Shown here: one piece after another, positions 1 through 64,000 of the stretch | Position numbering within the stretch: position 1 is the stretch's first letter | Layout of the letters: every line of letters starts with the position of its first letter | Assembly: GCA_963707865.1 (NCBI GenBank) | Contig: OY970175.1 | Coordinates: 694,028 to 758,027, forward strand | Reading direction: 5' to 3' | DNA length: 64,000 nt | Source of the DNA: an uncultured bacterium | GTDB taxonomy: Bacteria; Patescibacteriota; Minisyncoccia; UBA6257; 2-01-FULL-56-20 | Position numbers and translations under genes: made by a program | The notes under the pieces: generated by a model | Seen by the model: the letters and a program-made list of their open reading frames with translations, nothing else | The model's database searches: none | Told to the model about the DNA's origin: nothing

Positions 1-206
1 CGAAGGTCGGGAAAATCGCCGCGGCGGGTGCGGCTATGGCCGTTGCGACCGTCCTCCTTTCTGCCGCTCAGCTGCATGTGGCTTTGAACATTATGATCTC
101 CGGCATTCTCTACTTTGTGATCCTTTTTATCACGCGAGAGCCGCTCCTCGCAGAGATACGAAAAATCATCGCTGTCGCAAAGCCGCCCGATGCTTCTTCG
201 GGGTAA
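1..206 (+). CDS. 3' end of a membrane protein gene running off the window (partial)
   Basis: Frame 3 is open from the window edge and ends at TAA 204-206. The translation is hydrophobic (...AMAVATVLLSAAQLHVALNIMISGILYFVILFITREPLL...). It sits at the edge of the glycan cluster. Function not identifiable. Confidence 0.3.
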   Translation, partial: KVGKIAAAGAAMAVATVLLSAAQLHVALNIMISGILYFVILFITREPLLAEIRKIIAVAKPPDASSG

Positions 207-232
207 GTTCCGCTATAAGCGAGCGTTGCCGC

Positions 233-1348
233 TCACAAAACATACTTCTCCATCTCCGCAGAAAATCTCTCTTTTGTAAAGCGTTTTGCCACCTCGGCCA
301 AAGCGTTTTCCGAAAACCGCCGATATTCTTCTTTGTCGGACAGAATCTCGCGTAGCGCGCCAGCCAAGGCCATCGTATTTCTCGTCGGTACTGTCCTTCC
401 CGTTATCCCATCTACGCTCACTTCCGGCACGCCAGTGGGAAGGTTGGTATTCACCACCGGTTTCCCGCATGCCAGAGCCTCAATCTGCACAATGCCAAAA
501 GCTTCAGAAGGTTCGCACGACGGAAGCGCGAATACATCGCAGGCATAGTAATACGGCACGAGATCGCGAACAGGATCAATGATGCGAACTTTTCCACCGA
601 GGCCGCTCACATCAATCTCGGTTTGTAGAACGCTCTTCAGGGGTCCCTTACCCACGATAACCAAGTTGGCCGGAACATCTTTCATCGCCCTCACGAGATA
701 AGAGAAACCTTTGTAATATACTAAGCGGCCCACGGAAAGCACGAGGGGCTTCCCGTATGTTTGTCGTATCTCCGCCGCTTTTCTTCGCATATCATCGGTC
801 ATTTTGAAACGCGCGGTATCAACGCCGAAATAAATCACCCTGCATTTTCCGGAAAAATCACGGAGCATCGCCGAAGTGCGGCCAAGCGCCTTATTGGAAA
901 CGAAAATATGATCCGCCCTGCAAAGCGCGAAATGGATGAATGGGGCGAACGGAATTTTCGCGAGTTTCTGCCGAATGATGTCAGAGTGATACCAAACGAT
1001 CACTTTCTTCTTCTGCCCAAAAAGCCGGTACGCGACGAACGCGAGCGGGAACGGATGATGCAGGATAATCACATCCGCATTCTTCGCCAATGTTCGGAAC
1101 AGGCGGAAAAAATCGAACGAGATTGGCATGCCAGACACCATCCCCCAGCTCCCCGCCCGATAGGTCAACACGCCGTTTATAGTATCAACCTGCCGCGTGC
1201 CGCGCAGCTGGCAGACAAGATTCGTCACGGAAACGCCATCTCTTCCGTTGAAATGTTCGGCGATGTCCCGCGCCACCGTTTCCACGCCGCCGATCCACGG
1301 ATAATATAGCTTATTGACCTGAAGGATCTTCATGATTATCGAACGCAA
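233..1348 (-). CDS. Glycosyltransferase, GT4 (group 1) family
   Basis: 371-aa ORF. The likely start is MKILQVNKLYYPWIGGVE at 1333. GT4 hallmarks are present: EAFGIVQIEALACGKPVV and the E-x7-E region. Confidence 0.8.
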   Translation of the reverse strand: MRSIIMKILQVNKLYYPWIGGVETVARDIAEHFNGRDGVSVTNLVCQLRGTRQVDTINGVLTYRAGSWGMVSGMPISFDFFRLFRTLAKNADVIILHHPFPLAFVAYRLFGQKKKVIVWYHSDIIRQKLAKIPFAPFIHFALCRADHIFVSNKALGRTSAMLRDFSGKCRVIYFGVDTARFKMTDDMRRKAAEIRQTYGKPLVLSVGRLVYYKGFSYLVRAMKDVPANLVIVGKGPLKSVLQTEIDVSGLGGKVRIIDPVRDLVPYYYACDVFALPSCEPSEAFGIVQIEALACGKPVVNTNLPTGVPEVSVDGITGRTVPTRNTMALAGALREILSDKEEYRRFSENALAEVAKRFTKERFSAEMEKYVL

Positions 1349-2097
1349 TATCTATAAATAATTCTCTGGATCCAATTGGGCACGATTTTCTTCCCTAAAA
1401 TTTTTATGGGCAGTGCCCTGTAACAAAGCCTTCTCCATAACGTCAGTTCGTGATAATCCTCTAGTATCCGCTCATATTCCTTGATGGCTGCGGCTGTCTT
1501 TTTATTTGACACGCCTTCGTTGTTGAAAACGGCAACCACCATCGGCGCTTCAAAAAAAGTTTTCCGCGCTTTTACGGCGAAAAGTACCTGTTCGTAGTCA
1601 GCGGCCAGATGATATCGAGTATCAAAAGGGTGATCTTTCAACAAGCTCGTCCTGGCAAAAAGGCTTTGGTGGTTGAATGGCATTTTCACTCGAAAATCGG
1701 CTATCGGCCTCGGACGCCTCACGACGGAAAACCCATGATAGCGAAACTGCGTAGCTCCGTACACAAGATCGTTCTCTTCCGTAAGATAGCGGGAGATTTT
1801 CCCCAAGACGTCTTTATCAACAAAAGAATCTCCCGCATTCATGAAGTTTATCCACTGACCGGAAGCTAAGCGAATTCCTTTGTTCATGGCATCGTAAATC
1901 CCTTCATCTTTTTGGGAAATGAAGATGATGGGAAATTTTTTCTGGTATTCCTTCACGACATCAATGGTTCCGTCAGTCGATCCGCCGTCCACGACGATAT
2001 ATTCCAAATCCTTATAGGTCTGAGAAATAACCGACGCCATGGTCCCCCCTATGTTCTCACGCGCGTTATAGCAAACCGTAACAACAGATATTTTCAT
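1336..2097 (-). CDS. Glycosyltransferase family 2
   Basis: The N-terminus is MKISVVTVCYNARENIGGTMASVISQTYKDLEYIVVDGGSTDGT, a typical GT2 (GT-A fold, DxD) signature. Confidence 0.8.
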   Translation of the reverse strand: MKISVVTVCYNARENIGGTMASVISQTYKDLEYIVVDGGSTDGTIDVVKEYQKKFPIIFISQKDEGIYDAMNKGIRLASGQWINFMNAGDSFVDKDVLGKISRYLTEENDLVYGATQFRYHGFSVVRRPRPIADFRVKMPFNHQSLFARTSLLKDHPFDTRYHLAADYEQVLFAVKARKTFFEAPMVVAVFNNEGVSNKKTAAAIKEYERILEDYHELTLWRRLCYRALPIKILGKKIVPNWIQRIIYRYCVR

Positions 2098-2100
2098 TGT

Positions 2101-3111
2101 TTAAAGTTTTTTTATCCAAACCAATTTCCCTTTTAAAAATTGCAGAAAAGAACAAAGCAAAAATTCCATGGTGATTTTTTTACTTTTTTCCGACCCTGTC
2201 TCTGCTATAAAATCAATCATCTTATTTTTGTCTTGCTCCCATCTTTTCCATCCATCAGAGACCGATATTTTGGAATTCCGCAGAACGTCAGCAAAATGAC
2301 TGAAGTCAATATAACGCCTCTTTGCATCAAATAAATAACCGTTACGTCCGTCTTGAATGTATTCATTCATGGTGCCTTCGTTATACGCGACGACAACCTT
2401 CCCCATAGCCATTGCCTCCAGAAAGCTCATTCCAATCCCTTCCTTTTTCCTCGGCGCAATAAAAACGTCGGCAGCGTCGAGAAGCCGGAGGTAATCCTCT
2501 CGAGAATCGGCCTCAGAATTTCTTACTATTTCCATTTTATACTTTTTAATATCTGCTTCCGAAATTACCTCTTCCTTAAAAAACGGATCCGGCGCAGATC
2601 GATAGACAAGACGATTCACGTCCTTCGTGTCCAAAATTCTTTTAAGGTCGGAGAATTTAATGCCGCCGCGATACCAAAAAAGGAAATTTAACTTCTTTGC
2701 CGACTCCGCGTTGCGAAAATTCGGAGGCAAGTAATATTGTAAAGGCAACACCTCGATGCCAAACGTTTTGCACTTCTTATATATAACATCCGAGAACGAT
2801 ACCACCCGTACAGGCAGGCGCGATAAGGAACTCCAGTAGATATCCCGCAGGGACACCCCGTCATACATTGGCGCCCATATTATTTTCGCCGTTATCTTCC
2901 TTAACTGCCATAGGGGCAAAATCGATTGCAAAAAAAATACACGCGCATAGGTATTGGTCAGATCCACTGACGGCCCCTTTCCGCCCCACCAAGTATCATC
3001 CCAAAAAATATCAACCTCAAAATGTTTCTGCAAAGTGCTCGTCACAAATTTTGTCGACTCTGTCTTTTTGTGGAAAGAATGATCAACAAAAAGAATTTTG
3101 GGCTCGCCCAT
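2101..3111 (-). CDS. Glycosyltransferase (GT1/GT4-like C-terminal domain)
   Basis: The C-terminal region EGIGMSFLEAMAMGKVVVAYNEGTMNEYIQDGRNGYLFD resembles the GT-B nucleotide-sugar binding domain. The N-terminal part is not assignable. Confidence 0.55.
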   Translation of the reverse strand: MGEPKILFVDHSFHKKTESTKFVTSTLQKHFEVDIFWDDTWWGGKGPSVDLTNTYARVFFLQSILPLWQLRKITAKIIWAPMYDGVSLRDIYWSSLSRLPVRVVSFSDVIYKKCKTFGIEVLPLQYYLPPNFRNAESAKKLNFLFWYRGGIKFSDLKRILDTKDVNRLVYRSAPDPFFKEEVISEADIKKYKMEIVRNSEADSREDYLRLLDAADVFIAPRKKEGIGMSFLEAMAMGKVVVAYNEGTMNEYIQDGRNGYLFDAKRRYIDFSHFADVLRNSKISVSDGWKRWEQDKNKMIDFIAETGSEKSKKITMEFLLCSFLQFLKGKLVWIKKL

Positions 3112-3119
3112 GTTCTTAT

Positions 3120-4212
3120 TTACTGGTGTTTCTTTTTAGAAAGAGAGGCTCCGATTAACTTATTAAGAATTTCCACGATTCTCAGTTCCCCTCCTTTGCC
3201 TCGATTTGATAGCATGTTGATCACGTCGTTCCTGTTGAACTGCGCCGGATTGACCTCTCGCAATGTTTTCCATAAATATTTTCCTAACGTCGAGGAGTCC
3301 AAGGTGTCTTCTTTTGCATTATATTTCAGCAACAACGGCAGTAAAAGACGCGGCGCCCAGATGCGCGATGCGAGCACCGAAAAATAGTAGAATCCGCTCT
3401 GGTAATGAATAAAGGGTATCCTCCGACCTTTATAAATCAAATGGCCTTCCTCATCGCTCGCAACCTTCGCCGCTGCCCGATTCGGCATATAGGCATCCAT
3501 CTGAAAAAAGCTCAATGGATTTTGGACATAATAGAAACCGCTCTTGACGATTGGGGGGGGCATTTTCCTGAAAAATTTTTCCGGAAGATATCAGATATTC
3601 AAGAAAATCCTGATCGCTCCCGAGAGGTTCCCGATAGAGCGAGGCGTTAAATTTCTCATGGTCATGAGCCCGGCACTCTTCTTTGGTTATGCCGCCGTTT
3701 TTTAAATATTCTTTTACGTTGCTGTTCAGTTTCCCTAGTTCGCGATCATAGGTCTCAAACCATCCCTTTCGGGAAATGGTAAGAAAACAAGGGCAATCAA
3801 GCGTCATGAAGGTGAGCCCCTTCGTTTTCTCCGCAAGTTCATTGAGGGAAATATAAAGCGCCATGTCGCTGTCAAGATGCCAAAATTGGCCCGCATCGTA
3901 TTTTTCCCGATAGTCCTTGAACGCTATCCAGCGCAGAAAGCAGTTTCTTTCATAGCGGCTGTAGTGCGCGTCTATATTCGGATATCTTCCGACAATGGCG
4001 CCGAATTCTTCCGTAAAATCGACAACGTCTATGCTCCTTTCGGACAGCTCCCGCAGATAGTTTTGCGAGAGGCTCTCAAAGCCCTCCAAAAGAAGCACCT
4101 TGATTCTTTCTTGGGAATGAAACCTCAAGAGGGAATCTCCAAGGGCCGTGAGAGGGATGTTTTCCTTAAATCGCCGCTCTCCCTTCAGGCACCACGCAGA
4201 GGTGTAAAACAT
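3120..4212 (-). pseudogene. Hypothetical glycan-cluster gene split by a frameshift at a G8/C8 homopolymer
   Basis: Two ORFs, 3451..4212 and 3120..3563, overlap by 113 nt in different frames. Both frames pass through the run of eight G at 3553-3560 (C8 on the coding strand). With seven C the frames fuse: ...FQENAPP-IVKSGFYYVQ... to give one protein of ~361 aa. Confidence 0.5.
3553..3560. repeat. G8 (C8 on coding strand) homopolymer tract at the frameshift point
   Basis: Seen directly: ttgggggggg cat at 3551-3563. Confidence 0.9.
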
Positions 4213-4282
4213 CGTTCATACTATCATGATATTTTTCCCTTTATAAAACAAGGGATTGGGGCGGCAGGGCGCGCAAGAACGC

Positions 4283-5659
4283 CTATTGCCGCCCTCGCAC
4301 GATCGCGAGGAGAGTGTCCATGTAATTCCCGGCATTATGATATTTTACCCAATTAAGCATGCATGCGTGTGCGCGCTTTTTTGCATCTTCTGAATTTTCC
4401 AGGTAAGAGAGCATCGCCCTCCCAAGAGACCCTTCGTCATCCAAGCGGAATAATACTCCTCCGCTCTTGTATTTCACAAACTCGCGTTCCATCCACGTAC
4501 CCACCGGGATAATCACTGATTTGCCGAAAGCCAGCGCTTCGCCGAAAATTCCCGATGTCTGCGCATGATAGCTTTCCGCGGTATAGGGAATCACGACGGC
4601 ATCCGCCCGCAGCAAAAGCCCGTAATATTCTTTCGTGTCCAATACCCGACCAATGATTTCCACCCCGCCCCCCATGGCAAGCAACTCCCTTTTCGCCTGC
4701 ATGACCCGCTCCCTCGGATACTTCAGGCAATTGGACTGAATCAAAAACCTTATCTGCCGGGATTTCCTGTTCGCGGTTACAAAATCGATCGCCGCAGGAA
4801 GCAAATGATATCCCTTCCTCTCGGCCGCATGTCCGATGTAAACAAAGGTTTTCGCATTCGTCGGCGATGCCGGCGCCTTGCGAGGCAGAACGGGGGTGTT
4901 CGGCATGGGCAGGACATGAACCTTGCGCCGGGCCATGGTTCTATACTCTTCCTCCAAGACATCGCTGTCGGTCGTAAAAAAAATCTTTCCGCTGCCCGGC
5001 AACCGCTCCAAAAGCTTTATCAAAAATTTGTAGAAATAGTACGATGGCATAGGCTTTTTAGGATGGCCATACTGCATCGTGGCATACCGAAACAGCAGCA
5101 CCAGCCAGGGCCGCTCGGCCAGCGCGAATGAGCGATACCAGAGATACAGCGCGACGAGCGAGGTCTGGCTCAAGGTATGGACCAGCACGATGTCATCGCT
5201 TGCAAAAGGCCCCTTGCCGACTTTTTTTAAATCGCTCAAAAACGACCGGTTCCCCGCAATCGCATCGAGGGCTCCGTTCAAATGCAAGAACTTATTTGCC
5301 AATTGGGGGATGCGCACCGACGAATAATATTCGCGCGGATCAATGGAAAACGCAGGAACGATGTTGAACTTTGTTCTTACTGCTTCGTCGTCCACGGGCG
5401 TACAATAAATGCTCGCTTCGTTTCCCCGCCCAACCCATTCTTCATATACCGACCTGGTGTATTCAAAATGATGTCCCACCTTGCTCGCGAATCCGTTGTC
5501 GAGAATATGGAGTTTCATGCTAGTGTTCTTTTGAGGAAAGGCTTCCTTTTGCGATCGCGATGGCCATTTGAAGTCCCTGCTCCAGTGAAATCTTTGGCTG
5601 CCATCCAAGGCACTTGACCGATGGTTCACTGAAGGGCGGCGGACCTTCTTTATCGCCAA
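4283..5659 (-). CDS. Glycosyltransferase, GT4 family
   Basis: The likely start is MKLHILDNGF at 5518, abutting the upstream gene end. The C-terminal GT4 motifs are ...ESYHAQTSGIFGEALAFGKSVIIP... Confidence 0.75.
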   Translation of the reverse strand: MAIKKVRRPSVNHRSSALDGSQRFHWSRDFKWPSRSQKEAFPQKNTSMKLHILDNGFASKVGHHFEYTRSVYEEWVGRGNEASIYCTPVDDEAVRTKFNIVPAFSIDPREYYSSVRIPQLANKFLHLNGALDAIAGNRSFLSDLKKVGKGPFASDDIVLVHTLSQTSLVALYLWYRSFALAERPWLVLLFRYATMQYGHPKKPMPSYYFYKFLIKLLERLPGSGKIFFTTDSDVLEEEYRTMARRKVHVLPMPNTPVLPRKAPASPTNAKTFVYIGHAAERKGYHLLPAAIDFVTANRKSRQIRFLIQSNCLKYPRERVMQAKRELLAMGGGVEIIGRVLDTKEYYGLLLRADAVVIPYTAESYHAQTSGIFGEALAFGKSVIIPVGTWMEREFVKYKSGGVLFRLDDEGSLGRAMLSYLENSEDAKKRAHACMLNWVKYHNAGNYMDTLLAIVRGRQ

Positions 5660-6338
5660 GCATAAAAGGGACGCGGCATTGTTCGCTGATAATCCGAACT
5701 ACTTCGCGCAACGGCGTCCATTGCCAACTCGTAATATCTGCATAGGGCTGCTCACCTTCAAACTGACGAAGAAGTCCCTCCGCGCAGTCACTCACATATA
5801 AGAATTGGCGTAGTTCATCGCCGTTTGTCCCGCAGACAATCTTCTTATTGATAAGCGCTTGATATACCAAATCGGTCACCACATGGCTCTTTTCGCCTAT
5901 TCCTTCCCATCCATAGACGTTCCAGAACTTCGCGGTCAACCCCCCGAGGTTTTTCGCGTAAATCTCCCCCACTGCTTTGGAAACCCTATAAGGAGTATGT
6001 GAACCGACGTTTTGGGAGGCGGTGATTTGAGAGGTCGTAAAGAGGAACGGTTTTTTTGTTTTTTCGAGAACGGCAAAAACGGACTCGCAAAGCCCCATGC
6101 TCCTCTTCAAAGCTTCGATTTGTTCTTCAGGGGAAGTATGGTTCTTCCACGCGGGAACATGCCATGCAAGGAACCAAACGCGGTCTGCCCACCGGAACGC
6201 CTCTTCAAATTGTTCGGCATGTTCAAGATTCTCGCCATTGCTCCGGTCTAAACTTCGCACAGCGTTGCCGCGCGACCGGAGCAAAGCCGCAAGACTCCTT
6301 CCGATAAAACCTTTGCCGCCGAGCACGAGATCGTTCAT
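5520..6338 (-). CDS. NAD(P)-dependent sugar oxidoreductase, RmlD-like (dTDP-4-dehydrorhamnose reductase family)
   Basis: N-terminal Rossmann fold LVLGGKGFIGRSL. A YxxxK catalytic motif is present (TPYRVSKAVGEIY). It is 272 aa and adjacent to RmlC. The specific substrate is inferred only. Confidence 0.55.
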   Translation of the reverse strand: MNDLVLGGKGFIGRSLAALLRSRGNAVRSLDRSNGENLEHAEQFEEAFRWADRVWFLAWHVPAWKNHTSPEEQIEALKRSMGLCESVFAVLEKTKKPFLFTTSQITASQNVGSHTPYRVSKAVGEIYAKNLGGLTAKFWNVYGWEGIGEKSHVVTDLVYQALINKKIVCGTNGDELRQFLYVSDCAEGLLRQFEGEQPYADITSWQWTPLREVVRIISEQCRVPFMLGDKEGPPPFSEPSVKCLGWQPKISLEQGLQMAIAIAKGSLSSKEH

Positions 6339-6402
6339 GTCGGCGTTACAGATTGGTTTTGTTCCAGATAGACCGCGTAGTACACCTCGACGAATAATAT
6401 TT

Positions 6403-6948
6403 TCATTCGGTTCCTATGTATTTTGCGGCGGCGTCGCGCGGAGCTAAAATAGGATTTTTTATCGGCCAATTGATGCCGAACTTCGGGTCATCCCACCGGT
6501 AGGTAAATTGCCCCTTGGGACGATAATGCATGGATTGCTTATATTGGAAAACAGTCTTGTCGGTGAGCGCAAGATATGCAATGCCATACATTGGCGGCAC
6601 CAAAACGCGCGCATGATTCTCGCCGTTCAGGTCAAAGAATTCCCACTCGCCGAAGGCGGCGGATTTCTTATCGCAATTGACGACCACGAAAAATACCTTT
6701 CCCTGAAGGCACGAAACCAGTTTCCATGTTTCATGGTCCCCATGGATCCCGCGGAGCGCGTTCTTTGTCGTTACCGAAATATCGTCCTCAACAAAATGGA
6801 CATCTATCCCGTAGCTTTTATACTTTTCGTCATTATACGTTTCAAGGAACATGCCCCTCGCGTCATTGAACAATTCTCCCCGCCCATTCGAAAACGATTC
6901 GGGCCTGATGAACAATACTCCCTCCAGTTTTGTTTTCTCTACTTTCAT
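6403..6948 (-). CDS. rfbC: dTDP-4-dehydrorhamnose 3,5-epimerase (RmlC family)
   Basis: 181 aa with the cupin fold. LRGIHGDHETWKLVSCLQGKVFFVVVN matches the RmlC active-site region (RGLHxQ / K..V.G motifs). Confidence 0.8.
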   Translation of the reverse strand: MKVEKTKLEGVLFIRPESFSNGRGELFNDARGMFLETYNDEKYKSYGIDVHFVEDDISVTTKNALRGIHGDHETWKLVSCLQGKVFFVVVNCDKKSAAFGEWEFFDLNGENHARVLVPPMYGIAYLALTDKTVFQYKQSMHYRPKGQFTYRWDDPKFGINWPIKNPILAPRDAAAKYIGTE

Positions 6949-6990
6949 ATGCCATTACGAAATGCTCCGGAACCCATCCGGCCCGTTTTG

Positions 6991-7935
6991 CTAGGCATTC
7001 GCATATGGGCTCGTGATTTCTAAAGCCTGAACTGCCTTGATAAGCTCATCAATCCCTTCCTCTATCGAAATGGAAGTCCTGAAGCCGGTCTTATTCAGCT
7101 TGTCATACGATACCGCGTAATCTCTTTGATCAATGTCGTGGCCGATGTCCGCAAAGTGAAGATAATAATCTATTTTCTTCTTAAGGATGAGGCAAATATC
7201 CTCCTTGCTGTAATTCATGGAATCATCGCCGACGTTGTAAATTTCCCCTTTCATTGTCTCGTAATGCTCCATGGCGAAGAGAAACGCCCGCGCCATATCG
7301 CGCACGTGGATGAAAGTGCGCATGAAACTTTTCTCGTACACGATCAAGCTTTTATCCCTGACAGCGCGGTAAGTAAAATCGTTGGGCAAAAGATCCAATC
7401 GCATCCTCGGCGAAACCCCGAATGCGGTGGCGAACCGATAAATGACGAATTCCTTATTGCTTTTTATGGTGTCTTCAGCCTCCGCTTTTTGTTTGCCATA
7501 ATCACTCAGGGGATTTAAGGGGGAGGTCTCGGTGCAGAAATCCTGGATAATCTTTCCATACGTACTCCCGGTTGAAGCGAAGATGATTGGGGTGCGGCCG
7601 CCTAATATCTTCACCAAATTCATGGTGCCGTTCACGTTGATATCCCGGGAAAGTTCGGGGTTCTTGCGGCAAGCCGGAAATCCGACAATGGCAGCCAGAT
7701 GGATGACGGCGTCGGCACCGTCCACCGCTTTCGAGACATCTTCTTTGGAACGCACGTCTCCTTTTATAAAATCAAAATTCTTGTCGGCAAAAAACGGCAT
7801 CAGAACGTCGCCGCCGAAATGAAGGGCGTCCAAAACCCTGACGCGATACCCTTTTCCCAACAACGCCCCGACTAACGTCGTGCCCACATATCCGGCTCCG
7901 CCAGTGACCAAAACAGTTCTGAATCTTTTATCCAT
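6991..7935 (-). CDS. NAD-dependent epimerase/dehydratase (extended SDR)
   Basis: The N-terminus is VLVTGGAGYVGTTLVGALL (GxxGxxG). A YxxxK motif is present (SDYGKQKAEAE). 314 aa. Confidence 0.75.
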   Translation of the reverse strand: MDKRFRTVLVTGGAGYVGTTLVGALLGKGYRVRVLDALHFGGDVLMPFFADKNFDFIKGDVRSKEDVSKAVDGADAVIHLAAIVGFPACRKNPELSRDINVNGTMNLVKILGGRTPIIFASTGSTYGKIIQDFCTETSPLNPLSDYGKQKAEAEDTIKSNKEFVIYRFATAFGVSPRMRLDLLPNDFTYRAVRDKSLIVYEKSFMRTFIHVRDMARAFLFAMEHYETMKGEIYNVGDDSMNYSKEDICLILKKKIDYYLHFADIGHDIDQRDYAVSYDKLNKTGFRTSISIEEGIDELIKAVQALEITSPYANA

Positions 7936-7940
7936 GGTAT

Positions 7941-9197
7941 CTATAGTACTCTAGCACGCGGGATGGGAACTATAAACTTCCCGCCGCGCTCTCTATAATC
8001 CTTTTCTCTCTCTAAAATAGAGTCAAAATAATTCCAGATAAGCAATAAATAAAGATCGGGTGGCCCGTCTTTTTTGATTATCTCGTCGGAAACTATGGGG
8101 ATGTGCATCCCAGGCGTAAGCTTGCCGAACTTAAATGGGGTTTTCTCAATGCAATACTCAACCAGATCCGGCCCTATTCCGCAGAAATTGAGAAGGGTGT
8201 TTCCTTTCGCGGGAGCACCGTAGCCGACGATTCTCTTTCCGTTCCGCTTGTTTTCGTTAAGGATTTCGAGAAGCCCCTTCTTTATCTCCAAAACCTTTTT
8301 CGCAAAATCGTCGTAAATCCCGACACCCTGCAACCCTTCCTTTACTTCCATCGCGGCCAGCTTCGCCGGCATTTCCGTCACTGGATGCGCGCCGTTTTCC
8401 ACATGGGTAGCGTAACACCGGAGTGAACCGCCTTGTGTCGCGACCCGTTCGACGTCAAATATTTTCATGCCACACTTTTCCATAAGAACGCTGAGCGGGC
8501 GAATGGTAAAGAACGATAAGTGCTCGTGGTAAATATTGTCGAATTCGGTATTTCTAATGAGTTCAAGACCGTACTGCACTTCAAAAACGAAAACTCCGTC
8601 GGCATCCAAGATATTCTTTACGCCCATTACGAAATCCAACGGCTCGTCGACGTGGGCCAGTACGTTATTAGCGGAAACGATCCCCGCGCGGCCATACTGC
8701 TTCTGAAGCGTACGGGACAACGCCTCGGAGAAAAAATCCCCGACCACATTGATCCCCCGCGCACGGCAAACATCCGCAACGTTCGTTGCGGGTTCCACTC
8801 CCAAAACGGTAAAGCCGAGCTTTTTCATTGGAGTAAGGAGCGCGCCGTCGTTGCTTGCTATCTCAATGACAAGTTTATTGGCCGCGCGCCCAAATCTCCG
8901 GTGAATTTCCTCCGCATACTGTTCAAAATGCTTCACAAGCGAGGGGGCGGCCGAAGAAAAAAGCGCATATTCCTCCGGGAACAATAAGCGGGGATTCACC
9001 ACGTCCAAAATCTGTATGTGATCGCACCGACGGCACACCCCAATGCGCAAGGGAAACCGAAGTTCTTCTTTATTCTTCACCTCATCCGTGGAGACAAAAG
9101 CGTCTGCCAGAGGAGTGCTCCCCAGGTCCAAGAAACAATGGAGGTCCGCGCTGCCACAAATGCGGCACGAAGCTCGCGTGTAATAATTCTCGGTCAT
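7941..9197 (-). CDS. NDP-sugar C-methyltransferase (TylCIII/TcaB9-like class I SAM MTase with N-terminal Zn ribbon)
   Basis: An N-terminal CRICGS...C(x2)C zinc ribbon is followed by a class I SAM MTase core (LVIEIASNDGALL) and a C-terminal C-methyltransferase domain. The architecture matches sugar 3-C-methyltransferases. Confidence 0.65.
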   Translation of the reverse strand: MTENYYTRASCRICGSADLHCFLDLGSTPLADAFVSTDEVKNKEELRFPLRIGVCRRCDHIQILDVVNPRLLFPEEYALFSSAAPSLVKHFEQYAEEIHRRFGRAANKLVIEIASNDGALLTPMKKLGFTVLGVEPATNVADVCRARGINVVGDFFSEALSRTLQKQYGRAGIVSANNVLAHVDEPLDFVMGVKNILDADGVFVFEVQYGLELIRNTEFDNIYHEHLSFFTIRPLSVLMEKCGMKIFDVERVATQGGSLRCYATHVENGAHPVTEMPAKLAAMEVKEGLQGVGIYDDFAKKVLEIKKGLLEILNENKRNGKRIVGYGAPAKGNTLLNFCGIGPDLVEYCIEKTPFKFGKLTPGMHIPIVSDEIIKKDGPPDLYLLLIWNYFDSILEREKDYRERGGKFIVPIPRARVL

Positions 9198-9227
9198 GTC
9201 TTGCTGGATATTATCTTCGCCTTTTCA

Positions 9228-10202
9228 CTAGGCACGTTGATTGATCCGCTCCTTAATCCATGCATAGGTCAAAGCCAGTCCGTCCTCAAGCTTCGCGGCA
9301 GGTGCCCAGCCGAGTTTCTCCTTGATAAGGCGATTGTCTGAATTTCTCCCGCGGACACCCAGGGGGCCAGTGATATGTTTTATGGAGAGCTTCTTATTTT
9401 CAATTCTCATAATCATTCCCGCCAGCTGATTGATAGTTACCATTTCCTCCGAGCCGATGTTCACCGGTCCGGCGAATTCCGACTGCATCAAACGCCGTAT
9501 GCCCTCAACGCATTCATCAATGTAAAGAAAGGAACGGGTCTGTTCGCCGTCGCCCCATATCTCGATCTTGCCGCCGTCCGGCGTTTCGGCAACTTTGCGG
9601 CACAACGCTGCAGGCACCTTTTCCCGTCCACCCGTCCATGTCCCCTCGGGACCGAAGATATTATGGAATCGCGCAATGTGGACGTCGATGCCGTAATTTC
9701 TTTTGAACGCGAGGTAAACATGCTCACTGAAAAGCTTTTCCCATCCGTATTCGCTGTCCGGCGCGGCGGGATAGGCGGAATCCTCGGAACATTTCGGATT
9801 CTTCGGATCTTCTTGATTGTAGGCGGGGTACATGCAAGCCGAGGAAGAATAAAATATCTTTTTCAGATTGCCGCTCTTCTGGCCGAAGTGAAGAACGTTT
9901 AAATTGATCGTCGCGGAATTGTGAAGGATGTCGGCATCGTGGTCTCCCGTAAAGACGAACCCCGCGCCGCCCATGTCGGCGGCGAGCTGGTAACCCTCAT
10001 CGTACGGCTCGCTGAAAAGTTTTTCCACGACCGCCTGGTCGCGCAAATCGCCAATCACAAAATCATCCGCAGCCGTCGCACTAAATTCCGGATATTTCAA
10101 ATCGTCGCCGCGCACCCAATAGCCTTCCTTTTTTAACCTTTTCACCAGATGGCTGCCGATGAACCCGCCTGCCCCGCAGACCAAAGCCCTTTTGTTATTC
10201 AT
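9228..10202 (-). CDS. NAD-dependent epimerase/dehydratase (extended SDR; GDP-fucose-synthase / UDP-glucuronate-decarboxylase-like)
   Basis: N-terminus ALVCGAGGFIGSHLVKRL. A YxxxK motif is present (SAYPAAPDSEYGWEK). 324 aa. Confidence 0.75.
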   Translation of the reverse strand: MNNKRALVCGAGGFIGSHLVKRLKKEGYWVRGDDLKYPEFSATAADDFVIGDLRDQAVVEKLFSEPYDEGYQLAADMGGAGFVFTGDHDADILHNSATINLNVLHFGQKSGNLKKIFYSSSACMYPAYNQEDPKNPKCSEDSAYPAAPDSEYGWEKLFSEHVYLAFKRNYGIDVHIARFHNIFGPEGTWTGGREKVPAALCRKVAETPDGGKIEIWGDGEQTRSFLYIDECVEGIRRLMQSEFAGPVNIGSEEMVTINQLAGMIMRIENKKLSIKHITGPLGVRGRNSDNRLIKEKLGWAPAAKLEDGLALTYAWIKERINQRA

Positions 10203-10319
10203 GGTTGGCTTGAATGTTCCTAATCTTAGGGTAACCTTTATTGAATTCTTACCCGCCGACGTACCGACGCTTTTATTTTGATATAGCAGGCACTCATGTC
10301 TCCGCGGCGTTGCAGTTCT

Positions 10320-11030
10320 TCATATTGGCTTACAGATAAAATCCTCCTCGGCATCATGCCGCAGCTCGCAATGGTATGGGGCAATTGAGTTCAGAACAAG
10401 AGGAAGTTCCACCTTGTCGGTGTTCCGGTGATATGCGGACATGGCTATGATGGGCTTGTTTTTCTTTATGGTTTCCGCCGCGCCTTTCAGGACATTTGCT
10501 TCGGAACCCTCCACGTCCATTTTCAAGAAGTCCATTGGGATATCGAGGGAATCTATGGTCTTCATGGGAACGGGAGTACCGCCATGTCCAATGTAATTTC
10601 CATCCTCTAGGCCCCTGCACTCTATAGACGCTGCGCGATCGCTTCTCGGCACCCTAACCAAGGATGCAGTGCCGTTGAAATCGCCCAATACGCAGTTAAA
10701 GCATTTGATGTTCAAATAATTTTTCGTATTCTCCCGAAGAACATCAAACGTCTTTGGAGTCGGTTCAAAAGCGTAGATTGTGCAATCGGGATGTTTCTGC
10801 GCCGCAAAGACAGAGAATACGCCAATGTTCGCCCCCGCATCCACTACCGCGGCATTCGGCTTGATAAGTTCCACATGGTACTGGTTTTGGGTGATAATCT
10901 GAAAAATATGCCCTCTTAAGCTTTTTGGTCGCCAGATTTGGGGAAACATCATTCCGAGAGTTTGGAAAAAAGTAAGTTTTCCATCGAAGAACCACCCCCA
11001 AGCCATGATTCTTGCTTTGATATGTTTCAT
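10320..11030 (-). CDS. FkbM-family methyltransferase
   Basis: The motif VVDAGANIGVFSVFAAQ...IYAFEPTPKTFDVL is typical of Methyltransf_21 (FkbM). Confidence 0.7.
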   Translation of the reverse strand: MKHIKARIMAWGWFFDGKLTFFQTLGMMFPQIWRPKSLRGHIFQIITQNQYHVELIKPNAAVVDAGANIGVFSVFAAQKHPDCTIYAFEPTPKTFDVLRENTKNYLNIKCFNCVLGDFNGTASLVRVPRSDRAASIECRGLEDGNYIGHGGTPVPMKTIDSLDIPMDFLKMDVEGSEANVLKGAAETIKKNKPIIAMSAYHRNTDKVELPLVLNSIAPYHCELRHDAEEDFICKPI

Positions 11031-11091
11031 GCCGTTTTTACCATAGCCAGATCCCGATGATGCTTATTTTCTGCCTCATATTTCCCTGCGC

Positions 11092-11745
11092 CTATTTTGT
11101 CTGAACGCCCCTGGAAGAGGTTGCTTGCGATTGCGAGAGCATTGATCCGAGTGCTGCCTGTACGCTCGCGTCGCTCGGCCAATTGGAAAGGATCTTCTGC
11201 CCGATGGCGATCGCGTCAGTCGTATCTCCCGAGGCCCGGTAGAGGCCAAAAAGACCGTAGAGCGTCTGCGGGCGGTTGGGGCCAAGCGCAAGCCCTTCCA
11301 GATAATACTGCTTCGCGGCATTGAGGAACGAAGTGTCCTCCGTCCCCGCGAACGCCAATTCGTTCATGGCTCCTTCAAGATAGACGTCTTGCCCGAAACT
11401 CATTCCCTTGCCGCGCGCGATGATGGGGTCGTAGTAACTTTGCACAAAGCCGACGATGGCGGCCACCGTTGACGTGGAACCGACTCCGCGCTGCAAGAGC
11501 CCGAGGACGCTGTTCGCTGTGTTTCGCACGAGCTCTTCCTGGCCGATGGGCGAAGGATAATCAAGCGGCGCGGCGAGACGGCCCTCAAAATCCTGGAGCG
11601 AGGTGGGCGGCTGGGACTGGAAACTTCCCAGCGTATTGATAAAGAGCTCGGCCTTCCGGAGCGGCAGATACGAACCGTATGCGGCGACGGCGAGAATGAT
11701 GATCGCGAGCGCCGTAGCGATAGTTCCCTTGACAGTCCTATCCAT
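11092..11745 (-). CDS. Membrane-anchored hypothetical protein (TPR-like C-terminal region)
   Basis: The likely start is MDRTVKGTIATALAIIILAVAAYG (one TM helix). It is helical and repeat-rich. It lies immediately downstream of the O-antigen-ligase-like gene. Confidence 0.4.
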   Translation of the reverse strand: MDRTVKGTIATALAIIILAVAAYGSYLPLRKAELFINTLGSFQSQPPTSLQDFEGRLAAPLDYPSPIGQEELVRNTANSVLGLLQRGVGSTSTVAAIVGFVQSYYDPIIARGKGMSFGQDVYLEGAMNELAFAGTEDTSFLNAAKQYYLEGLALGPNRPQTLYGLFGLYRASGDTTDAIAIGQKILSNWPSDASVQAALGSMLSQSQATSSRGVQTK

Positions 11746-13222
11746 GGTGTTGGCGTTGACTATGATTCGCATGTTGCTCGGATCTTTCGTAAAAATAATA
11801 GTAGGCGAATCCCAAGAAGAGGAACAGGCAAAGGTACATCGGGAGCACATCAAAGATAGCGACGCCCTGCACCAAGTAGGCCACCGGCATTGCAAGGAGC
11901 AAACCGCGCTCCACGATCCCCGACGATGCCGCCCGAACGGCCTCGCCTTTCTTTGAAAAGAATTCCCACGCGAAGACGAAAAAGATGGAGAGGTAGCTCA
12001 AGAGCCCGAGCGCGCCGGTCTCCGCGAGATAATCAAAGAAAACGCTGTGCGCGCGGTCAAACCACGTTTCGCTGTTTTGGCCCGGCGTGAAGAAACGCGG
12101 ATCAAAATACTTGTCGTAGACCGCGGTGAAGTTCTCCGGACCCCATCCGAGAACCGGCCGCTCCAAGAACCCTTTCCACGCTTCGCCCCAGACCCAGAAC
12201 CGCGTCTGGGCAGTTGAATCAGAAAAGCTGATCTGCAAAAGCCGTCCACCGGGCAGAGTTTGCACTAAATTGGAGTTCCGCAACGAATAAACGGTCCCGG
12301 CGAACGCGATAAGAAGGATAAGTGCAATGAGCGACCATTTTCGGAAAGAACCGCGGCCGGCAAAGATGAAATACAGCACGAGGGCAAATAATCCCGCACC
12401 GAAGCCGAGCTCGGCACCGCGCGTCTGGCTCAAATAAAAGAAAATAAAGAGTATGAAGATAAGCGCCCCATAGCCAACATGGGACCACATTTTCATTGCA
12501 CCCGCTGCTTTCCTTCTAATCCAAAGGTATCCGGCATAGAACATAGAAAACATGAGATACGGCGCGACGTACGCGGGATTTCCGAGCGAACCCTGGAAAC
12601 GCCCGTCTATAAGCTTGTGCCACCACCCCGAGGGCGCACCCCCGCTCGTATAGGGCCCAATGAACCCGGAGAATAGAAAGTTTCCCCCAAGGCCGTAGAG
12701 GATCATAAGAACCGCCGCCGCAAGCGAAAATTTGAAAATATTTTTCCATTCTTTTTCGGTGCGCAGCAAAAGCACGAGGAGCAGGAAGAAGAGATAGTAG
12801 TGGATCATCTGGAAACCGCCTTCCCCACGCTCATAGTTGGCCCAAAACGCCGCATGCACGTCATACGCGAAGAGGCATGCAAGGAGGAACATAAACACGA
12901 ACGCGGAGACGGCGATCACGAGCGGTTTCTTAAATGCCGTCCGGAGATGCGTCATCAACTCGCCTTCCCGCATCTCAAATGCCCATGCTAAAATGAAGAA
13001 AATAAGCGCAAGCTCAATCGCAAACCTGAAAAAATAATCCTTCCCGCCGATGAAGGGAAAAAATATTGAATTCATCACGATGACGACCGCGAACACCGCG
13101 ACGTAGAGATACCATTTCGCGATGCGGCGGAGAGAAATGCCAAAAAGTTTCGCCACGATGCCGAGAATGGGCAATGCAACGATGACCGCGAGCGCTTCTG
13201 GGTGGTTAATGATGGTGTCCAT
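11738..13222 (-). CDS. O-antigen ligase-like (Wzy_C) polytopic membrane protein
   Basis: 494 aa with about 10 TM segments. A loop carries ...YLSQTRGAELGF... typical of the O-antigen ligase/Wzy_C family. Confidence 0.65.
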   Translation of the reverse strand: MDTIINHPEALAVIVALPILGIVAKLFGISLRRIAKWYLYVAVFAVVIVMNSIFFPFIGGKDYFFRFAIELALIFFILAWAFEMREGELMTHLRTAFKKPLVIAVSAFVFMFLLACLFAYDVHAAFWANYERGEGGFQMIHYYLFFLLLVLLLRTEKEWKNIFKFSLAAAVLMILYGLGGNFLFSGFIGPYTSGGAPSGWWHKLIDGRFQGSLGNPAYVAPYLMFSMFYAGYLWIRRKAAGAMKMWSHVGYGALIFILFIFFYLSQTRGAELGFGAGLFALVLYFIFAGRGSFRKWSLIALILLIAFAGTVYSLRNSNLVQTLPGGRLLQISFSDSTAQTRFWVWGEAWKGFLERPVLGWGPENFTAVYDKYFDPRFFTPGQNSETWFDRAHSVFFDYLAETGALGLLSYLSIFFVFAWEFFSKKGEAVRAASSGIVERGLLLAMPVAYLVQGVAIFDVLPMYLCLFLFLGFAYYYFYERSEQHANHSQRQHHG

Positions 13223-13230
13223 AACAACGG

Positions 13231-14727
13231 CTAACGGGCGTATTCCACGGCCCGTATTTCCCGGATGACGTTCACTTTGATCTCTCCTGGATATTGTAAC
13301 TCGGATTGTATCCGGTTCGCAATCTCCCGCGCAAGTTCAAGCGCACGGAAGTCATCTATCTTTTCGGGCACCACGAACACGCGGAGTTCGCGGCCTGCGG
13401 AGATAGCATAGGCCTGCTTCACGCCCTGAAACTCCGAGGCAATCTTCTCAAGGTCGGCGAGACGCTTCACGTAATTCTCAAGCGTCCCGCGCCGCGCGCC
13501 GGGCCGCGCCGCCGAGAGCACATCCGCCGCAGCTACGATGAACGCTTCCGGCCGCGCATAGGGATAATCATCGTGGTGGGATTGCATCGCCTCAATAACA
13601 CGCTCGTCAATGTTGTACTTTTTGAGGAGTTTCATGCCGAGGTCTACGTGTGTCCCCTCCACCTCCTGATCAATTGCTTTGCCAATGTCGTGGAGAAACG
13701 CCCCTTTCTTCGCAACCTCCGCATTCAACCCGAGCTCGCGGGCCATCATTTCCGAAATATACGCCATCTCAACAGAATGCGTGAGTACGTTCTGGCCGAA
13801 GCTTGCCCGGAAATGCAGCCGGCCAACCATCTGTAAAATCTCCTTCGGCATGTCAAAAATGCCGAGGTCTTGCGCTGCCGCCTCGCCGATCTCCTGCGTG
13901 CGCTTACCGAGCTCTGTTTTCGCCTCCTCCACTTTCTCCTCAATCTTTGCGGGCTGGATGCGGCCGTCTTTGATCAAGCGCTCCAGCGCAATCCGCGCCA
14001 CTTCGCGGCGATAGGGATCAAATGAAGAAATAATGATCGCCTCCGGTGCCTCGTCAATGATGAATTCCACCCCCGTTGCGCGCTCCAAAGCCCTGATATT
14101 CCTCCCCTCGCGGCCAATGATCTTTCCCTTCAGGTCATCGTCGCTCAAAGGTAACAGCGTGGTCGTAATCTCCGACACGTGCGAGCGCGCATAGCGCTGG
14201 AGCGCGGTCGTTATAACTTCCGCCGTTTTCTTCTCGATCTCGTCTTGCCCTTCGCGGTCCATCTTCTGAACAAGCTGCGCCAAGTCCTGCGCCCGGTTCT
14301 CCTTCACGCGGCGTATAATTTCCTCCTTCGCCTCCTCCGCGGAAAGTTTCCCGATCTTTTCCAACTGTGATTGGACCTCGGCTTCCCCCGTTTTTAATTT
14401 CTCTTCGCGGGTGCGGAGTTTCCCCTCTTCGGCGGAAAGCTCCTCCGATCGCTTCTCAAACGTTTCCTCTTTTTTGAGGAGGCGGCTCTCCAACGCATCA
14501 ATTTCCTTCCTGTGCTCCTTTTCCTCGCTTTTGATATCAACCAAAAGCGAGGCGGCCTTGTCCTTTGCCTCTACGACAATCTCTTTCGCTTTGGCTTCCG
14601 CCTCAGCAAGATCCTTTTTTATTTTTTCTTCTACGTTCCCGAGCCGACTAGCCGCCCAATACCGACGGACGAAGTACCCTACTGCAATGCCAAAAACCGC
14701 CGCAACGAGCGGTATAAGTGCGTTCAT
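13231..14727 (-). CDS. rny: Ribonuclease Y
   Basis: N-terminal TM helix, then a long coiled-coil, then a KH domain (IIGREGRNIRALE) and an HD domain (LHDIGKA...). Confidence 0.9.
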   Translation of the reverse strand: MNALIPLVAAVFGIAVGYFVRRYWAASRLGNVEEKIKKDLAEAEAKAKEIVVEAKDKAASLLVDIKSEEKEHRKEIDALESRLLKKEETFEKRSEELSAEEGKLRTREEKLKTGEAEVQSQLEKIGKLSAEEAKEEIIRRVKENRAQDLAQLVQKMDREGQDEIEKKTAEVITTALQRYARSHVSEITTTLLPLSDDDLKGKIIGREGRNIRALERATGVEFIIDEAPEAIIISSFDPYRREVARIALERLIKDGRIQPAKIEEKVEEAKTELGKRTQEIGEAAAQDLGIFDMPKEILQMVGRLHFRASFGQNVLTHSVEMAYISEMMARELGLNAEVAKKGAFLHDIGKAIDQEVEGTHVDLGMKLLKKYNIDERVIEAMQSHHDDYPYARPEAFIVAAADVLSAARPGARRGTLENYVKRLADLEKIASEFQGVKQAYAISAGRELRVFVVPEKIDDFRALELAREIANRIQSELQYPGEIKVNVIREIRAVEYAR

Positions 14728-14803
14728 AGTTAATGTTATTGAAGTATTTCATTTTAGGGACTTTTAATTATTACTATAATACAATACCGCGCCAGGCAAA
14801 TAC

Positions 14804-14833
14804 TTGTCAATTAAATTCTGCCTTTGCTATAAT
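14804..14833 (+). promoter_or_regulatory. Candidate sigma70-like promoter in the rny/gpmI divergent intergenic region
   Basis: TTGTCA (14804-09), 18-nt spacer, TATAAT (14828-33). The intergenic region is AT-rich. Confidence 0.3.
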
Positions 14834-14957
14834 GGCAGTACAGCTGGTGGGAAGGGTTCCAGTCGCGCGCTGGACTGGCATAAAAGATCCGGAAACGGGT
14901 CTTTTGTGTTTTCGCACAGCGTTCGCGCGACCGCGCGCGCGCGGTTATAATAGAACC

Positions 14958-16493
14958 ATGGCAAAGAAAACAACCGTCCTCATTGTCCTTGACGGCTGGG
15001 GCATCGGCCACAACAGCGAATCAAATCCGATCTATGTCGTGAAGCCGCCGGTGTTTGAATGGCTAAGAAACAATTATCCAATGACGAGCTTGCAAGCGTC
15101 GGGGATCGCGATCGGACTCCCCTGGGGCGAGGTCGGCAACAGCGAGGTTGGGCATCTCACGCTCGGCGCCGGCAAAGTCCTTTATCAGTATTATCCGAAG
15201 ATTATGATGGCCATCCGGGACGGGACCTTTTTCCAAAATCCGGTGCTCAAGGCGGCCTGCGCTCACGCACGGGAGCATAATGCCGCGATAAATTTCCTTG
15301 GGCTTCTCACGAAAGCCAACGTGCATGCTGCACTTGATCATTTGAAGGCGCTCATCAAAATGGCTCAGGCGGAACAGGTACCGAAGATCAATCTGCATCT
15401 CTTTGCCGACGGGAAGGACAGCCCGCTGCACACTGTGGAAAGTTTCCTCGGCGAACTGCCGCGCGAATATCTTGCTTCCCTCATCGGCCGATACTACGCC
15501 ATGGACCGGAACGGAACCTGGCAGCTCACGGAAACCGCCTATGACACCGTGACGGGCCAAGCGGGGAGGGTGGTGGATGATCCCGCGCCCATCATTAAGG
15601 CTACCTACCAAGAAAGCGGCACGGAGGAATATCTCCCGCCGATGCGCTTTGGAGAAGACAAGAAAATTCAGGATGGCGACGCCGTCATTTTCTTCAATTA
15701 CCGCGAGGATAGCATCCGGCAGCTCGCGTCGTCATTCATATTGAAAGATTTTGACAAATTCCCGACGCTCAAGTTCCAAAATCTATACGTTGCAACGATG
15801 AGCCACTATGATGACACATTCAACGTCCCCGTCATCTACCCCGCCGACATTGTGGAAAATCCCATCGGAAAAGTGATCTCCGACCTAGGCATGGTCCAGC
15901 TTCGTCTTGCCGAAACTTATAAATATGCGCACGTTACCTATTTCTTCAACGGCCTCCGCGAGCCGCCGTTCAAAGGAGAATACCGCACGCTCATCCCTTC
16001 AAACTCCAGCCTCCACCCCGAGGAACATCCGGAAATGATGGCGGGGGCGGTCACCGACCGGCTCCTTGAGGCGATTCAAAACAAAACGTTTGACTTTATC
16101 CTCGTCAATTACGCCAATCCCGACACCATCGGCCACACCGCCGATTACAACGCGGCCCTGGAAGCCGTGCGGGTTATTGACCGAGAAATCGGCCGCATCC
16201 TCAAGGTCGCGATAAACCCAGACACCATCCTCGCTATCACAAGCGATCACGGCCACATTGAGGAAATGATCAGTCCCGTGACAGGGCTTCCCGAGAGCCA
16301 GCATGCATCAAGTCCCGTGCCGCTTCATTTTGTCGCAGACCAATACCGAGGCAGAAAATTCATCAACGCTGATATACTTGAAGCCGAAACGCTCGGCTCT
16401 CTCGCCGACGTCGCCCCCACCCTCCTTGAAGCAATGGGCATAGAAAAACCAGCCGAGATGACCGGCCGCAGCCTGCTGGACCAGATCGCATAG
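14958..16493 (+). CDS. gpmI: 2,3-bisphosphoglycerate-independent phosphoglycerate mutase
   Basis: Starts MAKKTTVLIVLDGWGIGHNSESNP. The family motifs are conserved throughout. The ORF track's upstream extension from 14733 is not supported. Confidence 0.9.
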   Translation: MAKKTTVLIVLDGWGIGHNSESNPIYVVKPPVFEWLRNNYPMTSLQASGIAIGLPWGEVGNSEVGHLTLGAGKVLYQYYPKIMMAIRDGTFFQNPVLKAACAHAREHNAAINFLGLLTKANVHAALDHLKALIKMAQAEQVPKINLHLFADGKDSPLHTVESFLGELPREYLASLIGRYYAMDRNGTWQLTETAYDTVTGQAGRVVDDPAPIIKATYQESGTEEYLPPMRFGEDKKIQDGDAVIFFNYREDSIRQLASSFILKDFDKFPTLKFQNLYVATMSHYDDTFNVPVIYPADIVENPIGKVISDLGMVQLRLAETYKYAHVTYFFNGLREPPFKGEYRTLIPSNSSLHPEEHPEMMAGAVTDRLLEAIQNKTFDFILVNYANPDTIGHTADYNAALEAVRVIDREIGRILKVAINPDTILAITSDHGHIEEMISPVTGLPESQHASSPVPLHFVADQYRGRKFINADILEAETLGSLADVAPTLLEAMGIEKPAEMTGRSLLDQIA

Positions 16494-16541
16494 CGATCTC
16501 CCGCCAGAGAAAACGACCGCGACCCTTACGGGAGGAAATCC

Positions 16542-16943
16542 TTGGCGCCTACCGCGTGGTATAATAAATCCGTTATGCACTGGCTCGCGCGCATCGTCCT
16601 CGTGATCGCCGGCAACGCCCTTGCCCTCTGGCTCGCGAATACGTACGTACCCGGTTTCGTCCTGAACGCAAACTGGCTGGAGCTCATAATCATCGCGCTC
16701 ATCCTCGCCCTGCTCAATTTTGTTCTGAAGCCGCTCCTTACGCTCATCCTCGGTCCCATCATCGTGATCACGCTCGGCATCGGCGTCATCGTCGTGAACG
16801 CGATTATCGTGTATCTCCTTCCCATCGTTGCCGATCATATTGACAAGCTTCAGGGAAGTATTAGTATTCAAACCATTCCCGCGCTCATTCTCTCCACGCT
16901 TATCATAAGCGCCATCAACTTTATTATTCATCTCGCCACCTAA
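16542..16943 (+). CDS. DUF360 / phage-holin-4_2-like small membrane protein
   Basis: About four TM helices (VIAGNALALWLANTYVPGF...). It is typical of the YvlD-like family often found next to secG. Confidence 0.5.
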   Translation: MAPTAWYNKSVMHWLARIVLVIAGNALALWLANTYVPGFVLNANWLELIIIALILALLNFVLKPLLTLILGPIIVITLGIGVIVVNAIIVYLLPIVADHIDKLQGSISIQTIPALILSTLIISAINFIIHLAT

Positions 16944-17159
16944 ATGATCTCCATTATCCAAATTTCCCTCGCCATCATCATCATCGCGCTTATTCTTCTC
17001 CAAGAACGCTCGTCGGGGATATCGGGGCTTTTGGGCGGCGAGGGCGGCGGGTTTTACCAGGCGCGCCGCGGGATGGAGAAGGTCATCTTCTACGCGACGA
17101 TTGTGCTCGCCGTCGCGTTTGTCGTACTCGCGGTATACCGGCTCGCCGCCCATCTGTAA
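16944..17159 (+). CDS. secG: Preprotein translocase subunit SecG
   Basis: MISIIQISLAIIIIALILLQ...GG..G...RRGMEKVIFYATIVLAVAFVVLA. It has the SecG two-TM pattern with a Gly-rich loop. Confidence 0.7.
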   Translation: MISIIQISLAIIIIALILLQERSSGISGLLGGEGGGFYQARRGMEKVIFYATIVLAVAFVVLAVYRLAAHL

Positions 17160-17203
17160 CCACAAACGGAGAGGCCGGGCTGCGCATTCGAGAGACACGC
17201 ATC

Positions 17204-18847
17204 ATGCAACTCCTTAAGAAAATTTTTTTTGCTTTTACGAGGAATGAGCGTATTGCGTTTTTAATTGCTGCCTCGCTTGCCGCCGCGAGCTTCGTAGTGG
17301 TCATGAGCTCGCTTGTGGTCCAGGCAACCACCGTGGTCCCCGCCGCTGGCGGAGATTATACCGAAGGAATGGTGGGACAGCCCGAATACGTGAACCCGGT
17401 TATGGCGGCGAGCGAAACCGATTTGAGTTTGGTAAAAATGATCTACAGCAATGTCTATGACATTGCCGACAACGTCGCGGTTTCGCCGGACGGAAAAACC
17501 TGGACGGTGCGACTGAAGGAGAACTTGCACTGGCAGGATGGCGAGAAGCTCACCTCCGACGATGTCATCTTCACCGTCCAGTCAATAGAAAGCGCGGATG
17601 CTAATTCCCCGCTCGCGGCAAGCTGGCAGGGCGTCGCCGTGAGCCGCGTGAGCGAACTCGTGCTCCAATTCAACCTTATCAACCCATATGCTTTCTTCGG
17701 CGACGATTTGAAAAACCTCTATGTGGTGCCTAAGCACGTTTTTGCGAATACGCCGCCCGGCAATTGGCGCCTCTCCGACTACAATTTGAGGCCCGTCGGG
17801 AGCGGCCCGTACGAATTCGTTTCATACGAAAAGCAATCTGACGGCACCATCTCGGCCTACCACCTCCGGGCGTGGGGCAATTATTTCGGTACAAAACCTC
17901 TCATTCAACATTTTGATTTCAGTTTTGCAAGCAACCTCGACGCCCTCGTGAAAAGTTTTAACGCGGGGCAAATCAACGGCATGGATAACGTCCCGCCGGA
18001 TCACCTTGCTGCGATTGAACGCCCCCATGATCTCTTCGCGTGGCGCACCTCAAGCTACTACGCGGTGTTCTTCAATCAGAGCAAAAGCCTTCCGCTCCAA
18101 GATCCCGCCGTCCGCGAAGCGCTTTCGGCCGCGGTGGATCGCAGCGCACTCGTCGCCCTCGTTTTAAACAGCAAAGGAACGCCGGAGTACGGCCCCATCC
18201 CCGAAGGCGCTCCATATTTTGTACCTGTTTCAGTGACGACCTCACTTGATTTCGCGTCGGCAACCCTTGATGCGGCGGGATGGCGCGCGGGCGCAGACGG
18301 CTTCCGCGCAAAGACCATCCAAAAAACCTCCGTGCCGCTTGTCGTGAACCTGACCGTCCCGCAGATAGATTTCCTCACGCGGACTGCACAAGCACTGCAA
18401 AGTGCATGGGAAAGCATTGGGGTCGCGGTGAACATCTCGCCCGCGGATCCGCAATCCCTCGCGGATAACACGATCAAGAACCGCGATTATGAATCGCTGC
18501 TTTTTGGGAACATCCTTGGTCCTGATTCCGATCTCAGCGCCTTCTGGGCCTCCTCACAAAGGTTCTTCCCCGGCCTCAACCTTGCAATCTATCAAAACAA
18601 GAAGGTTGACTCGCTCACTGCGGCGGCGCGCGCAGACATGAACGACGCCTCGCGGACGCAGGAATTCGCAAGTGCGGAAAACGCCATTGTCGCCGACAAT
18701 CCCGCCGTATTCCTTTATTCGCCGGACTATTTGTACGTGACCGATAAAAGCGTACGGGGCATAGCGACCGGATTCCTTTCCGATCCGTCCGACCGATTCC
18801 GAAACATCGGCGCGTGGTATTTGAACACAGCGCGGGTGCTCAAATAA
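17204..18847 (+). CDS. ABC transporter substrate-binding protein, family 5 (oligopeptide/nickel type)
   Basis: N-terminal signal/anchor. 547 aa with the SBP_bac_5 pattern. Confidence 0.65.
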   Translation: MQLLKKIFFAFTRNERIAFLIAASLAAASFVVVMSSLVVQATTVVPAAGGDYTEGMVGQPEYVNPVMAASETDLSLVKMIYSNVYDIADNVAVSPDGKTWTVRLKENLHWQDGEKLTSDDVIFTVQSIESADANSPLAASWQGVAVSRVSELVLQFNLINPYAFFGDDLKNLYVVPKHVFANTPPGNWRLSDYNLRPVGSGPYEFVSYEKQSDGTISAYHLRAWGNYFGTKPLIQHFDFSFASNLDALVKSFNAGQINGMDNVPPDHLAAIERPHDLFAWRTSSYYAVFFNQSKSLPLQDPAVREALSAAVDRSALVALVLNSKGTPEYGPIPEGAPYFVPVSVTTSLDFASATLDAAGWRAGADGFRAKTIQKTSVPLVVNLTVPQIDFLTRTAQALQSAWESIGVAVNISPADPQSLADNTIKNRDYESLLFGNILGPDSDLSAFWASSQRFFPGLNLAIYQNKKVDSLTAAARADMNDASRTQEFASAENAIVADNPAVFLYSPDYLYVTDKSVRGIATGFLSDPSDRFRNIGAWYLNTARVLK

Positions 18848-18994
18848 ACAGTGCGGATTTTCCAATGCTTTTTGGAACTTAGTTCAAGTCGCAGCGCCGG
18901 AGCAGATAGTTTGATATCGGACAGACCGAGAGGCGTTAGAACTTTTTGAGATACTGAGTGGTAGGGTGAGATAAAATTTGCTATATTCGTAGGT

Positions 18995-19687
18995 ATGAAA
19001 ACTGCAGGAATAATCGGCGGCCTAGGGCCAGAAACAACTTCAGAATTTTATCTGGAGCTTATTTTTTCATCAAAAAAATTAAATAAAGAAAGTTACCCGC
19101 CGATTTTAATATATAGCGTTTCACTGCCATATTTAGTTGAGGAAGAAGCCATCGTTAAGGGAATTGGTGTAGAAAGGTGTCTTCCGCTTCTGATTGATGC
19201 GGCACAAAAATTGGAAATGGGTGAAGCAGATTTTTTGGCGTTGCCCTGCAATTCCCTTCATTTATTTATTAAAGACATTAGAAAGTCAGTAAAAATTCCT
19301 GTTTTGAGTATACTTGAGGAAACCACAAATTTTCTCCGAGAAAAATCAATAAAGAAGGTGGGCATTATTTCTACTGCTATCACACAAAAAAATAAACTCT
19401 ACGAACAAGCACTACAAGAAAGTGACATTGAGGTTGTTGTGCCAGATGATTTCCAGCAAGCAAGAATAGGAAAAATGATTCATAATTTAGTTTCAAATAG
19501 AAAAAGCAATAAAGATAGAGAGGAATTGATTACAATTATCAATGACTTTGAAAAGAAGGCGGTGAAAAATGTTATTCTGGCTTGCACCGACCTACAACTT
19601 TTGATTCCTCAACATCCTCATCTCAAAATCTACGACACAATGAAAATCTTAGCAGACGCCACGGTGGAACGAATTTTGAAGGGATAG
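18995..19687 (+). CDS. Aspartate/glutamate racemase family protein
   Basis: MKTAGIIGGLGPETT... and ...ILACTDL... are the two conserved Cys-containing Asp/Glu racemase motifs. It lies in the low-GC islet. Confidence 0.75.
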   Translation: MKTAGIIGGLGPETTSEFYLELIFSSKKLNKESYPPILIYSVSLPYLVEEEAIVKGIGVERCLPLLIDAAQKLEMGEADFLALPCNSLHLFIKDIRKSVKIPVLSILEETTNFLREKSIKKVGIISTAITQKNKLYEQALQESDIEVVVPDDFQQARIGKMIHNLVSNRKSNKDREELITIINDFEKKAVKNVILACTDLQLLIPQHPHLKIYDTMKILADATVERILKG

Positions 19688-19825
19688 AAAGTTTTTCCTC
19701 AAGTGAGTAATTTTGCCGCATTTTTGACCGGGGTAACTATATCACAAAACTTGGAATGCTGAATTTGCTGGCCTTTTGTATAAAATAGGTTCTCACATCG
19801 TCCAATCGCCGGAGCGGATAAAAAT

Positions 19826-20575
19826 CTACTTGCTCAAATACAGCGAATCTAAGTCGCTGAATTTTTCTTGTTTTGTAATTCTTTTCACCAACACTCTTCT
19901 TTTCTCTTTGAAAACCCTGTACGCGTTCGCGTTGGAGCGGGAAGCAACAATCCGGTATCGTCCACCGACAAATTCGATGGCACAATGATTATCGACCGCC
20001 ACACCGAATCCGCCGATTTTCTTTATCATTTTTCGGAATGCATTCCTCCGTTTGACGCCCAGGGTCTGGCCATCGAAATGGGGACAGTATATCCCCCTCA
20101 CCAATCCCAATCCTTTCACATTAATGTAGCGCCAGGATTTCGGATGATAAAACGCCATCGAATCGCTGTGACCGGATTCAAACCAACAGATCGATCCCGC
20201 ACTTAACCCACAGAGGACGGTATTCTTCTTGTACGCCTCCTTCAGCAACCTACCTACTCCACGCTTCCTCCAAAGCTTCATCATCATGAGTGTATTGCCG
20301 CCGCCAACGTAAATAATGTCTGATCGTAGTATTTTTCCTTTGATTCCCTGATAAGATAATTTCTCACGGATCAAGAAGAGAACATCGGGCCTACACCCCA
20401 ATCTACGAAAATGCTCCCTAACAGTATCCCAATAGCCCCGATGATCAGAACTTGCCGTCGGAATGAAAAGAAGGCGAGGATGTCGTTTTCCGGAAAGACG
20501 AACAATTTCTTTATCAATAGAAGTTGTACCTTTCTTTCTGATATCCTCTCCTCCGATGGCGACGATTTTACCCAT
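19826..20575 (-). CDS. Peptidase E / S51 family (alpha-aspartyl dipeptidase, cyanophycinase-like)
   Basis: ...LLFIPTAS...IIYVGGGNTLMMMKLWR...LCGLSAGSICWFESGHSD is the S51 Ser-His-Glu catalytic region. It lies in the low-GC islet. Confidence 0.75.
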   Translation of the reverse strand: MGKIVAIGGEDIRKKGTTSIDKEIVRLSGKRHPRLLFIPTASSDHRGYWDTVREHFRRLGCRPDVLFLIREKLSYQGIKGKILRSDIIYVGGGNTLMMMKLWRKRGVGRLLKEAYKKNTVLCGLSAGSICWFESGHSDSMAFYHPKSWRYINVKGLGLVRGIYCPHFDGQTLGVKRRNAFRKMIKKIGGFGVAVDNHCAIEFVGGRYRIVASRSNANAYRVFKEKRRVLVKRITKQEKFSDLDSLYLSK

Positions 20576-20758
20576 AAATCTATCCTATCATGACCATCAC
20601 CCAGGCTCTAACATCGTCCGTCCGCCAGAGCGGATATGTGATGTCAAACCAGATGGTTTTTGTTATCATTTTCGTATGAATGACGCTCGCGCATATTGGG
20701 AAGGCGCACTGAAAAAATATGGTGCTCAAGATTGGCATTTGACTTTTGACGGTCGCTC

Positions 20759-21430
20759 GTGCTACACTACAGTTTCCAAGGTAAGTTGCTCCATGCCATG
20801 CACCCTAGACAAAGGGAAATAACCTGGACAGCAGAGTTGGCCTATGCCGTTGGTCTTATTGCCACAGACGGCTGTCTTTCTCCCGACGGCCGCCACATCG
20901 ACTTCACGTCAAACGACAGAGACCTTATTGAAACATTTGAACGGTGTCTCGGAATAACTAACAGGATTGTAGAAAAACGAAGCGGTTATACACGTAAACT
21001 AAGTTCTTATCGCATTCAATTTGGCAATGTTACCCTTTACGAATGGCTGGTCAAAATAGGATTGATGCCGAACAAATCAAAACAGTTGGGAGATCTTGCT
21101 ATCCCGGACGAATTCTTCTTCCATTTTCTCCGAGGACATCTTGACGGAGATGGTTCAATTAGAAAATATCTAGATCCCACCTACCCAAAAAGCTTGCGAC
21201 TGTACACGACTTTCCGTTCCGCGTCGCTCCCACATCTGGTATGGATAAAAACAAAAATAGAGAAGCTTTTGGGTATTTCTGGATTCCTGGAAACACAGCC
21301 GAACGTTTACAGGCTCACCTTTAGCAAATATAATTCTATTACCTTACTTAATGAAATCTATCCGGCAGCGGATGTTCCGTGCCTGGGAAGAAAACTAATG
21401 ATTGCAGGTGAATTTGTTGGCATGAGATAA
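20759..21430 (+). CDS. LAGLIDADG homing endonuclease (double-motif, single-chain type)
   Basis: Two motifs: ELAYAVGLIATDGCLS and FHFLRGHLDGDGSI, about 95 aa apart. The probable start is MHPRQ at ~20798. The stop (21428-30) abuts tRNA-Leu. Confidence 0.75.
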   Translation: MLHYSFQGKLLHAMHPRQREITWTAELAYAVGLIATDGCLSPDGRHIDFTSNDRDLIETFERCLGITNRIVEKRSGYTRKLSSYRIQFGNVTLYEWLVKIGLMPNKSKQLGDLAIPDEFFFHFLRGHLDGDGSIRKYLDPTYPKSLRLYTTFRSASLPHLVWIKTKIEKLLGISGFLETQPNVYRLTFSKYNSITLLNEIYPAADVPCLGRKLMIAGEFVGMR

Positions 21431-21431
21431 T

Positions 21432-21515
21432 GCCGAGGTGATGGAAATGGCAGACATGTAGCGTTCAGGGCGCTATGGCCGCAAGGCCGTGAGGGTTCAA
21501 ATCCCTCCCTCGGCA
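21432..21515 (+). tRNA. tRNA-Leu (anticodon CAG), class II with long variable arm
   Basis: Hand-folded. Acceptor gccgagg / cctcggc (7 bp). D-arm with GG. Anticodon stem tagcg / cgcta with loop ttCAGgg. Variable arm ggcc-gcaa-ggcc. T-arm gaggg-ttcaaat-ccctc. Discriminator A. No encoded CCA. Confidence 0.85.
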
Positions 21516-21644
21516 CAAAATAAAAGCATGATGAAAAAAATTGAGGAGAAAGAACGGCCGCGAATAAAGCCGCCCGAGATACGGCCGCACACAACCACGC
21601 CCGGACAGAGGCCAGCTTTGGTTGCACTGAGGTCGCCGCACGCA

Positions 21645-23393
21645 ATGACCCATACCAAACAGGGTCGCAGTCCGGCGCCGCACCGCGAAATGATGCGGCC
21701 GAAAGAGGAACAAACCGCGGTAGTACCCAAGGAAGACACGCTCCGTTTCATACCGCTTGGCGGTCTGGAGGAGATCGGCAGGAATTGCTACTTCTTCGAG
21801 TATAAGGACGAGATCATCATTGTTGACGTAGGCATCCAATTTCCCGAAGAGGAAACGCCGGGTATTGATTATATTATTCCAAACATCGCATATCTTGAAT
21901 CCAAAAAGGATCGCATCCAAGCGATCCTCATTACCCACGGCCACTATGACCACATGGCCGCAATCCACTACCTTATAGAAAAACTGGGTAACCCCGTCAT
22001 CTACACGGCGGACTTTACAAAGGCAATGATAGAAAAACGGCACCAGGAATTCACGAATGTGCCGAAGCTGCGTTTCAAGGTGGTGAAACACGGCGACCAC
22101 GAGAAACTCGGCAGATACTTTGAGGCCGACTTCTTCAATGTTGACCACACAATCCCCGACGCGCTCGGCTTCGTATTGAAGACGCCCGTCGGCAACATGG
22201 TGAGCTTCGGCGATTTCCGGCTCCGAATGGACAAACAGGGCAAGCCGGTGGAAACGGAGATATTCGGCGAAATCGGCGCGCGCGGCATCCACACCGTCTT
22301 TATTGACAGCACGAATGCCTACAAACCGGGATTCTCATTCTCGGAAGAAACCGTAAGCGACAATCTCTACGAGCTCATGAGCCATGCGAAGGGGCGGCTC
22401 CTCATCGCCACATTCTCCTCGCTCCTCACGCGCCTTTTTGAGGTCGTGAAGCTCGCCGAAAAACTTGACCGGAAAGTTGCGCTGAATGGCAGGTCCATGA
22501 AGGACAATTTCCAAATCGCTGAGCAGCTTGGCTATCTCAAGACCAAAAAGGACGAAATCGTCCCGATTGAGGAGATCAATAAATATCCCGATAACAAAGT
22601 GGTCATCCTCACGACCGGATCCCAGGGAGAAAAGAACGCCGGACTCATGCGCATTGTGAACGGCGACCACAAGGTAGTGCGCCTCAAATCCACCGATACC
22701 GTCATTTTCTCATCGTCGGTCGTGCCGGGAAACGAGCGGAGCGTGCAGGCGCTACAAGATAACATCGCGCGGCAGGTGGACGAACTTTATAACGTAAAGA
22801 TCCTGGACATCCACGCCTCGGGTCACGCGCACCAGGAGGACCTGAAATTCGTGCTCCGGCTCATGAAACCAAAGTTCGCTGTCCCGATCCACGGATATTA
22901 CTTCTTCCGTTCGGCACTTAAAAAAATTGCGGTTGAGGTAGGCCTCCCCCGCGAAACGGTCAAGATGATGGACAACGGGCAAGTGGCGGAAATTACAAAA
23001 GACACGTTTACGATAACCAAGCAGACTGTGCCTGCGTCATATGTGATGGTGGACGGCTTGGGCGTCGGCGACGTGGAGGAAGTAGTGATCCGCGACCGGC
23101 GCGCGCTTTCTCAGGAAGGCATGGTCGTCATCATCCTCACTATTGACCAAACCAAGGGGCGGCTTCTCAAAAACCCCGATATTATCTCGCGTGGTTTCAT
23201 CTATCTCAAGGAAAACCAGGAGCTTCTGGAAGAAATTCGCAAGCGCATTCGCGCGCTCATTGTGCGCCTTCCCAGTTACCGCGAAGTGGAGCCCGATTAT
23301 CTAAAGACGCTCGTCCGCGATCAAGTCGGACAATTCCTTTATAACAAAACACGGCGCCGGCCGATGATCCTGCCCGTGATCATAGAAGTTTAG
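21645..23393 (+). CDS. rnj: Ribonuclease J (beta-CASP metallo-beta-lactamase RNase)
   Basis: ...LRFIPLGGLEEIGRNCYFFEY...ILITHGHYDHMAAI... The MBL HxHxDH motif, beta-CASP domain and C-terminal domain are present. The start could be ATG 21645 or 21690. The ORF-track start 21489 overlaps the tRNA and is rejected. Confidence 0.85.
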   Translation: MTHTKQGRSPAPHREMMRPKEEQTAVVPKEDTLRFIPLGGLEEIGRNCYFFEYKDEIIIVDVGIQFPEEETPGIDYIIPNIAYLESKKDRIQAILITHGHYDHMAAIHYLIEKLGNPVIYTADFTKAMIEKRHQEFTNVPKLRFKVVKHGDHEKLGRYFEADFFNVDHTIPDALGFVLKTPVGNMVSFGDFRLRMDKQGKPVETEIFGEIGARGIHTVFIDSTNAYKPGFSFSEETVSDNLYELMSHAKGRLLIATFSSLLTRLFEVVKLAEKLDRKVALNGRSMKDNFQIAEQLGYLKTKKDEIVPIEEINKYPDNKVVILTTGSQGEKNAGLMRIVNGDHKVVRLKSTDTVIFSSSVVPGNERSVQALQDNIARQVDELYNVKILDIHASGHAHQEDLKFVLRLMKPKFAVPIHGYYFFRSALKKIAVEVGLPRETVKMMDNGQVAEITKDTFTITKQTVPASYVMVDGLGVGDVEEVVIRDRRALSQEGMVVIILTIDQTKGRLLKNPDIISRGFIYLKENQELLEEIRKRIRALIVRLPSYREVEPDYLKTLVRDQVGQFLYNKTRRRPMILPVIIEV

Positions 23394-23407
23394 TGACCAA
23401 AAACAAA

Positions 23408-23431
23408 AGACCCGAACGCTCGGGTCTTTTG
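23408..23431 (+). terminator. Rho-independent terminator after rnj
   Basis: Hairpin agacccgaacgctcgggtct followed by tttt. Confidence 0.5.
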
Positions 23432-23680
23432 CGAATCCGAACGCAGTACTGCGATTCGGCTTACCATCCTTAGTTTTAAGGATACTCGGCATGATGTACT
23501 TGTCAAATTTTATTTAACAAAAATTTAACATCAATCTGGTAATATCGGTTCCGCGGTGGGCATGGCGCGGCGCTGGATTCGGCTTACCATCCAGAATCCA
23601 CGGGGTCCGATTCCCCGCATGTCCACCGCTCTCTGGGAACAATAATTTCACGAGCCATAAAATCATGGTATTATCAAGGC

Positions 23681-24667
23681 ATGAAACCAGTTTTAGTTTC
23701 GGGCATCAAACCAGAAGGGCATCAACATATCGGCAATTATTTAGGCGGGCTCAAAAATTTCGTTGATCTCCAGAATTCGGGTGATTACGATTGTTATTTT
23801 TTCCTTGCAGACCTTCACTCGCTCACAGAGGATTTTGAGCCGAAGAAAAAACGGGAACAGATCCTTGAGCTTACCGCAGAATATCTTGCGGTGGGGCTTG
23901 ATCAAAAACGGTCCACCCTCTTTTTGCAATCGCTCATCCCCGCGCACTCGGAACTCATGTGGCTCTTGACCACGATCACCTCTGAGGGAGAGTTGCGGCG
24001 AATGACGCAATACAAGGATAAGGTGCTCGTGAAAAAAACCGAGGCAAATACGGGACTCCTTATGTACCCCGTCCTCATGGCTGCGGACATTTTTCTTTAC
24101 GATGCCGCAGTCGTCCCCGTGGGCGAGGACCAATTACAACATCTGGAACTCGCGCGCACGCTCGCGCGGAAGTGGAACGCCCGCTTCGGCGAGACGTTCA
24201 TTGAGCCGAAAGGCCTGCTCACGAAAACGTCACGCGTGATGAGCCTGAAGGATCCCGCGAAAAAGATGTCCAAGTCGGAACCCCAGGGATGCCTTTTCCT
24301 TGACAACTCGCCCGAAGAAATAAAAGCCAAAATCACCCACGCGACGACCGACTCCGGTTCGGAAATAACCTACGACCCCGCGAAGAAGCCCGGCGTCGCG
24401 AATCTTTTGGAAATCTACGCGGCGCTCGCGCATACGGAACCGAAGATGATCGCGAAGGAATTCGCAGGTGAGAATTATTCCGCGTTCAAAAAACGGTTTG
24501 CGGAATTGGTCGCCGACCACTTCGCCGAATTCCGCGCGAAGAAAAAGGCGCTGCTAGAAAAACCCTCCGTGCTCGCGAACGTCCTAAAAGAAGGTTCTGC
24601 GTACGCCGCAAAAATCGCCGAAAAGAAAATAAAGGAGGTAAAAGAAAGGGTTGGGTTGGAAATATAG
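23681..24667 (+). CDS. trpS: Tryptophanyl-tRNA synthetase
   Basis: Class I aaRS with the HIGH-like motif EGHQHIGNYLG and KMSKS. 328 aa, TrpRS-sized. A candidate promoter is TTCACG-16-TATTAT at 23647-23674. Confidence 0.9.
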   Translation: MKPVLVSGIKPEGHQHIGNYLGGLKNFVDLQNSGDYDCYFFLADLHSLTEDFEPKKKREQILELTAEYLAVGLDQKRSTLFLQSLIPAHSELMWLLTTITSEGELRRMTQYKDKVLVKKTEANTGLLMYPVLMAADIFLYDAAVVPVGEDQLQHLELARTLARKWNARFGETFIEPKGLLTKTSRVMSLKDPAKKMSKSEPQGCLFLDNSPEEIKAKITHATTDSGSEITYDPAKKPGVANLLEIYAALAHTEPKMIAKEFAGENYSAFKKRFAELVADHFAEFRAKKKALLEKPSVLANVLKEGSAYAAKIAEKKIKEVKERVGLEI

Positions 24668-25127
24668 AACTCATAAATATAATACTTTCGTGCTCGACAT
24701 ACACATCAAGACTATCCCCCATAAAGAACATCGCTATCCGACGCTCGGAGATTATTGGCGCAACGCTGACGGGAAGCAGGAAATGCGGATATCAGAGATG
24801 GGAAATGATGATTATGCATTTATGATTGCCGTCCACGAATTGATTGAATGGTATCTCACGGGAAAGCGAGGCATCAAAGAAGAAGACATCAAGGCTTTCG
24901 ATGAAGCATTTGAGAAGGAGCGATTACGGGGTCTCCATACTGAAAAAGACGAAGCGGGCTTCGACCCCCGTGCACCATATGTGAAAGAACATAGCTTTGC
25001 CACGAATGTTGAAAAACAGCTTGCAAAAGAGCTGGGCGTGGACTGGGATAAATATGATGCGGGAATTAAAGCACTGTTCGCAAAATTTGAAGCATCAGGG
25101 GATACAAAGGCGGGGACGGAAAAATAA
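24651..25127 (+). CDS. Hypothetical protein (start uncertain)
   Basis: The ORF overlaps the trpS stop. An alternative start is MRISEMGNDD at ~24786. No recognisable domain. The local sequence is AT-richer. Confidence 0.3.
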   Translation: MGWKYRTHKYNTFVLDIHIKTIPHKEHRYPTLGDYWRNADGKQEMRISEMGNDDYAFMIAVHELIEWYLTGKRGIKEEDIKAFDEAFEKERLRGLHTEKDEAGFDPRAPYVKEHSFATNVEKQLAKELGVDWDKYDAGIKALFAKFEASGDTKAGTEK

Positions 25128-25175
25128 GTATGAAAAGCTACACATGAGAGAGGATTCGAACTTTTTCAACGACCG

Positions 25176-28100
25176 CTACACCCTCCGTATCCCGATCCAG
25201 ACCTCCTGACCATCAATTTTGGTCGCTTCCTCGGCGCTGAATTTTTCGAAATGCCCGTATTCTATTGACTTTGCACCAACGGCCACGCGAAGCACTGCTT
25301 CTTGCTTCACAACCATTCCCCTTATTGCCGCAGGGAGATCAAGCATGAGTACGATCGCGTCCTTGGGCGCAAGTCCCGCCTCTTGCCGCAGACCCTGCAC
25401 CATTCGCGCAATTTCGCGCAATAATCCCTTCTCTCGAAGCTCTGGGGTTATCACGGTGTCTAGCTTCATCAGCTCTTCAAGGGTCGCGTCAAACTCAACA
25501 CTTTGAACATTTACCTCTTCAGCGAGAAGAACAGTGGAGCCCTCTGATAGAGTCACCGAATCCGCTGTTTTGACGATAAGCGTCTGGAGGGGTTGCCGAA
25601 TCTTAATGCCGGCTTCCGCGCGCTTCGCAAGCCCCAAACTCGCGATGCGGCGCACTTCGGCCATTTCTTTAATCAATTGTTTATTCTCCTTTTTATCGGG
25701 AGAAACTTCAGGGCTCGGCCACTCGGCAAGATGAACCGACTCCTCCACTTCCTTACCGCTGCCATATGGCTTCAATATTCCATAAAGTTCTTCGGCGAGG
25801 AACGGCACGAATGGTGCGATAACCTTGCTCGTTGTAAGAAGACATTTATACAACGTTGTGGGAAAGGCAGCATCCTTCCGTTTCCGGCTGCGGCGGAGAT
25901 ACCACGTGGAAAGGTCGTCAATGTATTCCTGGATCGTCCGCGTAGCACGCACGGTGTCATATGCCGAGAGATATTCGGTCACGAACTTCACGAGCTCCGC
26001 CGTCCGCACTGCAATCCATCTATCAAGAACTTTTTCTGATTCTGATGAAGGGTGCTCCTTGGACGAAAGCATCTTCGGCTCAATATATGTCGTGAAGAAT
26101 TTCCCTACGTTCCAGAGAATAACAACTACTTTCCGATAAATATTCTCCACTGCTTTCTCAGAAAAATTCACATTATCCGCCTGCATCACGACGGAATTCA
26201 TGAGATAGAACCGCAAGCTGTCCGCGCCATATTTTTCTATCACAATGTTCGGATCGGGGTAATTGTTCTTTGATTTGCTCATCTTTGATCCGTCCTCCGC
26301 AAGAATCGTACCGGTGGTCACTACATTGTCAAACGGTGCTTTGCCGAAAAGGATCAGGGAAATCACGTGCATCACATAGAACCACGCGCGCGTCTGCGCG
26401 ATGTATTCCGCGACGAATTGCGCCGGGAAGCGGCTTTCAAAAACTTTCTTGTTCTCAAATGGGTAATGATACTCGGCGAACGGCATGGAACCCGCTTCCA
26501 CCCACGAGTCAAAGATCTCCGGCGTCCGCTTCATGGTTTTTCCACACGCACTGCACGCAAACGTTATCTCGTCAATATACGGCCGGTGCAGGTCCGCCTC
26601 GCCGCCGTCATTTCGCGGGAGGACATTTAGTTCCATCTTCCGTATTTCCGCGAAGGTGATGAAATCCTTTTTTTGCCGTTCTTTTTCCTCTGTCGCGCGT
26701 TTTTCGCTCCAACCCTCGGCAGCATGGAAAAGCATCCATGCCGGATATTCGTGTGTTATAAGGAGAATGTTTTTCCCAACGTATTTCGCCTCGCATTCCG
26801 TGAGAAATTCCCACGCGCGGGCACGCACGTCGCGTAACGACTCCCCTCCTTCGGGCCGTTTTTCAAACCGTTCCTGGTAGGTCGGGAAAAGATCAAAATA
26901 TTTCTTGTCCAAATGCCCGGTGAGCACCGGTCCAAGGTGGATCTCCTCGAGGCGCTTGTCAAACCTCACCTTTTCCCCGCCAAGCACGGAGGCGACGATC
27001 TCTTCGGTCTCCACGGTGCGCGTCACATCCGACGAGATCACGAGGTCAATTTTTTCCCCACGCTTCGCGAGCTCCGCCTTGAAGCGTTTAATGGAGTCCT
27101 CTGCCTCCTTCCGGCCGCGCGGCGTGAGGTGCAAATATTTCCGCTGACCGGAATCAATGACGTTGAACATATTACTCTCTGCTTCCCCGTGCCGCATGAC
27201 CCAATAATTGTTTTTTGAGTGGCCGGCGAGTTTTGAAAGGTCTTCCAAGCTGCCCGCGACCTCTTCGCGACCACAACCTCCGCACTTCCATACCGGAATG
27301 GGATTCCCCCAATAACGATTTCTGGAAATATTCCAATCCGGCGCCGCCTCCACGCTTTTTTCGTAACGGCCATGCTTCAAGTGTTCCGGAAACCAGTTGA
27401 TCTCGCGGTCGTTTGACTTCAATAGCTGTGGTTTTATTTTCTGGATGTTCATGAACCACGCGGGGATGGCGTTGTAGAAAAGCACGGTGCCGCAGCGCCA
27501 GCAATGCGGATACGAGTGCGTATACATCTCGCGCTTGAACAACAACCCGCGATTTTGCAAGTCCTCTTTAATGATTTTTTCAGAAGCCTTGAAGTATTTG
27601 CCCCGCACGAGTTCCGGCGCCTTCTCGTTGAATATCCCCTTTTCATCCAGAAGCGGCACAACGGGCAATCCCACGCGCATGCCGAGCTCATAATCGTCTT
27701 CACCATAAACGACCGCCGTGTGCACGATGCCGGTGCCCTCGTCCGTCGTTACAAAACCCGCATGATACACCTTATAGGACTTATCACCCTTCATCGATGC
27801 AATCTCATAAAGTGGTTCGTAGCTAACCCCGCGCAATTGACTTCCGGGAAATGTGACTCTGGGATTTTCGAGGCCGTATGCTTTTGCCCTACTGACCTCG
27901 ACAATCAAACCTTCGCCGTCTCGTTCGTAAACTCCATATTCTAGTTCGGAACTTATGGCTAGCGCGACATTGCCGGGAAGTGTCCAAGGGGTCGTTGTCC
28001 ATGCCAACAGAAACGTGTTGGGTGGCAAATTGAGTCCCTTTGTTTGACCTTCGATGACAGTCTTAAACTTCACCGTCACCGATTCCTCCGACACATCCTT

Positions 28101-28676
28101 ATAGCTATTGTCCATCGCCACCTCAAAATTTGAGATTGGGGTTTCGCAGCGCGGGCAATACAAGAGTACTTTCCGCCCTTCGTAAACGAGTTTCTTTTTA
28201 TATATTTCTTTGAATGCCCACCAGACGGATTCCATATAATTCACATCCATCGTCTTATAGGAATCGTCAAACTCCACCCAGCGCGCGATGCGTCGGATCA
28301 TTTTTTTCCATTCCGAGGCATACTCCAAAACCATGCTTCGGCAGGTCTCGTTGAATTTTTTGATGCCAATCTCTTCTATTTGTTTCTTCCCGGAAATGCC
28401 GAGTTTGCGTTCAACAATTTCTTCAATCGGCAGCCCGTGGCAATCCCATCCCCACCGCCGGCGCACGAATCGCCCGTTCATCGTCTGAAACCGCGGCACT
28501 ACGTCCTTTATCGTAGACGCCAAGAGGTGCCCGTAATGCGGGAAACCGGTCGCGAACGGAGGCCCGTCATAAAAAGTGAAAGGTTTCCCGTTTTGGGTCT
28601 TCTCCAAGCTTTTCTTAAAAATATGCCGGGAATCCCAGAATTTCAGAACCTCCTCTTCGGAAGGATTTTGCGCCAT
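25176..28676 (-). CDS. ileS: Isoleucyl-tRNA synthetase (type 2, eukaryote-like) carrying an inserted histidine-phosphatase-fold domain
   Basis: HIGH (PHYGHLL), CP1 editing domain (TTPWTLPGNVALAIS) and KMSKS are present. The zinc knuckle is split: CGGCG ... [~215-aa insert with RHGE, LTPRGRKEA, SSDVTRTVET, LITHE motifs] ... CSACGK. The whole is one continuous 1166-aa ORF. Confidence 0.9.
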   Translation of the reverse strand: MAQNPSEEEVLKFWDSRHIFKKSLEKTQNGKPFTFYDGPPFATGFPHYGHLLASTIKDVVPRFQTMNGRFVRRRWGWDCHGLPIEEIVERKLGISGKKQIEEIGIKKFNETCRSMVLEYASEWKKMIRRIARWVEFDDSYKTMDVNYMESVWWAFKEIYKKKLVYEGRKVLLYCPRCETPISNFEVAMDNSYKDVSEESVTVKFKTVIEGQTKGLNLPPNTFLLAWTTTPWTLPGNVALAISSELEYGVYERDGEGLIVEVSRAKAYGLENPRVTFPGSQLRGVSYEPLYEIASMKGDKSYKVYHAGFVTTDEGTGIVHTAVVYGEDDYELGMRVGLPVVPLLDEKGIFNEKAPELVRGKYFKASEKIIKEDLQNRGLLFKREMYTHSYPHCWRCGTVLFYNAIPAWFMNIQKIKPQLLKSNDREINWFPEHLKHGRYEKSVEAAPDWNISRNRYWGNPIPVWKCGGCGREEVAGSLEDLSKLAGHSKNNYWVMRHGEAESNMFNVIDSGQRKYLHLTPRGRKEAEDSIKRFKAELAKRGEKIDLVISSDVTRTVETEEIVASVLGGEKVRFDKRLEEIHLGPVLTGHLDKKYFDLFPTYQERFEKRPEGGESLRDVRARAWEFLTECEAKYVGKNILLITHEYPAWMLFHAAEGWSEKRATEEKERQKKDFITFAEIRKMELNVLPRNDGGEADLHRPYIDEITFACSACGKTMKRTPEIFDSWVEAGSMPFAEYHYPFENKKVFESRFPAQFVAEYIAQTRAWFYVMHVISLILFGKAPFDNVVTTGTILAEDGSKMSKSKNNYPDPNIVIEKYGADSLRFYLMNSVVMQADNVNFSEKAVENIYRKVVVILWNVGKFFTTYIEPKMLSSKEHPSSESEKVLDRWIAVRTAELVKFVTEYLSAYDTVRATRTIQEYIDDLSTWYLRRSRKRKDAAFPTTLYKCLLTTSKVIAPFVPFLAEELYGILKPYGSGKEVEESVHLAEWPSPEVSPDKKENKQLIKEMAEVRRIASLGLAKRAEAGIKIRQPLQTLIVKTADSVTLSEGSTVLLAEEVNVQSVEFDATLEELMKLDTVITPELREKGLLREIARMVQGLRQEAGLAPKDAIVLMLDLPAAIRGMVVKQEAVLRVAVGAKSIEYGHFEKFSAEEATKIDGQEVWIGIRRV

Positions 28677-28759
28677 TATCCTCTTAAAATACCAGATTTT
28701 ACGAGGATTTCAAAGGATCCGGCCGTATCGCGACTGCACCACGCGGGTTAGCCGCACTA

Positions 28760-30469
28760 TTATATTTTTTCCGGCGCACGGATACCTAAGAGATCGAGCG
28801 AAAACTTCAAAGCGTCAGCGGCAACTTTCGCAAGAAGAAGCCTTACATCACGTCGCTCTTTATTTTCATCCTTTAAAATCGGCGTTGTTTCATAGAACTT
28901 GTTCGCCGCAACGGCAAGTTTATACATATAAGTAACAAGGCCGCTCGGAGTATTGAGCTCGCCCGCCCGAAGGACAACACTGGGAAGCTCAATGAGTTTG
29001 CGGACAAGCGCGAGTTCCACCTCAGTATCCAAAAATTCAAAATGGAATTCTGCGCCATGCGTTTTTCCCGAAAGGTCAATTGACGATTTTCGCAGAATGC
29101 TCCGCAAACGGGCATACGCGTACTGCACGTAAGGCCCCGAATCGCCCTCAAACGAAAGCGACTTGTCAAAATCAAAAATGATATCCTGGCCGGGGCTCTG
29201 CTTCAAAATGGAATATTTGACTGCGCCGACGGCAATGCTTTCGGCCACCTCCTCGCGCTCCCTTTCGTCCAGATCGCTCTTCTCGCTTATGTGTTCCCGC
29301 AGTTTTGCTTTGACTTGGTCAAGCATTGATTCGGCGATGATCACGTCGCCGGTGCGCGATGCCATCTTACCGCTCGGGAGCCGCAACATGCCATGCCCCA
29401 CATGGCGCGTTTTCGCTGCAACCTCCGGAAAGATAAGTTCCATCACCTTCAAAAGCACTTTAAAGTAATCATTGATCTCATTGCCGGTCACAATGACGGA
29501 AAGGTCTAGTGGATAGAGCTCGAATTTCTTCTTGTTCAGGCCAAGCTCTTTCGCTTCGTACGTCGGCAGTCCTTTTGAATTCACGAACACCCGCGTATGC
29601 AGGCCATATTTTTCTCCGGGGAACACGATCACGCCGTCGCTCTCTATAAAGATGTCCTTGTGGGCCGCGACCACCGCCATCCCCTCCTTCGCCATCTCCC
29701 CTTCGTAAAAATAATCATTGAACTTCGTGCCAAGGCGGGCATAGACCGTTTCAAAATATGCCAAGCTCCACTTCCGGCCCTCATCGTAAAGCTTGTTTAT
29801 TTCCTGATCCGTCCTTGAATATATCTTTTCGTTTATTCCAATAATGGCCTCCTTCGCATCCGATTCGCCTTCGTATGCCTTGGAACCAAGCGCATACGCC
29901 CTACCGAGGAATTCCATTTTATTTTCTACACTACTCGCTTCGCTCTGCATTTTTTGCATGCCCCATATTGCCTTTGCAACGTGGAGACCGACGTCGCCCT
30001 GGTAATTCGCGCGGATTACTTTCGCCCCGAGCGCTTCATAAAGACGCGCGAACGATTCCCCAATCGCGTTGCTCATAAGATGCCCGATATGGAAAAGCTT
30101 GAAAGGGTTCGGGTCGGTGAATTCCACCATCACGGTCTTCCCCTTCATGTTCTTGCTTACGCCATAGTGCTCGTCGCCCGCAATCTTCTTGATTTCTCCC
30201 TGCACCGTTTTTTTGCTCAGCCAAAAATTGATGAAACCGGGTTCCGCTGCCTCCACTTTTTCAAAAAATCCTTTTGGTGCTGCCTTCGCCACCTCTGCCG
30301 CAAGGCGCGTTGCGCGCGCGAGCGGTTTTTCGGCGCCCGAAAGCCGCATCGCAATATTCGTTGCATAGTGCCCGAAATTCTCCTTCTCTGGTACGAGGAT
30401 CTCAATGGTGGGCAATGCGCCGCCGACCGCTTGTTCCAAAATTTTCACGATCTTTTCCTTCATTCCCAA
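28760..30469 (-). CDS. argS: Arginyl-tRNA synthetase
   Basis: HIGH motif FHIGHLMSNAIGE and the ArgRS C-terminal anticodon-binding domain. TTG start codon. Confidence 0.9.
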   Translation of the reverse strand: MGMKEKIVKILEQAVGGALPTIEILVPEKENFGHYATNIAMRLSGAEKPLARATRLAAEVAKAAPKGFFEKVEAAEPGFINFWLSKKTVQGEIKKIAGDEHYGVSKNMKGKTVMVEFTDPNPFKLFHIGHLMSNAIGESFARLYEALGAKVIRANYQGDVGLHVAKAIWGMQKMQSEASSVENKMEFLGRAYALGSKAYEGESDAKEAIIGINEKIYSRTDQEINKLYDEGRKWSLAYFETVYARLGTKFNDYFYEGEMAKEGMAVVAAHKDIFIESDGVIVFPGEKYGLHTRVFVNSKGLPTYEAKELGLNKKKFELYPLDLSVIVTGNEINDYFKVLLKVMELIFPEVAAKTRHVGHGMLRLPSGKMASRTGDVIIAESMLDQVKAKLREHISEKSDLDEREREEVAESIAVGAVKYSILKQSPGQDIIFDFDKSLSFEGDSGPYVQYAYARLRSILRKSSIDLSGKTHGAEFHFEFLDTEVELALVRKLIELPSVVLRAGELNTPSGLVTYMYKLAVAANKFYETTPILKDENKERRDVRLLLAKVAADALKFSLDLLGIRAPEKI

Positions 30470-30499
30470 TTCTCCTTATTTTACCGCTATAATGGATGT

Positions 30500-30937
30500 A
30501 TGGAAACCATTGCGGAAAACCGCCGAGCGCGGTTTGATTATGAGATTTCGGACACCTACGATGCCGGCATAGAACTTTTCGGCCACGAGGTGAAAAGCGC
30601 AAAAAGCGGCCGCTTTCAGATAGCGGGCGCGCGGGTTTTGATCCGCAATGGCGAGGCGTGGCTCGTGAACTCCCACATCCCGCCCTACCAGCCGAAGAAC
30701 ACCCCATCGGGATACGAAGAAGACCGCTCGCGAAAGCTTTTGCTCACGAAAGATGAAATAAAAGCGCTGACCGGCGCGCTTCAAGAAAAAGGACAGGTGC
30801 TCGTCCCCCTTCGCGCATTCCTGAAACACGGATTCATAAAATTGGAGCTTGGGCTCGGCCGCACAAAGAAAAAGTCCGACAAGCGCGAGGCGCTCAAAAA
30901 GCGCGCGCATGAGCGCGAGATGCGCGGCGCCGAATAG
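30500..30937 (+). CDS. smpB: SsrA-binding protein SmpB
   Basis: METIAENRRARFDYEISDTYDAGIELFGHEVKS... (145 aa). Only the C-terminal part of the 327-aa track ORF is real. Confidence 0.85.
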   Translation: METIAENRRARFDYEISDTYDAGIELFGHEVKSAKSGRFQIAGARVLIRNGEAWLVNSHIPPYQPKNTPSGYEEDRSRKLLLTKDEIKALTGALQEKGQVLVPLRAFLKHGFIKLELGLGRTKKKSDKREALKKRAHEREMRGAE

Positions 30938-30971
30938 CGGCGCGGGCATCCGTGGCGCCCCACGGCACCCG

Positions 30972-31547
30972 TTAAAAAACTTTCACCCCGAACCTCGCGA
31001 GCTCCCGCACGATCTCGTAGAGCGGCAATCCCATAACGCCGAAGAAATCACCCTCCACTTTCCGCACGAATGCCGCACCGCGTCCCTGCACGGCGTATGC
31101 ACCAGCCTTGTCTAGCGGCTCGCCCGTTTTTACGTACGCATCAATCTCGCGGCCGCCGAGCTTTCTGAAATAAATCCTGCTCTCGCTCACGCGCGACACT
31201 CTTTTCCTTGTTTTGGTATCAATAATAGTAAAACCGGTAAACACCGAATGCGCCGTTCCGCTCAACAACTTCAGCATCGCCCTTGCCCTCTTCGGTGTGC
31301 CGGGCTTTCCCAGAACGCGGTTTTTATAAACGACGCAGGTGTCCGCCCCGATGACGACGGCGTCCTTATGCCGCCGTGCTACCGATTCCGCCTTTTTCAA
31401 AGACAACCTCTTTACAAGTTCCCTTGGCACGAGTTTTAAGGTCATGTCTTCTTCGTAGTCGCCCGGGTCCACGATAAACTTCAAACCAATCCTGCTCAAA
31501 ATCTCCGTCCTCCTCGGAGAGGACGACGCAAGAACAATCTTTTGCAT
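30972..31547 (-). CDS. maf: Maf-like nucleoside triphosphate pyrophosphatase
   Basis: MQKIVLASSSPRRTEIL...GADTVV...VTGFTIID is the Maf family signature. Confidence 0.8.
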   Translation of the reverse strand: MQKIVLASSSPRRTEILSRIGLKFIVDPGDYEEDMTLKLVPRELVKRLSLKKAESVARRHKDAVVIGADTCVVYKNRVLGKPGTPKRARAMLKLLSGTAHSVFTGFTIIDTKTRKRVSRVSESRIYFRKLGGREIDAYVKTGEPLDKAGAYAVQGRGAAFVRKVEGDFFGVMGLPLYEIVRELARFGVKVF

Positions 31548-31597
31548 AGAGCTGATTATATCACGCAATTGCCTACCTCAAAGCCAGGGAAACACTC

Positions 31598-32284
31598 TCA
31601 GTCCTCCGCAGACTCCTTCCCCGTTTTTTTGTCCAAAATTCTAGGCCGGCGACCCTCATCCCAATATTCACCTAGCTCATCACGGTAGGGAAGAATACCC
31701 ACGTCCCTAAGAGATATCTCACGGATCCTGCCGGTCTCCAAGTCCCGTACCCGAACAAACCAAAAGTCACTCTCATCGAATGGCGTACCCAACACTTCAT
31801 ATTTTTCCAAGTGGCGCTCTTCTTTTCTTATGTATTCTATTTCAAGCACTATTCCTGGCTTTATTTCGTCCAGTTCGGGAATTTTCCATGTTCGTTCCCG
31901 AATTCGCTTTTCTTTTTCGCCGCGAGCGTCCATTACGTCGGGTGCTTCGGCCGATGCTTCCCGCTCTCTCTCGGGAAGGAATCGTCCCAGTTCTTGTTGA
32001 AGTTTTATCAACTGGTCGCTTTTATCCCCGCCCATGGCGCCGGCCAGGAGATTAAGTTCTTGTTTGATTTCGTGATTGGCCTCGTCGTATTTCTCGGCCT
32101 CAATCAGTGGCGCAATCTTTCGCCGAATGTCCTCGAACGTATCCTCTTTGGCTTTTTCCCAATAGTTTTGATCGGGATTTTGAATCACTAGTTTCTTCCC
32201 TTCGGGAGATTCGCCTTTCACGGGTGGTACTTCCTTCGGCACAGCTCTTTTAAGGGCTCCCGTTACGTTTTCGAAATTAAACAT
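31598..32284 (-). CDS. Acidic hypothetical protein
   Basis: Likely start MFNFENVTG. Glu/Lys-rich, no recognisable domain. The longer track ORF (to 32803) would run through a plus-strand promoter and gene, so it is not supported. Confidence 0.35.
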   Translation of the reverse strand: MFNFENVTGALKRAVPKEVPPVKGESPEGKKLVIQNPDQNYWEKAKEDTFEDIRRKIAPLIEAEKYDEANHEIKQELNLLAGAMGGDKSDQLIKLQQELGRFLPEREREASAEAPDVMDARGEKEKRIRERTWKIPELDEIKPGIVLEIEYIRKEERHLEKYEVLGTPFDESDFWFVRVRDLETGRIREISLRDVGILPYRDELGEYWDEGRRPRILDKKTGKESAED

Positions 32285-32473
32285 GGTTGTGATTTCGCCG
32301 CTTAATTTAATATTACATGTTTTAGTAAATATATTGCAACGCGCACGCTCAATAAAGACCGTTTGGGCGAAACGAGTGGTCAACATCGGAACTCGGTGAA
32401 GATTTGAGGAATTGCCGAAGCTATTAAACAAGGTGTCGGTTGCCATTCCGTAGGACGTTCGCGATCGCCGGGT

Positions 32474-32502
32474 TTGACAAACCGCAATCCGACATCTATA
32501 AC
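32474..32502 (+). promoter_or_regulatory. Near-consensus sigma70 promoter
   Basis: TTGACA (32474-79), 17-nt spacer, TATAAC (32497-502). Confidence 0.4.
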
Positions 32503-32548
32503 CTAACCAGGTGTTCGCAAATGTTTGTGGATCCAAAAGAGGAGGTCT

Positions 32549-32845
32549 ATGGCTACTTTCAGGTTCAGGAGAAAAGACACTGGGGAAATCACGGAAGTTA
32601 AGGGGCGACACGGGAAGAAATACGCCTTCGCCAGAGCTATCGTCCAGTTTGGCCTCCGTGCTGACCAAATCAACCTTGTTGAGCATGCAGGACGTGATGG
32701 ACACGTAAAACCGCCTCATCGACCCGGCAATTCGCGAAAGCGCTTTGCCAGAGCACAAAATCGCGTACAGGAACAGATGGGCCGCCCCCTTGCGGAAAGC
32801 CATCCTTCCGAGGATTCGTACAGCATCTATTTTGGTAGGTGGTAG
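32549..32845 (+). CDS. Small basic hypothetical protein (~98 aa)
   Basis: Perfect SD GAGGAGG 6 nt before ATG 32549. A strong promoter lies upstream and a terminator immediately downstream. No recognisable domain. Confidence 0.4.
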   Translation: MATFRFRRKDTGEITEVKGRHGKKYAFARAIVQFGLRADQINLVEHAGRDGHVKPPHRPGNSRKRFARAQNRVQEQMGRPLAESHPSEDSYSIYFGRW

Positions 32846-32872
32846 AACCCATCATTGCAACGGCTCCACACG

Positions 32873-32918
32873 CAGAGAAGCTCATTGCTCCTATTGCTGT
32901 GGAGCTTCTCTGTTTTTT
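32873..32918. terminator. Bidirectional rho-independent terminator between convergent genes
   Basis: cagagaagctc ... gagcttctctg + tttttt on plus. The complement gives aaaaaa-hairpin on minus. Confidence 0.5.
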
Positions 32919-33098
32919 AAATTATTCCCGATTATTCCCGGCGCGGAGAGCAGAAAGAAATGCTGGTGGAGACGGAGGTTAGTTATTTAAACACACTGAT
33001 TCCCAATTTTTAGGTAAAAGAAAAGCCCGTTTGGTTCCGGGTGGGCTAGACCGTGGAAGGAAATCCTTCACTTCGGGTTGTCGGATTGTTTTGGCTAC

Positions 33099-34070
33099 TC
33101 AACTAGGGACGACCCAAATCGAATCGTGGTAGGGACTCTTTCCCCATTCTTCCGGCAACATAGACATGCTCTCAAAAAGGTCCCACGCTCGATAAAAGCT
33201 TCGCCAGGCGTCACTGGATTTCAAGTATGCCTCCCTGTCTTCAAGCTGAGCCTTCCTTGTCTCCTCATGCTCTCTTTGCGCCGCAAGAGCCGCGGCTTTA
33301 TACGCCGTGAATTTCTTCCTTGCCCACGACGCGAGCGCTGTGCGGGCTTCTCGTGTTTCCGGAAAAGGATGGGGATGAGCCAGCTCTCGCCACTCAAGAT
33401 GCTGCCTGATGTTCTTTACGTTTCTGAACCTGTCCTCCATGGCCTGGAGCCGACGGCTGCGTTCCTGAATGCCACGCGTGAACAGGCATCCCATGCGGCG
33501 GAAAAAGTCATGTTGCGCGTTCATAAGATTAATCTTCTCGGCAAGCTGATCTGCATCTTTAAGAAGGATGAACCGGCAGAAAACGGTGTACTCCTCAATG
33601 AGGGGGCACTTAGCATAAACGCCCTGATCATTTTTAAGGACACGCTCGTACCGACCATGGAGTAGATAAAGATTTCCATTGTCGGCGAGCAAGAACTGAT
33701 TTTCCTCAAGAAATCGCACGCCGTATGACAATCCGAATAGGGTTCTACCAATCTCTCCTTCTTGATTGAAGGTGTTGTGCAGGAGCTCGACGCACTTGAG
33801 CCGCAGATTAAAATCCTTGGGCTCGACCACATTCAGATCCGCATGGTGGAGGCTCTTGCCGTCGTGCCACCTGTCGGGGTTGATGTGCTCTCGCGCGGGC
33901 TTCATCTCGGGGAGATATTTTATGAGCGGCTTGCAACTAGCGATTACCTTCATGATGACTTCAGCCCACTCGTGCTTGTTGAGTTCGTTGATACGGACGG
34001 GCCTCACGAGGCCCTGAATTAGACTAACGAATCTGCCGAATCTGTTGGACAATGTTTCATGTCCGTACAT
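33099..34070 (-). CDS. Hypothetical protein translationally coupled to the IS481-family transposase (possible passenger gene)
   Basis: ATG MYGHETLS at 34070 overlaps the transposase stop (34057-59). 323 aa, no recognised domain. Confidence 0.45.
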   Translation of the reverse strand: MYGHETLSNRFGRFVSLIQGLVRPVRINELNKHEWAEVIMKVIASCKPLIKYLPEMKPAREHINPDRWHDGKSLHHADLNVVEPKDFNLRLKCVELLHNTFNQEGEIGRTLFGLSYGVRFLEENQFLLADNGNLYLLHGRYERVLKNDQGVYAKCPLIEEYTVFCRFILLKDADQLAEKINLMNAQHDFFRRMGCLFTRGIQERSRRLQAMEDRFRNVKNIRQHLEWRELAHPHPFPETREARTALASWARKKFTAYKAAALAAQREHEETRKAQLEDREAYLKSSDAWRSFYRAWDLFESMSMLPEEWGKSPYHDSIWVVPS

Positions 34071-35007
34071 TTGTCCCCTCGATAGATTGAAGATATTCGA
34101 CCGGCGTCTTTCCGGCAAGGGCAAGGTGAGGACAGATGGTATTGTACCAGGCACAGTAAGCGGCCTGTTTTTGTTTTGCCTCGGCCACGGTGCGGAACGC
34201 CACCTTGTTCCAGAACCGTTCCCGGTCGTTGCGGTGGGAACGTTCCACCTTGCCGTTCTGCGCGGGATGCCCGGGAGCGATGAGATAGTGGACCATCTTC
34301 TGTTTTGCGCAGGCGAGGTCGAACGGATGCAACCGCGGCTTCATGGGGTCAGCTGATTTCGGATATCCTATGTAGCGATTCGTAAAGATGGATCCGTTGT
34401 CGGTCTTCACCGCACGGATGCGGAACGGTGCGGCCGCAATGACCCTTTCGAGAAACAGGATCGCGGTTCTCGTGGATTGTTCCTGGGTTACCCACAGATG
34501 CCGCCACCGGGTGCAGCAGTCGATCGCGGTGAACTGGTAGAGCCAGTTGCCCTTGAATTTCCTCACGTAGACGACGTCGATCTCCACCATCTCGCCGGGG
34601 AACGTGGCCGTCGGTTTCCACTTTTCCTTGGGCGTGAGACGCTTCTTCGTACGCGAGAGGCCTTCACGCTTCAATACTTTTGCAATGCCGCGTGCCGAGA
34701 GCCGCATGCCTTCGCGGGCGAGGAGGTGTACGAGCACGTCCGGACCGAGATCGGTCTCCGTTCTCATAGTCCGGATCTTTTTCACGATATCTCGCGAAAA
34801 CTGTTTTGGGTGTGCGTGCGGCCTGCGCGATCTGGGCACGAGGGCGCTCGCCCCGCCACTGCGATATGCCGCCACCCAACGCTTCAGCGTACGGTATGAA
34901 AATGGTGCGTGGGCAGCAATGGCCTTGATGCTCATCTCTTTTTCAAGATGCGGCCTGATCCACCGCATTCGTTCCTCCGCTGCGTCTTTGGCAAGTGTTT
35001 GTGGCAT
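34057..35007 (-). mobile_element. IS481-family DDE transposase gene (rve integrase core)
   Basis: N-terminal HTH, then DDE core: ...WLYQFTAIDCCTRW...VKTDNGSIF...HPAQNGKVERSHRN... Clear terminal inverted repeats could not be found by eye, so element ends are unresolved. Confidence 0.75.
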
Positions 35008-35152
35008 ATTCCCCAGCTTACGCTTCGAGGGGCCATATGTATGTGCAGAGTACCCGAATCCATTGCCAGACCCCCTTCACTTGTGAAATACCAGATTTCT
35101 CTGGCCTGCCTAGGGTATACTCCTGATTCCACAAAAATTCAATCTCAGAACG

Positions 35153-35466
35153 GGTGGAGACGGGCGGAATCGAACCGCCGTGTAAAGGTAATGCGCGTGG
35201 GCCGTCTACGAGCGTGTCTAGTGGAACACTAGCAACGTGATCCTAATTTTCGCGCGTGGCATAGGATCGTCCGCCGCGGCTAGTCCCCTTATATAAGACC
35301 GGCTATGAGCCCAAGGAACCCGGGCTCGCCGATCCCGGCATTACGCGTAAGCGAACGCCGGAGCTGTAACTCTATTAGAGTTGGCAGTTATGTTTGTGCA
35401 GCAGTTACGTCGCTGCCCTCGGCCCGCAAACCCACTGCTTACCTTTATCAAAGCCAGTGCGTCCCC
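35153..35466 (-). ncRNA. ssrA: tmRNA (ssrA), ~314 nt
   Basis: Hand-derived. 5' GGGGACG pairs with 3' CGUCUCCACC, giving the G3:U70 alanine identity pair. T-arm GGCGG-UUCGAUU-CCGCC. Ends ...CUCCACC with the terminal A not encoded. A candidate tag reading frame is GCC AAC UCU AAU AGA GUU ACA GCU CCG GCG UUC GCU UAC GCG UAA (ANSNRVTAPAFAYA). A candidate promoter is TTCACA-17-TATAAT at 35484-35512 on minus. Confidence 0.75.
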
Positions 35467-35584
35467 TTTCAAATTGCCCCGCCATTATAGCGCAAATCGT
35501 AAACAGTGTGAAGCACGGCGAACATCTTTTGGCTTTGTGGAACCGTGCGGAGGCCGAGTAAAAAAATCCGCGAGTGAATAGAAA

Positions 35585-35630
35585 AATGCCGGGTGCCCCC
35601 GTGCGAAGCGCGAGAGGGTGGCATTTTTTC
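35585..35630. terminator. Putative bidirectional terminator between the PH-domain gene and ssrA
   Basis: aatgcc ... ggcatt stem with T-runs on both strands. Flanked by a 25-bp perfect inverted repeat. Confidence 0.3.
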
Positions 35631-35689
35631 GTTATGAGCGAGCCGGATTTTCGCGAGGCCGGAGAGGGTTCCACAAAGCCAAAAGATGT

Positions 35690-36265
35690 TCACTGCGCCT
35701 CCACCACTTTCTGCACATTCGCACGCTTTAGCAACTCCGCCTGCAGCCACTCCGCAAGGTCTTTGTCCATCGCTGGCAGGATCCCTTCCGATTCGTCCTC
35801 GCCGGATTTTTCTTCCTCCTCGCCCGCGGTCAAAATGACGAGCCGGCTCAAGCCAAGCATTTGGAAGGAAAGGTTTCTTCCTATGTCCACGTTCTGGATC
35901 TGGCGGTACGGGATCGCGGTTTCTTCTTTGTTCAAAACTCCATTTTTAATCTTCAGCGCATCGTCGCCAAGATAAAATTTGTAGTTCCTATAAATGAGCC
36001 ATGTAATCAAAAAAGTGGCGGCGGCAACCAACGCAAAGACGAGAAACGCAACCCACGTGGAAAAACTGACATAGGAACTGAGATCAACGGAAAAAACATT
36101 TTTTAAAAATGGCTGCCCTTGAAGTACGAAGAGGGCGATTGCAATGAGCAAAAAAACGGCAGCGGCATGTATCCGGTCCAGAAGAAAAATCACGAAGGTC
36201 TTCTTCCCAAGTGTGTGATACACTTCCTGCGGAACGCCGGGATGGTTCACTGGTTTCTCGTCCAT
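35690..36265 (-). CDS. Membrane-flanked bacterial PH-domain protein (YdbS/YdbT-like)
   Basis: Two TM helices, then a soluble domain, with an acidic C-terminal tail. Pattern of bPH_2 / DUF304 proteins. Confidence 0.45.
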   Translation of the reverse strand: MDEKPVNHPGVPQEVYHTLGKKTFVIFLLDRIHAAAVFLLIAIALFVLQGQPFLKNVFSVDLSSYVSFSTWVAFLVFALVAAATFLITWLIYRNYKFYLGDDALKIKNGVLNKEETAIPYRQIQNVDIGRNLSFQMLGLSRLVILTAGEEEEKSGEDESEGILPAMDKDLAEWLQAELLKRANVQKVVEAQ

Positions 36266-36405
36266 GATGCTATTCTATCACACTGGCGGGGCGCACAGAC
36301 GAGGCGCACGGGCGGCAGGCGCAACGCTGGACAAAGACCGTTCGCCCACATTAGAATGATAAGGTCATATCAAACGTACTCGGCAGTTTTTTCTCCAAAA
36401 CTCCC

Positions 36406-36921
36406 ATACAAAAACCCCGCATCAACAGTCAAATAACCGCACCCGAGCTCCGCGTTATAAACGAGGAGGGGAAAAATCTCGGCATTCTTCCACGCGAGAA
36501 GGCGCTTGCCTTGGCGCGTCCCGCCGAAGGCGTAGATCTCATTGAAATCTCGCCGAATGCGAAACCGCCCGTCGTGCGCCTTATGAGCTACGACAAGTTC
36601 CGCTACGAGGAGGCGAAGCGCGAGAGAAAAGAACGGCTCGCACAGAAAGGGGGCGGCCTGAAGCACGTGCAGATCAGTGCCCGCGCCGCGCGGAACGATC
36701 TCATGATAAAACTGAAGCAGCTTGAAGAATTCCTGGCCGAGGGGCACCAGATAGAGATCAACATGCGCCTCCGCGGTCGCGAAAAAGGCATGAAGGACTG
36801 GGCACAACAAAAGCTCGCGGATTTTATGAAGATGATCCCCGTGGAATACAAGCGTATCTCCGAACCCCGCTTCGCGAAGTACGGCATGAGCGTCCAGATT
36901 GCAAAGAAATCAAAAGCGTAG
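36406..36921 (+). CDS. infC: Translation initiation factor IF-3
   Basis: The IF-3 homology extends upstream of the first in-frame AUG/UUG. ...IQKPRINSQITAPELRVINEEGKNLGILPREKALALA... aligns with the IF-3 N-domain. The frame is open back to a stop at 36352. The probable start is a non-AUG codon (AUA 36406 or AUC 36421), as in E. coli infC (AUU). Confidence 0.75.
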   Translation: MQKPRINSQITAPELRVINEEGKNLGILPREKALALARPAEGVDLIEISPNAKPPVVRLMSYDKFRYEEAKRERKERLAQKGGGLKHVQISARAARNDLMIKLKQLEEFLAEGHQIEINMRLRGREKGMKDWAQQKLADFMKMIPVEYKRISEPRFAKYGMSVQIAKKSKA

Positions 36922-37020
36922 TACACTTCCTTCGTTAAGCCCGTGCGGCTCGGTTTTAGTGAGTGTCCAGTTTTGGCGAGCTCAGGGAAATTCCGCAAAA
37001 CCGTTTAGGGAACCAAAAAA

Positions 37021-37194
37021 ATGTCTATAAGTAAATCCGTCACAGACCGAATAAGGATAACGAAGAACGGCAAGATCGTGCGCCGCCCGATGGCGGTGGA
37101 CCATTTCCGCACGCGGACGAACGCGAAGGCGATCAGAAACAAGAGAAAGAATCGCTCGCTTGGGATCTCGCTGAAGACGTTAAAAAATTATTAA
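37021..37194 (+). CDS. rpmI: 50S ribosomal protein L35
   Basis: A 57-aa basic ORF missed by the ORF track (<60 aa): MSISKSVTDRIRITKNGKIVRRPMAVDHFRTRTNAKAIRNKRKNRS... The infC-rpmI-rplT order is conserved. Confidence 0.75.
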   Translation: MSISKSVTDRIRITKNGKIVRRPMAVDHFRTRTNAKAIRNKRKNRSLGISLKTLKNY

Positions 37195-37208
37195 TCATTA
37201 CTTGACAA

Positions 37209-37553
37209 ATGCCGAGAGTTAAACGGGGAACCATTGCCAATAAGCGGCGCGCGAAGGTCCTTAAATACACCAAGGGGTTCCGCTGGGGCCGCAAATCGAA
37301 AGAACGCGCCGCAAAGGAAGCACTCCTCCACGCATGGACGCACGCATTCCGCGGACGTAAAGAAAAGAAGCGGACCAGCCGCACGCTTTGGAACGTAAAA
37401 ATCAATGCCGCGGTTCGCGAGGAAGGCATGAATTACAGCACATTCATCGCTGCACTTAAAAAGAAGAAGGTGGCATTGGATAGAAAAATACTCGCCGACC
37501 TCGCGGAGCACGAACCGGAGATATTCAAGAAAATAGTGGCGTTCGTGAAATAA
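37209..37553 (+). CDS. rplT: 50S ribosomal protein L20
   Basis: MPRVKRGTIANKRRAKVLKYTKGFRWGRK... is the classic L20. Confidence 0.9.
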   Translation: MPRVKRGTIANKRRAKVLKYTKGFRWGRKSKERAAKEALLHAWTHAFRGRKEKKRTSRTLWNVKINAAVREEGMNYSTFIAALKKKKVALDRKILADLAEHEPEIFKKIVAFVK

Positions 37554-37596
37554 ACTGACAAGAAAACCGGCGCTTCGGCGCCGGCTTTTGATTGCT

Positions 37597-38106
37597 TTAA
37601 CGCGGTGGCCGCACTGGGTGGTGGTATTGCCTGCTCCGCGCGCGGAGGAAATCGTTCGCCTGCTTTAAAACCTTCCGGGTGTCGCCATATTTTTTGCCGA
37701 TCACACCCATTGCATCGCGATACAGGAACCATCCGTAGCCACTGTGCTCTCGGGGGATAATTTTTACTTCTGCCTTGTGCGTCTCGGCGAGAAAAAGAAT
37801 GACGGTGTCGTAAATGCCCTGGTCCCCAATGCGGAAATAAAACCGTTCATAGGCGCGGAAATTCGGCACGATCCGCAATTCGGATTTTTTGATGCCCGTT
37901 TCCTCTTCAAGCTCACGGAGCGCCGCATCAATGCTGCGCTCCCCCGGCTGGAAATGCCCCTTCGGAAAATTCCAGTAATCGCCGCGGCGGTAGAGCAAAA
38001 GGAATTTTATACCGTCGCTTACCCTCCGATAGACCACAAAGCCGGCGACCACCTGTTTTTTGGTGGGAGGTTTTCCAAACTGTTCGGGTGGGTGCAGCGG
38101 CGTCAT
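37597..38106 (-). CDS. NUDIX hydrolase
   Basis: The Nudix box GHFQPGERSIDAALRELEEETG is present. Confidence 0.8.
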   Translation of the reverse strand: MTPLHPPEQFGKPPTKKQVVAGFVVYRRVSDGIKFLLLYRRGDYWNFPKGHFQPGERSIDAALRELEEETGIKKSELRIVPNFRAYERFYFRIGDQGIYDTVILFLAETHKAEVKIIPREHSGYGWFLYRDAMGVIGKKYGDTRKVLKQANDFLRARSRQYHHPVRPPR

Positions 38107-39894
38107 TTATTTTAAGAATTTTTTCATTTTTTCCACCGGCCAGGCGTTTATTATATCACCTTTTACCGCCCAGCCGCGACGAGCCTGCGCAATGCCCCAT
38201 TCCAAAAGAGAAAAGTGTGCGGCGGCGTGAGCGTCGGAATCTATGGCCATAGGCACGCCGGCTTCCACACACTTCCGTACGTACTCGTCTTTAAGATCAA
38301 GTCGTTCGGGAAGCGCGTCAATCTCAAGAATGGTGCCGGTTTTCTTCGCGTGCGCGATGATCGCTTCCACGTCTATGTCGTACGGCGGGCGGCGGTTGAT
38401 GATGCGGCCAGTCGGATGGAAAAAGATATCCACATGTGGGTTCGCCATCGCGCGTTTCACACGCTCGGTCTGCGCCGCGCGCGGGAGATTAAAATGTGAG
38501 TGGACCGAAACGCCGACGACGTCCAACTTCGCCAAGATGGAATCGGGAAGGTCCAGCGTTCCGTCTTTTAAAATGTCGCACTCGGTTCCTTTGAGAAGAA
38601 CGATTCTCCCCGCGAACTTTTTGTTCAGCCGGTCAATCTCCGCCATCTGCTTTAAAATCCGAACCTCGTCCAAACCGTGCGTCATGGCGAGCCGTTTCGT
38701 GTGATCGGTGATCGCAATGTAACGGAGCCCATGCGCCATCGCCGCCTTCGCCATGCCCTCTATGGAATCCGTCCCGTCGGTCCAGTCGGTCTGTGTTTGG
38801 AGGTCCCCCTGGAGATCGTCGTAGCCGATAAGTTTCGGCAGTCGATGCACCTGTGCGGCTTCCAATTCGCCCGTATTCTCGCGTAGCTCCGGTTCAATAT
38901 AATCCATGCCGAACGCCTTGTAGAGTTCCTCTTCGGTCGCGCCCGCGATCATTTTTTCACGAACATCTTTTTTACTGCTGCCCGCCGTATCCCTCCTGCC
39001 ATCCACGCCGCGACCACCCTTTAGGGAAAACAATCCGTACTCGTTCAGTTTCCATCCCCTCGCGACGGCAATCTTGCGCAGCGCGACGTTGTGATCCTTG
39101 GAGCCGGTAAAATAATTGAGCGCGGCACCGTAAGATTCCTTCGGCACGACCCGGAGATCAACGTTGATCCCCGATTTTAATTTCACCGATGATTTCGTTT
39201 CGCCATGCGCGATGACCGACACCACATCGGGCATGGAAGCAAAGTGGTCCATCACCTCCTTCGGTTTTGCGGAAACGACGAGGATGTCCGCGTCGCCAAT
39301 CGTTTCCTTCCGGCGGCGCACGGAACCCGCGGCGATCGCCTTCGTAACGCCCGCGACCTTCGCAAGATCCGCCTCAATGGCACGAATCTGCGGCATCATA
39401 TAGCCCAAGAGGAATCGGCTGCCTGAACTCTTGGCAAACCCGATACCTTTTAGAATTTTCTCCTCGCTTTTCTCGCCAAACCCCGTGAGTTTCGCGATCT
39501 TGCCCGCCTTCGCCGCTTTCTCAAGATCGGCGAGGTCGCTTACGCCCAATTTTTGATAAAGCTTTTTGATTGATTTCGGGCCAAGCCCCTCCACGCGCGA
39601 TAAGCTTTCAAGATTCACCGGCGTTTTCTTCTTTAGATCCTCATAGTATTTCACCTTGCCGATCCGTACGAACTCCTCTATTTTTTCCGCAATGGAAACG
39701 CCCACGCCGGGAATCTCTTTGAGCGCTTTTATCCCGCCCCGCTCATATATATCGGCCACTTCCTCTTCAAGTCCCTCTATTGCCACCGCCGCTTTTTGAT
39801 ATGCTCGCGGCTTGAAGGGAACGTTCTGCATCTCCAAATATTCCCCGATTTCACGGAGAAGCTCGGCAACCGATTGGTTGGAAACTTTCTGCAT
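38107..39894 (-). CDS. polX: DNA polymerase X family protein with C-terminal PHP domain
   Basis: N-terminal HhH/pol-beta-like region (GIGVSIAEKI, GLGPKSIKKL), nucleotidyltransferase core, and a C-terminal PHP phosphoesterase domain (ITDHTKRL..., HSHF...). Confidence 0.85.
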   Translation of the reverse strand: MQKVSNQSVAELLREIGEYLEMQNVPFKPRAYQKAAVAIEGLEEEVADIYERGGIKALKEIPGVGVSIAEKIEEFVRIGKVKYYEDLKKKTPVNLESLSRVEGLGPKSIKKLYQKLGVSDLADLEKAAKAGKIAKLTGFGEKSEEKILKGIGFAKSSGSRFLLGYMMPQIRAIEADLAKVAGVTKAIAAGSVRRRKETIGDADILVVSAKPKEVMDHFASMPDVVSVIAHGETKSSVKLKSGINVDLRVVPKESYGAALNYFTGSKDHNVALRKIAVARGWKLNEYGLFSLKGGRGVDGRRDTAGSSKKDVREKMIAGATEEELYKAFGMDYIEPELRENTGELEAAQVHRLPKLIGYDDLQGDLQTQTDWTDGTDSIEGMAKAAMAHGLRYIAITDHTKRLAMTHGLDEVRILKQMAEIDRLNKKFAGRIVLLKGTECDILKDGTLDLPDSILAKLDVVGVSVHSHFNLPRAAQTERVKRAMANPHVDIFFHPTGRIINRRPPYDIDVEAIIAHAKKTGTILEIDALPERLDLKDEYVRKCVEAGVPMAIDSDAHAAAHFSLLEWGIAQARRGWAVKGDIINAWPVEKMKKFLK

Positions 39895-39911
39895 GTCAAT
39901 ATCGCATCTCG

Positions 39912-42395
39912 CTATTGCGCCGCATCCACAAAATCAAAGACGTCGCCGGCGGCGCCTGTTGTGTCGCCCACAAGCACAAGCTTCACGCGGCTCCCCTTAC
40001 CGACTTTCTTTGAAAGAATGGCGCGGGAGAGCGGCGCTCTAAGTTTCTCGTCAATGACGCGGCGCAGGGGACGAGCGCCGAACGCCGGGTCGTAGCCGAG
40101 CTTCACAAGCTGCGCCACCGCCGCCGGATCAAACTCAAGCGTAATACCCTGGTCTTTCAGCGTTCCCGCAAGTTCTTTTAAATTTATCTCTACGATCTTC
40201 CCAAGTTCATTCGGGCCAAGATCTTTGAAAATAACGATCTTAGAAAAACGGTTCAAAAGCTCCGGCTTGAAAACGTCCACGAGCCGCTTTTTGAGATACT
40301 CCGCGATGTCCGCCATGGATTCGCCTTTTGCGAGAGACTCATTGATGATGTCGGAGTGCGCATTGGAGGTCGCAATGACGATCGTGTTTGTGAAGTCAAT
40401 CGTGCGGCCGAGGTTGTCCGTAAGGCGGCCGTCGTCCAGAACTTGAAGAAACAAATTCAGGATGTCGGGGAACGCTTTTTCAAATTCATCAAGGAGGACC
40501 AAGCTGTAGGGCTTGTCGTGAATAGCATCGGTGAGCGCCCCGCGCGTAGTCCCGTCCGGCGAGCCGATGAAGCGGGAGTAGCTTGCTTTGTCCTGGTACT
40601 CCGTCATGTCAAACCGCACCATCATCTGCTCCGAACCGAATTGCACCTTTGCGAGCGTCTTCGCAAGCTCGGTCTTTCCGACGCCGGTGGGACCCACAAA
40701 AAGGAAACTCGCGATCGGCCCGCCTTTGCGCGTAAGACCGCTCCGGTATTCGCGGAGCGCCTCTGCGACCGCGGTGACCGCCTCTTCCTGGTCCACGAGC
40801 CGTTCGTGGATAATCTCTTCAAGGTGCAGCAATTTCCCCGCCTCCTCCTCGCCCGCTTCGCGGATCGGCATGTGCGCCTTCGCTTCGGCAACCGCCATCA
40901 CGCGATCCATGGTCAATGTCTTTTCGCCGTGCTCTTCCGCATCCACGAGCGCGGATTTTAATAGTTCCTCCGCGCTTGACGGCAGAAGTTTGTCCCTGAA
41001 ATATTTCTTGGCGAGCGTGACCGCGCACTTCACCGCACCGAAGCTGATCACGACGCGGCTCTGCTGCTCGAGAAGCATGCTTTCATACGTGAGGACCCTT
41101 CCCGCTTCCGCTTCGGTCACCTCATTCATGTGAATGACCTCGAAAGCGCCTACAAAATCACTCCGCGGCTCTATGAGCTGCTTGAACTCCCTTGGATATG
41201 TGGCCCCTACGACGGGGAACGCGTTGTTTTTGATGACGGGCATCAAAACGTCCGCCGCCGAAAGGTATGCCGTGCCAGAGGTATGGACAAGATTGTGGAT
41301 ATCCGGGATATAGACAATGATGTTTCCCGCCATGTAAATTTCCTCCACGATCTTTTTAAGCCGCGCGGAAAGCTCCTCCGGCGCCGCACCCGCCACGAGA
41401 TTTTGAAGTTCAATTGACACGAGCCGTTTGTCAAATAGCGCTTTCGGCACCTTGTCCTTGGTAAGCTCGAATGCGAGATGCTGCACCAGCGCTTCTTTCC
41501 CGATCCCCGGCTCACCGACAAGGAGGGCGTTTGGATTCATGGGGCGACCGAGCGTTTCCACAAGCCGTTCATACTCGGCATCGTGGCCGATCAGAAATCC
41601 CACCTGCTCTGCACGCGCAAGGTCGGTGAAATCGGTGCCGTATCTATCCAAAGTCGGCGTCGGCCGCGCCGTCCATGCCCGGTTCATAATACGGTGCCGA
41701 AGGCGGCGGCTTGAGTCAAAAATAAACCCGCCGACGGCACGGGGGGAACGGCTTATGAATGAGCGCTTGGACGAAAAGATGAGCGCGGTCTGGAGATCTC
41801 CTGCCTCTATGGAAAACATATGGAAAAGCCGGTCTATAACGTCGGACTTTACCTTCGCGAGAGCCGAAAAGAGGTCGCTCGGCTCTATGAAATTATGGCC
41901 GGCGGTAAGTGCCTCACCGAAGGCGGCTGCCACAAGTGTTTCGGCGCTTTTCTGATATTCCTCATACGACGCCATCTCCGCGGAGACCGGCTCCGCAAGC
42001 AATTCGTTGAGTTTCGCTTTGAACTCGTCCGGTTTCACATCAAGGCGGCGCAAGCCCTCTCCCGTGCGCGGGAGATCCGTAAGGCGCCCGGTGATACAAA
42101 GGAAAAAGTTCTGCTTCGCGACAAGGCCGTAATCAAACGCGCGCGCGAGCGCCGAAAAGGCGGCGGGCGTGAGGAGCCACGCCAGATTGATCTTTCCCTG
42201 CGACGGGAGCTCCGCGATGGGGAGGTCTGCTTCGCCCCGATGCACAAGCCGGTCCAAAAAGACAAGCCCCAGGAAAATTCCGGCGTACCGGAGCGGCCGC
42301 ATCCCCGAGATGAGAAGTGTCGCGGTGGCGAAAAGCAAAACCAAATAGGTGATGTAGCTCACGACGCGGACCGTGAATCTTCCCGCGATCGTCAT
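39912..42395 (-). CDS. Clp/Hsp100-family AAA+ ATPase, membrane-anchored, with degenerate first nucleotide-binding domain
   Basis: The likely start is MTIAGRFTVRVVSYITYLVLLFATATLLISG (TM helix). NBD1 has Walker A GEPGIGKEA (Thr to Glu) and Walker B IVYIPDIH (DE lost). NBD2 has canonical Walker A GPTGVGKTELAK and Walker B LVLLDEFEKA. A ClpB-D2-small C-terminal domain is present. Confidence 0.7.
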   Translation of the reverse strand: MTIAGRFTVRVVSYITYLVLLFATATLLISGMRPLRYAGIFLGLVFLDRLVHRGEADLPIAELPSQGKINLAWLLTPAAFSALARAFDYGLVAKQNFFLCITGRLTDLPRTGEGLRRLDVKPDEFKAKLNELLAEPVSAEMASYEEYQKSAETLVAAAFGEALTAGHNFIEPSDLFSALAKVKSDVIDRLFHMFSIEAGDLQTALIFSSKRSFISRSPRAVGGFIFDSSRRLRHRIMNRAWTARPTPTLDRYGTDFTDLARAEQVGFLIGHDAEYERLVETLGRPMNPNALLVGEPGIGKEALVQHLAFELTKDKVPKALFDKRLVSIELQNLVAGAAPEELSARLKKIVEEIYMAGNIIVYIPDIHNLVHTSGTAYLSAADVLMPVIKNNAFPVVGATYPREFKQLIEPRSDFVGAFEVIHMNEVTEAEAGRVLTYESMLLEQQSRVVISFGAVKCAVTLAKKYFRDKLLPSSAEELLKSALVDAEEHGEKTLTMDRVMAVAEAKAHMPIREAGEEEAGKLLHLEEIIHERLVDQEEAVTAVAEALREYRSGLTRKGGPIASFLFVGPTGVGKTELAKTLAKVQFGSEQMMVRFDMTEYQDKASYSRFIGSPDGTTRGALTDAIHDKPYSLVLLDEFEKAFPDILNLFLQVLDDGRLTDNLGRTIDFTNTIVIATSNAHSDIINESLAKGESMADIAEYLKKRLVDVFKPELLNRFSKIVIFKDLGPNELGKIVEINLKELAGTLKDQGITLEFDPAAVAQLVKLGYDPAFGARPLRRVIDEKLRAPLSRAILSKKVGKGSRVKLVLVGDTTGAAGDVFDFVDAAQ

Positions 42396-42432
42396 CTTGA
42401 GCCGCGGATCATCGAACCGCAGCTCGTAGCGA

Positions 42433-42780
42433 TTAGAGTCCCCTTGCGGCATTGAAAATAATAACGGCCGGTATCGCGAGCCAGACCACGTAGAAAAGCA
42501 GGAAGAGCAGTGCAATCACCGCGTATACCACGCCGCCGATCAAAATCCTGCCAGTCCGAAAGATAACGCCGAGGACGCGCCCAATGATCGTATAGTCGCC
42601 GTAGAGCGGCCGGAAAAAATATCGGAGGGTGACCCTAACCGCAAACGAGCGATCGGCATCTTCCAGCGTCGCGATAAACTGATGCCCGATCCTGCGCGAG
42701 CCGTCCACGTACCAGTGGTGAAAGAAATCCGTGAGGCGATACAAGAACCGCTGCACAAGATACGCCGGCGCGAAATCCAT
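42433..42780 (-). CDS. Small polytopic membrane protein upstream of the Clp-like ATPase
   Basis: 115 aa with a hydrophobic C-terminal half (GGVVYAVIALLFLLFYVVWLAIPAVIIF). No known domain. Confidence 0.35.
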   Translation of the reverse strand: MDFAPAYLVQRFLYRLTDFFHHWYVDGSRRIGHQFIATLEDADRSFAVRVTLRYFFRPLYGDYTIIGRVLGVIFRTGRILIGGVVYAVIALLFLLFYVVWLAIPAVIIFNAARGL

Positions 42781-42794
42781 GCCTTAATGATACC

Positions 42795-43460
42795 TCAAAA
42801 AAGGCCCGCCTGCTTCGGCTTCGCCGCGTTCTTTGCCGCTTTCTTCGCCGTCGGAAGAACAGGCGTGGTTATTTCTATTGTGAGTTCTCCCTTCAAAATC
42901 TTGGGCAGTTTTTTAAAGTCCTCGCGAAGCGCGCCCATCATTTCCACGGGCGAGCGGAGCGCGGCGGCGGTGTGATAGATCGGGAACACGATCCTTTCTT
43001 CCACATTGAACACCCGCCCGTGATCACGCGTAATCTTCGCATCGAGCAGAAAATAATTCATCGCGAAGCGGCCCACCGCGACGATCACTTTCGGATTGAT
43101 GATTTCTATTTGCCGCGTGAGATACGGCTTGTATGCCTCAATTTCAGAGGGCAGCGGATCGCGGTTCTCCGGCGGGCGGCGCTTGATGATGTTCGTAATA
43201 TAAACATCCTCGCGCTTCCAGCCGATGCCTTTGATGAGATCGTCCAAAAGTTGCCCGGCTCTCCCCACGAACGGCCGCTTCAGCCGGTCCTCGTTAGCGC
43301 CCGGGCCTTCGCCCACAAACATCACGTCGCAGTCAATATTCCCTTCGCCAAAAACCAAATTTGATTCGCGGAGCGGCAAGGGTGCTGCCGCAATCTCCGC
43401 CTCCAGCTTCGCAAGTTCAGCACGCTTGTCCATAGGAAGATTATAGCGCATCTCCACCAC
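42795..43460 (-). CDS. Uracil-DNA glycosylase, family 4
   Basis: GEGPGANEDRLKRPFVGRAGQLLDDLI ... HPS-like ...RPPENRDPLPSEIEAYKPYL. Family-4 UDG motifs A and B. Confidence 0.8.
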   Translation of the reverse strand: MVEMRYNLPMDKRAELAKLEAEIAAAPLPLRESNLVFGEGNIDCDVMFVGEGPGANEDRLKRPFVGRAGQLLDDLIKGIGWKREDVYITNIIKRRPPENRDPLPSEIEAYKPYLTRQIEIINPKVIVAVGRFAMNYFLLDAKITRDHGRVFNVEERIVFPIYHTAAALRSPVEMMGALREDFKKLPKILKGELTIEITTPVLPTAKKAAKNAAKPKQAGLF

Positions 43461-43747
43461 CCCGTGGATCGGCCGGGAATTGCACCCGGACCTTCGCCTG
43501 TCAATGACGATATTCTGCTGTTAAACTACCGACCCCCGATCACGGGGTGCGTTCACCATACACGAATAGCCATTAAAATTATTTAAAATATTAATCGCCA
43601 CTGTGAGGTGGCGACTAATACGACAGGCGAAGATTGGTCGGCAATTCATGCAGACCATCGTCTTATCTTCACTATAGCGACCCAAGAAGAAATGTCAAAA
43701 ATCATTTAATAATTTTTTAATCAATGGAAGTACGCTATGCTTAATGA

Positions 43748-44209
43748 ATGGATCTTCATCTGGGAACTCTAAAGATAGTTCCCGCGAGCGGTAGCTACAC
43801 AATTGTGTTAACCGCCGGAAAGATCTCAAAGAAAGATAATTTCGGCAACTTCAAGCTCGGGTCTATCTCTGGCATGAAGTTCAACGACGCGAATGGCAAC
43901 CGCCGCAAAGACAACGGTGAGGTCGGCTTGGCGGGTTGGACGATCAACCTTACGAAGGTTGGCTCTCCGACCATCATTGCTTCCACCGTAACCGACGCGA
44001 GCGGTAACTACTCCTTCGCGAACCTCGGCCCTGGAACCTACCAAGTGCGGGAGGTCCAGCAGTCCCCCTGGGTTCAGACAACGAGCAACCCGTCGAACAT
44101 AAAGATGTATTCCGGCACCGTTTCCAAAAACGATAACTTTGGGAACCACAACGGCCCGGTACCGAAAGATCGTTTCGGCTTCTTTGGTTGGGGTTGGGGC
44201 AACCGTTAG
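43748..44209 (+). CDS. SdrD-B/Cna-B-like domain protein, short (possible remnant of a surface protein)
   Basis: ...NDANGNRRKDNGEVGLAGWTINLT...TDASGNYSFANLGPGTYQV... is the SD-repeat B-domain pattern. No signal peptide. The ORF starts right after an in-frame stop. Confidence 0.4.
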   Translation: MDLHLGTLKIVPASGSYTIVLTAGKISKKDNFGNFKLGSISGMKFNDANGNRRKDNGEVGLAGWTINLTKVGSPTIIASTVTDASGNYSFANLGPGTYQVREVQQSPWVQTTSNPSNIKMYSGTVSKNDNFGNHNGPVPKDRFGFFGWGWGNR

Positions 44210-44228
44210 TCTATCGGAGAAGTAGCTA

Positions 44229-44260
44229 AGACCCCGTCTTTATAAGGACGGGGTTTTAGT
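44229..44260 (+). terminator. Rho-independent terminator
   Basis: accccgtctttataaggacggggt + tttt. Confidence 0.5.
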
Positions 44261-44343
44261 ATTTTTGTAGTCACGCACATACCTGGAACCATAATGTGCC
44301 TAGTTACTGCACTTCGGGATGCTGGACTGTAACGATTCGCGGC

Positions 44344-44388
44344 GAGCGGCAAGAAAAAATTCTCGCAGGAAGAATTTTATTCTGGCTC
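44344..44388. repeat. 45-nt conserved hairpin motif, copy 1 (second copy at 59563-59607)
   Basis: gagcggcaagaaaaaattCTcgcaggaAGaattttattctggctc versus copy 2 ...ttGCcgctggaGCaatt... The two differences are compensatory, which preserves the stem. Confidence 0.6.
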
Positions 44389-44413
44389 TTCAAAAGGATA
44401 TTTGCTTCTTGCT

Positions 44414-44698
44414 GTGTGCTTATATGAGACTGCTCGAGAGTATTTTATCCAAAATTCCTGAATTTTGATACCCCTCTTACCCCTTCAAATACCCCTTCAA
44501 TTGCCCTGCATCGAATTGAAGGGGTAGCAAGTCCAGTTTGCTCTGCAAACTCTGATCTTTTCGACCCTCGTCTCTGAAAATCACAAGTCCTACTTCACTC
44601 CGCTAGACCCCCTCCGAAATGGTGTGCTCAGCCCCTCAGCCGCTCACTTACGTTCGGGCTTCGGGGCTTCGCGTATGGCGCGCCCAAATTCCTCCCCC
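44414..44698. repeat. 285-bp perfect inverted repeat, left copy (IR-L)
   Basis: Checked by hand. The reverse complement of 44414-44698 equals 47876-48160 base for base across all segments compared. Confidence 0.9.
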
Positions 44699-44958
44699 AA
44701 CCCCTCCTTTGAGGCGCGCTAAGAGGTGGTAGTTCCACGCTTTGCGACCCTATTCCTGTCCATAGGGCAATACCACGTCTTAGCGTGTCTGACCCTCCAG
44801 AAAGCGGTTTCTTGCCCTTGCCCCAGCCCTCCCATTGCGCGGGCAAGAGTCATTAAAACTCCCTTAAAAGAAGCTTGTCCTTTCAGCTTTGAATAGCGAT
44901 AATTTTGGGATGAAAATTATCAAAAAATCGAGTATGATTACCTTAAATCTTACTCGCC

Positions 44959-45768
44959 ATGAAACAATCAGCCACAACAAGGAAATTATCGCTCCCTCCG
45001 ACCAAGCGGGCCCCGAAAGCCCCAAAATTTTCCAAGAAATTTGTGAATAAAATCCTTTGCGGCGATGCCATCGAGCTTATGCGAGAGATACCCGACGGCG
45101 CGGTTGATCTCGTTGTAACTTCGCCGCCATATAACCTTAAAAATTCCACCGGCAACGGAATGAAGGATGGGCGCGGTGGGAAGTGGGCCAATGCCGCCCT
45201 GCAAAACGGATACAGCAATCACGACGACTGTATGCCGCACGACAAATATGTGAAGTGGCAGAGAGATTGCCTAAAGGAGATGATGCGAATTATCCCGGAG
45301 GATGGCGCGATTTTCTATAACCATAAATGGCGCGTTCAGGGAGGTTTGCTACAAGATCGGCAGGATATTGTCGGCGGATTCCCGGTTAGGCAGATCATCA
45401 TTTGGAAACGGAAGGGCGGCTTAAATTTTAACGCCGGATATTTCTTGCCGACTTATGAAGTCATTTATCTTATCGCCAAACCGAAATTCAAACTAGCGAC
45501 GAAAGCGAACGCGCACGGCGATGTTTGGGAGTTTACGCAGGAGATGAATAACGAACATCCGGCCGCTTTTCCCGTAGCTCTAATTGATCGGATAGTTTCC
45601 GCAACGGACGCTAAAACTATTCTCGACCCTTTCATGGGTTCGGGCACGACGGCACTTTCTGCGATAAATTTTAAGCGAGATTATATCGGCATTGATATTT
45701 CGCCAGAGTATTGCGAGATGGCCGAAAAGAGAATTAAGAAACATAAAGCTCAATCGCGGCTCTTATAA
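44959..45768 (+). CDS. Type II DNA methyltransferase, beta-class amino-MTase (SPPY; likely N4-cytosine, M.MvaI/M.BcnI-like)
   Basis: Motif IV DLVVTSPPYNL precedes motif I ILDPFMGSGTT (beta permutation, N6_N4_Mtase). It is immediately upstream of the REase candidate. Confidence 0.8.
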   Translation: MKQSATTRKLSLPPTKRAPKAPKFSKKFVNKILCGDAIELMREIPDGAVDLVVTSPPYNLKNSTGNGMKDGRGGKWANAALQNGYSNHDDCMPHDKYVKWQRDCLKEMMRIIPEDGAIFYNHKWRVQGGLLQDRQDIVGGFPVRQIIIWKRKGGLNFNAGYFLPTYEVIYLIAKPKFKLATKANAHGDVWEFTQEMNNEHPAAFPVALIDRIVSATDAKTILDPFMGSGTTALSAINFKRDYIGIDISPEYCEMAEKRIKKHKAQSRLL

Positions 45769-45770
45769 TC

Positions 45771-46568
45771 ATGGCAAAGAAACCCGTTATTTATACAAAA
45801 CCATCGTTGATAGCGAAGCTCAAAGAAATCGCCGCGATGGGTTGGATACCGAATGCCCGACGAGGCAACGCCGGAGGCGTAGGTAATACGCTTGAAGACC
45901 TGCTTGGCATAAGAGAAAATAACTTGCCGATTCCCAACGCCGCAGAGTGGGAACTGAAAGCGCAGAGAATAAATACCACGTCGCTCACAACTTTATTCCA
46001 TATCGAGCCATCGCCCCGCGCCATCGGTTTTGTGCCAAAAGTTTTGTTGCCATTGTACGGATGGCCCCACGAAGAAGCAGGGAAGAAATACGGAAAAAAC
46101 GAGATGAGTTTTCGCCAAACGATTCACGGCGGATCGCGGAGCGACAGAGGTTTTAAGGTTGTGATAGATCGCAAAGAGAAAAAGATTTTAATCTCGTTCG
46201 ACGCGAAAAGTGTTGATCCAAGACATAAGACCTGGCTCGAATTAGTTAAAAAGCGCGTGGGCTTAGGCGAACTTAATCCCCAACCATATTGGGGATTCGA
46301 TGATTTAGAACATAAAGCCGGAACGAAATTGCTTAACGCTTTTTACGTTCAGGCGGAGGTGAAGATAGAGCGCAAGAAGGAATTTTATAAATATACGAAA
46401 GTGATGATGCTACAAAAATTTAGTTTCGACGGATTTTTGAAAGCGTTGGAGGAGGGTAAGATACTCGTTGATTTCGATGCTCGCACAGGCCACAATCACG
46501 GAACGAAATTTAGAATGAGGCAGGATTGCTTGCCGATGCTTTACGAGAAAAACACCATCATTTTATGA
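45771..46568 (+). CDS. Type II restriction endonuclease, MvaI/BcnI-like (recalled family similarity)
   Basis: Starts 3 nt after the MTase stop. The pattern GGVGNTLEDLLGIRENN...EWELKAQR...LTTLFHIEP matches my recollection of the MvaI/BcnI family N-terminal region. Those enzymes pair with N4mC SPPY MTases. This is not database-verified. Confidence 0.5.
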   Translation: MAKKPVIYTKPSLIAKLKEIAAMGWIPNARRGNAGGVGNTLEDLLGIRENNLPIPNAAEWELKAQRINTTSLTTLFHIEPSPRAIGFVPKVLLPLYGWPHEEAGKKYGKNEMSFRQTIHGGSRSDRGFKVVIDRKEKKILISFDAKSVDPRHKTWLELVKKRVGLGELNPQPYWGFDDLEHKAGTKLLNAFYVQAEVKIERKKEFYKYTKVMMLQKFSFDGFLKALEEGKILVDFDARTGHNHGTKFRMRQDCLPMLYEKNTIIL

Positions 46569-47833
46569 AAACTAGGCTAGAGGCGAAAAAGGCTAGTTGG
46601 CTAAATAAGTACAAAGGAGATATCGAGCTAGAGCCTTTCTTTCAGAGAGGAACAGTTTGGAGCGATGATAAAAAACAGTATTTTATAGACTCGCTTTTAA
46701 AGGGCTGGGGAACGCCAAAAATTTTCCTTTGGGAAACGGGTAAAGATTCTTATGCCTGTTTAGATGGCAAACAGCGTTTGACCAGTCTATTTAAATTTAT
46801 GGCCGACAGACTGCCATTAAAAGAAGATTATTCTACTGGATATGGCGGTAAAAAATATACCGAGTTACCAGTTAGCGTCCAAGATGCGATCGACGATTAT
46901 GAATTTTCGGTAGAAATATTAGAAGCCAAAGACGACGAAGTGATAGAACTCTATAAGAGGTTACAAGGGGGCACTCCTTTAAATTTCGGAGAGAAGTTAT
47001 TTGCGATGTCGGGAAATATGAACGATTTTATTAAACGCCGGCTAAACACAAAAACATTCTTTAAGGAAAGAGTATCGCTTCCAGATACTAGATACTCGCA
47101 CTATGCTGTTTGCGCGCAATTATGCTTATTGAGCATAAAAGGCGCAAAAGAAGACTTGAAGCTAAAGAACCTAGAGAAGTTTTTTAGAGATTATCGCGGC
47201 TTCAATACCAAGAGCCCTGAAGCAGATAAAATTTTCGACGTTATAAAACATCTTGAAAAGGCGTTCCCTAACAAGAGCGATCCGGCCCTACGAAATAGGG
47301 CGAATGTCGTATCTATATTTCATCTAATAGCAGATATATCTGCGCGTGGCGATATTTCCGGGAGAGAAGAAGAAATAGGTGCGTTCTTTAGAAAATTTGT
47401 GAAGGATATTCAGAAAGAGTTTGATAAAAAGCCCGAGAACCGCGATCCCGCCATATTGAGTTATCAATCGGCGGTTACGCAAGGAGCAGACAAAATTAAG
47501 TCTATTAATATCAGGCACGGCGTTTTATTAAAAAAACTTGAGTCGAAAAATAAATTTTTCTATGGCCTTCTTCATCCAGCTTCTCCGCAGGACAAATTTA
47601 TGAAAATGTATAACGACGCACGAAAGAAGCTAAGGATCACCACTGTTGGTGGATTTGATGCGTGGCTTATTAGTAATAAAGGCCTGTCAGATATAGGGTG
47701 CTCGAAAGCTCGTGCTGGAACGGAAACTTTTATAGGACATATTCGCAATTGTATCCATTATTCTGAACATGGAACTGTTCCAGTAAAGGACTTAGATAGG
47801 GCCATCAAAATTTTGAAAGAGATATTAAGGTAA
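46565..47833 (+). CDS. DUF262-domain protein (GmrSD / ParB-like nuclease family; candidate type IV restriction or defence nuclease)
   Basis: ATG overlaps the REase stop (ATGA). The N-terminal DUF262 hallmark is ...YACLDGKQRLTSLFKF... (the DGQQR motif). The C-terminal region is compatible with a DUF1524/His-Me-like domain. Confidence 0.65.
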   Translation: MKTRLEAKKASWLNKYKGDIELEPFFQRGTVWSDDKKQYFIDSLLKGWGTPKIFLWETGKDSYACLDGKQRLTSLFKFMADRLPLKEDYSTGYGGKKYTELPVSVQDAIDDYEFSVEILEAKDDEVIELYKRLQGGTPLNFGEKLFAMSGNMNDFIKRRLNTKTFFKERVSLPDTRYSHYAVCAQLCLLSIKGAKEDLKLKNLEKFFRDYRGFNTKSPEADKIFDVIKHLEKAFPNKSDPALRNRANVVSIFHLIADISARGDISGREEEIGAFFRKFVKDIQKEFDKKPENRDPAILSYQSAVTQGADKIKSINIRHGVLLKKLESKNKFFYGLLHPASPQDKFMKMYNDARKKLRITTVGGFDAWLISNKGLSDIGCSKARAGTETFIGHIRNCIHYSEHGTVPVKDLDRAIKILKEILR

Positions 47834-47875
47834 AAATTTTTGCTCCCGGCCATGCGGCCGCGAGCTATTTTTTGT

Positions 47876-48160
47876 GGGGGAGGAATTTGGGCGCGCCATA
47901 CGCGAAGCCCCGAAGCCCGAACGTAAGTGAGCGGCTGAGGGGCTGAGCACACCATTTCGGAGGGGGTCTAGCGGAGTGAAGTAGGACTTGTGATTTTCAG
48001 AGACGAGGGTCGAAAAGATCAGAGTTTGCAGAGCAAACTGGACTTGCTACCCCTTCAATTCGATGCAGGGCAATTGAAGGGGTATTTGAAGGGGTAAGAG
48101 GGGTATCAAAATTCAGGAATTTTGGATAAAATACTCTCGAGCAGTCTCATATAAGCACAC
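47876..48160. repeat. 285-bp perfect inverted repeat, right copy (IR-R)
   Basis: Reverse complement of IR-L (44414-44698). The two copies flank the MTase-REase-DUF262 cassette. Confidence 0.9.
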
Positions 48161-48328
48161 CAAGATAAGATTTTCCTCAACTCTACCAATTTTTTCGCGC
48201 GCCGCGCGGAGCGCGGCATAATGCGGCACGGGGGTAAATTCGATTTCTCTATTCCTCAGAGATACGTTCGAGCCGAAAATTTTTTGTACGGATGTCTTTT
48301 TGAGGGAGAGGGTGGGGGTAAGAGAGAT
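48158..48328. repeat. 171-bp inverted duplicate of the tRNA-Arg 3' tip plus the recombinase 3' end
   Basis: The reverse complement of 51003-51173 equals 48158-48328 (checked by hand). The copy begins with CACCA, which is the tRNA-Arg 3' end. It overlaps the outer end of IR-R by 3 nt. Confidence 0.85.
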
Positions 48329-48333
48329 AGCTA

Positions 48334-49416
48334 TTAAAGCTCCTCGGATTTTTTAAGACGAAGGCGAGCCAGTTCTCTAAGGTCAAATTCTTTCTCCGAG
48401 CCTCTTATCCGGCCGCCGATTAATCCAAGATTGTAGGTTATTTCCTCGCTCGTGTTGCGCCAGTTAGTATCCTCAAGCGTTTTGTCGATTAACTTTTTGA
48501 CCTCAATGGGTGCCTTTTCCTTATCGCGTCCGGTTAAGGTGTCTTGAGCGGTGTATGGGAGCATCACCGATCCCCTGAATATTTCCGGCTTGCCGAATAC
48601 CAATTCCGTAAGCCCGTTCTGTTGAAAAACAGGAGTGAGTAGCCCCTGAACTTGGGCGACGCCTAGCACTTTTATCTTCTTGACCGCCTCGTCGATTGCG
48701 ATGTTCTCCGTTGAAAATTCATTTATATAATCCTTGCCGCCTATTTCCCAATTCTCCCTACTGTGATAGTGGCCTGAAACGTATTCTTTGCCTTCTTTCT
48801 CGGTCATGCAGAATATTTCCCTGTCTTTGAGAAAATTTTTATCAACCTTTGGCTTCTTCAGTTTTTCGTCTAGGTCGAGTATGTCATCCTCGTGATGGCC
48901 GCAACTTCCGCAAGTATATGAATCAATGAGCTTGTTTCCTTCGCGGCTGGATTTTTTCTCAAGCGTTGCCTTACACTTTGGGCACGATCGCGGTTCCGGT
49001 CGGTATTCTTCGCCGTCTTGGAAAAATTTGCGTACTTCGCGGCAGTTTTCGCATTTGAAATAGAAAAGGACTCGCTCCTTTTTGCCGTAGCCTTCCATAG
49101 TTTTCTCCACCATATCCATGTCGGAGCGGCATACGAGGCATAGCGCATTGAATTTTGGCCGAGCCTTTTCCAGTTTCTGATTGTATTCTCCAATAGCTTT
49201 TCTGCGATCCCTGATAGCCTCAAATTTATTCGCATACCGCTCGCCGCGCATGAAGTAGAGCGAGACCTTTCCGAACAGAACCCACATCGGGTCATTTTTA
49301 TTCTCCTTGATAGTCTTATCCATTCTCGCCACAAATTTGCGGCACTCCTCGACTGTTTCGCGGTCGTATTCGTCGCTATAAGCGGTGTCGTTCTTATCCG
49401 TTTCTTCGAGGTTCAT
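48334..49416 (-). CDS. Hypothetical protein with two tandem CxxC...CxxC zinc ribbons (function unknown)
   Basis: CLVCRS..(22)..CENCRE and CPKCKA..(20)..CGSCGH, then a ~190-aa C-terminal domain with no recognised family. Co-oriented with the XRE gene directly upstream. Confidence 0.45.
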   Translation of the reverse strand: MNLEETDKNDTAYSDEYDRETVEECRKFVARMDKTIKENKNDPMWVLFGKVSLYFMRGERYANKFEAIRDRRKAIGEYNQKLEKARPKFNALCLVCRSDMDMVEKTMEGYGKKERVLFYFKCENCREVRKFFQDGEEYRPEPRSCPKCKATLEKKSSREGNKLIDSYTCGSCGHHEDDILDLDEKLKKPKVDKNFLKDREIFCMTEKEGKEYVSGHYHSRENWEIGGKDYINEFSTENIAIDEAVKKIKVLGVAQVQGLLTPVFQQNGLTELVFGKPEIFRGSVMLPYTAQDTLTGRDKEKAPIEVKKLIDKTLEDTNWRNTSEEITYNLGLIGGRIRGSEKEFDLRELARLRLKKSEEL

Positions 49417-49422
49417 CTTCGA

Positions 49423-49626
49423 TTACTTGAGCAGGTTATTAACGGAAACGCCTAGAGCCTTAGCAATCTTCTCGACGTTTTTAAGAGAAATATTCCATAT
49501 GCCGCGCTCGATCTGGCTAATATAGGTCGGGTGGACGTTCAAAAGCTTGGCGAGGTCGCCCTGCGACATCCCCTTGTCGAGGCGGAGCCGCTTCATTCTC
49601 TTACCGAATTTGATAGATATATCCAT
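49423..49626 (-). CDS. XRE-family helix-turn-helix transcriptional regulator
   Basis: ...KRLRLDKGMSQGDLAKLLNVHPTYISQIERG... is the classic Cro/CI-type HTH. 67 aa. Confidence 0.8.
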   Translation of the reverse strand: MDISIKFGKRMKRLRLDKGMSQGDLAKLLNVHPTYISQIERGIWNISLKNVEKIAKALGVSVNNLLK

Positions 49627-49706
49627 GCCTATAAGTGCTCTTGTAAATATGGTAACAGGTGCGTTACTATTGTTCTATATAGAGGTAGGCCTCTATAATA
49701 AAAGAT

Positions 49707-51182
49707 ATGCCAAATTATTTTCTCTACGTCAGAAAATCGACCGACGTTGAAGATAAGCAAGTCCGCTCCATCGAAGATCAGCTTGCCGTTCTGCGTACTC
49801 TAGCTAGCACCGAGAAACTTCATATCATTGAGGAGTTTGTCGAGAAGCAGTCCGCGAAAGTGCCCGGCCGGCCAGTTTTTGACGAGATGCTCCGCCGCAT
49901 CGAAAAGGGCGAAGCCTCCGGCATCGTCTGTTGGAAGTTAGATCGTCTCGCTCGCAATCCGGTGGACGGAGGGCAGATAAGTTGGTTCTTGCAGAGGGGC
50001 ATCATCCAGCATATCCAGACTTATGAAAAGAGCTATCGTCCCGCGGATAACGTCATTATGATGAGCGTCGAGTTCGGGATGGCGAACCAGTATATTTTAG
50101 ATTTGAGCGCGAACACCAAACGCGGCCTGATGGAGAAGGTGAAAAGAGGCGAATATCCGTCGCTCGCCCCGATCGGATATATCAACGATCCGCGAAGCAA
50201 AACGGTAATCCTTGATCAGAAAAAGGCTAGCATCATTCGCGGCGCGTTTGAACTCTACGCCGAGGGCAATTCCCGTCTTGGGGACGTATCTGTGTTTTTC
50301 GCAAAGCAAAATTTCTTCTCCAAAATCGGCAACACCTATCATCGGGACAGGATCACCCGTATTCTCTCCAATCCTTTCTATTGCGGCTTTTTCCGCTATG
50401 CCGGAGAGATACACGAAGGCAACCACGAGCCGATCGTTTCAAAGCAACTGTTCGATAAGGTGCAGGATATCCTAAAGAAGAAAGGGCGGCCGCATCACAA
50501 GCAGAAGAACGACCCTCGCCCGTTTTGCGGCCTGTTCCGGTGCGGCGAGTGCGGAATGATGGTAACGGCCGAAGTCCAAAGAAAGCACGCCTATTATCGG
50601 TGCACGAAGAAGTCCTCCATACGCTGTTCCCAGCCCTATATTAGAGAGGAGGTTTTGGATAAACAGCTATCGGATATTCTCAAAAATTTTGCCATGCCCT
50701 CGGCATGGGCGGAGAATTTATCGCACAGAGCGGACAAAGATAGCGAGGAGACCACCCGTTCCGTGGCGGCTTTTGTTCAAGAGTTGCGGTCTCAAATATC
50801 GGACATCAACCGCAAGCTCGAGCGGCTTCTTGAGACGTATTTAGAGCAAGATATCGAACGGGACGTGTACCGAGAGGAGAAGGCAAAACTCCTCTCGTCC
50901 AAGAAGTCGCTTACGGAGCAAATCGCCCGTCTTGAACAAAAGCAAAACGCATGGCTCGAACACTTCCGAGACTGGCTGAAAGACGCACAGAATCTGAACG
51001 AAATCTCTCTTACCCCCACCCTCTCCCTCAAAAAGACATCCGTACAAAAAATTTTCGGCTCGAACGTATCTCTGAGGAATAGAGAAATCGAATTTACCCC
51101 CGTGCCGCATTATGCCGCGCTCCGCGCGGCGCGCGAAAAAATTGGTAGAGTTGAGGAAAATCTTATCTTGGTGCCCTCGTGA
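49707..51182 (+). CDS. Large serine recombinase (integrase/transposase type)
   Basis: N-terminal resolvase catalytic domain (YVRKSTDVEDKQVRSIEDQ..., WKLDRLARN), then the recombinase domain, a zinc ribbon (CGLFRCGECG...YYRC) and a coiled-coil. The last 14 nt of the ORF overlap the tRNA-Arg 3' end. Confidence 0.85.
   Translation: MPNYFLYVRKSTDVEDKQVRSIEDQLAVLRTLASTEKLHIIEEFVEKQSAKVPGRPVFDEMLRRIEKGEASGIVCWKLDRLARNPVDGGQISWFLQRGIIQHIQTYEKSYRPADNVIMMSVEFGMANQYILDLSANTKRGLMEKVKRGEYPSLAPIGYINDPRSKTVILDQKKASIIRGAFELYAEGNSRLGDVSVFFAKQNFFSKIGNTYHRDRITRILSNPFYCGFFRYAGEIHEGNHEPIVSKQLFDKVQDILKKKGRPHHKQKNDPRPFCGLFRCGECGMMVTAEVQRKHAYYRCTKKSSIRCSQPYIREEVLDKQLSDILKNFAMPSAWAENLSHRADKDSEETTRSVAAFVQELRSQISDINRKLERLLETYLEQDIERDVYREEKAKLLSSKKSLTEQIARLEQKQNAWLEHFRDWLKDAQNLNEISLTPTLSLKKTSVQKIFGSNVSLRNREIEFTPVPHYAALRAAREKIGRVEENLILVPS
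51003..51173. repeat. 171-bp repeat, right copy (recombinase 3' end through tRNA-Arg CACCA tip)
   Basis: Inverted partner of 48158-48328. Confidence 0.85.
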
Positions 51183-51243
51183 GGAATTGAACCTCAATCT
51201 TCTCCTTCGGAGGGAGACGTCCTATCCGTTGAACTACGAGGGC
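51169..51243 (-). tRNA. tRNA-Arg (anticodon CCG), CCA encoded
   Basis: Minus-strand read GCCCTCGTAGTTCAACGGATAGGACGTCTCCCTCCGAAGGAGAAGATTGAGGTTCAATTCCTCACGAGGGCACCA. Acceptor 7 bp, anticodon loop CUCCGAA, T-arm TGAGG-TTCAATT-CCTCA. Confidence 0.8.
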
Positions 51244-51323
51244 CCTACTCTGCACGCATGTGTTTGGCTGAACTCGTCTTCGCGCGAGGGCAAACGTATT
51301 CGCGCAGAGCAGGGCTACGTCCG

Positions 51324-52439
51324 TCAGTGTACTACAAACGTCCACACTTCGTAAACGGCGCCGATCACGAAAACGGCGGCGACGATATCAAGAAGAAATC
51401 TCTTCGTGGCAGAGAGCACGAGCGCCCGCCGGCCAACGGAGATAATAAGAAGATATTGCAAACTAAAGAAAAGTCCGCCAACAAGGCCAACGACCGTGAG
51501 AAAATTATTCAGGCCGAGGCCGATGAGCGCGGGCGGCAGAAGCAGAATGAGCGAGCGCGAAGCGAGCCGGCTCCATCCAAGATCATTCTCAAGTGCATTT
51601 TTTATCTCACGGGAAATCGGCACGTAGACGGTCGCAATCGCAAGCAAACCGAAGACGGCGATTATCTCTTTTTTCCAAAGAGGCCAGCCCACGAGGCCGG
51701 AAACCGTGTCGGGCGTGACCGCAGACGCAGAACCGAGGATGCCGGCGACAAACATTATATAGAGCAGCGCCACTACAAATGACCCGAATGCAAGTGCCCG
51801 CCACGGATCCGCCGCGGCGCCCGATCCCCTGCGCGATTCATAGGCAGGTTCCACGCTTGTCCACCCCGCGAGCGCGAAGAGAACGACGCCGAACGGCAGG
51901 AAAAGATTTTTAGCGTTGATTGCAGGGATACCGGCGAACGTCACCGCGGGCCAGGCGCTCGCAAAGATGAAAATGATGATGGCGGCGGTGCAGACAATGC
52001 CCGTAAGTTCAAGTTCCACCACACGCCGATCGCTTACAAAAATGGGAATGGCGGTAAAAAGCCAGAATACAAGAAGCGCAATATGGGGTGTGACGGCCGG
52101 GAAGGCAAGGTGCACGAACTGCGCGCCAAGAATAAGATATACGACGAGTGTGAGGAGGAGTCCGAGCACGATCGCGGCGAACCCGACCCAGAAACCGCTT
52201 GTCCCAAAATATTTCCTCGCGAGCCCCAAGAGCCGTTCCCTTTCGCCGATTTTCTCAAGTGTTTTCAAATAGACCACATGCGCCGCGCTCACGAACGCCG
52301 CGAGGACAATCAAATAAAAAAGGCTGACGAGCCAGCCCGATTGGTAAAAAAGATAAGGGAGTGCGAACACGCCGTCTCCCACCGTCGCTGCGGCAACGAT
52401 CGCGGCGACCTTCAAAAATCCGCCCCGCAGTGACCTCAT
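51324..52439 (-). CDS. Polytopic membrane transporter (amino-acid permease-like)
   Basis: About 11 TM helices with an APC/Aa_trans-like pattern. The substrate cannot be assigned. Confidence 0.5.
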   Translation of the reverse strand: MRSLRGGFLKVAAIVAAATVGDGVFALPYLFYQSGWLVSLFYLIVLAAFVSAAHVVYLKTLEKIGERERLLGLARKYFGTSGFWVGFAAIVLGLLLTLVVYLILGAQFVHLAFPAVTPHIALLVFWLFTAIPIFVSDRRVVELELTGIVCTAAIIIFIFASAWPAVTFAGIPAINAKNLFLPFGVVLFALAGWTSVEPAYESRRGSGAAADPWRALAFGSFVVALLYIMFVAGILGSASAVTPDTVSGLVGWPLWKKEIIAVFGLLAIATVYVPISREIKNALENDLGWSRLASRSLILLLPPALIGLGLNNFLTVVGLVGGLFFSLQYLLIISVGRRALVLSATKRFLLDIVAAVFVIGAVYEVWTFVVH

Positions 52440-52708
52440 TCGACGGAATACACCGAATCTCCTTCGTGGACCTTTTCGCTTACCTTGATGCCCACCTGCT
52501 CGCCCTTCGGCGCCTTGTCAATCGGCTTGTGATCGTACTGCATAGAATCCACCATCTCCTCAAAATCGGTCGTCGCCCCTTTGAACGCAATTCTCGTCCC
52601 TACGGGCACCTCTTTGTTGAATTCTACGATCGCAACCCCGATCTTGTTATAGAAATGGGTGACCTTGCCGATGGGCTTGGGCGCTTTCGGAGCCTTTTTG
52701 GTAGCCAT
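52436..52708 (-). CDS. Small hypothetical protein
   Basis: 90 aa, MATKKAPKAPKPIGKVTHFYNKIGVAIVEF... No recognised domain. Confidence 0.35.
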   Translation of the reverse strand: MATKKAPKAPKPIGKVTHFYNKIGVAIVEFNKEVPVGTRIAFKGATTDFEEMVDSMQYDHKPIDKAPKGEQVGIKVSEKVHEGDSVYSVE

Positions 52709-52719
52709 GGGTTTTACGT

Positions 52720-53328
52720 TTATTTTTTGGCGCGACCTTTACTCGGACTTGTTTCTTCCTCTTCCGCTTCAATCATCGCGACCACTTTGTCTAAGAGCGA
52801 CTTCGGGTCGGGATCAAAGACCACTTTCCCCGTGCCGCGATGCGCCACCTGGAGAATATGCTCAATCTCGTCGCTCTCCCCGCCAGTTCCTGTCAAAACC
52901 CCCTGCGGTTTTTTGTCTTCGAACGCGATGGTGAATTCATTGAGTGTCCCTACGCGACCGCAGATCGTGATCACGGCGTCGGCCGTGCGCGTGAGGAGCA
53001 GGTTTCGTCCGGAATAGTCAAAGCCGGTATAAACAATGAGGTCGTGGTAATCAAGCGGCAGGTGGTAGCTTTTCACGTGCGCGAGTTTCGACGCAGCTGG
53101 CGAAAGCCCGATCACGATGCCCCCGGCTTCCTTCGCTCCTTTTGCAGCCCAGTATGGAATGCCAGTTGTGGCGCCCGTCACGAGTACCATCCCGCGCTCC
53201 GCGATCATGCGGCCCATCGCTTCGGCCTTCTCGAGCGTCCCCGGCGTCGCGATATCCGTCACGGCGGAGCCGGAAACGCAGATTTTATATTTGAGGTAGG
53301 TCTTTGAAAGCTCCGGTGTCATATTCAA
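52720..53328 (-). CDS. LOG/TIGR00725-family Rossmann-fold nucleotide-binding protein
   Basis: ...VLVTGATTGIPYWAAKGAKEAGG...ITICGRVGTLNEF... matches the LOG/SLOG fold pattern. Confidence 0.55.
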   Translation of the reverse strand: MNMTPELSKTYLKYKICVSGSAVTDIATPGTLEKAEAMGRMIAERGMVLVTGATTGIPYWAAKGAKEAGGIVIGLSPAASKLAHVKSYHLPLDYHDLIVYTGFDYSGRNLLLTRTADAVITICGRVGTLNEFTIAFEDKKPQGVLTGTGGESDEIEHILQVAHRGTGKVVFDPDPKSLLDKVVAMIEAEEEETSPSKGRAKK

Positions 53329-54671
53329 ATGATAACCGATTCCTTTTCTTTCGGCACCTCAGCAGCCACCACAAGCTCGTCTCTGATTTTTTGCGCAAGC
53401 GCCTCACTAGCCGCTTCTTCTCCCTGCACGACGAACACTTTTTTAAGCGTGTGCCGCATGGGGGAAAGCCATGCCATGAGGAGCGGCTGGTCAGCGTGTG
53501 CGGAGTAACCGGGGATGTTCACTTTTTTGCAGCGCACGGGAACCGTCTCGCCGAAGATCCGCACCTCCTGTGCGCCGTCCAAGATCGCGCGGCCGAGCGT
53601 TCCTTTTGCCTGGTAACCGATAAAAAGAATCGTGCTTTTAGGATCGGGGAGGTAGCGTATTTCGTGATGCAGGATGCGGCCGCCGTTTGACATACCCGAT
53701 CCTGCAACCACCACCTTCGGCGGCGGAGTGTCATTAATCTCTTTTGATTGCTCCGTTGTAAGCGTGAGATGCAAACCGGGAAAATTCAAAATGTCGTCGC
53801 CGGATCTTGCGATGTGGGCGGTTTCCTTATTGAAATAATTTTCGTACTTTTTGTAGACCGCCGTGAGCTTGATCGCGAGCGGACTATCAATAAACACGGG
53901 CACACGCGGGATGCGCCCTTCTTCGAACAGCTGGTGAAGGTGATAGAGCAGCTCCTGCGTACGCTCCATCGCGAACGTTGGGATCATGAGCGTGCCGCCG
54001 GTCCTTACCGTGTCTTCTATCACGTCCTCAAGCTGCTCCCGGCGCTTATCTACGTTCTCGTGCACGCGGTCACCGTAGGTTGATTCAATCACACAGTAAT
54101 CCGCCTCGCTTAATTTTTCCGTCGGTTGAATGATAGGCGACGGTGAATTGCCGAGATCTCCCGAAAAGACGATCGTCTTCCCTTCGGCTTTTATCCGTAT
54201 GCTCGCGGAACCCAAAATGTGCCCCGCATCAAAAAGTTCGACAGTGAAAGCTCCCACGGTAACCGGCTCGTGATAGCGAAGCCCTTGCCAGTGCGTGCGT
54301 AGCTGCATAATGTCTTCCGTAGTGTAGAGTGGCGCTTTCTCTTCGCGCTCTGCTTCTTTGCCGAGAATGTGCTCAGAGTCAAGGAGCATAAGCTCCGCGA
54401 AATCCTTCGTCGCCGCCGTGGAATAGACCGTGCCGTGGAACCCAGCGCGGACGAGCGAAGGAAGGCGGCCCGTATGGTCAAGATGGGAATGAGTGATAAA
54501 GACGGCGGCAATGTCTTTCGGGTCGTACGGGAACGGGTCAAAGTTCCGCCGCTCGGCATAGTGGCTTCCTTGGTGCAAGCCGCAGTCCACCATGATCTTC
54601 GTGGCACCGGATTCCAAAAGATAGTTCGCGCCCGTCACTTCGCCCACGCCGCCGTAAAAGGTAAGTTTCAT
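53325..54671 (-). CDS. Metallo-beta-lactamase / beta-CASP family RNA-metabolising hydrolase
   Basis: MKLTFYGGVGEVTGANYLLESG...HSHLDHTGRLP. MBL motifs, beta-CASP domain and an RMMBL C-terminus. Confidence 0.8.
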   Translation of the reverse strand: MKLTFYGGVGEVTGANYLLESGATKIMVDCGLHQGSHYAERRNFDPFPYDPKDIAAVFITHSHLDHTGRLPSLVRAGFHGTVYSTAATKDFAELMLLDSEHILGKEAEREEKAPLYTTEDIMQLRTHWQGLRYHEPVTVGAFTVELFDAGHILGSASIRIKAEGKTIVFSGDLGNSPSPIIQPTEKLSEADYCVIESTYGDRVHENVDKRREQLEDVIEDTVRTGGTLMIPTFAMERTQELLYHLHQLFEEGRIPRVPVFIDSPLAIKLTAVYKKYENYFNKETAHIARSGDDILNFPGLHLTLTTEQSKEINDTPPPKVVVAGSGMSNGGRILHHEIRYLPDPKSTILFIGYQAKGTLGRAILDGAQEVRIFGETVPVRCKKVNIPGYSAHADQPLLMAWLSPMRHTLKKVFVVQGEEAASEALAQKIRDELVVAAEVPKEKESVII

Positions 54672-54677
54672 ACGATA

Positions 54678-55982
54678 TTAATTGTAATCTTTTTCCTCGA
54701 GCGCCTCCTCAAACGCCTGCCGCTCGTTCCAAGGGATCCTCCCGCCATCCGCGACGTGGATGCAACCCTCGCTTCCCTTGCCCGTGCCGATTACGACGTC
54801 GCCCGCCCGCATGAGCGCGAACGCCTTTTTGACCGCTTCCCGCCTGTCCAATATTTCATAGACGTTAACGTATTCCAGATCCTCATCCGAAATCCCCACG
54901 CGTATCTCACGGATGATTTCCGCAGGGTCTTCGTCGTATGGATCTTCATCGGTAAGAATGATCTCGTCGCAGTATGCTGCGGCGATTTTCCCGAATTCCC
55001 TGCGTTTCCACTTATCGCGTCCGCCGCCCGCCGCACCCAGGACGCAGATAAGGCGCGCGTCGGGATAGTTCGCGTTCGGCTTCGGTTTCGCCGCCGCGTA
55101 GGCCGCCTTGAGCGAATCGGGCGTGTGCGCGTAGTCCACAATCGCGGTATAGGGACCCTTCGTTAAAAATTCCATTCGCCCCGGCACCCCATTAAAAGAC
55201 GTAAGTGCGCGTATAATGGCTGTTTCGTCAATCTCAAGGTCCGTCGCGATCGCAACCGCCGCCGCCGCATTTTGCGCATTGAAATGAGTGAGAACGAACC
55301 GTGGTGCTGACGCCCGCCTCGCAAAGCTCGGCTCCCCAATCTCCGCAAGAACTTTTTTAATTTGTTCGTCTTCGGTGGAATACGATCGTGTTTCCCGCGC
55401 CGCAAGCGCGTTACTGAAAAATTCAAAATGCTGGTCGTCGCGATTCAAAAGTATCCTGCCACCCTTCACAAGCACATAGTTCAAGAAGTCCAACTTCGCC
55501 TGCCGATATTTTTCAAAAGAACCGTGTGATTCAATATGTTCCGGCGCAAGATTAATCATTGCAGCGATCTTCCAATTGATAAAACGATGGCGATGCTGCG
55601 TGACACCTTGCGACGTGACCTCTATGATCGCGTAATGGCACCCCGTGAGTAATCCTTGGGCGAGGAAGTGCTGTATGCGCGCGCGTCCAGGCATTGAATT
55701 GCTGCCCGGATTCTTTTCGCTCGTTTCCCCGATTTTGATGCGCAGAGACGAAAGCAACGCGGTCTTTTTTCCTGCTGCCTCAAGCATCGCGTTCAAAAGC
55801 TCCACCGTCGTCGTTTTCCCCTTTGTGCCCGTGACGCCGATCACGAAAATTTTTCTACTCGGCCTACCATACCAAAGTGCCCCAAGCCACGCCCAGAGAA
55901 AATGGTACGCCGAAACAAGACGCGGAGAATCGTAGAAGAACCGTGCGATGCGCGATCGCTTGAACTTTTCCATCGCTGCCAT
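54678..55982 (-). CDS. Mur ligase family protein
   Basis: ATP-binding P-loop IGVTGTKGKTTTVELL and the Mur ligase middle and C-terminal domains. The exact specificity (MurE/MurF/other) is not determinable by eye. Confidence 0.65.
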   Translation of the reverse strand: MAAMEKFKRSRIARFFYDSPRLVSAYHFLWAWLGALWYGRPSRKIFVIGVTGTKGKTTTVELLNAMLEAAGKKTALLSSLRIKIGETSEKNPGSNSMPGRARIQHFLAQGLLTGCHYAIIEVTSQGVTQHRHRFINWKIAAMINLAPEHIESHGSFEKYRQAKLDFLNYVLVKGGRILLNRDDQHFEFFSNALAARETRSYSTEDEQIKKVLAEIGEPSFARRASAPRFVLTHFNAQNAAAAVAIATDLEIDETAIIRALTSFNGVPGRMEFLTKGPYTAIVDYAHTPDSLKAAYAAAKPKPNANYPDARLICVLGAAGGGRDKWKRREFGKIAAAYCDEIILTDEDPYDEDPAEIIREIRVGISDEDLEYVNVYEILDRREAVKKAFALMRAGDVVIGTGKGSEGCIHVADGGRIPWNERQAFEEALEEKDYN

Positions 55983-55983
55983 T

Positions 55984-56562
55984 TTATCTTTTTCCGAGCG
56001 CGCCGAGCGCTGTTTTCAGCCGCTCTTCCATGCCGTGCACTTTTGGATCAACTTTTCCGAGCGCTGCACGCGCCTCCTCGCGCCGATATCCGAGATTCAC
56101 AAGCGCCTCCACGATGTCCGTATCGTCCTCCATCTTTTCCACGACTAAACCCGATCTCGCCGACTGTACTTTCGTCCTCAGATCAAGAATGATCCGCTCC
56201 GCCGTCTTCCGACCGATCCCCGACGCACGCGTGAGCAAATCCGGCCGAGCCTCCTTGATCGCAGCCGAGAGTTCGTCCAGCTTTGCGACATCCAATACGG
56301 AGAGCGCCGACCTCGGCCCTACGCCCGAAACCGATATCAAAAGTTCGAAAAACGCGAGCTCTTTCTCGGACAAAAACCCATAGAGCTCCAGCCCGTCCTC
56401 GCGCAGATATAAATATGTAAAAATTTTTACCTCGCTTCCCGTGACCGGAAGCGCCGCGAGCGTCCGCCCGCTTACAAAAATCTTCAATCCAAGCCCCCCC
56501 ACTTCCACCACTACGAACCGATCGGCTTTCAAGGCTAATTTCCCCAATGCGCTGTAAAGCAT
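55984..56562 (-). CDS. ruvA: Holliday junction DNA helicase RuvA
   Basis: OB-fold N-terminal domain, HhH pairs (GVGPRSALSVL, GIGRKTAERI) and the C-terminal RuvB-interaction domain. Confidence 0.8.
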   Translation of the reverse strand: MLYSALGKLALKADRFVVVEVGGLGLKIFVSGRTLAALPVTGSEVKIFTYLYLREDGLELYGFLSEKELAFFELLISVSGVGPRSALSVLDVAKLDELSAAIKEARPDLLTRASGIGRKTAERIILDLRTKVQSARSGLVVEKMEDDTDIVEALVNLGYRREEARAALGKVDPKVHGMEERLKTALGALGKR

Positions 56563-56642
56563 TTGATTCCATTATTCCACAAACTTGAAACCCGCGCCAA
56601 GGACTTGCCACGATCGGATTTTTCGTTTATCCTACCTCCTAT

Positions 56643-56918
56643 ATGCCAATTACCACATCTGCAAAAAAGGCTCTGCGCCAGAACCGAACGCGGCACGCAA
56701 AAAACCTCCTGAAAAAGGAGGCCTATAAAAAGGCAGTGACAAACTACCGCAAATTGGTTGCCGCAAAAAAGATGGACGAAGCGCAGAAAACGCTCTCGTC
56801 CGTATTTAAGATGCTCGATAAGGCAGCGAAAACGAAGGTGATCGAGAAGAACAAGGCGAACCGTTTGAAGTCCCGCCTTGCTCAACTGAGCGCGAGATCC
56901 AGCAAAACCTCTTCGTAG
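56643..56918 (+). CDS. rpsT: 30S ribosomal protein S20
   Basis: MPITTSAKKALRQNRTRHAKN... is the classic S20. Confidence 0.85.
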   Translation: MPITTSAKKALRQNRTRHAKNLLKKEAYKKAVTNYRKLVAAKKMDEAQKTLSSVFKMLDKAAKTKVIEKNKANRLKSRLAQLSARSSKTSS

Positions 56919-57691
56919 TCCAACTTCCCGGATTTCACCGCAAGGTCGTATGCTGCCATGCGCGGGATCTTTTCGCCGGCCTGTGCGGCAAGGATATTGA
57001 ATATCTTCGGCGGCGGATCGTTTATGGCAAACAATTTTTCAAGCGCTAAGAGGCGGGTCCGCGCATCGTAGCTCTTCATGCCGTTCACGAGCGCCCAATA
57101 ATTCGGCGCGGCTTCAAGATCAAGCGCGTCCAGGTCCTTTTTCTCAATGGTATCCCCGCGCCCGGAAAGTGCTTTGAGAGCGCCCAGTTTTTGAAGTTCG
57201 GTGACAAGCGCCCACGAGTTCCCGTCGTAAATTGTTCCAAGAAATGCCGCGGCGGCGTCACTTATATTCAGACCAATCTTCTCCGCCTCTGATTTTATGA
57301 AAGCATGCCACGCAGATCCCTCAAGATTTTCAAATTTCTGCGCGAGCGACGGCTTTGCGAGTAGGAACGCGAACGCTTTTATGGGTTTATCTTTTTCCGA
57401 AACGAGGGCGGTAACGCTTTTCTCTGCGACAAGCGGCTTCAGCAATGTTGCGGCGGCGTCCCCGCCAAGCTCAAAAACGTTTTCCAAAACGGCGAGCTTG
57501 GCATTCGCAAAGATGGGTTGGCTCCGCACGAATTCAGAAAGGTCGTCAAGGGTTTTCTCTGCCGCAAGATCAAAAAAGCCGAGCCCGAGCGCGGAATGTT
57601 TTTTTCTGAACTCTGCAACAATCTCTTTTTTCTTTTGGAGCCGGCGGTAGTCGTCAGACCCGTAGAGAAATATGATCATGGTCGGCGCCAA
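56882..57691 (-). CDS. holA: DNA polymerase III delta subunit-like (HolA)
   Basis: N-terminus IIFLYGSDDYRRLQKKKEI (delta N-domain). 269 aa. The assignment is family-level only. Confidence 0.6.
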   Translation of the reverse strand: MAPTMIIFLYGSDDYRRLQKKKEIVAEFRKKHSALGLGFFDLAAEKTLDDLSEFVRSQPIFANAKLAVLENVFELGGDAAATLLKPLVAEKSVTALVSEKDKPIKAFAFLLAKPSLAQKFENLEGSAWHAFIKSEAEKIGLNISDAAAAFLGTIYDGNSWALVTELQKLGALKALSGRGDTIEKKDLDALDLEAAPNYWALVNGMKSYDARTRLLALEKLFAINDPPPKIFNILAAQAGEKIPRMAAYDLAVKSGKLDYEEVLLDLALS

Positions 57692-57692
57692 C

Positions 57693-59366
57693 TCAAAGTT
57701 TTCCTTCTTTGATCTTTCGTTTCGCGGCGGCCTTCATGAACTCGCGGAATAAGGGATGCGGGTCAAGCGGCCGTGATTTGAGTTCGGGGTGGAATTGCGA
57801 GCCCATGAAGAACGGATGCTTCTCACGAGGCAGCTCCATCACCTCCATCAGACGCCGGTCGGGCGACTGGCCCGAAAACACCATCCCCTTGTGTTCCAAC
57901 CGTTTGATAAAGACAGGGTTCACTTCATAGCGGTGGCGGTGCCGCTCGGAGATCTTTGCCTTGCCGTAAGCCGCCTCCGCAATCGTGCCTTTTGTGAGCA
58001 CCGCCGGATAGGCGCCCAACCGCATCGTACCGCCATATTTTTTCTCTTCCATAATCCTCTTTTGCTCCGGCAAAATATCAATCACGGGATATTTCGTGCG
58101 GGGATCTATCTCTGTTGTATTCGCACCGTGGAGCTTCAAAACATCGCGCGCGAACTCCACGACCGCAAGCTGCATACCGTAGCAAAGCCCTAAATAGGGA
58201 ATCTTGTTTTCGCGGCAGTAGCGGATTGCGGCCAGTTTCCCTTCAATGCCGCGGCTTCCGAAGCCGCCAGGGACGATAATACCGCCATATCCATCAAGCT
58301 TCTGGAGCGCCCGTTTACCTTTCTCAAATTGCTCCGACTCCAACCATTCAATGACCGGCTTTACCTTCCAATGCGCCGCAGAATGCTTGATTGCCTCAAT
58401 GACCGAGATATACGAATCGGTAAGGATGAACTTGCCACTTGAAAAATATTTTCCCACAATGCTGATTTTGACCGGCTGCTTCGCCGCATGGATACGTGCC
58501 GAAAGCCGCCGCCAATCGTGCAGGTCGTGTTTTCGCATCCGCAATCCAAGTTTTTTAAGAATAAGATCGCCCAGATGATCCCTTTCAAAATTAACCGGTA
58601 CGTCATACAAACTCGCAACATCCGGCGCGGATATCACATCCCCTTTTGAAGCCAGCCCGCATACGAAGGCGATCTTTTCCTTTCTTTTCTCGTCCAGAGG
58701 AATTGTCGCACGCCCCATAATAAGATCCGCCTGCAAACCGGCGCTGTTCAAGGTCCGAGCGGCATATTGGGTAGGCTTTGTTTTCAGTTCCGTGCCGCCG
58801 GCGCCAAGCGACGGAACGTGACTCACGAGCACAAGGAGGACATCGTGCGGCTGCTTCACTTTCAAAATCCTGATCGCTTCAAGGAAAAGGATGTTTTGAT
58901 ATTCTCCCGCGGTCCCCCCCACCTCAACAACAACGACGTCAGCCTTGTTGCTCCGCACTGCATTATTGATGCGGCGAATGACTTCGAGGGGGATATCTGG
59001 TACCACCTCCACGCACCTGCCGCCGTACCCCATGCTCCGTTCGCGGTTAATTACTGCCTGGTATACACTCCCCGTCGTCATGTAGCTTGCGCCTGTCAAG
59101 TCACGGTTAAGGAATCTTTCATAGTTCCCCATATCCTGGTCACACTCGGTGCCGTCATCCAAAACAAAAACCTCACCGTGCTCGGTGGGGTTCATGGTGC
59201 CTGCGTCAACATTCACATAAGGGTCAATTTTCACGGAGGTCACCTCAAGGCCGCGCGACTGCAAAATCTTTCCGATGGATGCCGAAGCGACGCCCTTGCC
59301 AACCCCCGACATTACGCCCCCTACCACAAAAACATATTTTGCGTCCCGCATGTTTTGATTGTGCAC
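57693..59366 (-). CDS. pyrG: CTP synthase
   Basis: N-terminal synthetase domain YVFVVGGVMSGVGKG and a C-terminal GATase with Cys in GLCYGMQL. 557 aa. Confidence 0.95.
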   Translation of the reverse strand: MHNQNMRDAKYVFVVGGVMSGVGKGVASASIGKILQSRGLEVTSVKIDPYVNVDAGTMNPTEHGEVFVLDDGTECDQDMGNYERFLNRDLTGASYMTTGSVYQAVINRERSMGYGGRCVEVVPDIPLEVIRRINNAVRSNKADVVVVEVGGTAGEYQNILFLEAIRILKVKQPHDVLLVLVSHVPSLGAGGTELKTKPTQYAARTLNSAGLQADLIMGRATIPLDEKRKEKIAFVCGLASKGDVISAPDVASLYDVPVNFERDHLGDLILKKLGLRMRKHDLHDWRRLSARIHAAKQPVKISIVGKYFSSGKFILTDSYISVIEAIKHSAAHWKVKPVIEWLESEQFEKGKRALQKLDGYGGIIVPGGFGSRGIEGKLAAIRYCRENKIPYLGLCYGMQLAVVEFARDVLKLHGANTTEIDPRTKYPVIDILPEQKRIMEEKKYGGTMRLGAYPAVLTKGTIAEAAYGKAKISERHRHRYEVNPVFIKRLEHKGMVFSGQSPDRRLMEVMELPREKHPFFMGSQFHPELKSRPLDPHPLFREFMKAAAKRKIKEGKL

Positions 59367-59473
59367 GCTTTCCCGCCACCACGCAAGTGGAACAGAAAGA
59401 CCAACCTCGTAGAAATTGGAATTAGTTGCGATTGTTGGGATTCATCATGAAAATGGGCGCACTTAGTTCCCGT

Positions 59474-59634
59474 GGGCAGCACTGGCAGGGAGGTTTACGG
59501 CGGATCGCGCAGGCCCGCTCAGCTTGGTCCGAAAACTTTTGCGTGTTTTCGGTAAGCGGGCCGAGCGGCAAGAAAAAATTGCCGCTGGAGCAATTTTATT
59601 CTGGTTCCGTAAACCTCCCTGTCAGTGCTGCCCC
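59474..59634. promoter_or_regulatory. Large structured element between the HK stop and pyrG start (27-bp outer stem enclosing ~106 nt with internal hairpins)
   Basis: Outer arms 59474-59500 and 59607-59633 are complementary with one G.T wobble. Inner hairpins are ccgaaaac-ttttgcgt-gttttcgg and copy 2 of the 45-nt motif (59563-59607). Confidence 0.4.
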
Positions 59635-59640
59635 AGAAAA

Positions 59641-61086
59641 TCAGGAGAATTCCTCCGGGCCCATCTCGCGCTGGGGTACCAAACTCGGATCGGTGGGTAA
59701 CGTAAAATGCACCGTCGTGCCGCGGTTGAGCTCCGATTCAACCCAAATTTCGCCACCGTGCGCCGTCACGATGTTTTTTGCGATATAAAGACCAAGACCG
59801 GATCCCTCCGTTTGCAATTTTACGGCGTTGTCCGCCCGATAGAACTTGGTGAACAACCTCCCCACTGCCTCGGGAGGAATACCGATGCCGGTATCCTTCA
59901 CGCTAACCTCAAGGAACGGCCTCGCGGGTACGGCGTCCACCTTCATAATTACCTCGCCGTTTTCCACATTGTACCGGATGGCATTTTCCAAAATATTTAC
60001 GACAGCAAGCGTAAGGTGCCCCTCGTCTATCATGACGCGGGGCAAATTCCCCGACGGCCGGTCAAAATACAGTTTCGTGCCTGCCTTCCGGGCAGCAGGC
60101 AAAACGTCCGCCAAAATCTTCCCGAGGAACTCCACAACGTCCGTCTCGAGAAACGTATAGCCGAATCGCCCCTCTTCCATTTTCGCGATGTTGAGCAGGT
60201 TTTCTATTCTGCGCAAGAGCCCTTGACTCGCAGCAAGAGCGCCATCCACGATAATCTTATTGGTCTCGGTAAGTTCCGCCGCATGCACAAGGGATTGGAG
60301 CGCCCAATTGATGTCGGTGACGGGGCCGCGGAGCTGATGGGACGCAATCGTCACAAACTCGCCCCGCGAGCGTATGGCCGCAATTTGCGTGGTACGGTCA
60401 CGGACGATTTTCATAAACCCGAACGGTAGCCCGTTTTCGTCATTGATCGGCGCCGTCGTCACGCGGAACTCAAACTGCGGATCTGTAAACGATACATCAA
60501 CCACCTGTGGATACGCCCCCTCAACTGAACGCACAATGACGCGCGGAGCGAGCGAAGGAAAAATAATCTGAATAAACGTGCGCCACTCGGGCCGCTCAAC
60601 GTCCTGTGGCGTAAGCACGTGCCCCAAAATGGCGTCTGCGGGAATCTCAAAAAGGCGCTCGGCGGCCGGATTGAAAAAATTCACCCTGAAGCCCTTGTCA
60701 TAAACAATAAGGGCGTCGTCTATGCTTGCGAGCATGCTTTTAAGCTCGCTCCGCTCAACTTTCGTATCCCAGTTGACCGCCGCCGCTTGGTACGCCGCGG
60801 TGACCGCAAGTGCAAGTACCACGAGCAACAACCCACCTTTCGCATACACAAAAAAGCCGCTCGGCATGGTAACAATGTCAAGCGCGAACGCCGCGGCGAT
60901 GACCGCGAACAAAATCCAAGCTACGTGGAACTCCTGCCGCGCTATGATACTTTTGAGTTTTGAAAGCCCTTTGCCCAAGTTCCTTTTATTGTACATCAAA
61001 AATCGTTCCTTGATTACCCCTCGTCCGTTTCGCAGTTTTTGCCGCCTTCGCAACGGTCGGCGCGTCCATGCCTCCGAGCCGCACAA
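59641..61086 (-). CDS. Sensor histidine kinase (TM + PAS + HisKA + HATPase_c)
   Basis: The likely start is MYNKRNLGK at 60996. H-box ...IASHQLRGPVTDI... N/G1/G2 boxes are present (...NAIRYN..., DTGIGIP, GSGLGL). Confidence 0.8.
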   Translation of the reverse strand: MCGSEAWTRRPLRRRQKLRNGRGVIKERFLMYNKRNLGKGLSKLKSIIARQEFHVAWILFAVIAAAFALDIVTMPSGFFVYAKGGLLLVVLALAVTAAYQAAAVNWDTKVERSELKSMLASIDDALIVYDKGFRVNFFNPAAERLFEIPADAILGHVLTPQDVERPEWRTFIQIIFPSLAPRVIVRSVEGAYPQVVDVSFTDPQFEFRVTTAPINDENGLPFGFMKIVRDRTTQIAAIRSRGEFVTIASHQLRGPVTDINWALQSLVHAAELTETNKIIVDGALAASQGLLRRIENLLNIAKMEEGRFGYTFLETDVVEFLGKILADVLPAARKAGTKLYFDRPSGNLPRVMIDEGHLTLAVVNILENAIRYNVENGEVIMKVDAVPARPFLEVSVKDTGIGIPPEAVGRLFTKFYRADNAVKLQTEGSGLGLYIAKNIVTAHGGEIWVESELNRGTTVHFTLPTDPSLVPQREMGPEEFS

Positions 61087-61927
61087 GAAGCGTCGCGAAC
61101 TTCATTACCTCAAAGTACGCTCTCACATCGGGCGGCTCCTTTTTTGTGGCGAGCGTTGCAAGCGCGGGTGCTTGCAACGGCACATGACGCTCAAGCGTGA
61201 CGAGCCGTTCCGAAAGCTCCGCATCTTTTTTGTGCGCGCCTAACTTATTCCCCAATATTGAATCGTTCGCGAGGTGCGCATATATATTCTTCACGCTCCC
61301 GAACTTTTGGATGAGCTCCGTGGCCGTCTTCGGTCCCACGCCTGGCACACCCTTCACGTTGTCCGATGGATCGCCCACAAGCGCTTTGTAATCAATAAGC
61401 TGTGCGGGCGCGAGACCGTACTTCTCACGTACCGCTCTTTCGTCGTAGACCGTCGTGTCGCTTATACCTTTATTGAACGTCCTCACCACGATTTTTTCCT
61501 CCTCCACAAGTTGGAGCGTGTCACGATCGCCGGTCAAGATCACGATCTGCACATCGTTCTCTTTCTTAAAATGTTCGGCAAAAGTAGCAATAAGATCGTC
61601 CGCCTCAAACCCCGGCTCCTCAAACGTCGATATCCCGAACGCGCCGAAAAGTTTGTGCGCTTCAATAATTTGAGAAATAAGAGCGTCGGGCGCAGGCGGA
61701 CGCTGCGCTTTGTATTCCGCATACATTTTGTCGCGAAAGGTCGGCTCCGGCCTGTCAAACAACGCCGCCGCGCAATCCGGCCTCTCCTCGCACCACAACT
61801 TCAATAAGATGCTTGCAACGCCGTAGATCGCGCCGGTCGGCTCGCCCTTCGGCCCCGTAAACGGCGGCAACGCGTGGAACGAGCGGTGGATAAGGGAGTT
61901 CGCGTCAATAAGAAGAAGTTTTTTCAT
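60986..61927 (-). CDS. 5'-3' exonuclease (Pol I N-terminal domain-like / FEN family)
   Basis: MKKLLLIDANSLIHRSFHALPP...GIGPKTA..., that is PIN-like 5'-3' exonuclease plus H3TH. There is no polymerase domain. Confidence 0.8.
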   Translation of the reverse strand: MKKLLLIDANSLIHRSFHALPPFTGPKGEPTGAIYGVASILLKLWCEERPDCAAALFDRPEPTFRDKMYAEYKAQRPPAPDALISQIIEAHKLFGAFGISTFEEPGFEADDLIATFAEHFKKENDVQIVILTGDRDTLQLVEEEKIVVRTFNKGISDTTVYDERAVREKYGLAPAQLIDYKALVGDPSDNVKGVPGVGPKTATELIQKFGSVKNIYAHLANDSILGNKLGAHKKDAELSERLVTLERHVPLQAPALATLATKKEPPDVRAYFEVMKFATLLVRLGGMDAPTVAKAAKTAKRTRGNQGTIFDVQ

Positions 61928-62430
61928 GCGTTACTGTTTATCATAATATGCCTTTCGCTTTCGTGCTTCCCGTGCCGGAACGTGAACCAAACAGTGCTCT
62001 TAGGCAAAATATTTTTTACGCGCTCTGCCCATTCAATGAGCACGATGTTGCGCGGGTTCGCGAGAATTTCTTTAAAGCCGATCACCGCAAAATGCTTTGC
62101 CCCTTTCAACCGGTAGGCATCCGCATGAAATATATTCGCAAATCCTTTCTGCGCCCGTGGACCTGCTGAACATACTCGCGCGCGCGGCAACGCATAGCGC
62201 CGCATAATAACAAAGGTCGGGCTTGACGCGCGCCTCTTCATACCGAGCCCTTTAAAAAATCCCTGCGCGAAAGTTGTCTTCCCGGCACCGAGATCACCTT
62301 TGAGCGCAAAGATTGCGGCACTTTTCCTGCGCCCTTTTTCTTTTAATATCTTCTTCGCAAATTCTTCACCGAGCGTTTTCGTCTCTTCTGAAGAAAAGCT
62401 TTGATAGGTCCTCGTTCGCCTTAATAGCAT
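61924..62430 (-). CDS. tsaE: tRNA threonylcarbamoyladenosine biosynthesis protein TsaE
   Basis: P-loop ALKGDLGAGKTTFAQG... 168 aa. The N-terminus overlaps the upstream gene by ~65 nt, so the true start may be internal. Confidence 0.75.
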   Translation of the reverse strand: MLLRRTRTYQSFSSEETKTLGEEFAKKILKEKGRRKSAAIFALKGDLGAGKTTFAQGFFKGLGMKRRASSPTFVIMRRYALPRARVCSAGPRAQKGFANIFHADAYRLKGAKHFAVIGFKEILANPRNIVLIEWAERVKNILPKSTVWFTFRHGKHESERHIMINSNA

Positions 62431-62938
62431 AGATGATAAGTCCTGCGAGCAACACCGCAGTCCCCACCATTATCGTAGAAAATTCGGCGTTTGTGAATCC
62501 GCGGTTCAACGGTACGGCGGCGGGATAGCTGCGGACCGCAACTGCGCTGCGCGCGGTCGCATTCAGCGCGCCCGGCGTTGGATCTGCAAACGCGAAATGC
62601 TGCGCTGGCCCCTTCGCGTAATCGACGCGGGAGAAGCTTTGCCCTTCCGGCGCGCTGCCGTCAAAATTCCCCTGGTCCGCCAATGCGCCGCTCGCGTCAT
62701 AGAGCGCGAGCCCTCCATCCGTGTTCCGCAGGGACAGCTTCGTTGCGGTTCTTTTTAGCACCAGATAGCCGTGCGCCGAGATGCGTCGCCCCACAAGCGA
62801 AAATTTTTTGCCATTCTCGGTTTTCAAAACCCACCCATTCAAATCCACTGCCGTGCCGCCATTGTTCCAAAGCTCAACCCACTCTCCTGCCGCGTCCGCA
62901 CCTACCGGATTCGGCAACCACTCGTTGAGATAGACCAT
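62366..62938 (-). CDS. Lamin-tail-domain (LTD) protein with C-terminal TM helix
   Basis: The LTD signature is LNEWLPNPVGADAAGEWVELWNNGGTAVDLNGWVL. The C-terminus has a hydrophobic helix IMVGTAVLLAGLIIYAI. Confidence 0.6.
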   Translation of the reverse strand: MVYLNEWLPNPVGADAAGEWVELWNNGGTAVDLNGWVLKTENGKKFSLVGRRISAHGYLVLKRTATKLSLRNTDGGLALYDASGALADQGNFDGSAPEGQSFSRVDYAKGPAQHFAFADPTPGALNATARSAVAVRSYPAAVPLNRGFTNAEFSTIMVGTAVLLAGLIIYAIKANEDLSKLFFRRDENAR

Positions 62939-63012
62939 TAAAAAATCCTAGCGTGCGGGGGATTAAAAACCGCTAAATTCATTTTATGGTATCATCCATA
63001 GAAATCTCGCCT

Positions 63013-63738
63013 ATGATTTCTCTAATCATTCCAACGCTGAACGAGGAAAATGTCCTGGAGAAGACGCTCAGGTCGCTCAAGGACTTCACCGCGTTGGATC
63101 ACGAAATCATTATTTCAGACGGACACAGCACTGATCGCACGGTCTCCATCGCGAAGAAATACGCCGACAAAGTGGTGGAACACGACGGCAGGACGCGACA
63201 AAACATTTCCGAAGGCAGGAATGCCGGCGCGGCAGCGGCCCGGGGTTCTTATTTGGTATTTCTGGATGCGGACGCTCGTATCGGAGGGAATCCGGATACT
63301 TTTTTCAGGGAAATGACCGGATATTTTGAGCGCCACCCGGAAACGGTGGCTCTCACCACAAAGGTAGCGGTGTACCCCGACTCTGCCACAACGACTGACA
63401 AAATAGTGTTTGGCGTCGTGAATCTTGGCCTTCGTTTCAAAAATAATATACTCCACGTGGGCGAATCCACGGGAGAGTTCCAAATGATACGGAAGACTGC
63501 TTTTGATGCTGTCCATGGCTTCCGGGAAGATCTCATTACGCGGGAAGACGCGGATATGTTTTTCCGATTGGCAAAAATCGGGCGAACCGCGGTTTATCCC
63601 CGGCTCACCGTATTCCACTCGGGACGGCGGGCACACAACATCGGCTGGCCACGGTTGCTCTGGATTTGGACAATAAACACGATCTGGGTCACGTTTTTTA
63701 ACCGCGCCCTAAGCAGAGAGTGGACAGTTATTCGCTGA
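63013..63738 (+). CDS. Glycosyltransferase family 2
   Basis: MISLIIPTLNEENVLEKTLRSL...ISDGHSTDRT... is the GT2 signature. A DAD motif is present (FLDADA). Confidence 0.75.
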   Translation: MISLIIPTLNEENVLEKTLRSLKDFTALDHEIIISDGHSTDRTVSIAKKYADKVVEHDGRTRQNISEGRNAGAAAARGSYLVFLDADARIGGNPDTFFREMTGYFERHPETVALTTKVAVYPDSATTTDKIVFGVVNLGLRFKNNILHVGESTGEFQMIRKTAFDAVHGFREDLITREDADMFFRLAKIGRTAVYPRLTVFHSGRRAHNIGWPRLLWIWTINTIWVTFFNRALSREWTVIR

Positions 63739-64000
63739 CTAAGTAATATCTCCCTCAGCACCACCAACACCACCAGGGCCTTTTTGGCCGTTCGGCAAGG
63801 TGGGCATGGAACTGTGCTTTAGCGGTTTCGTAACATAGCTGCAGCTCGCGGAGGTGTCGAGGGGTCGGCTGCGTCACCGCCCGCACCGCAGCTTGCCACG
63901 CCTCCCAGCTTTTTATAGTTCCCGCGCCCGCAGGAGAAGGAACCAAGGGCATGGTGAGCTCGCGCTCGTCAAACAAACCAAACTTCTGATCCATCCCTAA

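Follow-up and report, generated by a model that had tools for sequence, protein, structure and literature searches.

In this study, we found that the isoleucyl-tRNA synthetase (IleRS) encoded in a patescibacterial genome carries a 209-residue histidine-phosphatase domain inside its CP3 zinc knuckle. Our results support a model in which a functional IleRS very probably captured an intact phosphatase fold from a neighboring gene. What is new here is the free-standing source gene, which in sister lineages separates argS from an ileS that lacks the insert. Few enzymes are as conserved as the aminoacyl-tRNA synthetases, and to our knowledge catalytic domains inserted in a synthetase core are very rare, the editing domain aside.

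The gene in question, ileS, was found in the 64,000-nucleotide stretch of DNA analyzed here (the window) as an uninterrupted open reading frame (ORF) with an ATG start, and it encodes a type-2 IleRS of 1166 residues (25176..28676; this and all features of ileS given below are on the minus strand). Its product scores above the threshold of the IleRS equivalog TIGR00392 (807 against 621.4 bits), with the match falling in two stretches and the insert between them, and contains the Pfam domains tRNA-synt_1, Anticodon_1, DUF5915, and His_Phos_1. The Thermus thermophilus IleRS structure 1ILE matches the product with E 1.7e-218, in an alignment that covers query residues 7–482 and 695–1024 and sets ~212 query residues against Thermus residues 479–488. 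An earlier sequence-only reading of this DNA had described a eukaryote-like synthetase with colinear flanks, encoded in a continuous frame, and both points hold. The resemblance to T. thermophilus type-2 IleRS (1ILE, 1JZQ) extends to the HIGH and KMSKS motifs, the CP1 editing domain, the anticodon-binding domain, and the cysteine pairs of CP3; the difference lies in what stands between the halves of the CP3 knuckle, ~10 residues in Thermus and an independent enzyme domain of 209 residues here.

The synthetase appears to be the organism's working IleRS, judging from its intact HIGH, KMSKS, and editing motifs. Located by motif position, the HIGH-type signature of the aminoacylation site reads PHYGH (residues 46–50; 28527..28541), and the KMSKS loop occupies residues 798–802 (26271..26285). 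The CP1 editing domain (approximately residues 191–391; 27504..28106) matches structures of isolated IleRS editing domains (1WK8 and 1WNY), and the domain that binds the anticodon (residues 885–1033; 25578..26024) was recognized by Pfam Anticodon_1 (E 4e-26). In an alignment of 41 relatives, invariant residues include P46, H47, Y48, G49, and H50 of the first motif, K798–S802 of the second, W226–T232 (WTTTPWT), G314–H319 (GTG.VH), and D328 in CP1, and H697, R698, P699, C708, and C711 in CP3. The synthetase part would thus be expected to charge tRNA-Ile in the usual way.

According to structural work on Thermus IleRS, a zinc-binding motif lies in CP3. This subdomain is peripheral and structurally hypervariable, its topology differing among the Thermus, Candida, and S. 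aureus enzymes (PMC7191050). In the window IleRS, the N-terminal half of this knuckle (residues 463–485, with C465 and C468; 27222..27290) aligns with Thermus "WVCQACG", and the C-terminal half (residues 695–719, DLHRPY followed by C708 and C711; 26520..26594) aligns with Thermus "DPHRPYVDQVELAC-ACGG". The pairs C465/C468 and C708/C711 match both cysteine pairs of Thermus IleRS in the 1ILE alignment, and the corresponding host-side motifs begin at residues 465 (CGGCG), 695 (DLHRPY), and 708 (CSACG). The insert lies between these pairs, at residues 486–694 (26595..27221), where Thermus IleRS has only ~10 residues; its ends were fixed from insert-free Patescibacteria IleRS sequences, which align as "...KKAG" followed directly by "DLHRP...". 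Insertion in the zinc knuckle had been proposed from the sequence alone and is confirmed by this alignment. The limits proposed with it (26577–27221, ~215 residues) were correct as to an insert of ~210 residues, but 26577..26594 encodes the six host residues DLHRPY, and the true end is at 26595.

There is a familiar precedent for such an arrangement. The CP1 editing domain is a whole catalytic domain inserted in the Rossmann fold of IleRS, ValRS, and LeuRS, and in this respect the phosphatase resembles it, as an entire catalytic domain placed within a class Ia synthetase. CP1, however, is universal and ancient, and its substrates are products of the synthetase itself, whereas the CP3 phosphatase is lineage-specific and has a traceable free-standing source gene.

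An assembly chimera or mis-join inside ileS would be a trivial explanation for this architecture, and it is already effectively refuted. Among the best 120 full-length relatives (53–100% identity), drawn from NCBI, ENA, JGI, and Logan, the same architecture was present in 120 of 120, and the domains are joined at the same residues in these and in 80 GTDB species genomes. The identical join thus recurs in hundreds of independent assemblies, several of the GTDB carriers being contigs or chromosomes of 0.5–0.9 Mb, and a protein identical to the window IleRS has been recorded on a contig of 898,885 bp. These observations agree with the earlier statement that the join is not a fusion artifact. The locus in the window offers no support for a chimera; chimeric sequences do seem to occur among unrelated database matches, and we discarded three of these on that ground, namely P0032 (epimerase), P0040 (PHP domain), and P0253 (an adenylate-kinase piece).

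The insert itself is predicted to be a whole, catalytically competent histidine phosphatase of the PhoE/GpmB type. Taken alone, it matches Pfam His_Phos_1 (PF00300) with E 1.9e-26 and 93.4 bits against a gathering threshold of 21.7, and consists of a PhoE-like core (residues 486–660) followed by a helix, a strand, and a linker tail (661–694). An AF2 model of the insert (pLDDT 91.8, pTM 0.89) gave Foldseek matches to PspA, GpgP, and PhoE with probability 1.00 and TM scores of 0.65–0.72, in agreement with the histidine-phosphatase fold originally assigned. The AF2 model of full-length IleRS (pTM 0.59) leaves inter-domain placement too uncertain to judge packing near the synthetic active site.

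The full catalytic set named in the sequence-only reading was also recovered, with RHGEAESN at residue 495, LTPRGRKEA at 517, SSDVTRTVETEEI at 548, and LITHE at 639. Arg495 and His496 (27189..27194) align with the RHG motif of PhoE, His496 being the predicted phosphoryl acceptor, and both are kept in all 278 embedded copies that cover those columns; the second active-site histidine, His642 (26751..26753), is histidine in 282 of 282. More broadly, R495, H496, R553, E612, and H642 are constant across ~283 embedded copies, and the E578 position holds Glu or Asp in 281 of 282. Alignment of R495, H496, R553, E578, and H642 with the PhoE motifs indicates that the catalytic core of the superfamily is present. 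By the chemistry of the family, the insert would form a phospho-His496 intermediate in cleaving a terminal phosphomonoester; Arg495, Arg553, and His642 would bind the phosphoryl group, and Glu578 would serve as the general acid.

The domain could instead be a catalytically dead module that binds a phosphometabolite as a sensor or stabilizes CP3. Loss of the flanking cysteine pairs in some family members suggests that the domain could take over the structural role of the zinc knuckle. We nevertheless consider a dead module very improbable, given that the catalytic residues, including the general-acid Glu, are conserved across ~283 copies at 33–58% identity, a pattern typical of active enzymes. 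The embedded domain has a mean pairwise identity of only 45%, whereas that of the synthetase core is 73–82%; the phosphatase core evolves faster than the enzyme that surrounds it.

The fold had been called PGAM-like, which is right for the superfamily but implies a mutase. Read literally, it would place a glycolytic cofactor-dependent phosphoglycerate mutase (dPGM) inside IleRS. We regard that as exceedingly improbable, even though His_Phos_1 is the dPGM superfamily and the insert gives weak NCBIfam matches to dPGM models. All the cut-offs were missed by far (dPGM_arch, 54 against 225 bits; PRK01295, 34.5 against 316; GpmB, 39.8 against 261), and true dPGM structures align over profile positions ~6–112 only. 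The Pfam match stops at position 165 of 194, leaving the mutase C-terminal tail absent. The insert is also not required as a glycolytic mutase, because the same window encodes a cofactor-independent phosphoglycerate mutase (iPGM; 14733..16493; Metalloenzyme 3e-59, iPGM_N 4e-53).

The best matches lie instead among compact phosphatases. Profile comparison of the insert with the PDB returned PhoE (3e-32), PspA (8e-29), and CobC (3e-25), and the closest solved relatives also include GpgP and a riboflavin-pathway HFP. PhoE/YhfR of Geobacillus stearothermophilus is a broad-specificity phosphatase. PhoE/YhfR (1EBB, 1H2E), PspA (4IJ5), and CobC (6NRU), which are the best matches by both profile and fold (E 3e-32; TM ~0.66–0.71), share with the insert the RHG...R...E...H catalytic set and a compact size that lacks the dPGM-specific segments, but they are free-standing metabolic enzymes, whereas the subfamily of the window domain is always linked to ileS or argS, or embedded in IleRS. 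Because the curated NCBIfam equivalog cut-offs for CobC (45.2 against 162.9 bits) and PspA (40.8 against 350 bits) were both missed, the insert appears to form a separate subfamily that resembles CobC and PspA but belongs to neither. Its best NCBIfam match was NF005567, the bifunctional RNase H/CobC-like acid phosphatase of the Rv2228c type (E 2.5e-15). There, too, a PhoE/CobC-like phosphatase is joined to a nucleic-acid enzyme, but by end-to-end fusion and to another partner, and the insert scores 57 bits against a cut-off of 326 and is not a member. We know of no established reason for the RNase H/phosphatase pairing.

The embedded architecture is not rare but the norm in a large clade of Patescibacteria, and every named carrier among the relatives belongs to that group. 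A search of GTDB genomes seeded with a 5-sequence alignment of the insert placed the domain inside a long IleRS-type ORF in all 80 of the loci kept, the ORFs being ~1150–1320 residues long unless a contig end intervened. The sequence-only reading had known of no aminoacyl-tRNA synthetase with an embedded phosphatase; the architecture is in fact well represented in public databases, and our search of the literature for such an IleRS found no paper that describes it. How many capture events occurred is not settled by quick NJ trees, which give ~5 state changes on the IleRS body and ~7 on the phosphatase domain.

Gene order provides the clearest indication of where the domain came from. In the window, ileS is preceded by its conserved upstream operon partner argS, which encodes an ArgRS of 569 residues (28760..30469, minus strand; Pfam Arg_tRNA_synt_N, tRNA-synt_1d, and DALR_1). 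Of the 80 GTDB embedded loci, 54 have ArgRS upstream of ileS, 50 of these on the same strand. In sister lineages, the closest free-standing homolog is a gene of ~190 residues with argS on one side and an insert-free ileS on the other, as seen at loci L086, L088, and L089/L090. A metagenome scan found a free-standing phosphatase in 46 of 80 loci, with IleRS downstream in 41 (at 40 loci the downstream flank exceeds 400 nt), and all 37 loci with enough flank had ArgRS upstream; the spacers around the free-standing gene were mostly −10 to +16 nt. Capture of a neighboring gene into CP3 is proposed because this free-standing homolog is packed between argS and an insert-free ileS, and because fusions of the phosphatase to ArgRS and to Sua5/TsaC occur. 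Nearly the entire neighboring reading frame, from residue 2 to the last β-strand, would have been taken into CP3 between the cysteine pairs. We propose the grouping "IleRS-linked PhoE-like phosphatase of Patescibacteria" for the gene between argS and ileS, the domain in IleRS CP3, and the ArgRS fusion; the window insert belongs to it as a CP3-embedded member, argS lying 83 nt upstream of the ileS start.

Outside IleRS, the hosts that were found for the closest relatives are ArgRS, Sua5/TsaC, and a ValRS-like protein. In the ArgRS::phosphatase fusion (L081), which was found in two assemblies and lies on a 70-kb contig, the phosphatase follows the C-terminus of the anticodon-binding domain. The gene order at this locus is the same (SmpB, argS ... 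recO) and ileS is missing, which suggests that ileS left the locus and the phosphatase stayed attached to ArgRS. The Sua5/YrdC (Sua5/TsaC)::phosphatase fusion was found on one short contig only. The ValRS-like protein P0257 carries four phosphatase copies, and we downgraded it as a ValRS host on account of an in-frame TAA and ~2x coverage. The N-termini of the free-standing, inserted, and fused copies share the motif N-x-Y-x-x-(L/M)-R-H-G. Neighboring gene, end-to-end fusion, and internal insertion together make up a clean natural series for the study of domain capture.

It is somewhat probable, in our view, that the domain is an active phosphatase serving as a dedicated partner of the synthetase. 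A further reading, which we advance tentatively, is that it contributes to aminoacylation in Patescibacteria as a true accessory activity: a partner of IleRS and ArgRS that began as a translationally coupled subunit and later became a covalent CP3 insert. Its target would be either the tRNA acceptor end or a compound made or consumed in the adenylate reaction (AMP, PPi, or another nucleotide). The link to synthetase chemistry suggested in the sequence-only reading is indirectly supported by the conserved operon linkage and by the ArgRS and Sua5 fusions. The phosphatase may serve ATP-dependent, adenylate-forming tRNA enzymes, because its subfamily shares operons with ArgRS and IleRS and has fused independently with ArgRS and with Sua5/TsaC. 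We infer physical or functional coupling to the synthetases, catalysis, and the class of substrate.

The closest characterized relatives act on varied small molecules, and the substrate is not fixed by sequence. The likeliest role would be clearing or recycling a small nucleotide-type product. As a guess, and a rather speculative one, that product would come from the adenylate chemistry, AMP for example or possibly PPi. The family-I PPase signature was absent from the window, which is 7% of the genome, so this absence carries little weight. Histidine phosphatases transfer a terminal phosphoryl group to histidine, and Ap4A, an example named in the sequence-only reading, is a poor candidate because it has no terminal phosphomonoester; as a substrate, it is chemically unlikely.

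A competing possibility, doubtful but of some weight, is that the domain is a hitch-hiking housekeeping phosphatase, acting on phosphoserine, sugar phosphates, or a cofactor precursor. Its job would be unrelated to aminoacylation, and it would have been trapped in a tolerant loop during genome streamlining, with co-expression as its sole tie to IleRS. CP3 is peripheral and variable in topology (PMC7191050), and insertions there may simply be tolerated; once inside ileS, the phosphatase could be lost only by precise deletion. The closest solved relatives are metabolic phosphatases, the domain changes faster than the synthetase core, and operon linkage can reflect co-expression only. The ArgRS fusion also puts the phosphatase at a long distance in sequence from the catalytic domain, with no conserved geometry relative to a catalytic site. 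Against this, every free-standing copy with enough flank sits directly upstream of ileS and downstream of argS, with spacers that mostly overlap or are near zero, and the other hosts are all ATP-dependent tRNA-related enzymes. The phosphatase at L081 was moreover retained on ArgRS after the departure of ileS.

A macromolecule could be the target instead, either tRNA with a 3'- or 2'-phosphate or a pyrophosphate at a damaged or toxin-modified acceptor end, or a phosphorylated synthetase whose HipA-type inhibition is reversed. The IleRS, ArgRS, and ValRS-like hosts bind tRNA, and Sua5/TsaC belongs to a tRNA-modification pathway. The histidine-phosphatase superfamily includes the protein phosphatases SixA, PGAM5, and Sts-1, and some toxins are known to phosphorylate synthetases or to add pyrophosphate to tRNA CCA ends. 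We nonetheless consider this improbable, since the domain's nearest relatives are phosphatases of small molecules and its match to SixA is weak (25 bits, with a cut-off of 74.5). Sua5/TsaC, in addition, produces TC-AMP and does not handle tRNA directly. PADLOC defense models gave no match, and the genes around ileS in the window and the GTDB loci suggested no toxin or RNA-repair system.

Under the accessory-activity reading, the phosphatase would be a third catalytic site in a class I synthetase, besides synthesis and editing, and would affect tRNA charging in its kinetics, direction, or quality control. More generally, Patescibacteria/CPR, a large bacterial radiation, keep an apparently active phosphatase tied to IleRS, as an adjacent gene or in the same polypeptide, with its active site preserved, which points to an unrecognized requirement of translation or of nucleotide economy in ultra-small, host-dependent cells. 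One member of the class Minisyncoccia is now in culture (PMC12281837). NCBI entries for the architecture are usually titled only "class I tRNA ligase family protein", and because of this label metabolic reconstructions may count ileS as absent.

Finally, the NCBIfam model NF040702 ("ileS_w_GNAT") is a precedent for an IleRS with an extra enzyme domain, in that case an N-acetyltransferase. The added domain is a different one, and the window IleRS, at 288 bits against a cut-off of 1999, is not a member. Separately, one IleRS, P0241, was seen to carry both a GNAT C-terminus and the phosphatase insert.

The ileS gene (25176..28676, minus strand) is the only IleRS gene in the window, a single uninterrupted frame of 1166 aa. 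Its product is an ordinary type-2 IleRS that scores 807 bits against the isoleucine--tRNA ligase equivalog TIGR00392 (cut-off 621) and carries the Pfam domains tRNA-synt_1, Anticodon_1, DUF5915 and His_Phos_1. Because the HIGH (PHYGH), KMSKS and editing-site motifs are invariant among 41 closer relatives, the protein appears to fit a fully functional synthetase. In a comparison with solved structures, T. thermophilus IleRS (1ILE) aligned to aa 7-482 and 695-1024, with Thermus residues 479-488 replaced by ~212 residues. The flanking pairs C465/C468 and C708/C711 match both Cys pairs of the Thermus enzyme, placing the insert in the zinc knuckle, as the sequence-only reading had proposed; the motifs quoted in that reading all lie where it put them. 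Since '...KKAG' joins directly to 'DLHRP...' in insert-free Patescibacteria IleRS, we bound the insert at aa 486-694 (26595..27221, minus strand). The zinc-knuckle element is known as the CP3 subdomain and is peripheral in IleRS; its topology varies among the Thermus, Candida and S. aureus enzymes, and among these three a zinc-binding motif is found in Thermus alone (PMC7191050). One or both of the flanking CP3 Cys pairs are missing from several homologues (P0158, P0163, P0164, P0172, P0198 and P0209), and thus zinc binding is not required to hold the phosphatase in place.

The insert lies within the histidine phosphatase superfamily but outside all curated equivalogs. His_Phos_1 matches aa 492-660 (E = 5e-25 when the full protein is searched, 1.9e-26 with the insert alone), so the suggested Pfam check agrees with the original assignment. 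The description 'PGAM-like' therefore holds for the superfamily, but not for function: the insert scores far below every NCBIfam cut-off for dPGM, GpmB, CobC, PspA and SixA, and true dPGMs match only the first ~110 positions of its profile. The window also encodes a cofactor-independent phosphoglycerate mutase (iPGM; 14733..16493, plus strand; Metalloenzyme 3e-59, iPGM_N 4e-53), and thus the genome does not depend on the IleRS insert for its glycolytic mutase. On these grounds we rejected a mutase reading. Among solved structures, the insert profile ranked PhoE/YhfR first (E = 3e-32), followed by the phosphoserine phosphatase PspA (8e-29) and CobC (3e-25). AlphaFold2 models the insert with high confidence as a compact alpha/beta fold (pLDDT 91.8, pTM 0.89), whose nearest PDB neighbors (TM 0.65-0.72) are PspA, glucosyl-3-phosphoglycerate phosphatase, PhoE, TIGAR and a histidine phosphatase of the riboflavin pathway; the full-length IleRS model has a pTM of 0.59, at which domain packing is not readable. 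Judged by profiles and predicted fold, the insert is probably a small phosphatase of a separate subfamily.

This architecture is widespread among Patescibacteria. All of the best 120 relatives from a full-length search (53-100% identity) combine IleRS domains with PF00300, and their source names, where given, are Minisyncoccia, Paceibacterota, Jorgensenbacteria, Liptonbacteria, Doudnabacteria, 'Saccharibacteria' and 'Patescibacteria group'. One of these relatives, encoded on a contig of 898,885 bp, is identical to the window IleRS. When the insert alone served as query, an exhaustive HMMER search recovered dozens of representatives of 50%-identity clusters; these are 1100-1275 aa long and carry the domain near residues 480-750. 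When the lone peptide pattern MRHGEAES was run against the species genomes of GTDB, 215 relatives came up, and 80 loci were kept; in 80/80 the domain sits within a long ORF (~1150-1320 aa unless a contig end cuts it), and all organism-level record titles are Patescibacteria. The extent of the insert among CPR relatives, which the earlier reading had left to be checked, is thus broad. The identical join in hundreds of independent assemblies also rules out an assembly chimera within ileS, upholding the view that this is not a fusion artefact. Sequence databases contain many such proteins, usually under the name 'class I tRNA ligase family protein'; NCBI does not label the relatives isoleucine--tRNA ligase, although the window protein exceeds the TIGR00392 cut-off. 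Because of this name, automated metabolic reconstructions of these genomes may score ileS as missing.

Conservation of the active site is consistent with a working enzyme. Across 32 diverged full-length sequences, whose inserts are 33-58% identical, the RH dyad, second Arg, 'RLxE' Glu, 'GE(S/T/N)' and second His are constant. R495, H496, R553, E612 and H642 are likewise constant across ~283 embedded copies wherever the sequence covers them, and position E578 is Glu or Asp in 281/282. Among the 41 closer relatives, mean pairwise identity is 45% in the phosphatase core; it reaches 73-82% in the Rossmann halves and 61% in CP1, and falls to 40% in the C-terminal domain. The lower identity of the phosphatase core than of the Rossmann halves implies weaker constraint than on the essential synthetase core, with an untouched active site, and the insert looks catalytically active.

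The free-standing homologues nearest to the insert (187-197 aa, 34-39% identity to it) keep to one genomic setting, which points to where the domain probably came from. Three lineages share the order argS, free-standing phosphatase gene, insert-free ileS (938-968 aa), recO, with spacers of 4 nt and 3 nt in locus L086 and a 10-nt overlap in L089. A metagenome scan with the free-standing sequences found 80 loci, with the domain embedded in 34 and free-standing in 46; at the latter, IleRS is directly downstream in 41 (40 loci having >400 nt of downstream flank) and ArgRS upstream in 37/37. Spacers there mostly fall within -10 to +16 nt, distances suggestive of translational coupling. An unrelated housekeeping phosphatase, tied to the synthetase by co-expression alone, is the main rival to a dedicated role, possible if somewhat doubtful. 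In the embedded state, ArgRS is upstream of ileS in 54/80 GTDB loci (same strand in 50) and recO downstream in 34/80; the window argS is 83 nt upstream of ileS. The free-standing protein begins 'MN(T/N)YFILRHG' and ends at strand 'GEVRKIK', and the insert begins '...KNNYWVMRHG' and extends to 'AEIRKMEL', followed by a ~13-residue linker; the whole free-standing gene thus appears to have been captured into CP3. On quick NJ trees, which fix neither the number nor the direction of events, the two states fall in phylogenetic blocks needing ~5 (IleRS body) or ~7 (domain) changes.

The insert's closest relatives also include three non-IleRS hosts. In an ArgRS (P0174; L081/L082 4001..6070), the phosphatase is attached at the C-terminus, after the normal ArgRS end '...APEHM'; the 70-kb contig that encodes it is present in two assemblies. 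Its gene order (SmpB, argS::phosphatase, recO, DUF7619 protein) matches that of the window clade, but the locus lacks ileS. Stop-codon loss across the 4-nt spacer would yield precisely this fusion. The second host is a Sua5/YciO/YrdC protein of the TC-AMP synthase family (P0193; L083 977..2140, single 3.7-kb contig), with the same subfamily at its C-terminus, nearest to an IleRS-embedded copy (49% identity); Sua5/TsaC makes threonylcarbamoyl-AMP. The third is a ValRS-like class I synthetase (P0257; L084/L085 366..3851) with four His_Phos_1 copies, one after the 'WWGHRIPVW' strand, at a position that by eye is homologous to the insertion point of IleRS. Because its fourth copy is broken by an in-frame TAA, at ~2x coverage, this protein is weak evidence on the phosphatase target; either a pseudogene or a sequencing error may underlie the stop. 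Separately, P0241 (JGI, 11-kb contig) is an IleRS with the CP3 phosphatase and an IS200-like Y1 transposase domain (aa 340-461, in CP1 by position); it runs beyond CP3 into a GNAT acetyltransferase C-terminus, and no KMSKS motif was seen on inspection of its sequence. This protein is possibly chimeric, or else a paralogue in decay.

The phosphatase site and the synthetase are both intact, and their linkage, genomic or physical, is obligate. By family chemistry, a terminal phosphomonoester would be hydrolyzed via phospho-His496. The ArgRS, Sua5/TsaC and ValRS-like hosts all use ATP with release of PPi and AMP, serving tRNA; because of this likeness we prefer the reading of a dedicated partner and, with considerable doubt, put its target among small nucleotide-type products (AMP, possibly PPi) to be cleared or recycled. 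Ap4A, the substrate offered as an example before, is unlikely since it has no terminal phosphate. A tRNA- or protein-directed phosphatase is possible, but PADLOC gave no match. NUDIX genes occur nearby in the free-standing state: in L088 (3915..5004) a NUDIX hydrolase and a 205-aa ORF lacking a Pfam match separate argS from the phosphatase gene, and in L086 and L089 a NUDIX gene comes after PolX, a few kb upstream. Such genes could hint weakly at nucleotide metabolism, or could just encode MutT-like repair.

There are precedents for such arrangements: the CP1 editing domain for an insertion with catalytic function, the NCBI 'ileS_w_GNAT' model as an IleRS with an extra enzyme domain, and RNase H/CobC-like bifunctional proteins for this kind of pairing. 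A full-text literature search, with most subscription journals outside it, found no paper on a histidine phosphatase embedded in IleRS or in any other synthetase, and no description of the argS-phosphatase-ileS module. Specialists would be surprised by a third catalytic domain of IleRS across a whole lineage, and by the series from neighbor to fusion to insertion; the question of the domain's role is directly testable.

Around ileS, PolX and SmpB recur beside argS in related loci, and thus the neighborhood is conserved; in the window these are a PolX-type polymerase with a PHP domain (38107..39894, minus strand; domain match) and an ORF with SmpB-like sequence (30400..30937, plus strand), with a tmRNA gene at 35152..35466 (minus strand). 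A 158-aa ORF between trpS and ileS (24651..25127, plus strand) has no Pfam match. The ORF at 21489..23393 (plus strand), taken from its sequence to be an RNase J, overlaps tRNA-Leu(CAG) (21432..21516) at its mechanical start, and its true start is probably farther downstream. Finally, a large serine recombinase (Resolvase, Recombinase, Zn_ribbon_recom; 49707..51182, plus strand) abuts tRNA-Arg(CCG) (51169..51243, minus strand), near a drop in GC to 0.42 at 46-48 kb from ~0.52 elsewhere; 46000..51250 may be an integrated mobile element.

Follow-up and report, generated by a model that had tools for sequence, protein, structure and literature searches.

A putative serine-integrase cargo island with inverted attachment repeats at the 3' end of a tRNA-Arg gene in Patescibacteria

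SCCmec and its relatives (Ccr) are small cargo islands without transfer or replication genes of their own, in which a large serine recombinase inserts the element into a conserved housekeeping gene, right at its 3' end, and the cargo is variable, often consisting of defence or restriction-modification genes; the island described here resembles them in all these respects. However, SCC targets rlmH, whereas the target of the island would be any tRNA 3' end, and SCC encodes a CcrA/CcrB pair instead of one recombinase. To our knowledge, SCC has neither an internal inverted attP nor long repeat pairs. The large serine integrases of phages (A118/LI, SPbeta, Bxb1, phiC31) match the enzyme of the island in their domains (catalytic, recombinase, zinc-ribbon and coiled-coil) and, like it, have a short crossover core common to all junctions. 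In this case, one specific attB is used, usually in a protein-coding gene, whereas the island type is found at many tRNAs; moreover, unlike the phage systems, the island presents no dyad symmetry in its attP, no evident directionality factor and no phage genes. TnpX (Tn4451), TndX (Tn5397) and the "multi-targeting" large serine recombinases (LSRs) insert a circular intermediate at many sites, all of which carry a common short motif and a core dinucleotide that matches. Their targets are short degenerate motifs (e.g. with a GA core), whereas that of the island is the end of a structured-RNA gene, and we know of no T-arm mimic or internal inverted attP among them.

The yeast 2-micron plasmid replicates autonomously and carries the FRT sites of FLP, a tyrosine recombinase, inside 599-bp inverted repeats, inversion serving copy-number amplification. 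The circle predicted for the island would also have two inverted repeats with recombination sites and two flippable unique segments; however, neither a replication function nor a free circle was found for the island. The Hin/Gin/Cin/Pin switches likewise combine a serine recombinase with segments bounded by inverted repeats, in some cases beside defence genes, as with PinQ (PMC12529663). Nonetheless, these switches rely on small serine recombinases whose HTH is C-terminal and which act on sites of ~26 bp together with an enhancer; nothing of this kind is present in the island, and their inversion swaps promoters or gene ends, which is not the case here. The tycheposons of Prochlorococcus are, like the island, cargo elements at tRNA genes in streamlined genomes without classical transfer systems. 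They have tyrosine recombinases in 910 of 937 cases, their integrase clades are each specific for one of 7 tRNAs, direct partial-tRNA repeats are left, and many carry replication genes (bioRxiv 10.1101/2020.12.28.424599). In contrast, the island has a serine enzyme, with one lineage at many tRNAs, it shares only 3-5 nt with the tRNA, and its repeats are characteristically inverted, not direct. Serine integrases at tRNA genes have been described as previously unreported and rare, at 4.9% versus 44.5% for tyrosine integrases (PMC7192596).

In the window, the 64-kb stretch of DNA analyzed here, the segment detailed in Table 1 would be an integrated member of a family of Patescibacteria cargo islands driven by a large serine integrase, a reading to which we give a probability of roughly 0.6. 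The tRNA-Arg(CCG) gene, the overlapping recombinase, the XRE gene, the cargo genes, the terminator and the SdrD-like, putatively truncated ORF listed in the initial annotation are all present, as is the lower GC content of the cassette (0.38-0.50 within the element versus 0.52-0.60 outside). The long perfect inverted repeat is also there, being 286 nt instead of the 285 bp first given, and the second pair (B/B') is 171 nt long with arms 100% identical. However, the pairs are not nested as had been proposed: A/A' and B'/B are serial and abutting, with only the 3 nt CAC in common. Chance cannot account for perfect repeats of such length (286 and 171 nt), and no further copies of either pair were found within the 64-kb window. 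The two pairs are extended arms of the att junctions, and they mark off two parts of the island, the integrase module (B'..B) and the passenger module (A..A'). Outside the element, the host flank holds a conserved repeat previously described as a 45-nt motif, which actually measures 43 nt (44343-44385) and matches a chromosomal copy at 59562-59604 by 88%.

Table 1. Coordinates of the island, its repeats, genes and surroundings in the window
Feature	Position	Strand	Description or evidence
Strong terminator	44225-44260		Terminator scan
Host flank	44229-44413		Former sequence 3' of tRNA-Arg; right half of the empty site
T-arm-mimic motif, outer ~55 nt of A	44409-44462	-	Motif HMM, E 1.5e-5
Island	44414-51173		~6.8 kb; tRNA-Arg(CCG) end at right
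Arm A, left repeat	44414-44699		286 nt, 100% identical to A'
N4/N6 type II DNA methyltransferase, cargo module 1	44959-45768	+	Pfam N6_N4_Mtase 6e-40; PADLOC MTase_II 1e-121
MvaI/BcnI-family restriction endonuclease, cargo module 1	45771-46568	+	Pfam MvaI_BcnI 6e-66; PADLOC REase_II 9e-81
DUF262/GmrSD_N-only protein, cargo module 1	46526-47833	+	Pfam GmrSD_N 3e-16; PADLOC NsnA 6e-27
Arm A', inverted copy of A	47875-48160		Outer half of internal attP-like site
T-arm-mimic motif at A' end	48112-48166	+	Motif HMM
CAC shared by A'/B'	48158-48160		tRNA positions 72-74
Arm B'	48158-48328		Inverted recombinase 3' end plus 5 nt of tRNA tip; inner half of internal attP-like site
360-aa protein, cargo module 2	48334-49416	-	Weak CxxC zinc-ribbon match
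XRE/Cro-type HTH protein	49423-49626	-	Pfam HTH_3 2e-17; PADLOC "control protein" 1e-22
Divergent promoter/operator region	49627-49706		Palindrome CTATATAGAGG..CCTCTATAATA; read from sequence
Large serine recombinase (integrase), 491 aa	49707-51182	+	Pfam Resolvase + Recombinase + Zn_ribbon_recom
Arm B	51003-51173		Recombinase C-terminal coding region, GC-rich hairpin, tip = tRNA positions 72-76 (CACCA)
tRNA-Arg(CCG), integration target	51169-51243	-	Rfam 65.7 bits

The recombinase bears the catalytic-serine motif YVRKST (Ser11) and a coiled-coil-like segment, and its matches in the PDB are the A118 and SPbeta integrases. Its top NCBIfam matches, CcrB and XisF, fall far under the cut-off; CcrB, the best named HMM (E 5e-31), scores 108 bits against the 900-bit Ccr equivalog cut-off. 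The final 14 nt of the gene overlap the tRNA 3' end, leaving the stop codon within the tRNA gene. A TATAAT box lies ~10 nt 5' of the recombinase ATG, and such a box is found family-wide 5-10 nt before this codon. The divergently encoded XRE protein is a probable repressor of the integrase, a small divergent gene in this position being common across the family. Regarding the cargo, promoter-like sites of the restriction-modification operon are located in a unique leader (44875-44938), and the DUF262/GmrSD_N protein, for which another gene caller places the start at 46565, is judged by its domain matches a candidate type-IV-like or NsnA-like defence gene. The ORF annotated as a double zinc-ribbon protein is present, with a weak zinc-ribbon match; this 360-aa protein is not conserved in the family, and cargo 2 of sister elements is unrelated. 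Family cargo as a whole is variable and composed mostly of defence genes.

An inverted copy of the tRNA tip plus the recombinase end had been annotated, and the copy does exist, although its tRNA part is limited to 5 nt (positions 72-76). The core shared between A' and B' is 3-5 nt in all 7 double-repeat elements and always falls at tRNA 72-74; also, tRNA position 72 is the repeat start in 19 of 32 loci. We infer that the CAC of the window is the crossover core. Outside the distal arm, a conserved ~55-nt motif contains GGTTCGA, a mimic of the tRNA T-arm (GGTTCAA in tRNA-Arg(CCG), ~20 nt from the junction), and family comparison reveals a second, inverted copy of this motif at the far end of the element. 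Because this element-borne motif lies on the other side of every site, the island has three junctions: B/tRNA as a putative attL, flank/A as a putative attR in direct orientation to attL, and the internal A'/B'. The last of these, the middle 454 bp, is identical, in inverted orientation, to the junction (attP) that a circle is predicted to have, and attR-like junctions are present in 6 other loci. Against this reading, the attP-like site lacks the dyad symmetry that serine-integrase sites usually have, its motif and B tip being unrelated at the consensus level. GGTTC is constantly 4 nt further from the crossover in the attP-like site than in attL; this offset, with the element site further from the core than the host site, resembles the difference of ~5 bp in where the zinc-ribbon-domain motif lies in attP as opposed to attB half-sites, which reportedly features in the Rutherford and Van Duyne model of A118 integrase.

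Comparison across the family shows that the element joins the tRNA at 72-74, where it provides the final base of the acceptor together with the discriminator and, usually, CC(A), and that the target is a generic tRNA 3' end (T-arm GGTTCGA plus acceptor) rather than one tRNA. The reconstructed empty tRNA-Arg site, ...GGGCAC/AGCAAG, resembles in form the unoccupied tRNA-Leu and tRNA-Ser genes of the window, and the sequence predicted for the empty locus is ...GGGCAC/AGCAAGAAGC. As a point against this reading, no empty site was found: a search of the metagenome collection for the exact attB pattern gave no match. Contigs of flank relatives stop at the tRNA.

The island family is widespread in the ultra-small Patescibacteria (CPR) and apparently undescribed, no publication on a tRNA-end serine-integrase family having been found in the literature. 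Among 80 homologous loci, taken from independent assemblies of Patescibacteria, ~47 have the B/B' pair, with arm identities of 84-100%, and many pairs have in common a conserved 9-11-nt indel and an identical outer ~110 nt. The full double-repeat layout is also observed in L009, a complete 829-kb chromosome, and in L021, L022, L030, L051 and L053, and a convergent tRNA 3' end adjoins the recombinase 3' end in 47 of 61 informative loci, involving 17 anticodon species. Near-identical integrases with identical tips are found at different tRNAs: Arg and Val (L001/L002), Arg and Leu (L035/L034), Tyr and Ile (L061/L068), and Gln and Asn (L014/L017); the tip class tracks the tRNA discriminator base. 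Sister elements have only the site blocks and the integrase in common, and L014 and L017 additionally share 1.7 kb on the passenger side at their different tRNAs, which argues that the composite moves as a unit. From these comparisons, the conserved, co-inherited core consists of [A' end + motif / B'] and [promoter-integrase-B], with cargo exchanged between the blocks. This comparative evidence supports the earlier idea of a mobile, integrative defence island that sits at a tRNA and contains a second, inverted copy of its attachment region; homologues with the same genes, no inverted repeats and a non-tRNA locus had been named as evidence against it, and the opposite is observed, since repeats and tRNA are kept and genes vary.

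In the favored model, the divergent XRE repressor would hold the integrase in check, and the integrase would excise the composite by attL x attR recombination, generating a circle with two inverted attP sites that could re-insert at another tRNA with a matching core. The two orientation isomers found in nature would then result from recombination at one or the other attP, or from inversion between the repeats, and gene conversion may maintain the identity of the outer ~110+ nt of the arms. We infer this role of the internal inverted attP from sequence. Several observations speak against the model. Equal use of the two attP sites should give isomers at a 1:1 ratio, whereas ~47 : <=8 is observed. 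Also, an intact attP looks hazardous in a chromosome with ~40 tRNA genes. No internal site was found within 7-10 kb in L001, L002 and L018, and searches for a free circular form returned no IMG/VR relatives and no circular contigs. No conserved directionality factor is apparent in the family, since cargo 2 is variable.

A different, rather unlikely possibility is that the mobile unit is the integrase module (B'..B) only, an IS-like serine-integrase element whose terminal inverted repeats B'/B are the halves of a palindromic attP (B-tip//B-tip). Its attB would be dyad-symmetric, formed by two convergent "T-arm" half-sites, namely the real tRNA end and the mimic found at each end of a passenger module (A..A'); every island junction would thus be a hybrid of attL/attR type, and arrays would grow by alternate module insertion. 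This scheme restores the dyad symmetry expected of serine-integrase sites, and module 2 indeed lies between inverted GGTTCGA half-sites with perfect repeats as its own ends. Consistent with it, the integrase module is found between two motifs, with no tRNA, in L057, L059, L071 and L075; L059 moreover contains alternating arrays and two 40-bp palindromes (tip-hairpin-tip) with motifs on both sides, which look like miniature integrase-type modules. However, the integrase is inherited together with the motif and A' block at different tRNAs (L014/L017, L061/L068, L020/L075), which implies that the composite moves together and not the integrase module alone, and the motif follows B' in >90% of loci, a random flank never being found there. 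In addition, a free integrase-module circle would hold a perfect palindrome of 220-340 bp, and such palindromes are normally unstable.

It is still less probable that the integrase acts chiefly as a DNA invertase on the repeats, with mobility being secondary, so that flipping of one or both modules phase-varies the restriction-modification/defence genes or the integrase. The initial annotation had suggested an invertible island, and some support exists: each module is bounded by long perfect repeats, the recombinase module occurs in both orientations at tRNA-Leu(taa) (L039 and L029 versus L036/L065), and the cargo-1 genes face the internal site in 3 double-repeat elements and face away in 3 others. 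Nonetheless, the promoter-like sites of the restriction-modification operon are inside the invertible segment, so a flip would leave the operon joined to its promoter, and the identity of the arms gives the two states the same junctions locally, with no gene gained or lost. The cargo is unrelated among family members, elements of one type occupy different tRNAs, which demonstrates that they move in a transposition-like way, and the enzyme belongs with the large serine integrases and not with the small invertases of Hin/Gin type.

A long-TIR cargo transposon had also been raised as a possibility, and in its favor a cargo with no transposase does lie between perfect terminal inverted repeats of 286 bp; A..A' would then be an unrelated non-autonomous (DDE-type) element beside an ordinary tRNA island. 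This is very improbable, given that there is no target-site duplication (flanks ..ttgct/A and A'/ccaag..), the termini bear the integrase half-site motif of the family, the A'/B' abutment with its shared core is kept in 7 elements, A has no other copy in the window, and the A block is co-inherited with the integrase module.

Finally, the perfect identity of both repeat pairs and the meeting of arms at a 3-nt microhomology, frequent at chimeric junctions, might recall an assembly artefact, in which the inverted middle segment would come from a chimera, a fold-back or the collapse of integrated with circular forms. Such an artefact had to be considered and can be practically dismissed, as the same architecture appears in many independent assemblies from different assemblers, including the complete chromosome L009 and contigs of 518-613 kb, many arms are imperfect (84-93%) with a conserved indel that a fold-back could not make, the shared 3-5-nt core keeps to a fixed tRNA position, and an independent k=31 assembly of ERR10755942 gives the inner junctions exactly. 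Independent short-read contigs from this run agree with the window letter for letter, their breaks falling within the repeats. Also, the exact MvaI/BcnI protein is encoded on an independent Logan contig, and the exact 360-aa cargo-2 protein on Logan contig L082.

Every feature listed for the island in the initial annotation is recovered at its coordinates by ARAGORN, Rfam, Pfam and a repeat finder. The enzyme at the tRNA end is a large serine recombinase whose catalytic domain (Pfam Resolvase, 2.7e-19, residues 5-149) carries the nucleophile, serine 11, in the motif YVRKST, followed on the C-terminal side by PF07508 (Recombinase, 4.6e-14) and the zinc beta-ribbon PF13408 (3.2e-10). The final 14 nt of its ORF fall within the tRNA-Arg gene. 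Its PDB matches are the A118 and SPbeta integrases, the A118 C-terminal domain (4kis, 6dnw) being matched over residues 177-332, and a heptad-rich segment is seen in the sequence at about residues 350-430, with weak SMC-like coiled-coil matches. The passenger module between the repeats A and A' carries a type II restriction-modification system and a DUF262 protein as defence cargo; PADLOC model PDLC03305 (fused MTase-REase) spans the methyltransferase and the endonuclease, and in the DUF262 protein only GmrSD_N is matched, no GmrSD-type C-terminal nuclease domain being detected. The GC content is 0.38-0.50 within the island, compared with 0.52-0.60 outside. No match is returned when the recombinase, the DUF262 protein and the flanking transporter are looked up as exact proteins, likely because of differing start-codon calls or contigs truncated at repeats, and an Rfam search of the repeat arms finds no RNA family.

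Features of the island and its left flank, with window positions
Feature	Position	Strand	Evidence
Terminator, strong, in host flank	44225-44260		
A, perfect inverted pair with A', 286 nt	44414-44699		Repeat finder
N4/N6 methyltransferase	between A and A'		Pfam N6_N4_Mtase
MvaI/BcnI endonuclease	between A and A', adjoining the methyltransferase		Pfam MvaI_BcnI
DUF262/GmrSD_N protein	between A and A'		Pfam GmrSD_N
A'	47875-48160		Repeat finder
B', perfect inverted pair with B, 171 nt	48158-48328		Repeat finder
360-aa protein	upstream of recombinase	-	Zinc-ribbon match, weak
XRE HTH gene	upstream of recombinase	-	Pfam
Large serine recombinase, 491 aa	49707-51182	+	Three Pfam domains
B	51003-51173		Repeat finder
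tRNA-Arg(ccg)	51169-51243	-	ARAGORN + Rfam

The two repeat pairs had been described as nested, but they are serial and abutting, A' and B' having 3 nt in common (CAC, 48158-48160). Then, the middle 454 bp, when reverse-complemented, read as B followed by A, which is the exact junction expected from circularising 44414-51173.

A scan for relatives of the recombinase with one genome per species gives 80 loci (numbered with the prefix L) at 50-64% identity, essentially all of them in MAGs of Patescibacteria (CPR). For 61 loci the sequence continues for 100 nt or more past the recombinase. In 47 of these, a tRNA gene running towards the recombinase touches or overlaps its stop codon with the 3' end, and 17 anticodon species are represented; at the junctions of several others a T-arm and acceptor like those of a tRNA are present, although ARAGORN makes no call. 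Of 32 loci, 19 have tRNA position 72 as the first base of the repeat; the element thus provides the final base of the acceptor stem, the discriminator base and, in most cases, CC(A). In a neighbour-joining tree, near-identical recombinases with identical arm tips lie at different tRNAs (Arg/Val, Arg/Leu, Tyr/Ile and Gln/Asn), and the class of arm tip tracks the discriminator base, being CACCA for A73 and AGCC for G73. Each lineage thus uses a tRNA class rather than one gene. A large survey described tRNA-gene use by serine integrases as not known before and found it for 4.9% of them, compared with 44.5% of tyrosine integrases (PMC7192596). In the clade described here, tRNA-gene use is both systematic and generic; the integrase apparently reads the universal T-arm and has a mimic of it in its own site. 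This offers a new solution to target choice and a candidate tool, namely an integrase whose landing site already occurs many times in every genome. As side observations, a tRNA-Asn-like T-arm and acceptor adjoin the element in L038 and L060, where ARAGORN calls no tRNA, and in L043 (4305-4530) a tRNA-Val-like 3' half abuts the element, with a complete tRNA-Val(tac) 150 nt beyond; possible origins are duplication of part of the target and a remnant left by an earlier event. The case of L038 and L060 is consistent with the intron-containing tRNA-Asn genes reported for Patescibacteria, whose group I introns are a published cause of missed calls (PMC13011429).

The mimic is a conserved motif of about 55 nt just outside the distal arm (..ttctg.t.AAAATAGGTTCGAgc..ggt.GTATA.a.., ending at the junction), present in about 45 loci and including the tRNA T-loop sequence GGTTCGA. 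When every tRNA/B junction and its partner motif/B' junction are anchored on tRNA position 76, GGTTC starts at column 26 in the former and at column 22 in the latter, a constant outward shift of 4 nt. In all double-repeat elements a second, inverted copy of the motif forms the far end of the element (44409-44462, minus strand, in the window) and joins unrelated flank after the same 3-5-nt core. Moreover, the outer junctions are in direct orientation with a common short core and inward half-sites, as flank/GTG/A and B/GTG/tRNA in the window, and likewise in six other elements. The copies of the motif and the geometry of the junctions therefore define three sites: attL, between tRNA and B; attR, between the motif of A and the flank, direct to attL; and a complete, internal attP-like site between the motif of A' and B', inverted. 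The reconstructed empty site, ...GGGCAC/AGCAAG, has the form of the two unoccupied tRNAs of the window, Leu (...GGCAC/AAAA) and Ser (...TCCAC/GGGG); this form, N72-A73-C74 with non-CCA sequence behind it, also accounts for the minimal common core of 3 nt.

Based on these junctions, the composite island itself would be the mobile unit, a serine-integrase element entering tRNA 3' ends; we give this proposal as a whole a probability of about 0.6, and its descriptive part a much higher one. The integrase would recognise the T-arm and cross over at tRNA positions 72-74, and the repeat pairs would be extended arms of attL, attR and the internal inverted attP. Recombination of attL with attR would excise a circle with two inverted attP-bearing repeats, which could be inserted via either attP or rearranged by recombination between the repeats, leading to two isomers, while gene conversion would maintain the identity of the outer arm segments. 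The current view of serine integrases as unidirectional does not explain such a conserved internal inverted attP with double repeats, which poses a testable question of directionality control.

Both orientations of the recombinase module exist, as a comparison of loci at tRNA-Leu(taa) indicates: the recombinase 3' end lies beside the tRNA in L036 and L065, whereas in L039 it is the distal arm, and in L029, from a sister bin of L039 with an identical arm, the recombinase 3' end is joined to the motif. The latter junction is found in about eight loci, the orientation isomers being far from equal in frequency, and in L057, L059, L071 and L075 two motifs enclose the module. L059 (JBBTPY010000001.1) shows six or more of these junctions, their orientation alternating, with four A-type repeats of about 400 nt, also alternating, at 2200-5600 and 11490-15444, and two perfect 40-bp palindromes (CACCATCAAAAAACCGGCCATAGCCGGTTTTTTGATGGTG; tip-hairpin-tip) with the motif on both sides of each, which look like miniature modules within a module array.

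The arrays of L059, together with the symmetry of serine-integrase sites, agree with the main rival explanation, in which the recombinase module alone is the element, its palindromic ends are attP, and convergent T-arm half-sites, one from the tRNA and one from the mimic, form attB. No dyad symmetry is found between the motif and the B tip, which weakens the simple attP reading and keeps this rival alive. On the other hand, the motif block is co-inherited with the integrase, and overall the module-only explanation is considered rather unlikely. A further, tentative possibility, less likely than not, is a two-letter grammar of sites, with a 'T' half-site (tRNA T-arm and acceptor, or the mimic) and an 'E' half-site (the integrase-module tips), where modules bounded by like half-sites alternate and each kind is a landing site for the other. 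If this were true, one integrase lacking a conserved directionality factor could reversibly insert, excise, flip and exchange modules, integron-like shuffleable defence arrays could be anchored at any tRNA gene, and T-loop DNA mimicry, by which a feature universal to these RNA genes is recognised, would yield a naturally 'generic-target' integrase.

A pure inversion switch is improbable because the arms are identical and no junction is altered by inversion. A form of it in which inversion switches the restriction-modification operon was also considered and rejected, the promoter-like sites lying inside the module. In comparison, the recombinase of a Hin/Gin switch is about 190 aa long, has its HTH at the C terminus, acts on short sites and swaps promoters or gene ends, whereas the island enzyme is a 491-aa large serine recombinase. 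The suggestion that A and A' bound a cargo transposon of the DDE type with terminal inverted repeats is very doubtful, since there is no transposase, no target-site duplication and no further copy of A in the window.

The concern that the inverted layout is an assembly artefact, which the initial annotation wished to see excluded first, is settled to the point of having next to no likelihood, as the layout recurs across independent assemblies. By self-comparison, about 47 of the 80 loci have an inverted repeat with one arm on the recombinase 3' end and the second arm 0.3-10 kb upstream, the arms being 110-170 nt long and 84-100% identical. In many independent loci the outer 110 nt or so are identical between copies, after which the distal arm shows a 9-11-nt A-rich insertion just after GGTTC, then about 45 similar nt, and the similarity ends. 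The insertion lies in the non-coding B' copy in L004, L006, L014, L015, L017, L019, L035, L043 and L050, and the window arms lack it. A fold-back would be unable to make this pattern of identical outer arms, insertion and decay. Also, the complete double-repeat layout is present in six loci (L009, L021, L022, L030, L051 and L053), with middle arms overlapping by 3-5 nt; L009 is a complete 829-kb chromosome and L021 a 613-kb contig. In an independent k=31 assembly of run ERR10755942, two contigs match the window at 100% identity and break 16 and about 30 nt into A' and B', as expected of a true repeat collapsing in the assembly graph. Many short-read contigs of relatives end 50-140 nt past the distal arm; the repeats break short-read assemblies of CPR genomes at tRNA genes, many contigs ending exactly there. 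The possibility that B' is an alternative C-terminal exon of the recombinase was discarded, the frame being broken by the 9-11-nt insertion in many loci. In L001, L002 and L018 the recombinase abuts a tRNA, though no distal arm or motif is found within 7-10 kb upstream, so these members have either a much longer integrase module or no internal site.

DNA homology between sister elements is limited to two blocks, one running from the end of A' with the motif through B' and a further 100-260 nt or so, the other comprising promoter, recombinase and B; the genes between them are unrelated even at 85-94% DNA identity of the recombinases. L014 (at tRNA-Gln) and L017 (at tRNA-Asn) have a further 1.7 kb in common on the passenger side, so the composite, and not the recombinase module alone, has moved between tRNAs. 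The cargo of the family is diverse and mainly defensive, including GmrSD, HEPN/DUF5343, type III restriction-modification, an OLD-like ATPase with Dcm/NgoPII, reverse transcriptase, SNF2/PLD with Eco57I-like or type ISP enzymes, and AbiEii, with oxidoreductases in place of defence genes in one element. CPR bacteria are not known to have conjugative systems, and descriptions of their mobile elements are poor; the family seems to rank among the main carriers of their defence genes, including those for restriction-modification.

A special recombination site 5' of the recombinase start, sought as an explanation of the sharp cargo boundaries, was not found; the region contains only a near-leaderless TATAAT promoter, the box usually lying 5-10 nt 5' of the ATG, and often a divergent small gene of repressor type. 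In the window the divergent gene is the XRE HTH gene and the 80-nt spacer (49627-49706) holds a palindrome (CTATATAGAGG..CCTCTATAATA), so the XRE protein is likely the repressor. In a subset of the family (L022, L025, L027, L028, L037, L042, L044, L049, L053 and L063) the palindrome of the window type is replaced by a conserved inverted repeat (AAATGGCCGTCTCGG ... CCGGGGCGGCCATTT) directly 5' of the ATG, which may be an operator or an RNA element. As for a directionality factor, no gene besides the integrase is conserved between sister elements, the common divergent small HTH being a repressor-type protein.

The predicted attB pattern has no exact match in the metagenome_contigs collection, and a scan for the flanking transporter gives two relatives on contigs that end at the tRNA, so an empty site was not obtained. 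The form of the unoccupied tRNAs in this genome, which is the predicted one, and the presence of one element type at different tRNAs give indirect support for such a site. In these two loci, L083 (1343-1410) and the right end of L084, the related amino-acid transporter gene (65-70% identity) is again syntenic with tRNA-Arg(ccg); both contigs stop at the 3' end of the tRNA or next to it, a hint that other populations have repeats or polymorphism at this site as well. Apart from its internal inverted copy, the B-A junction sequence is seen only in such loci as L027, L029 and L071; none of the whole contigs checked for circularity is circular. L071 carries only mobile and defence genes and is a candidate for the free form of the element. 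A scan of IMG/VR with the recombinase finds no relatives, and a phage origin was dropped on this account.

The nearest HMMs to the recombinase are CcrB, XisF and CcrA, all far under the family cut-offs (CcrB, 108 bits against 900; CcrA, 73 against 700). SCC elements are likewise cassettes with a bare integrase and variable cargo, sited at a housekeeping-gene 3' end, but they combine Ccr at equivalog level with the rlmH 3' end, whereas the island has a sub-cut-off enzyme and a tRNA target. Tycheposons are also tRNA-anchored cargo islands of streamlined genomes; however, these and other tyrosine-integrase islands use a tyrosine recombinase and direct partial-tRNA repeats, whereas the island has no Phage_integrase domain and repeats 5 nt of the tRNA, inverted. 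Compared with both, the different enzyme or target, the generic use of tRNAs, the T-arm mimic and the conserved internal inverted attP with long repeats set the island apart. It rates as a serine-integrase genomic island in kind, and the family itself is apparently undescribed, no description being found by a full-text literature search.

Finally, two short sequences lie elsewhere in the window. A weak lone match to the T-arm-like motif at 19765-19802 (plus strand; TATAAAATAGGTTCTCACATCGTCC; E 0.007) has no adjoining tRNA and may be a relic of another element or chance. The hairpin motif of 45 nt that the initial annotation places beyond the left repeat corresponds to a 43-nt host-flank sequence outside the island (44343-44385), which recurs at 59562-59604, about 15 kb away and also outside, with 88% identity; it is found in none of the 80 related loci and is probably a host intergenic or regulatory repeat.

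Follow-up and report, generated by a model that had tools for sequence, protein, structure and literature searches.

A three-gene defence cassette in the genome of an uncultured patescibacterium is bracketed by long, perfect inverted repeats, and the question arises what kind of structure these repeats belong to. The window analysed here is a stretch of 64 kb of this genome. An original prediction had proposed either a long-TIR non-autonomous transposon or a site of recombinase-mediated inversion. Our analysis leads to a larger unit: positions 44414–51173 probably constitute an integrative element of 6.76 kb, which a large serine recombinase (LSR) would have placed at the 3′ end of a tRNA-Arg(CCG) gene and which is made up of two inverted-repeat-bracketed modules with an internal inverted copy of attP.

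Two abutting pairs of inverted repeats

A repeat search of the window placed the arms of the first pair at 44414–44699 (arm a) and 47875–48160 (arm a′), both given on the plus strand, as are all further arms. They are 100% complementary, separated by a spacer of 3175 nt, and measure 286 nt each, one more than the 285 bp reported before. Internal palindromes are indeed present, and the arm as single-stranded DNA folds better than shuffled sequences (z = –4.4). The predicted three-gene defence cassette between the arms was also recovered, with all genes on the plus strand: a type II N4/N6 DNA methyltransferase (44959–45768; PF01555, E = 6e-40; PADLOC MTase_II, E = 1e-121), an MvaI/BcnI-family restriction endonuclease (45771–46568; PF15515, E = 6e-66; PADLOC REase_II) and a GmrSD_N (DUF262) protein (46526–47833; PF03235, E = 3e-16; PADLOC NsnA / PD-T4-2_A). 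Its GC content is lower, as described, amounting to about 0.39–0.47 over 45400–47800, while the flanks reach 0.52–0.60. No transposase is encoded between a and a′; an LSR gene lies 1.5 kb to the right, within a second repeat pair that the earlier reading did not contain. The proposed membership in a mobile, recombinase-related structure was borne out.

The arms of this second pair, 48158–48328 (arm b) and 51003–51173 (arm b′), are 171 nt long and likewise 100% complementary. This pair brackets the LSR gene and directly adjoins the first, the two overlapping by 3 nt, which gives the layout a–cargo–a′|b–recombinase–b′|tRNA. These two pairs are the only inverted repeats longer than 40 nt in the 64-kb window, which contains no further copy of the 286-nt arm.

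Three genes form the recombinase module. A 360-aa protein with zinc-ribbon motifs (48334–49416, minus strand) has a weak Zn_ribbon_8 match and no match in PADLOC; a 67-aa HTH protein resembles the control (C) proteins of restriction-modification systems (49423–49626, minus strand; PF01381, E = 2e-17; PADLOC Control_protein, E = 1e-22). The 491-aa LSR (49707–51182, plus strand) contains Resolvase, Recombinase and Zn_ribbon_recom domains (PF00239, PF07508 and PF13408, all above curated cut-offs). By sequence match its nearest solved structures are those of A118 integrase and SPbeta SprA, and no annotated phage or plasmid LSR exceeds about 31% identity to it. The last ~57 codons of the gene lie within arm b′, and its stop codon falls within the target gene, tRNA-Arg(CCG) (51169–51243, minus strand; ARAGORN; Rfam tRNA, 65.7 bits), whose final 5 nt (CACCA) come from arm b′.

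Since arm b′ is coding, we regard it as the original arm, located at the attR-side end of the island; arm b is a non-coding inverted copy of the recombinase gene 3′ end. At the attL-side end, arm a runs on into conserved unique sequence. A conserved non-coding block (44472–44860, plus strand) comprises hairpins and three iteron-like copies of TACCCCTTCAA in addition to an inverted one, and the repeat covers only its first ~225 nt. Because the block continues from a and its distal 160 nt are missing from a′, arm a is taken as the original and a′ as a partial inverted copy. The block is about 90% identical to positions 4904–5290 of a related locus (L011), and for arm a and the block together the identity to L011 is ~85–90%, though the recombinases of the two are only 57% identical. 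Further homologues of the block were found in L083, L140, L026, L009 and L098; an Rfam search with it gave no match, and covariation was not convincing.

Arms a′ and b form a contiguous segment of 454 nt (S′, 47875–48328, plus strand) that is the reverse complement of the joined ends b′+a, and the island therefore looks like an integrated circle whose attP region was copied internally in inverted orientation. The assignment of a and a′ as the left and right ends of a transposon is accordingly not supported: the left arm is the attL end, the right one is half of the internal inverted attP copy, fused via a 3-nt core to the second pair. This central overlap (CAC, 48158–48160) implies a GTG core in the attL crossover region (44414–44416), and GTG is present at both island ends (44414–44416 and 51171–51173). 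The tips of arms a and b are unrelated to each other. Arm b also carries a GC hairpin, GCCGCGC-GGA-GCGCGGC (48201–48217; mirror copy in b′, 51114–51130); most loci have a hairpin ~40–45 nt from the boundary, and 42 distinct stem sequences occur among them. The left chromosomal flank (44338–44395, plus strand) resembles a degenerate b′-type end and can be aligned with the b′ ends found in the window and in L022 and L053, while a second copy of it stands at 59557–59607; judging from this resemblance, it may be the scar of an older element.

The tRNA target and its mimic

The tip of arm a contains a 30-nt candidate recombinase half-site (44417–44446, minus strand; PWM 21.3 bits; mirror copy 48128–48157). 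By its sequence this tip is a mimic of the tRNA T-arm with a 3-nt offset. The family consensus reads AAAATAGGTTCGAGC...TCGTATA and the version in the window AAAATACTCTCGAGC..., and the distance between the end of the GGTTCGA motif and the boundary is 13 nt in real tRNAs but 15–17 nt in element tips. In phage serine integrases the shift between attP and attB half-sites is about 5 bp, which differs from the 3-nt offset observed here; structural work on A118 is reportedly the basis for such comparisons of half-site geometry. At 87 loci the recombinase 3′ end abuts a convergent tRNA gene, and 26 anticodons for 12 amino acids are represented among these genes. Canonical integration is seen in a minimal element (L106), X|GGCT–a–rec–b′–GGCT|tRNA-Gln, which has no internal site.

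Conservation of the layout in Patescibacteria

Family counts are based on 127 informative related loci from Patescibacteria. The b/b′ pair is kept in 101 of the 127 eligible loci, and the tip of a′ stands directly beside b in 73 of 87. At least 16 loci have the full double layout (among them L011, L023, L024, L032, L053, L055, L059 and L116, the latter twice, as well as L127, L133, L137, L142, L146, L154 and L140), and in L011 it is found on a closed chromosome of 829 kb. The central a′/b overlap measures 3–5 nt in L011, L023, L024, L032, L053 and L055. The presence of such an overlap in every double locus shows that both pairs were copied together, as a single continuous stretch.

Arm identities across the family range from 84 to 100%. 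The identity between b and b′ drops from 99% at the core to 72% at 140–160 nt (n = 101), in line with the original prediction that the repeat is actively kept identical, and on the b side the central ~90 nt are at least 93–99% identical nearly everywhere in the family. A conserved insertion of 10 nt, frequent in arm b, disrupts the coding frame there and marks b as the copy. The internal copy is kept in ~80% of the loci, although the recombinases are only 50–60% identical; it is missing from ~20% and therefore is not essential. The cargo consists mostly of defence genes. Neither a conserved directionality factor nor phage genes were found in these elements, and the two-part design, common to most of the related islands examined, was not found described in the literature searched.

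Orientation of modules and possible traces of excision

Recombinase-mediated inversion, as proposed originally, was supported in part, at the level of the family: both the cargo and the recombinase module occur in both orientations across related loci. The cargo module runs against the recombinase in 9 loci and with it in 5, and another 3 loci are mixed; in L083 the conserved block is inverted and adjoins b, in contrast to the window and L011. For the recombinase module, 87–88 loci show the standard orientation and 4 the inverted one, tRNA(+)|b...rec...b′|a (L041 together with L031, which overlap by 100%; L071; L075; L158). So strong a bias is not predicted by two fully equivalent attP copies. 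Among pairs of loci that are at least 95% identical, none differed by a flip, so that some of the variation between loci could stem from elements acquired independently in one or the other orientation.

Ten related loci contain intact b′|a junctions, the joint expected of an excised circle, and the sequences of L031 and L100 are circularly permuted relative to each other. One related locus (L159) is a clear tandem array and another (L116) consists of two complete elements facing each other; b′|a junctions could also stem from tandem arrays like that of L159 instead of circles. No closed circle was found among the related loci searched, and this strain yielded no closed circular contig, no empty attB site, no b′|a junction and no orientation variant.

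Every open reading frame remains intact with either orientation of the cassette, and the conserved upstream block is itself part of the segment that would be inverted. A promoter scan, which performed at chance level, found no outside promoter. Given the symmetry of the arms, a flip, which the original prediction expected mainly to change the promoter context, would not obviously affect expression.

Alternative explanations

Long perfect inverted repeats are a known failure mode of assemblers, and one related locus (L128) has 1550-nt palindromic ends that look artefactual. That the assembler made a collapsed or chimeric repeat here, which the original prediction had named as the refuting case, is nevertheless practically excluded, since many related loci have imperfect arms and the same layout is found on the closed chromosome L011; in total it recurs in more than 100 independent assemblies, and further supporting contigs reach hundreds of kilobases. 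Contigs of run ERR10755942 from Logan, used as an independent check and too short to span an arm, match the unique parts of the island at 100%. One of them (L001) reaches 30 nt into arm b before it breaks off, another (L002) ends 16 nt into a′ on the right and 121 nt inside the unique region on the left, and many short-read contigs stop 115–140 nt beyond b, as expected from a real repeat. If the repeat is real, the perfect 286-bp termini without a transposase inside could still be those of an independent long-TIR non-autonomous transposon, located beside the recombinase element and mobilised in trans; the higher identity to L011 of arm a and the block than of the recombinase indeed suggests modular exchange. 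However, no direct repeat, and hence no target-site duplication, stands directly outside 44414 (cttgct) and 48160 (caagat), the window contains no second copy, and a and b have unrelated tips. The short a′/b overlap of every double locus shows joint copying of the pairs, and all a/a′ pairs examined adjoin a b-type arm or, in L116, lie between two complete elements. As the arms do not behave as independent termini, we consider this origin very unlikely.

More weight, though still little, can be given to a phase-variation switch, in which the neighbouring recombinase would flip the restriction-modification/GmrSD cassette on and off within the population. A serine recombinase adjoins the cassette, the outer boundaries of the perfect repeats coincide with putative crossover cores, cargo modules are seen in both orientations across loci, and inversion is a possible mode of action of recombinases located next to defence genes (PMC12529663). 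On the other hand, the two arms do not differ and the operon would take the conserved upstream block along, so that a flip leaves the immediate promoter context unchanged, and the promoter scan gave no outside promoter. The enzyme is an integrase-type LSR of 491 aa with three domains, not a small Hin/Gin invertase (~190 aa with a C-terminal HTH); inversion does not alter which gene or gene end is expressed, and the same architecture surrounds unrelated cargo and the recombinase gene itself. Such a switch is therefore improbable. Slightly less probable again is a functionless by-product, namely an ancient inverted duplication of attP that was homogenised by RecA-dependent conversion and gave rise to incidental inversions. 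The internal copy is missing from about a fifth of the loci and from minimal elements, identity decays smoothly with distance from the core, and inversion between homologous repeats is known in other tRNA-targeted elements (tycheposon preprint). Yet the copy persists in most loci despite diverged recombinases, and the centre of the b side is nearly invariant. The old, lineage-wide 10-nt insertion in arm b has survived conversion, which points to selection on a core-centred segment and not to simple homogenisation.

A model for the two-module element

We therefore favour the LSR-driven integrative element, whose cargo module (a, methyltransferase, endonuclease, GmrSD, a′) and recombinase module (b, 360-aa protein, C protein, LSR, b′) are each bracketed by their own repeat. 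The outer arms are the true ends, arm a holding the P′ half-site and the conserved block and b′ the 3′ end of the LSR gene; in the excised circle their joining at the common GTG core would give rise to the attP region (S). Arms a′ and b, on the inside, copy these ends partially and in inverted orientation, and their fusion at that core makes up the internal inverted attP copy (S′). The anatomy, its conservation in the family and the target are shown by the data; beyond this we infer that the LSR reads the universal T-arm of tRNA genes, the element tip imitating it 3 nt further from the crossover. Strand exchange would then fall within the terminal nucleotides of the tRNA gene, and the element would restore these.

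If S′ is equivalent to S, integration would be possible through either copy, and each module could be inverted, by the LSR or by RecA, through recombination between its flanking sites or arms, resulting in isomers like those of herpes simplex virus or the yeast 2-micron plasmid. Recombination and gene conversion, with the core as their centre, would keep the arms identical. Among possible roles of the internal attP copy, module inversion or isomerisation has the best support. To our knowledge, canonical LSRs recombine neither attP with attP nor attP with attL or attR, so that inversion by the LSR itself is an assumption. A broader proposal, which we put forward tentatively and hold to be possible rather than probable, is that Patescibacteria harbour a large undescribed family of LSR elements that use the 3′ end of nearly any tRNA gene via its T-arm. 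Their internal inverted attP copy would be functional: with it, an integrase that normally works in one direction could act again on attP-like and attB-like sites and so flip or exchange cargo and recombinase modules, or integrate as two isomers, without a directionality factor. More speculatively, the two abutting repeat pairs might let a single strand fold back and rebuild a double-stranded attP.

Comparison with known systems

The phage LSRs (A118/LI Int, Bxb1, phiC31, SPbeta SprA) share with the present elements a three-domain recombinase and a very short core; here the ends have 3–5 nt in common and the target-like half-site has a shifted spacing. Phage enzymes differ in using one gene as target instead of the generic 3′ end of any tRNA gene, and we know of no phage LSR system with an internal inverted attP copy, which here has arms of 100–400 nt. 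SCCmec and related cassettes (CcrAB/CcrC) are cargo carriers that are also moved by LSRs. They insert into the 3′ end of rlmH, a conserved housekeeping gene, can be joined in composite tandem arrays and are bounded by inverted repeats. These repeats span tens of bp, and SCC elements are not known to possess an internal inverted attP copy or a second bracketed module; the elements described here have both, and they target tRNA genes.

In herpes simplex virus, with its class-E genome, two unique segments are bracketed by inverted repeats, the internal joint corresponds to the inverted joined termini, and both orientations occur; the yeast 2-micron plasmid encodes a site-specific recombinase whose target lies within the repeats. 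The likeness is one of architecture (two bracketed segments, with the a′b joint as inverted b′+a) and implies no evolutionary relationship to this bacterial integrative element, whose isomers are observed between loci and not within a population, and whose recombinase module is heavily biased in orientation. Hin, Gin/Mu G, Cin/P1 C and Pin resemble the present island in that a serine recombinase lies near or inside an inverted-repeat segment with crossovers at the repeat boundaries; long repeats, of 0.6 kb, are likewise present in the P1 C segment. Hin-type invertases, however, are small enzymes that act on short crossover sites and switch gene ends, while the LSR-associated flip considered here leaves coding sequences unchanged.

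Tycheposons of Prochlorococcus are small cargo elements at tRNA genes that are stacked by successive integrations and carry defence or adaptive cargo; most use tyrosine recombinases, with direct repeats of ~40 nt of partial tRNA, a minority use LSRs, and repeats promote inversions (bioRxiv 10.1101/2020.12.28.424599). A flanking partial-tRNA repeat of this kind is absent from the elements described here, as their ends share only 3–5 nt, a T-arm mimic takes the place of a tRNA fragment at the distal tip, and the hallmark is the two abutting inverted-repeat pairs. Integration at tRNA genes with stacking is a trait common to both, seen here in the 87 tRNA-adjacent loci, the arrays of L159 and the facing pair of L116.

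Architecture of the Element

The inverted repeat proposed to flank the defence cassette is real, and we show that it brackets the cargo module in a conserved architecture of two modules and two repeat pairs, which belongs to a serine-recombinase element associated with tRNA 3′ ends. Its arms, a (44414–44699) and a′ (47875–48160), are 286 nt long, 100% complementary and separated by a spacer of 3,175 nt. Between them lie three cargo genes, encoding a type II N4/N6 methyltransferase, an MvaI/BcnI-family endonuclease and a GmrSD_N/DUF262 protein. The lower GC content ascribed to the cassette was also observed (about 0.39–0.47 over most of the cassette, 0.52–0.60 outside). When treated as single-stranded DNA, the arm forms a better fold than shuffled sequences do (z = –4.4), and no direct repeat that would mark a target-site duplication was present immediately outside the two arms.

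A whole-window scan revealed a second perfect inverted repeat of 171 nt that was absent from the original prediction (b, 48158–48328; b′, 51003–51173) and begins 3 nt before the end of the 286-nt repeat. Encoded between b and b′ are a 360-aa zinc-ribbon protein (ORF360), a small HTH protein resembling restriction-modification control proteins, and a large serine recombinase of 491 aa (49707–51182, plus strand) with resolvase, recombinase and zinc-ribbon domains. The right arm b′ holds the last ~57 codons of the recombinase and ends 5 nt into a convergent tRNA-Arg(CCG) gene (51169–51243, minus strand), giving the order a – cargo – a′ / b – recombinase module – b′ / tRNA. As a′ and b overlap in CAC (48158–48160), GTG stands at both outer ends (44414–44416 and 51171–51173), and b′ and a joined via one GTG form the exact reverse complement of the central 454-nt a′b segment. 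It is the geometry that results when a circle carrying the same segment twice, in opposite orientations, is opened at one copy by integration beside the tRNA gene. The mobile unit is probably the whole 44414–51173 segment, with the outer arms as attL- and attR-side ends and the inner arms, with similar likelihood, as an inverted copy of the attP region. From the window we predict the sequence that the b′/a junction (...CTTATCTTGGTGTGCTTATATGAG...) and the empty site (...TTGCTTCTTGCTGTGCCCTCGTGAGG...) would have.

Two other readings were considered. One took the recombinase module alone, circularised through a palindromic b′/b junction, as the mobile unit; it was rejected because no palindromic dinucleotide occurs in the core and because this core is present at both outer ends in direct orientation. 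Two inverted element copies forming a composite round the cargo were rejected as well, since the cores lie distal and not proximal to the cargo. A collapsed misassembly, the concern raised about the repeat, is ruled out by arm identities of 84–100% in relatives and by the many short-read contigs that stop 115–140 nt past arm b.

The same strain (100% identity) was found in an independent public run, ERR10755942, as the Logan contigs L001, L002 and L163. The ends of L002 and L163 lie at 44820 and 44379, not at repeat edges, which hints at local variation or low coverage there. Exact-protein look-ups with the recombinase, the GmrSD protein and the right-flank membrane protein gave no match, and those with ORF360, the endonuclease and the left-flank protein returned short Logan contigs of one run only, too short for an arm.

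Over 51171–51182 the recombinase frame crosses the crossover core and reaches its stop codon within the tRNA gene. After excision the frame would instead enter arm a for 15 codons, so that the recombinase C-terminus would differ between the integrated and the excised state. ORF360 (48334–49416, minus strand), located behind the control-protein-like HTH gene (49423–49626, minus strand), contains several CxxC zinc-ribbon motifs but matches no protein family. It may encode a nuclease or defence protein not yet characterised, with the C protein as its regulator.

A Family of Related Loci in Patescibacteria

The recombinase has 136 confirmed relatives in species-representative genomes, almost all from Patescibacteria, and at least 581 in one scan of metagenomes, while its identity to annotated phage or plasmid recombinases is at most ~31%. 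The family is absent from a viral contig collection that was scanned twice without yielding a relative, first with one protein sequence as query and then with an alignment. Among 160 retrieved loci (numbered with the prefix L), a convergent tRNA gene abuts the recombinase 3′ end in 87; these tRNA genes represent 26 anticodons and 12 amino acids, and the loci without an adjoining tRNA gene are mostly contig ends. Of 127 eligible loci, 101 have a b/b′ pair in which one arm covers the 3′ end of the recombinase gene, and in 73 of 87 arm b is bordered on its outer side by a conserved tip motif of 30 nt. The full double-repeat layout is seen in no fewer than 16 further elements, including one in a closed 829-kb chromosome (L011), and the central overlap of 3–5 nt was confirmed in the six double-layout loci checked. 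L116 carries two complete elements facing each other. In the metagenome contig L128, perfectly palindromic ends of 1,550 nt (1–1550 and 3102–4651) surround the recombinase module; they are probably an assembler artefact at inverted repeats and serve as a warning for automated analysis of such loci.

The cargo of related elements comprises Type III and Type ISP restriction-modification systems, AbiE, Abi-alpha-like proteins, GmrSD, a reverse transcriptase with lectin-domain proteins, a radical-SAM/thymidylate-kinase/nuclease set, helicases and proteins of unknown function. In L055 (3795–7957) the reverse transcriptase is flanked by lectin and Fib_succ_major-domain proteins, a cargo that resembles a diversity-generating retroelement. 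The family represents a widespread carrier of defence genes in Patescibacteria, a phylum whose genomes are very small and in which few mobile elements have been described. The repeats also help to explain why many short-read contigs in the set break exactly there.

Integration at tRNA 3′ Ends

The minimal relative, L106, is 1.66 kb long and reads flank/GGCT – tip – recombinase – GGCT/tRNA-Gln; it has no internal site and is a canonical serine-integrase attP × attB product. The distal element tips contain a T-loop-like motif (family consensus AGGTTCGAGC, diverged to CTCTCGAGC in the window). In the real tRNA genes the distance from the end of GGTTCGA to the repeat boundary is 13 nt in 38 of 63 cases and 11–13 nt in 55, whereas in element tips the motif ends 15–17 nt, most often 16 nt, from the boundary. 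The element tip therefore mimics the tRNA T-arm, but with the motif some 3 nt farther out, a displacement that may resemble the shift between attP and attB half-sites in phage serine integrases. The boundary falls approximately at the last acceptor-stem base and the discriminator, and these nucleotides are restored by the element. We infer that the recombinase reads the universal T-arm sequence, which would explain its indifference to tRNA identity. A universal T-arm target together with a shifted, element-borne mimic would constitute a simple recognition rule for a serine integrase. Serine integrases are sought as genome-engineering tools; tRNA genes, for their part, provide landing sites that are conserved and present in multiple copies.

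Intact b′/a junctions were found in 10 loci. One contig, L031, is a circular permutation of another, L100, and L159 is a clear tandem array with diverged repeats; a terminal overlap marking a closed circle was found in none of 162 loci.

Original and Duplicated Arms

The interior of arm a together with ~160 nt of unique sequence to its right (44472–44860) is ~90% identical to its counterpart in L011, even though the two recombinases are only 57% identical and the tips differ. As the conserved region runs beyond arm a, this arm belongs to a longer non-coding block, of which a′ is an inverted and truncated copy. The block (~390 nt, with a partial inverted copy in 47875–48100) contains three direct TACCCCTTCAA-like units and one inverted unit, C-rich stretches and hairpins. 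A permissive Rfam search recovered two tRNAs only, with no match in the block or the arms, and a promoter scan remained at chance level. An alignment of four sequences gave no convincing covariation, and we therefore do not call the block an RNA; it may act as a promoter or leader, as a protein-binding array or origin, or as an RNA.

At the other end, b′ is true coding sequence and b is the copy. In many relatives b has a conserved insertion of ~10 nt inside the stretch encoding KIFGSNL, which would break the reading frame (GGCTTTTGAATTCTTGAACC vs. GGCTCGAACC, for example). It occurs in the non-coding arm only (L006, L008, L016, L017, L019, L021, L022, L032, L052 and L158), is absent from arm b of the window, and splits a second T-loop-like motif ~95 nt from the core. 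With a and b′ as originals, the b′/a junction unites the original sequences, and the internal a′/b junction is an inverted partial duplicate.

Maintenance of Arm Identity

The perfect identity of the repeats had been attributed to very recent duplication, gene conversion or active maintenance. Across 101 loci, b and b′ are 99% identical within 40 nt of the core and 97, 94.5 and 93% identical in the following three 20-nt bins; identity falls to 72% by 140–160 nt and to background farther out. The a/a′ arms (14 loci) are 92–100% identical over ~160 nt. This core-centred gradient and the retained old insertion in b speak against recent duplication and favour selection or conversion that acts on a defined segment around the crossover point.

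In most b′ arms a perfect GC-rich hairpin with a stem of 6–10 bp is located 40–45 nt from the core, within the C-terminal coding region of the recombinase (51114–51130 in the window, with its copy at 48201–48217). We counted 42 different stem sequences, and the encoded amino acids vary together with the palindrome. That stems and amino acids change while the hairpin is kept points to a constraint acting at the nucleic-acid level. The hairpin has a T-run on neither side and is thus not a standard terminator.

Isomers and Possible Inversion

The internal inverted attP copy is kept in ~80% of the related loci examined, and several loci differ in module orientation. Cargo operons are mostly unidirectional and point opposite to the recombinase in nine loci, in the same direction in five, and are mixed in three. 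In the closest relative, L083 (71% identity, likewise at tRNA-Arg), the full-length conserved block is on the opposite strand and directly adjoins arm b, so that its cargo module is inverted compared to the window and L011. The orientation of a cargo end common to L029 and L030 is reversed between the two. Inverted recombinase modules were identified in L041, L071, L075 and L158 when plus-strand tRNA genes beside b arms were searched for explicitly; in these loci a b-type arm comes directly after the tRNA gene, and the recombinase is directed away. L041 and L031 overlap with 100% identity and, when merged, read tRNA-Leu/b – module – recombinase – b′/a – cargo, exactly the isomer predicted by integration via the internal copy or by a module flip. 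Isomers therefore plausibly arise because modules invert or because the element integrates through either copy, with the recombinase or homologous recombination as the candidate agents. The standard orientation of the recombinase module nevertheless prevails, with 87–88 standard vs. 4 inverted cases.

To our knowledge, canonical serine integrases would not recombine the site pairs of this element. Unrelated left flanks and the tandem arrays suggest that the non-tRNA half of the target is irrelevant. If so, b′/tRNA would act like attB and a′/b like attP, and their exchange would remake both site types and could make inversion repeatable. We put this forward as a hypothesis; the strong orientation bias speaks against a free equilibrium. 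If an integrase-type enzyme does drive reversible inversion or module exchange with identical exchanged half-sites, this would be a new way round integrase directionality.

Comparison With Known Systems

In its enzyme and its integration logic, the element matches large serine integrases. SCC elements, with a similar lifestyle, are also small, cargo-carrying, stackable and located at the end of a conserved gene. The closest formal parallels in architecture are the herpes simplex virus genome and the 2-micron plasmid, which have no evolutionary relationship to the element; both consist of two repeat-bracketed segments, with an internal joint that is the inverted form of the joined ends and each segment in both orientations. 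Tycheposons share with the element its small size, cargo, location at a conserved gene end and stackability (bioRxiv 10.1101/2020.12.28.424599). In the literature searched, which covered only a minority of subscription journals, neither the family nor an internal inverted attP in a serine-recombinase element is described.

Other Features in the Window

Two stretches that are 84% identical to each other (44338–44395 and 59557–59607) are similar to degenerate b′-type ends, with a hairpin remnant and an A-run followed by AATTTTATTCTGG. The former adjoins the island on its left, and the latter is flanked by a 27-nt inverted repeat (59474–59500 and 59607–59633). Both may be scars of older elements. 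A tmRNA gene is located at 35153–35466 (tag ANSNRVTAPAFAYA), and just downstream of it we observed a 35-nt inverted repeat of 89% identity (35510–35544 and 35667–35701).
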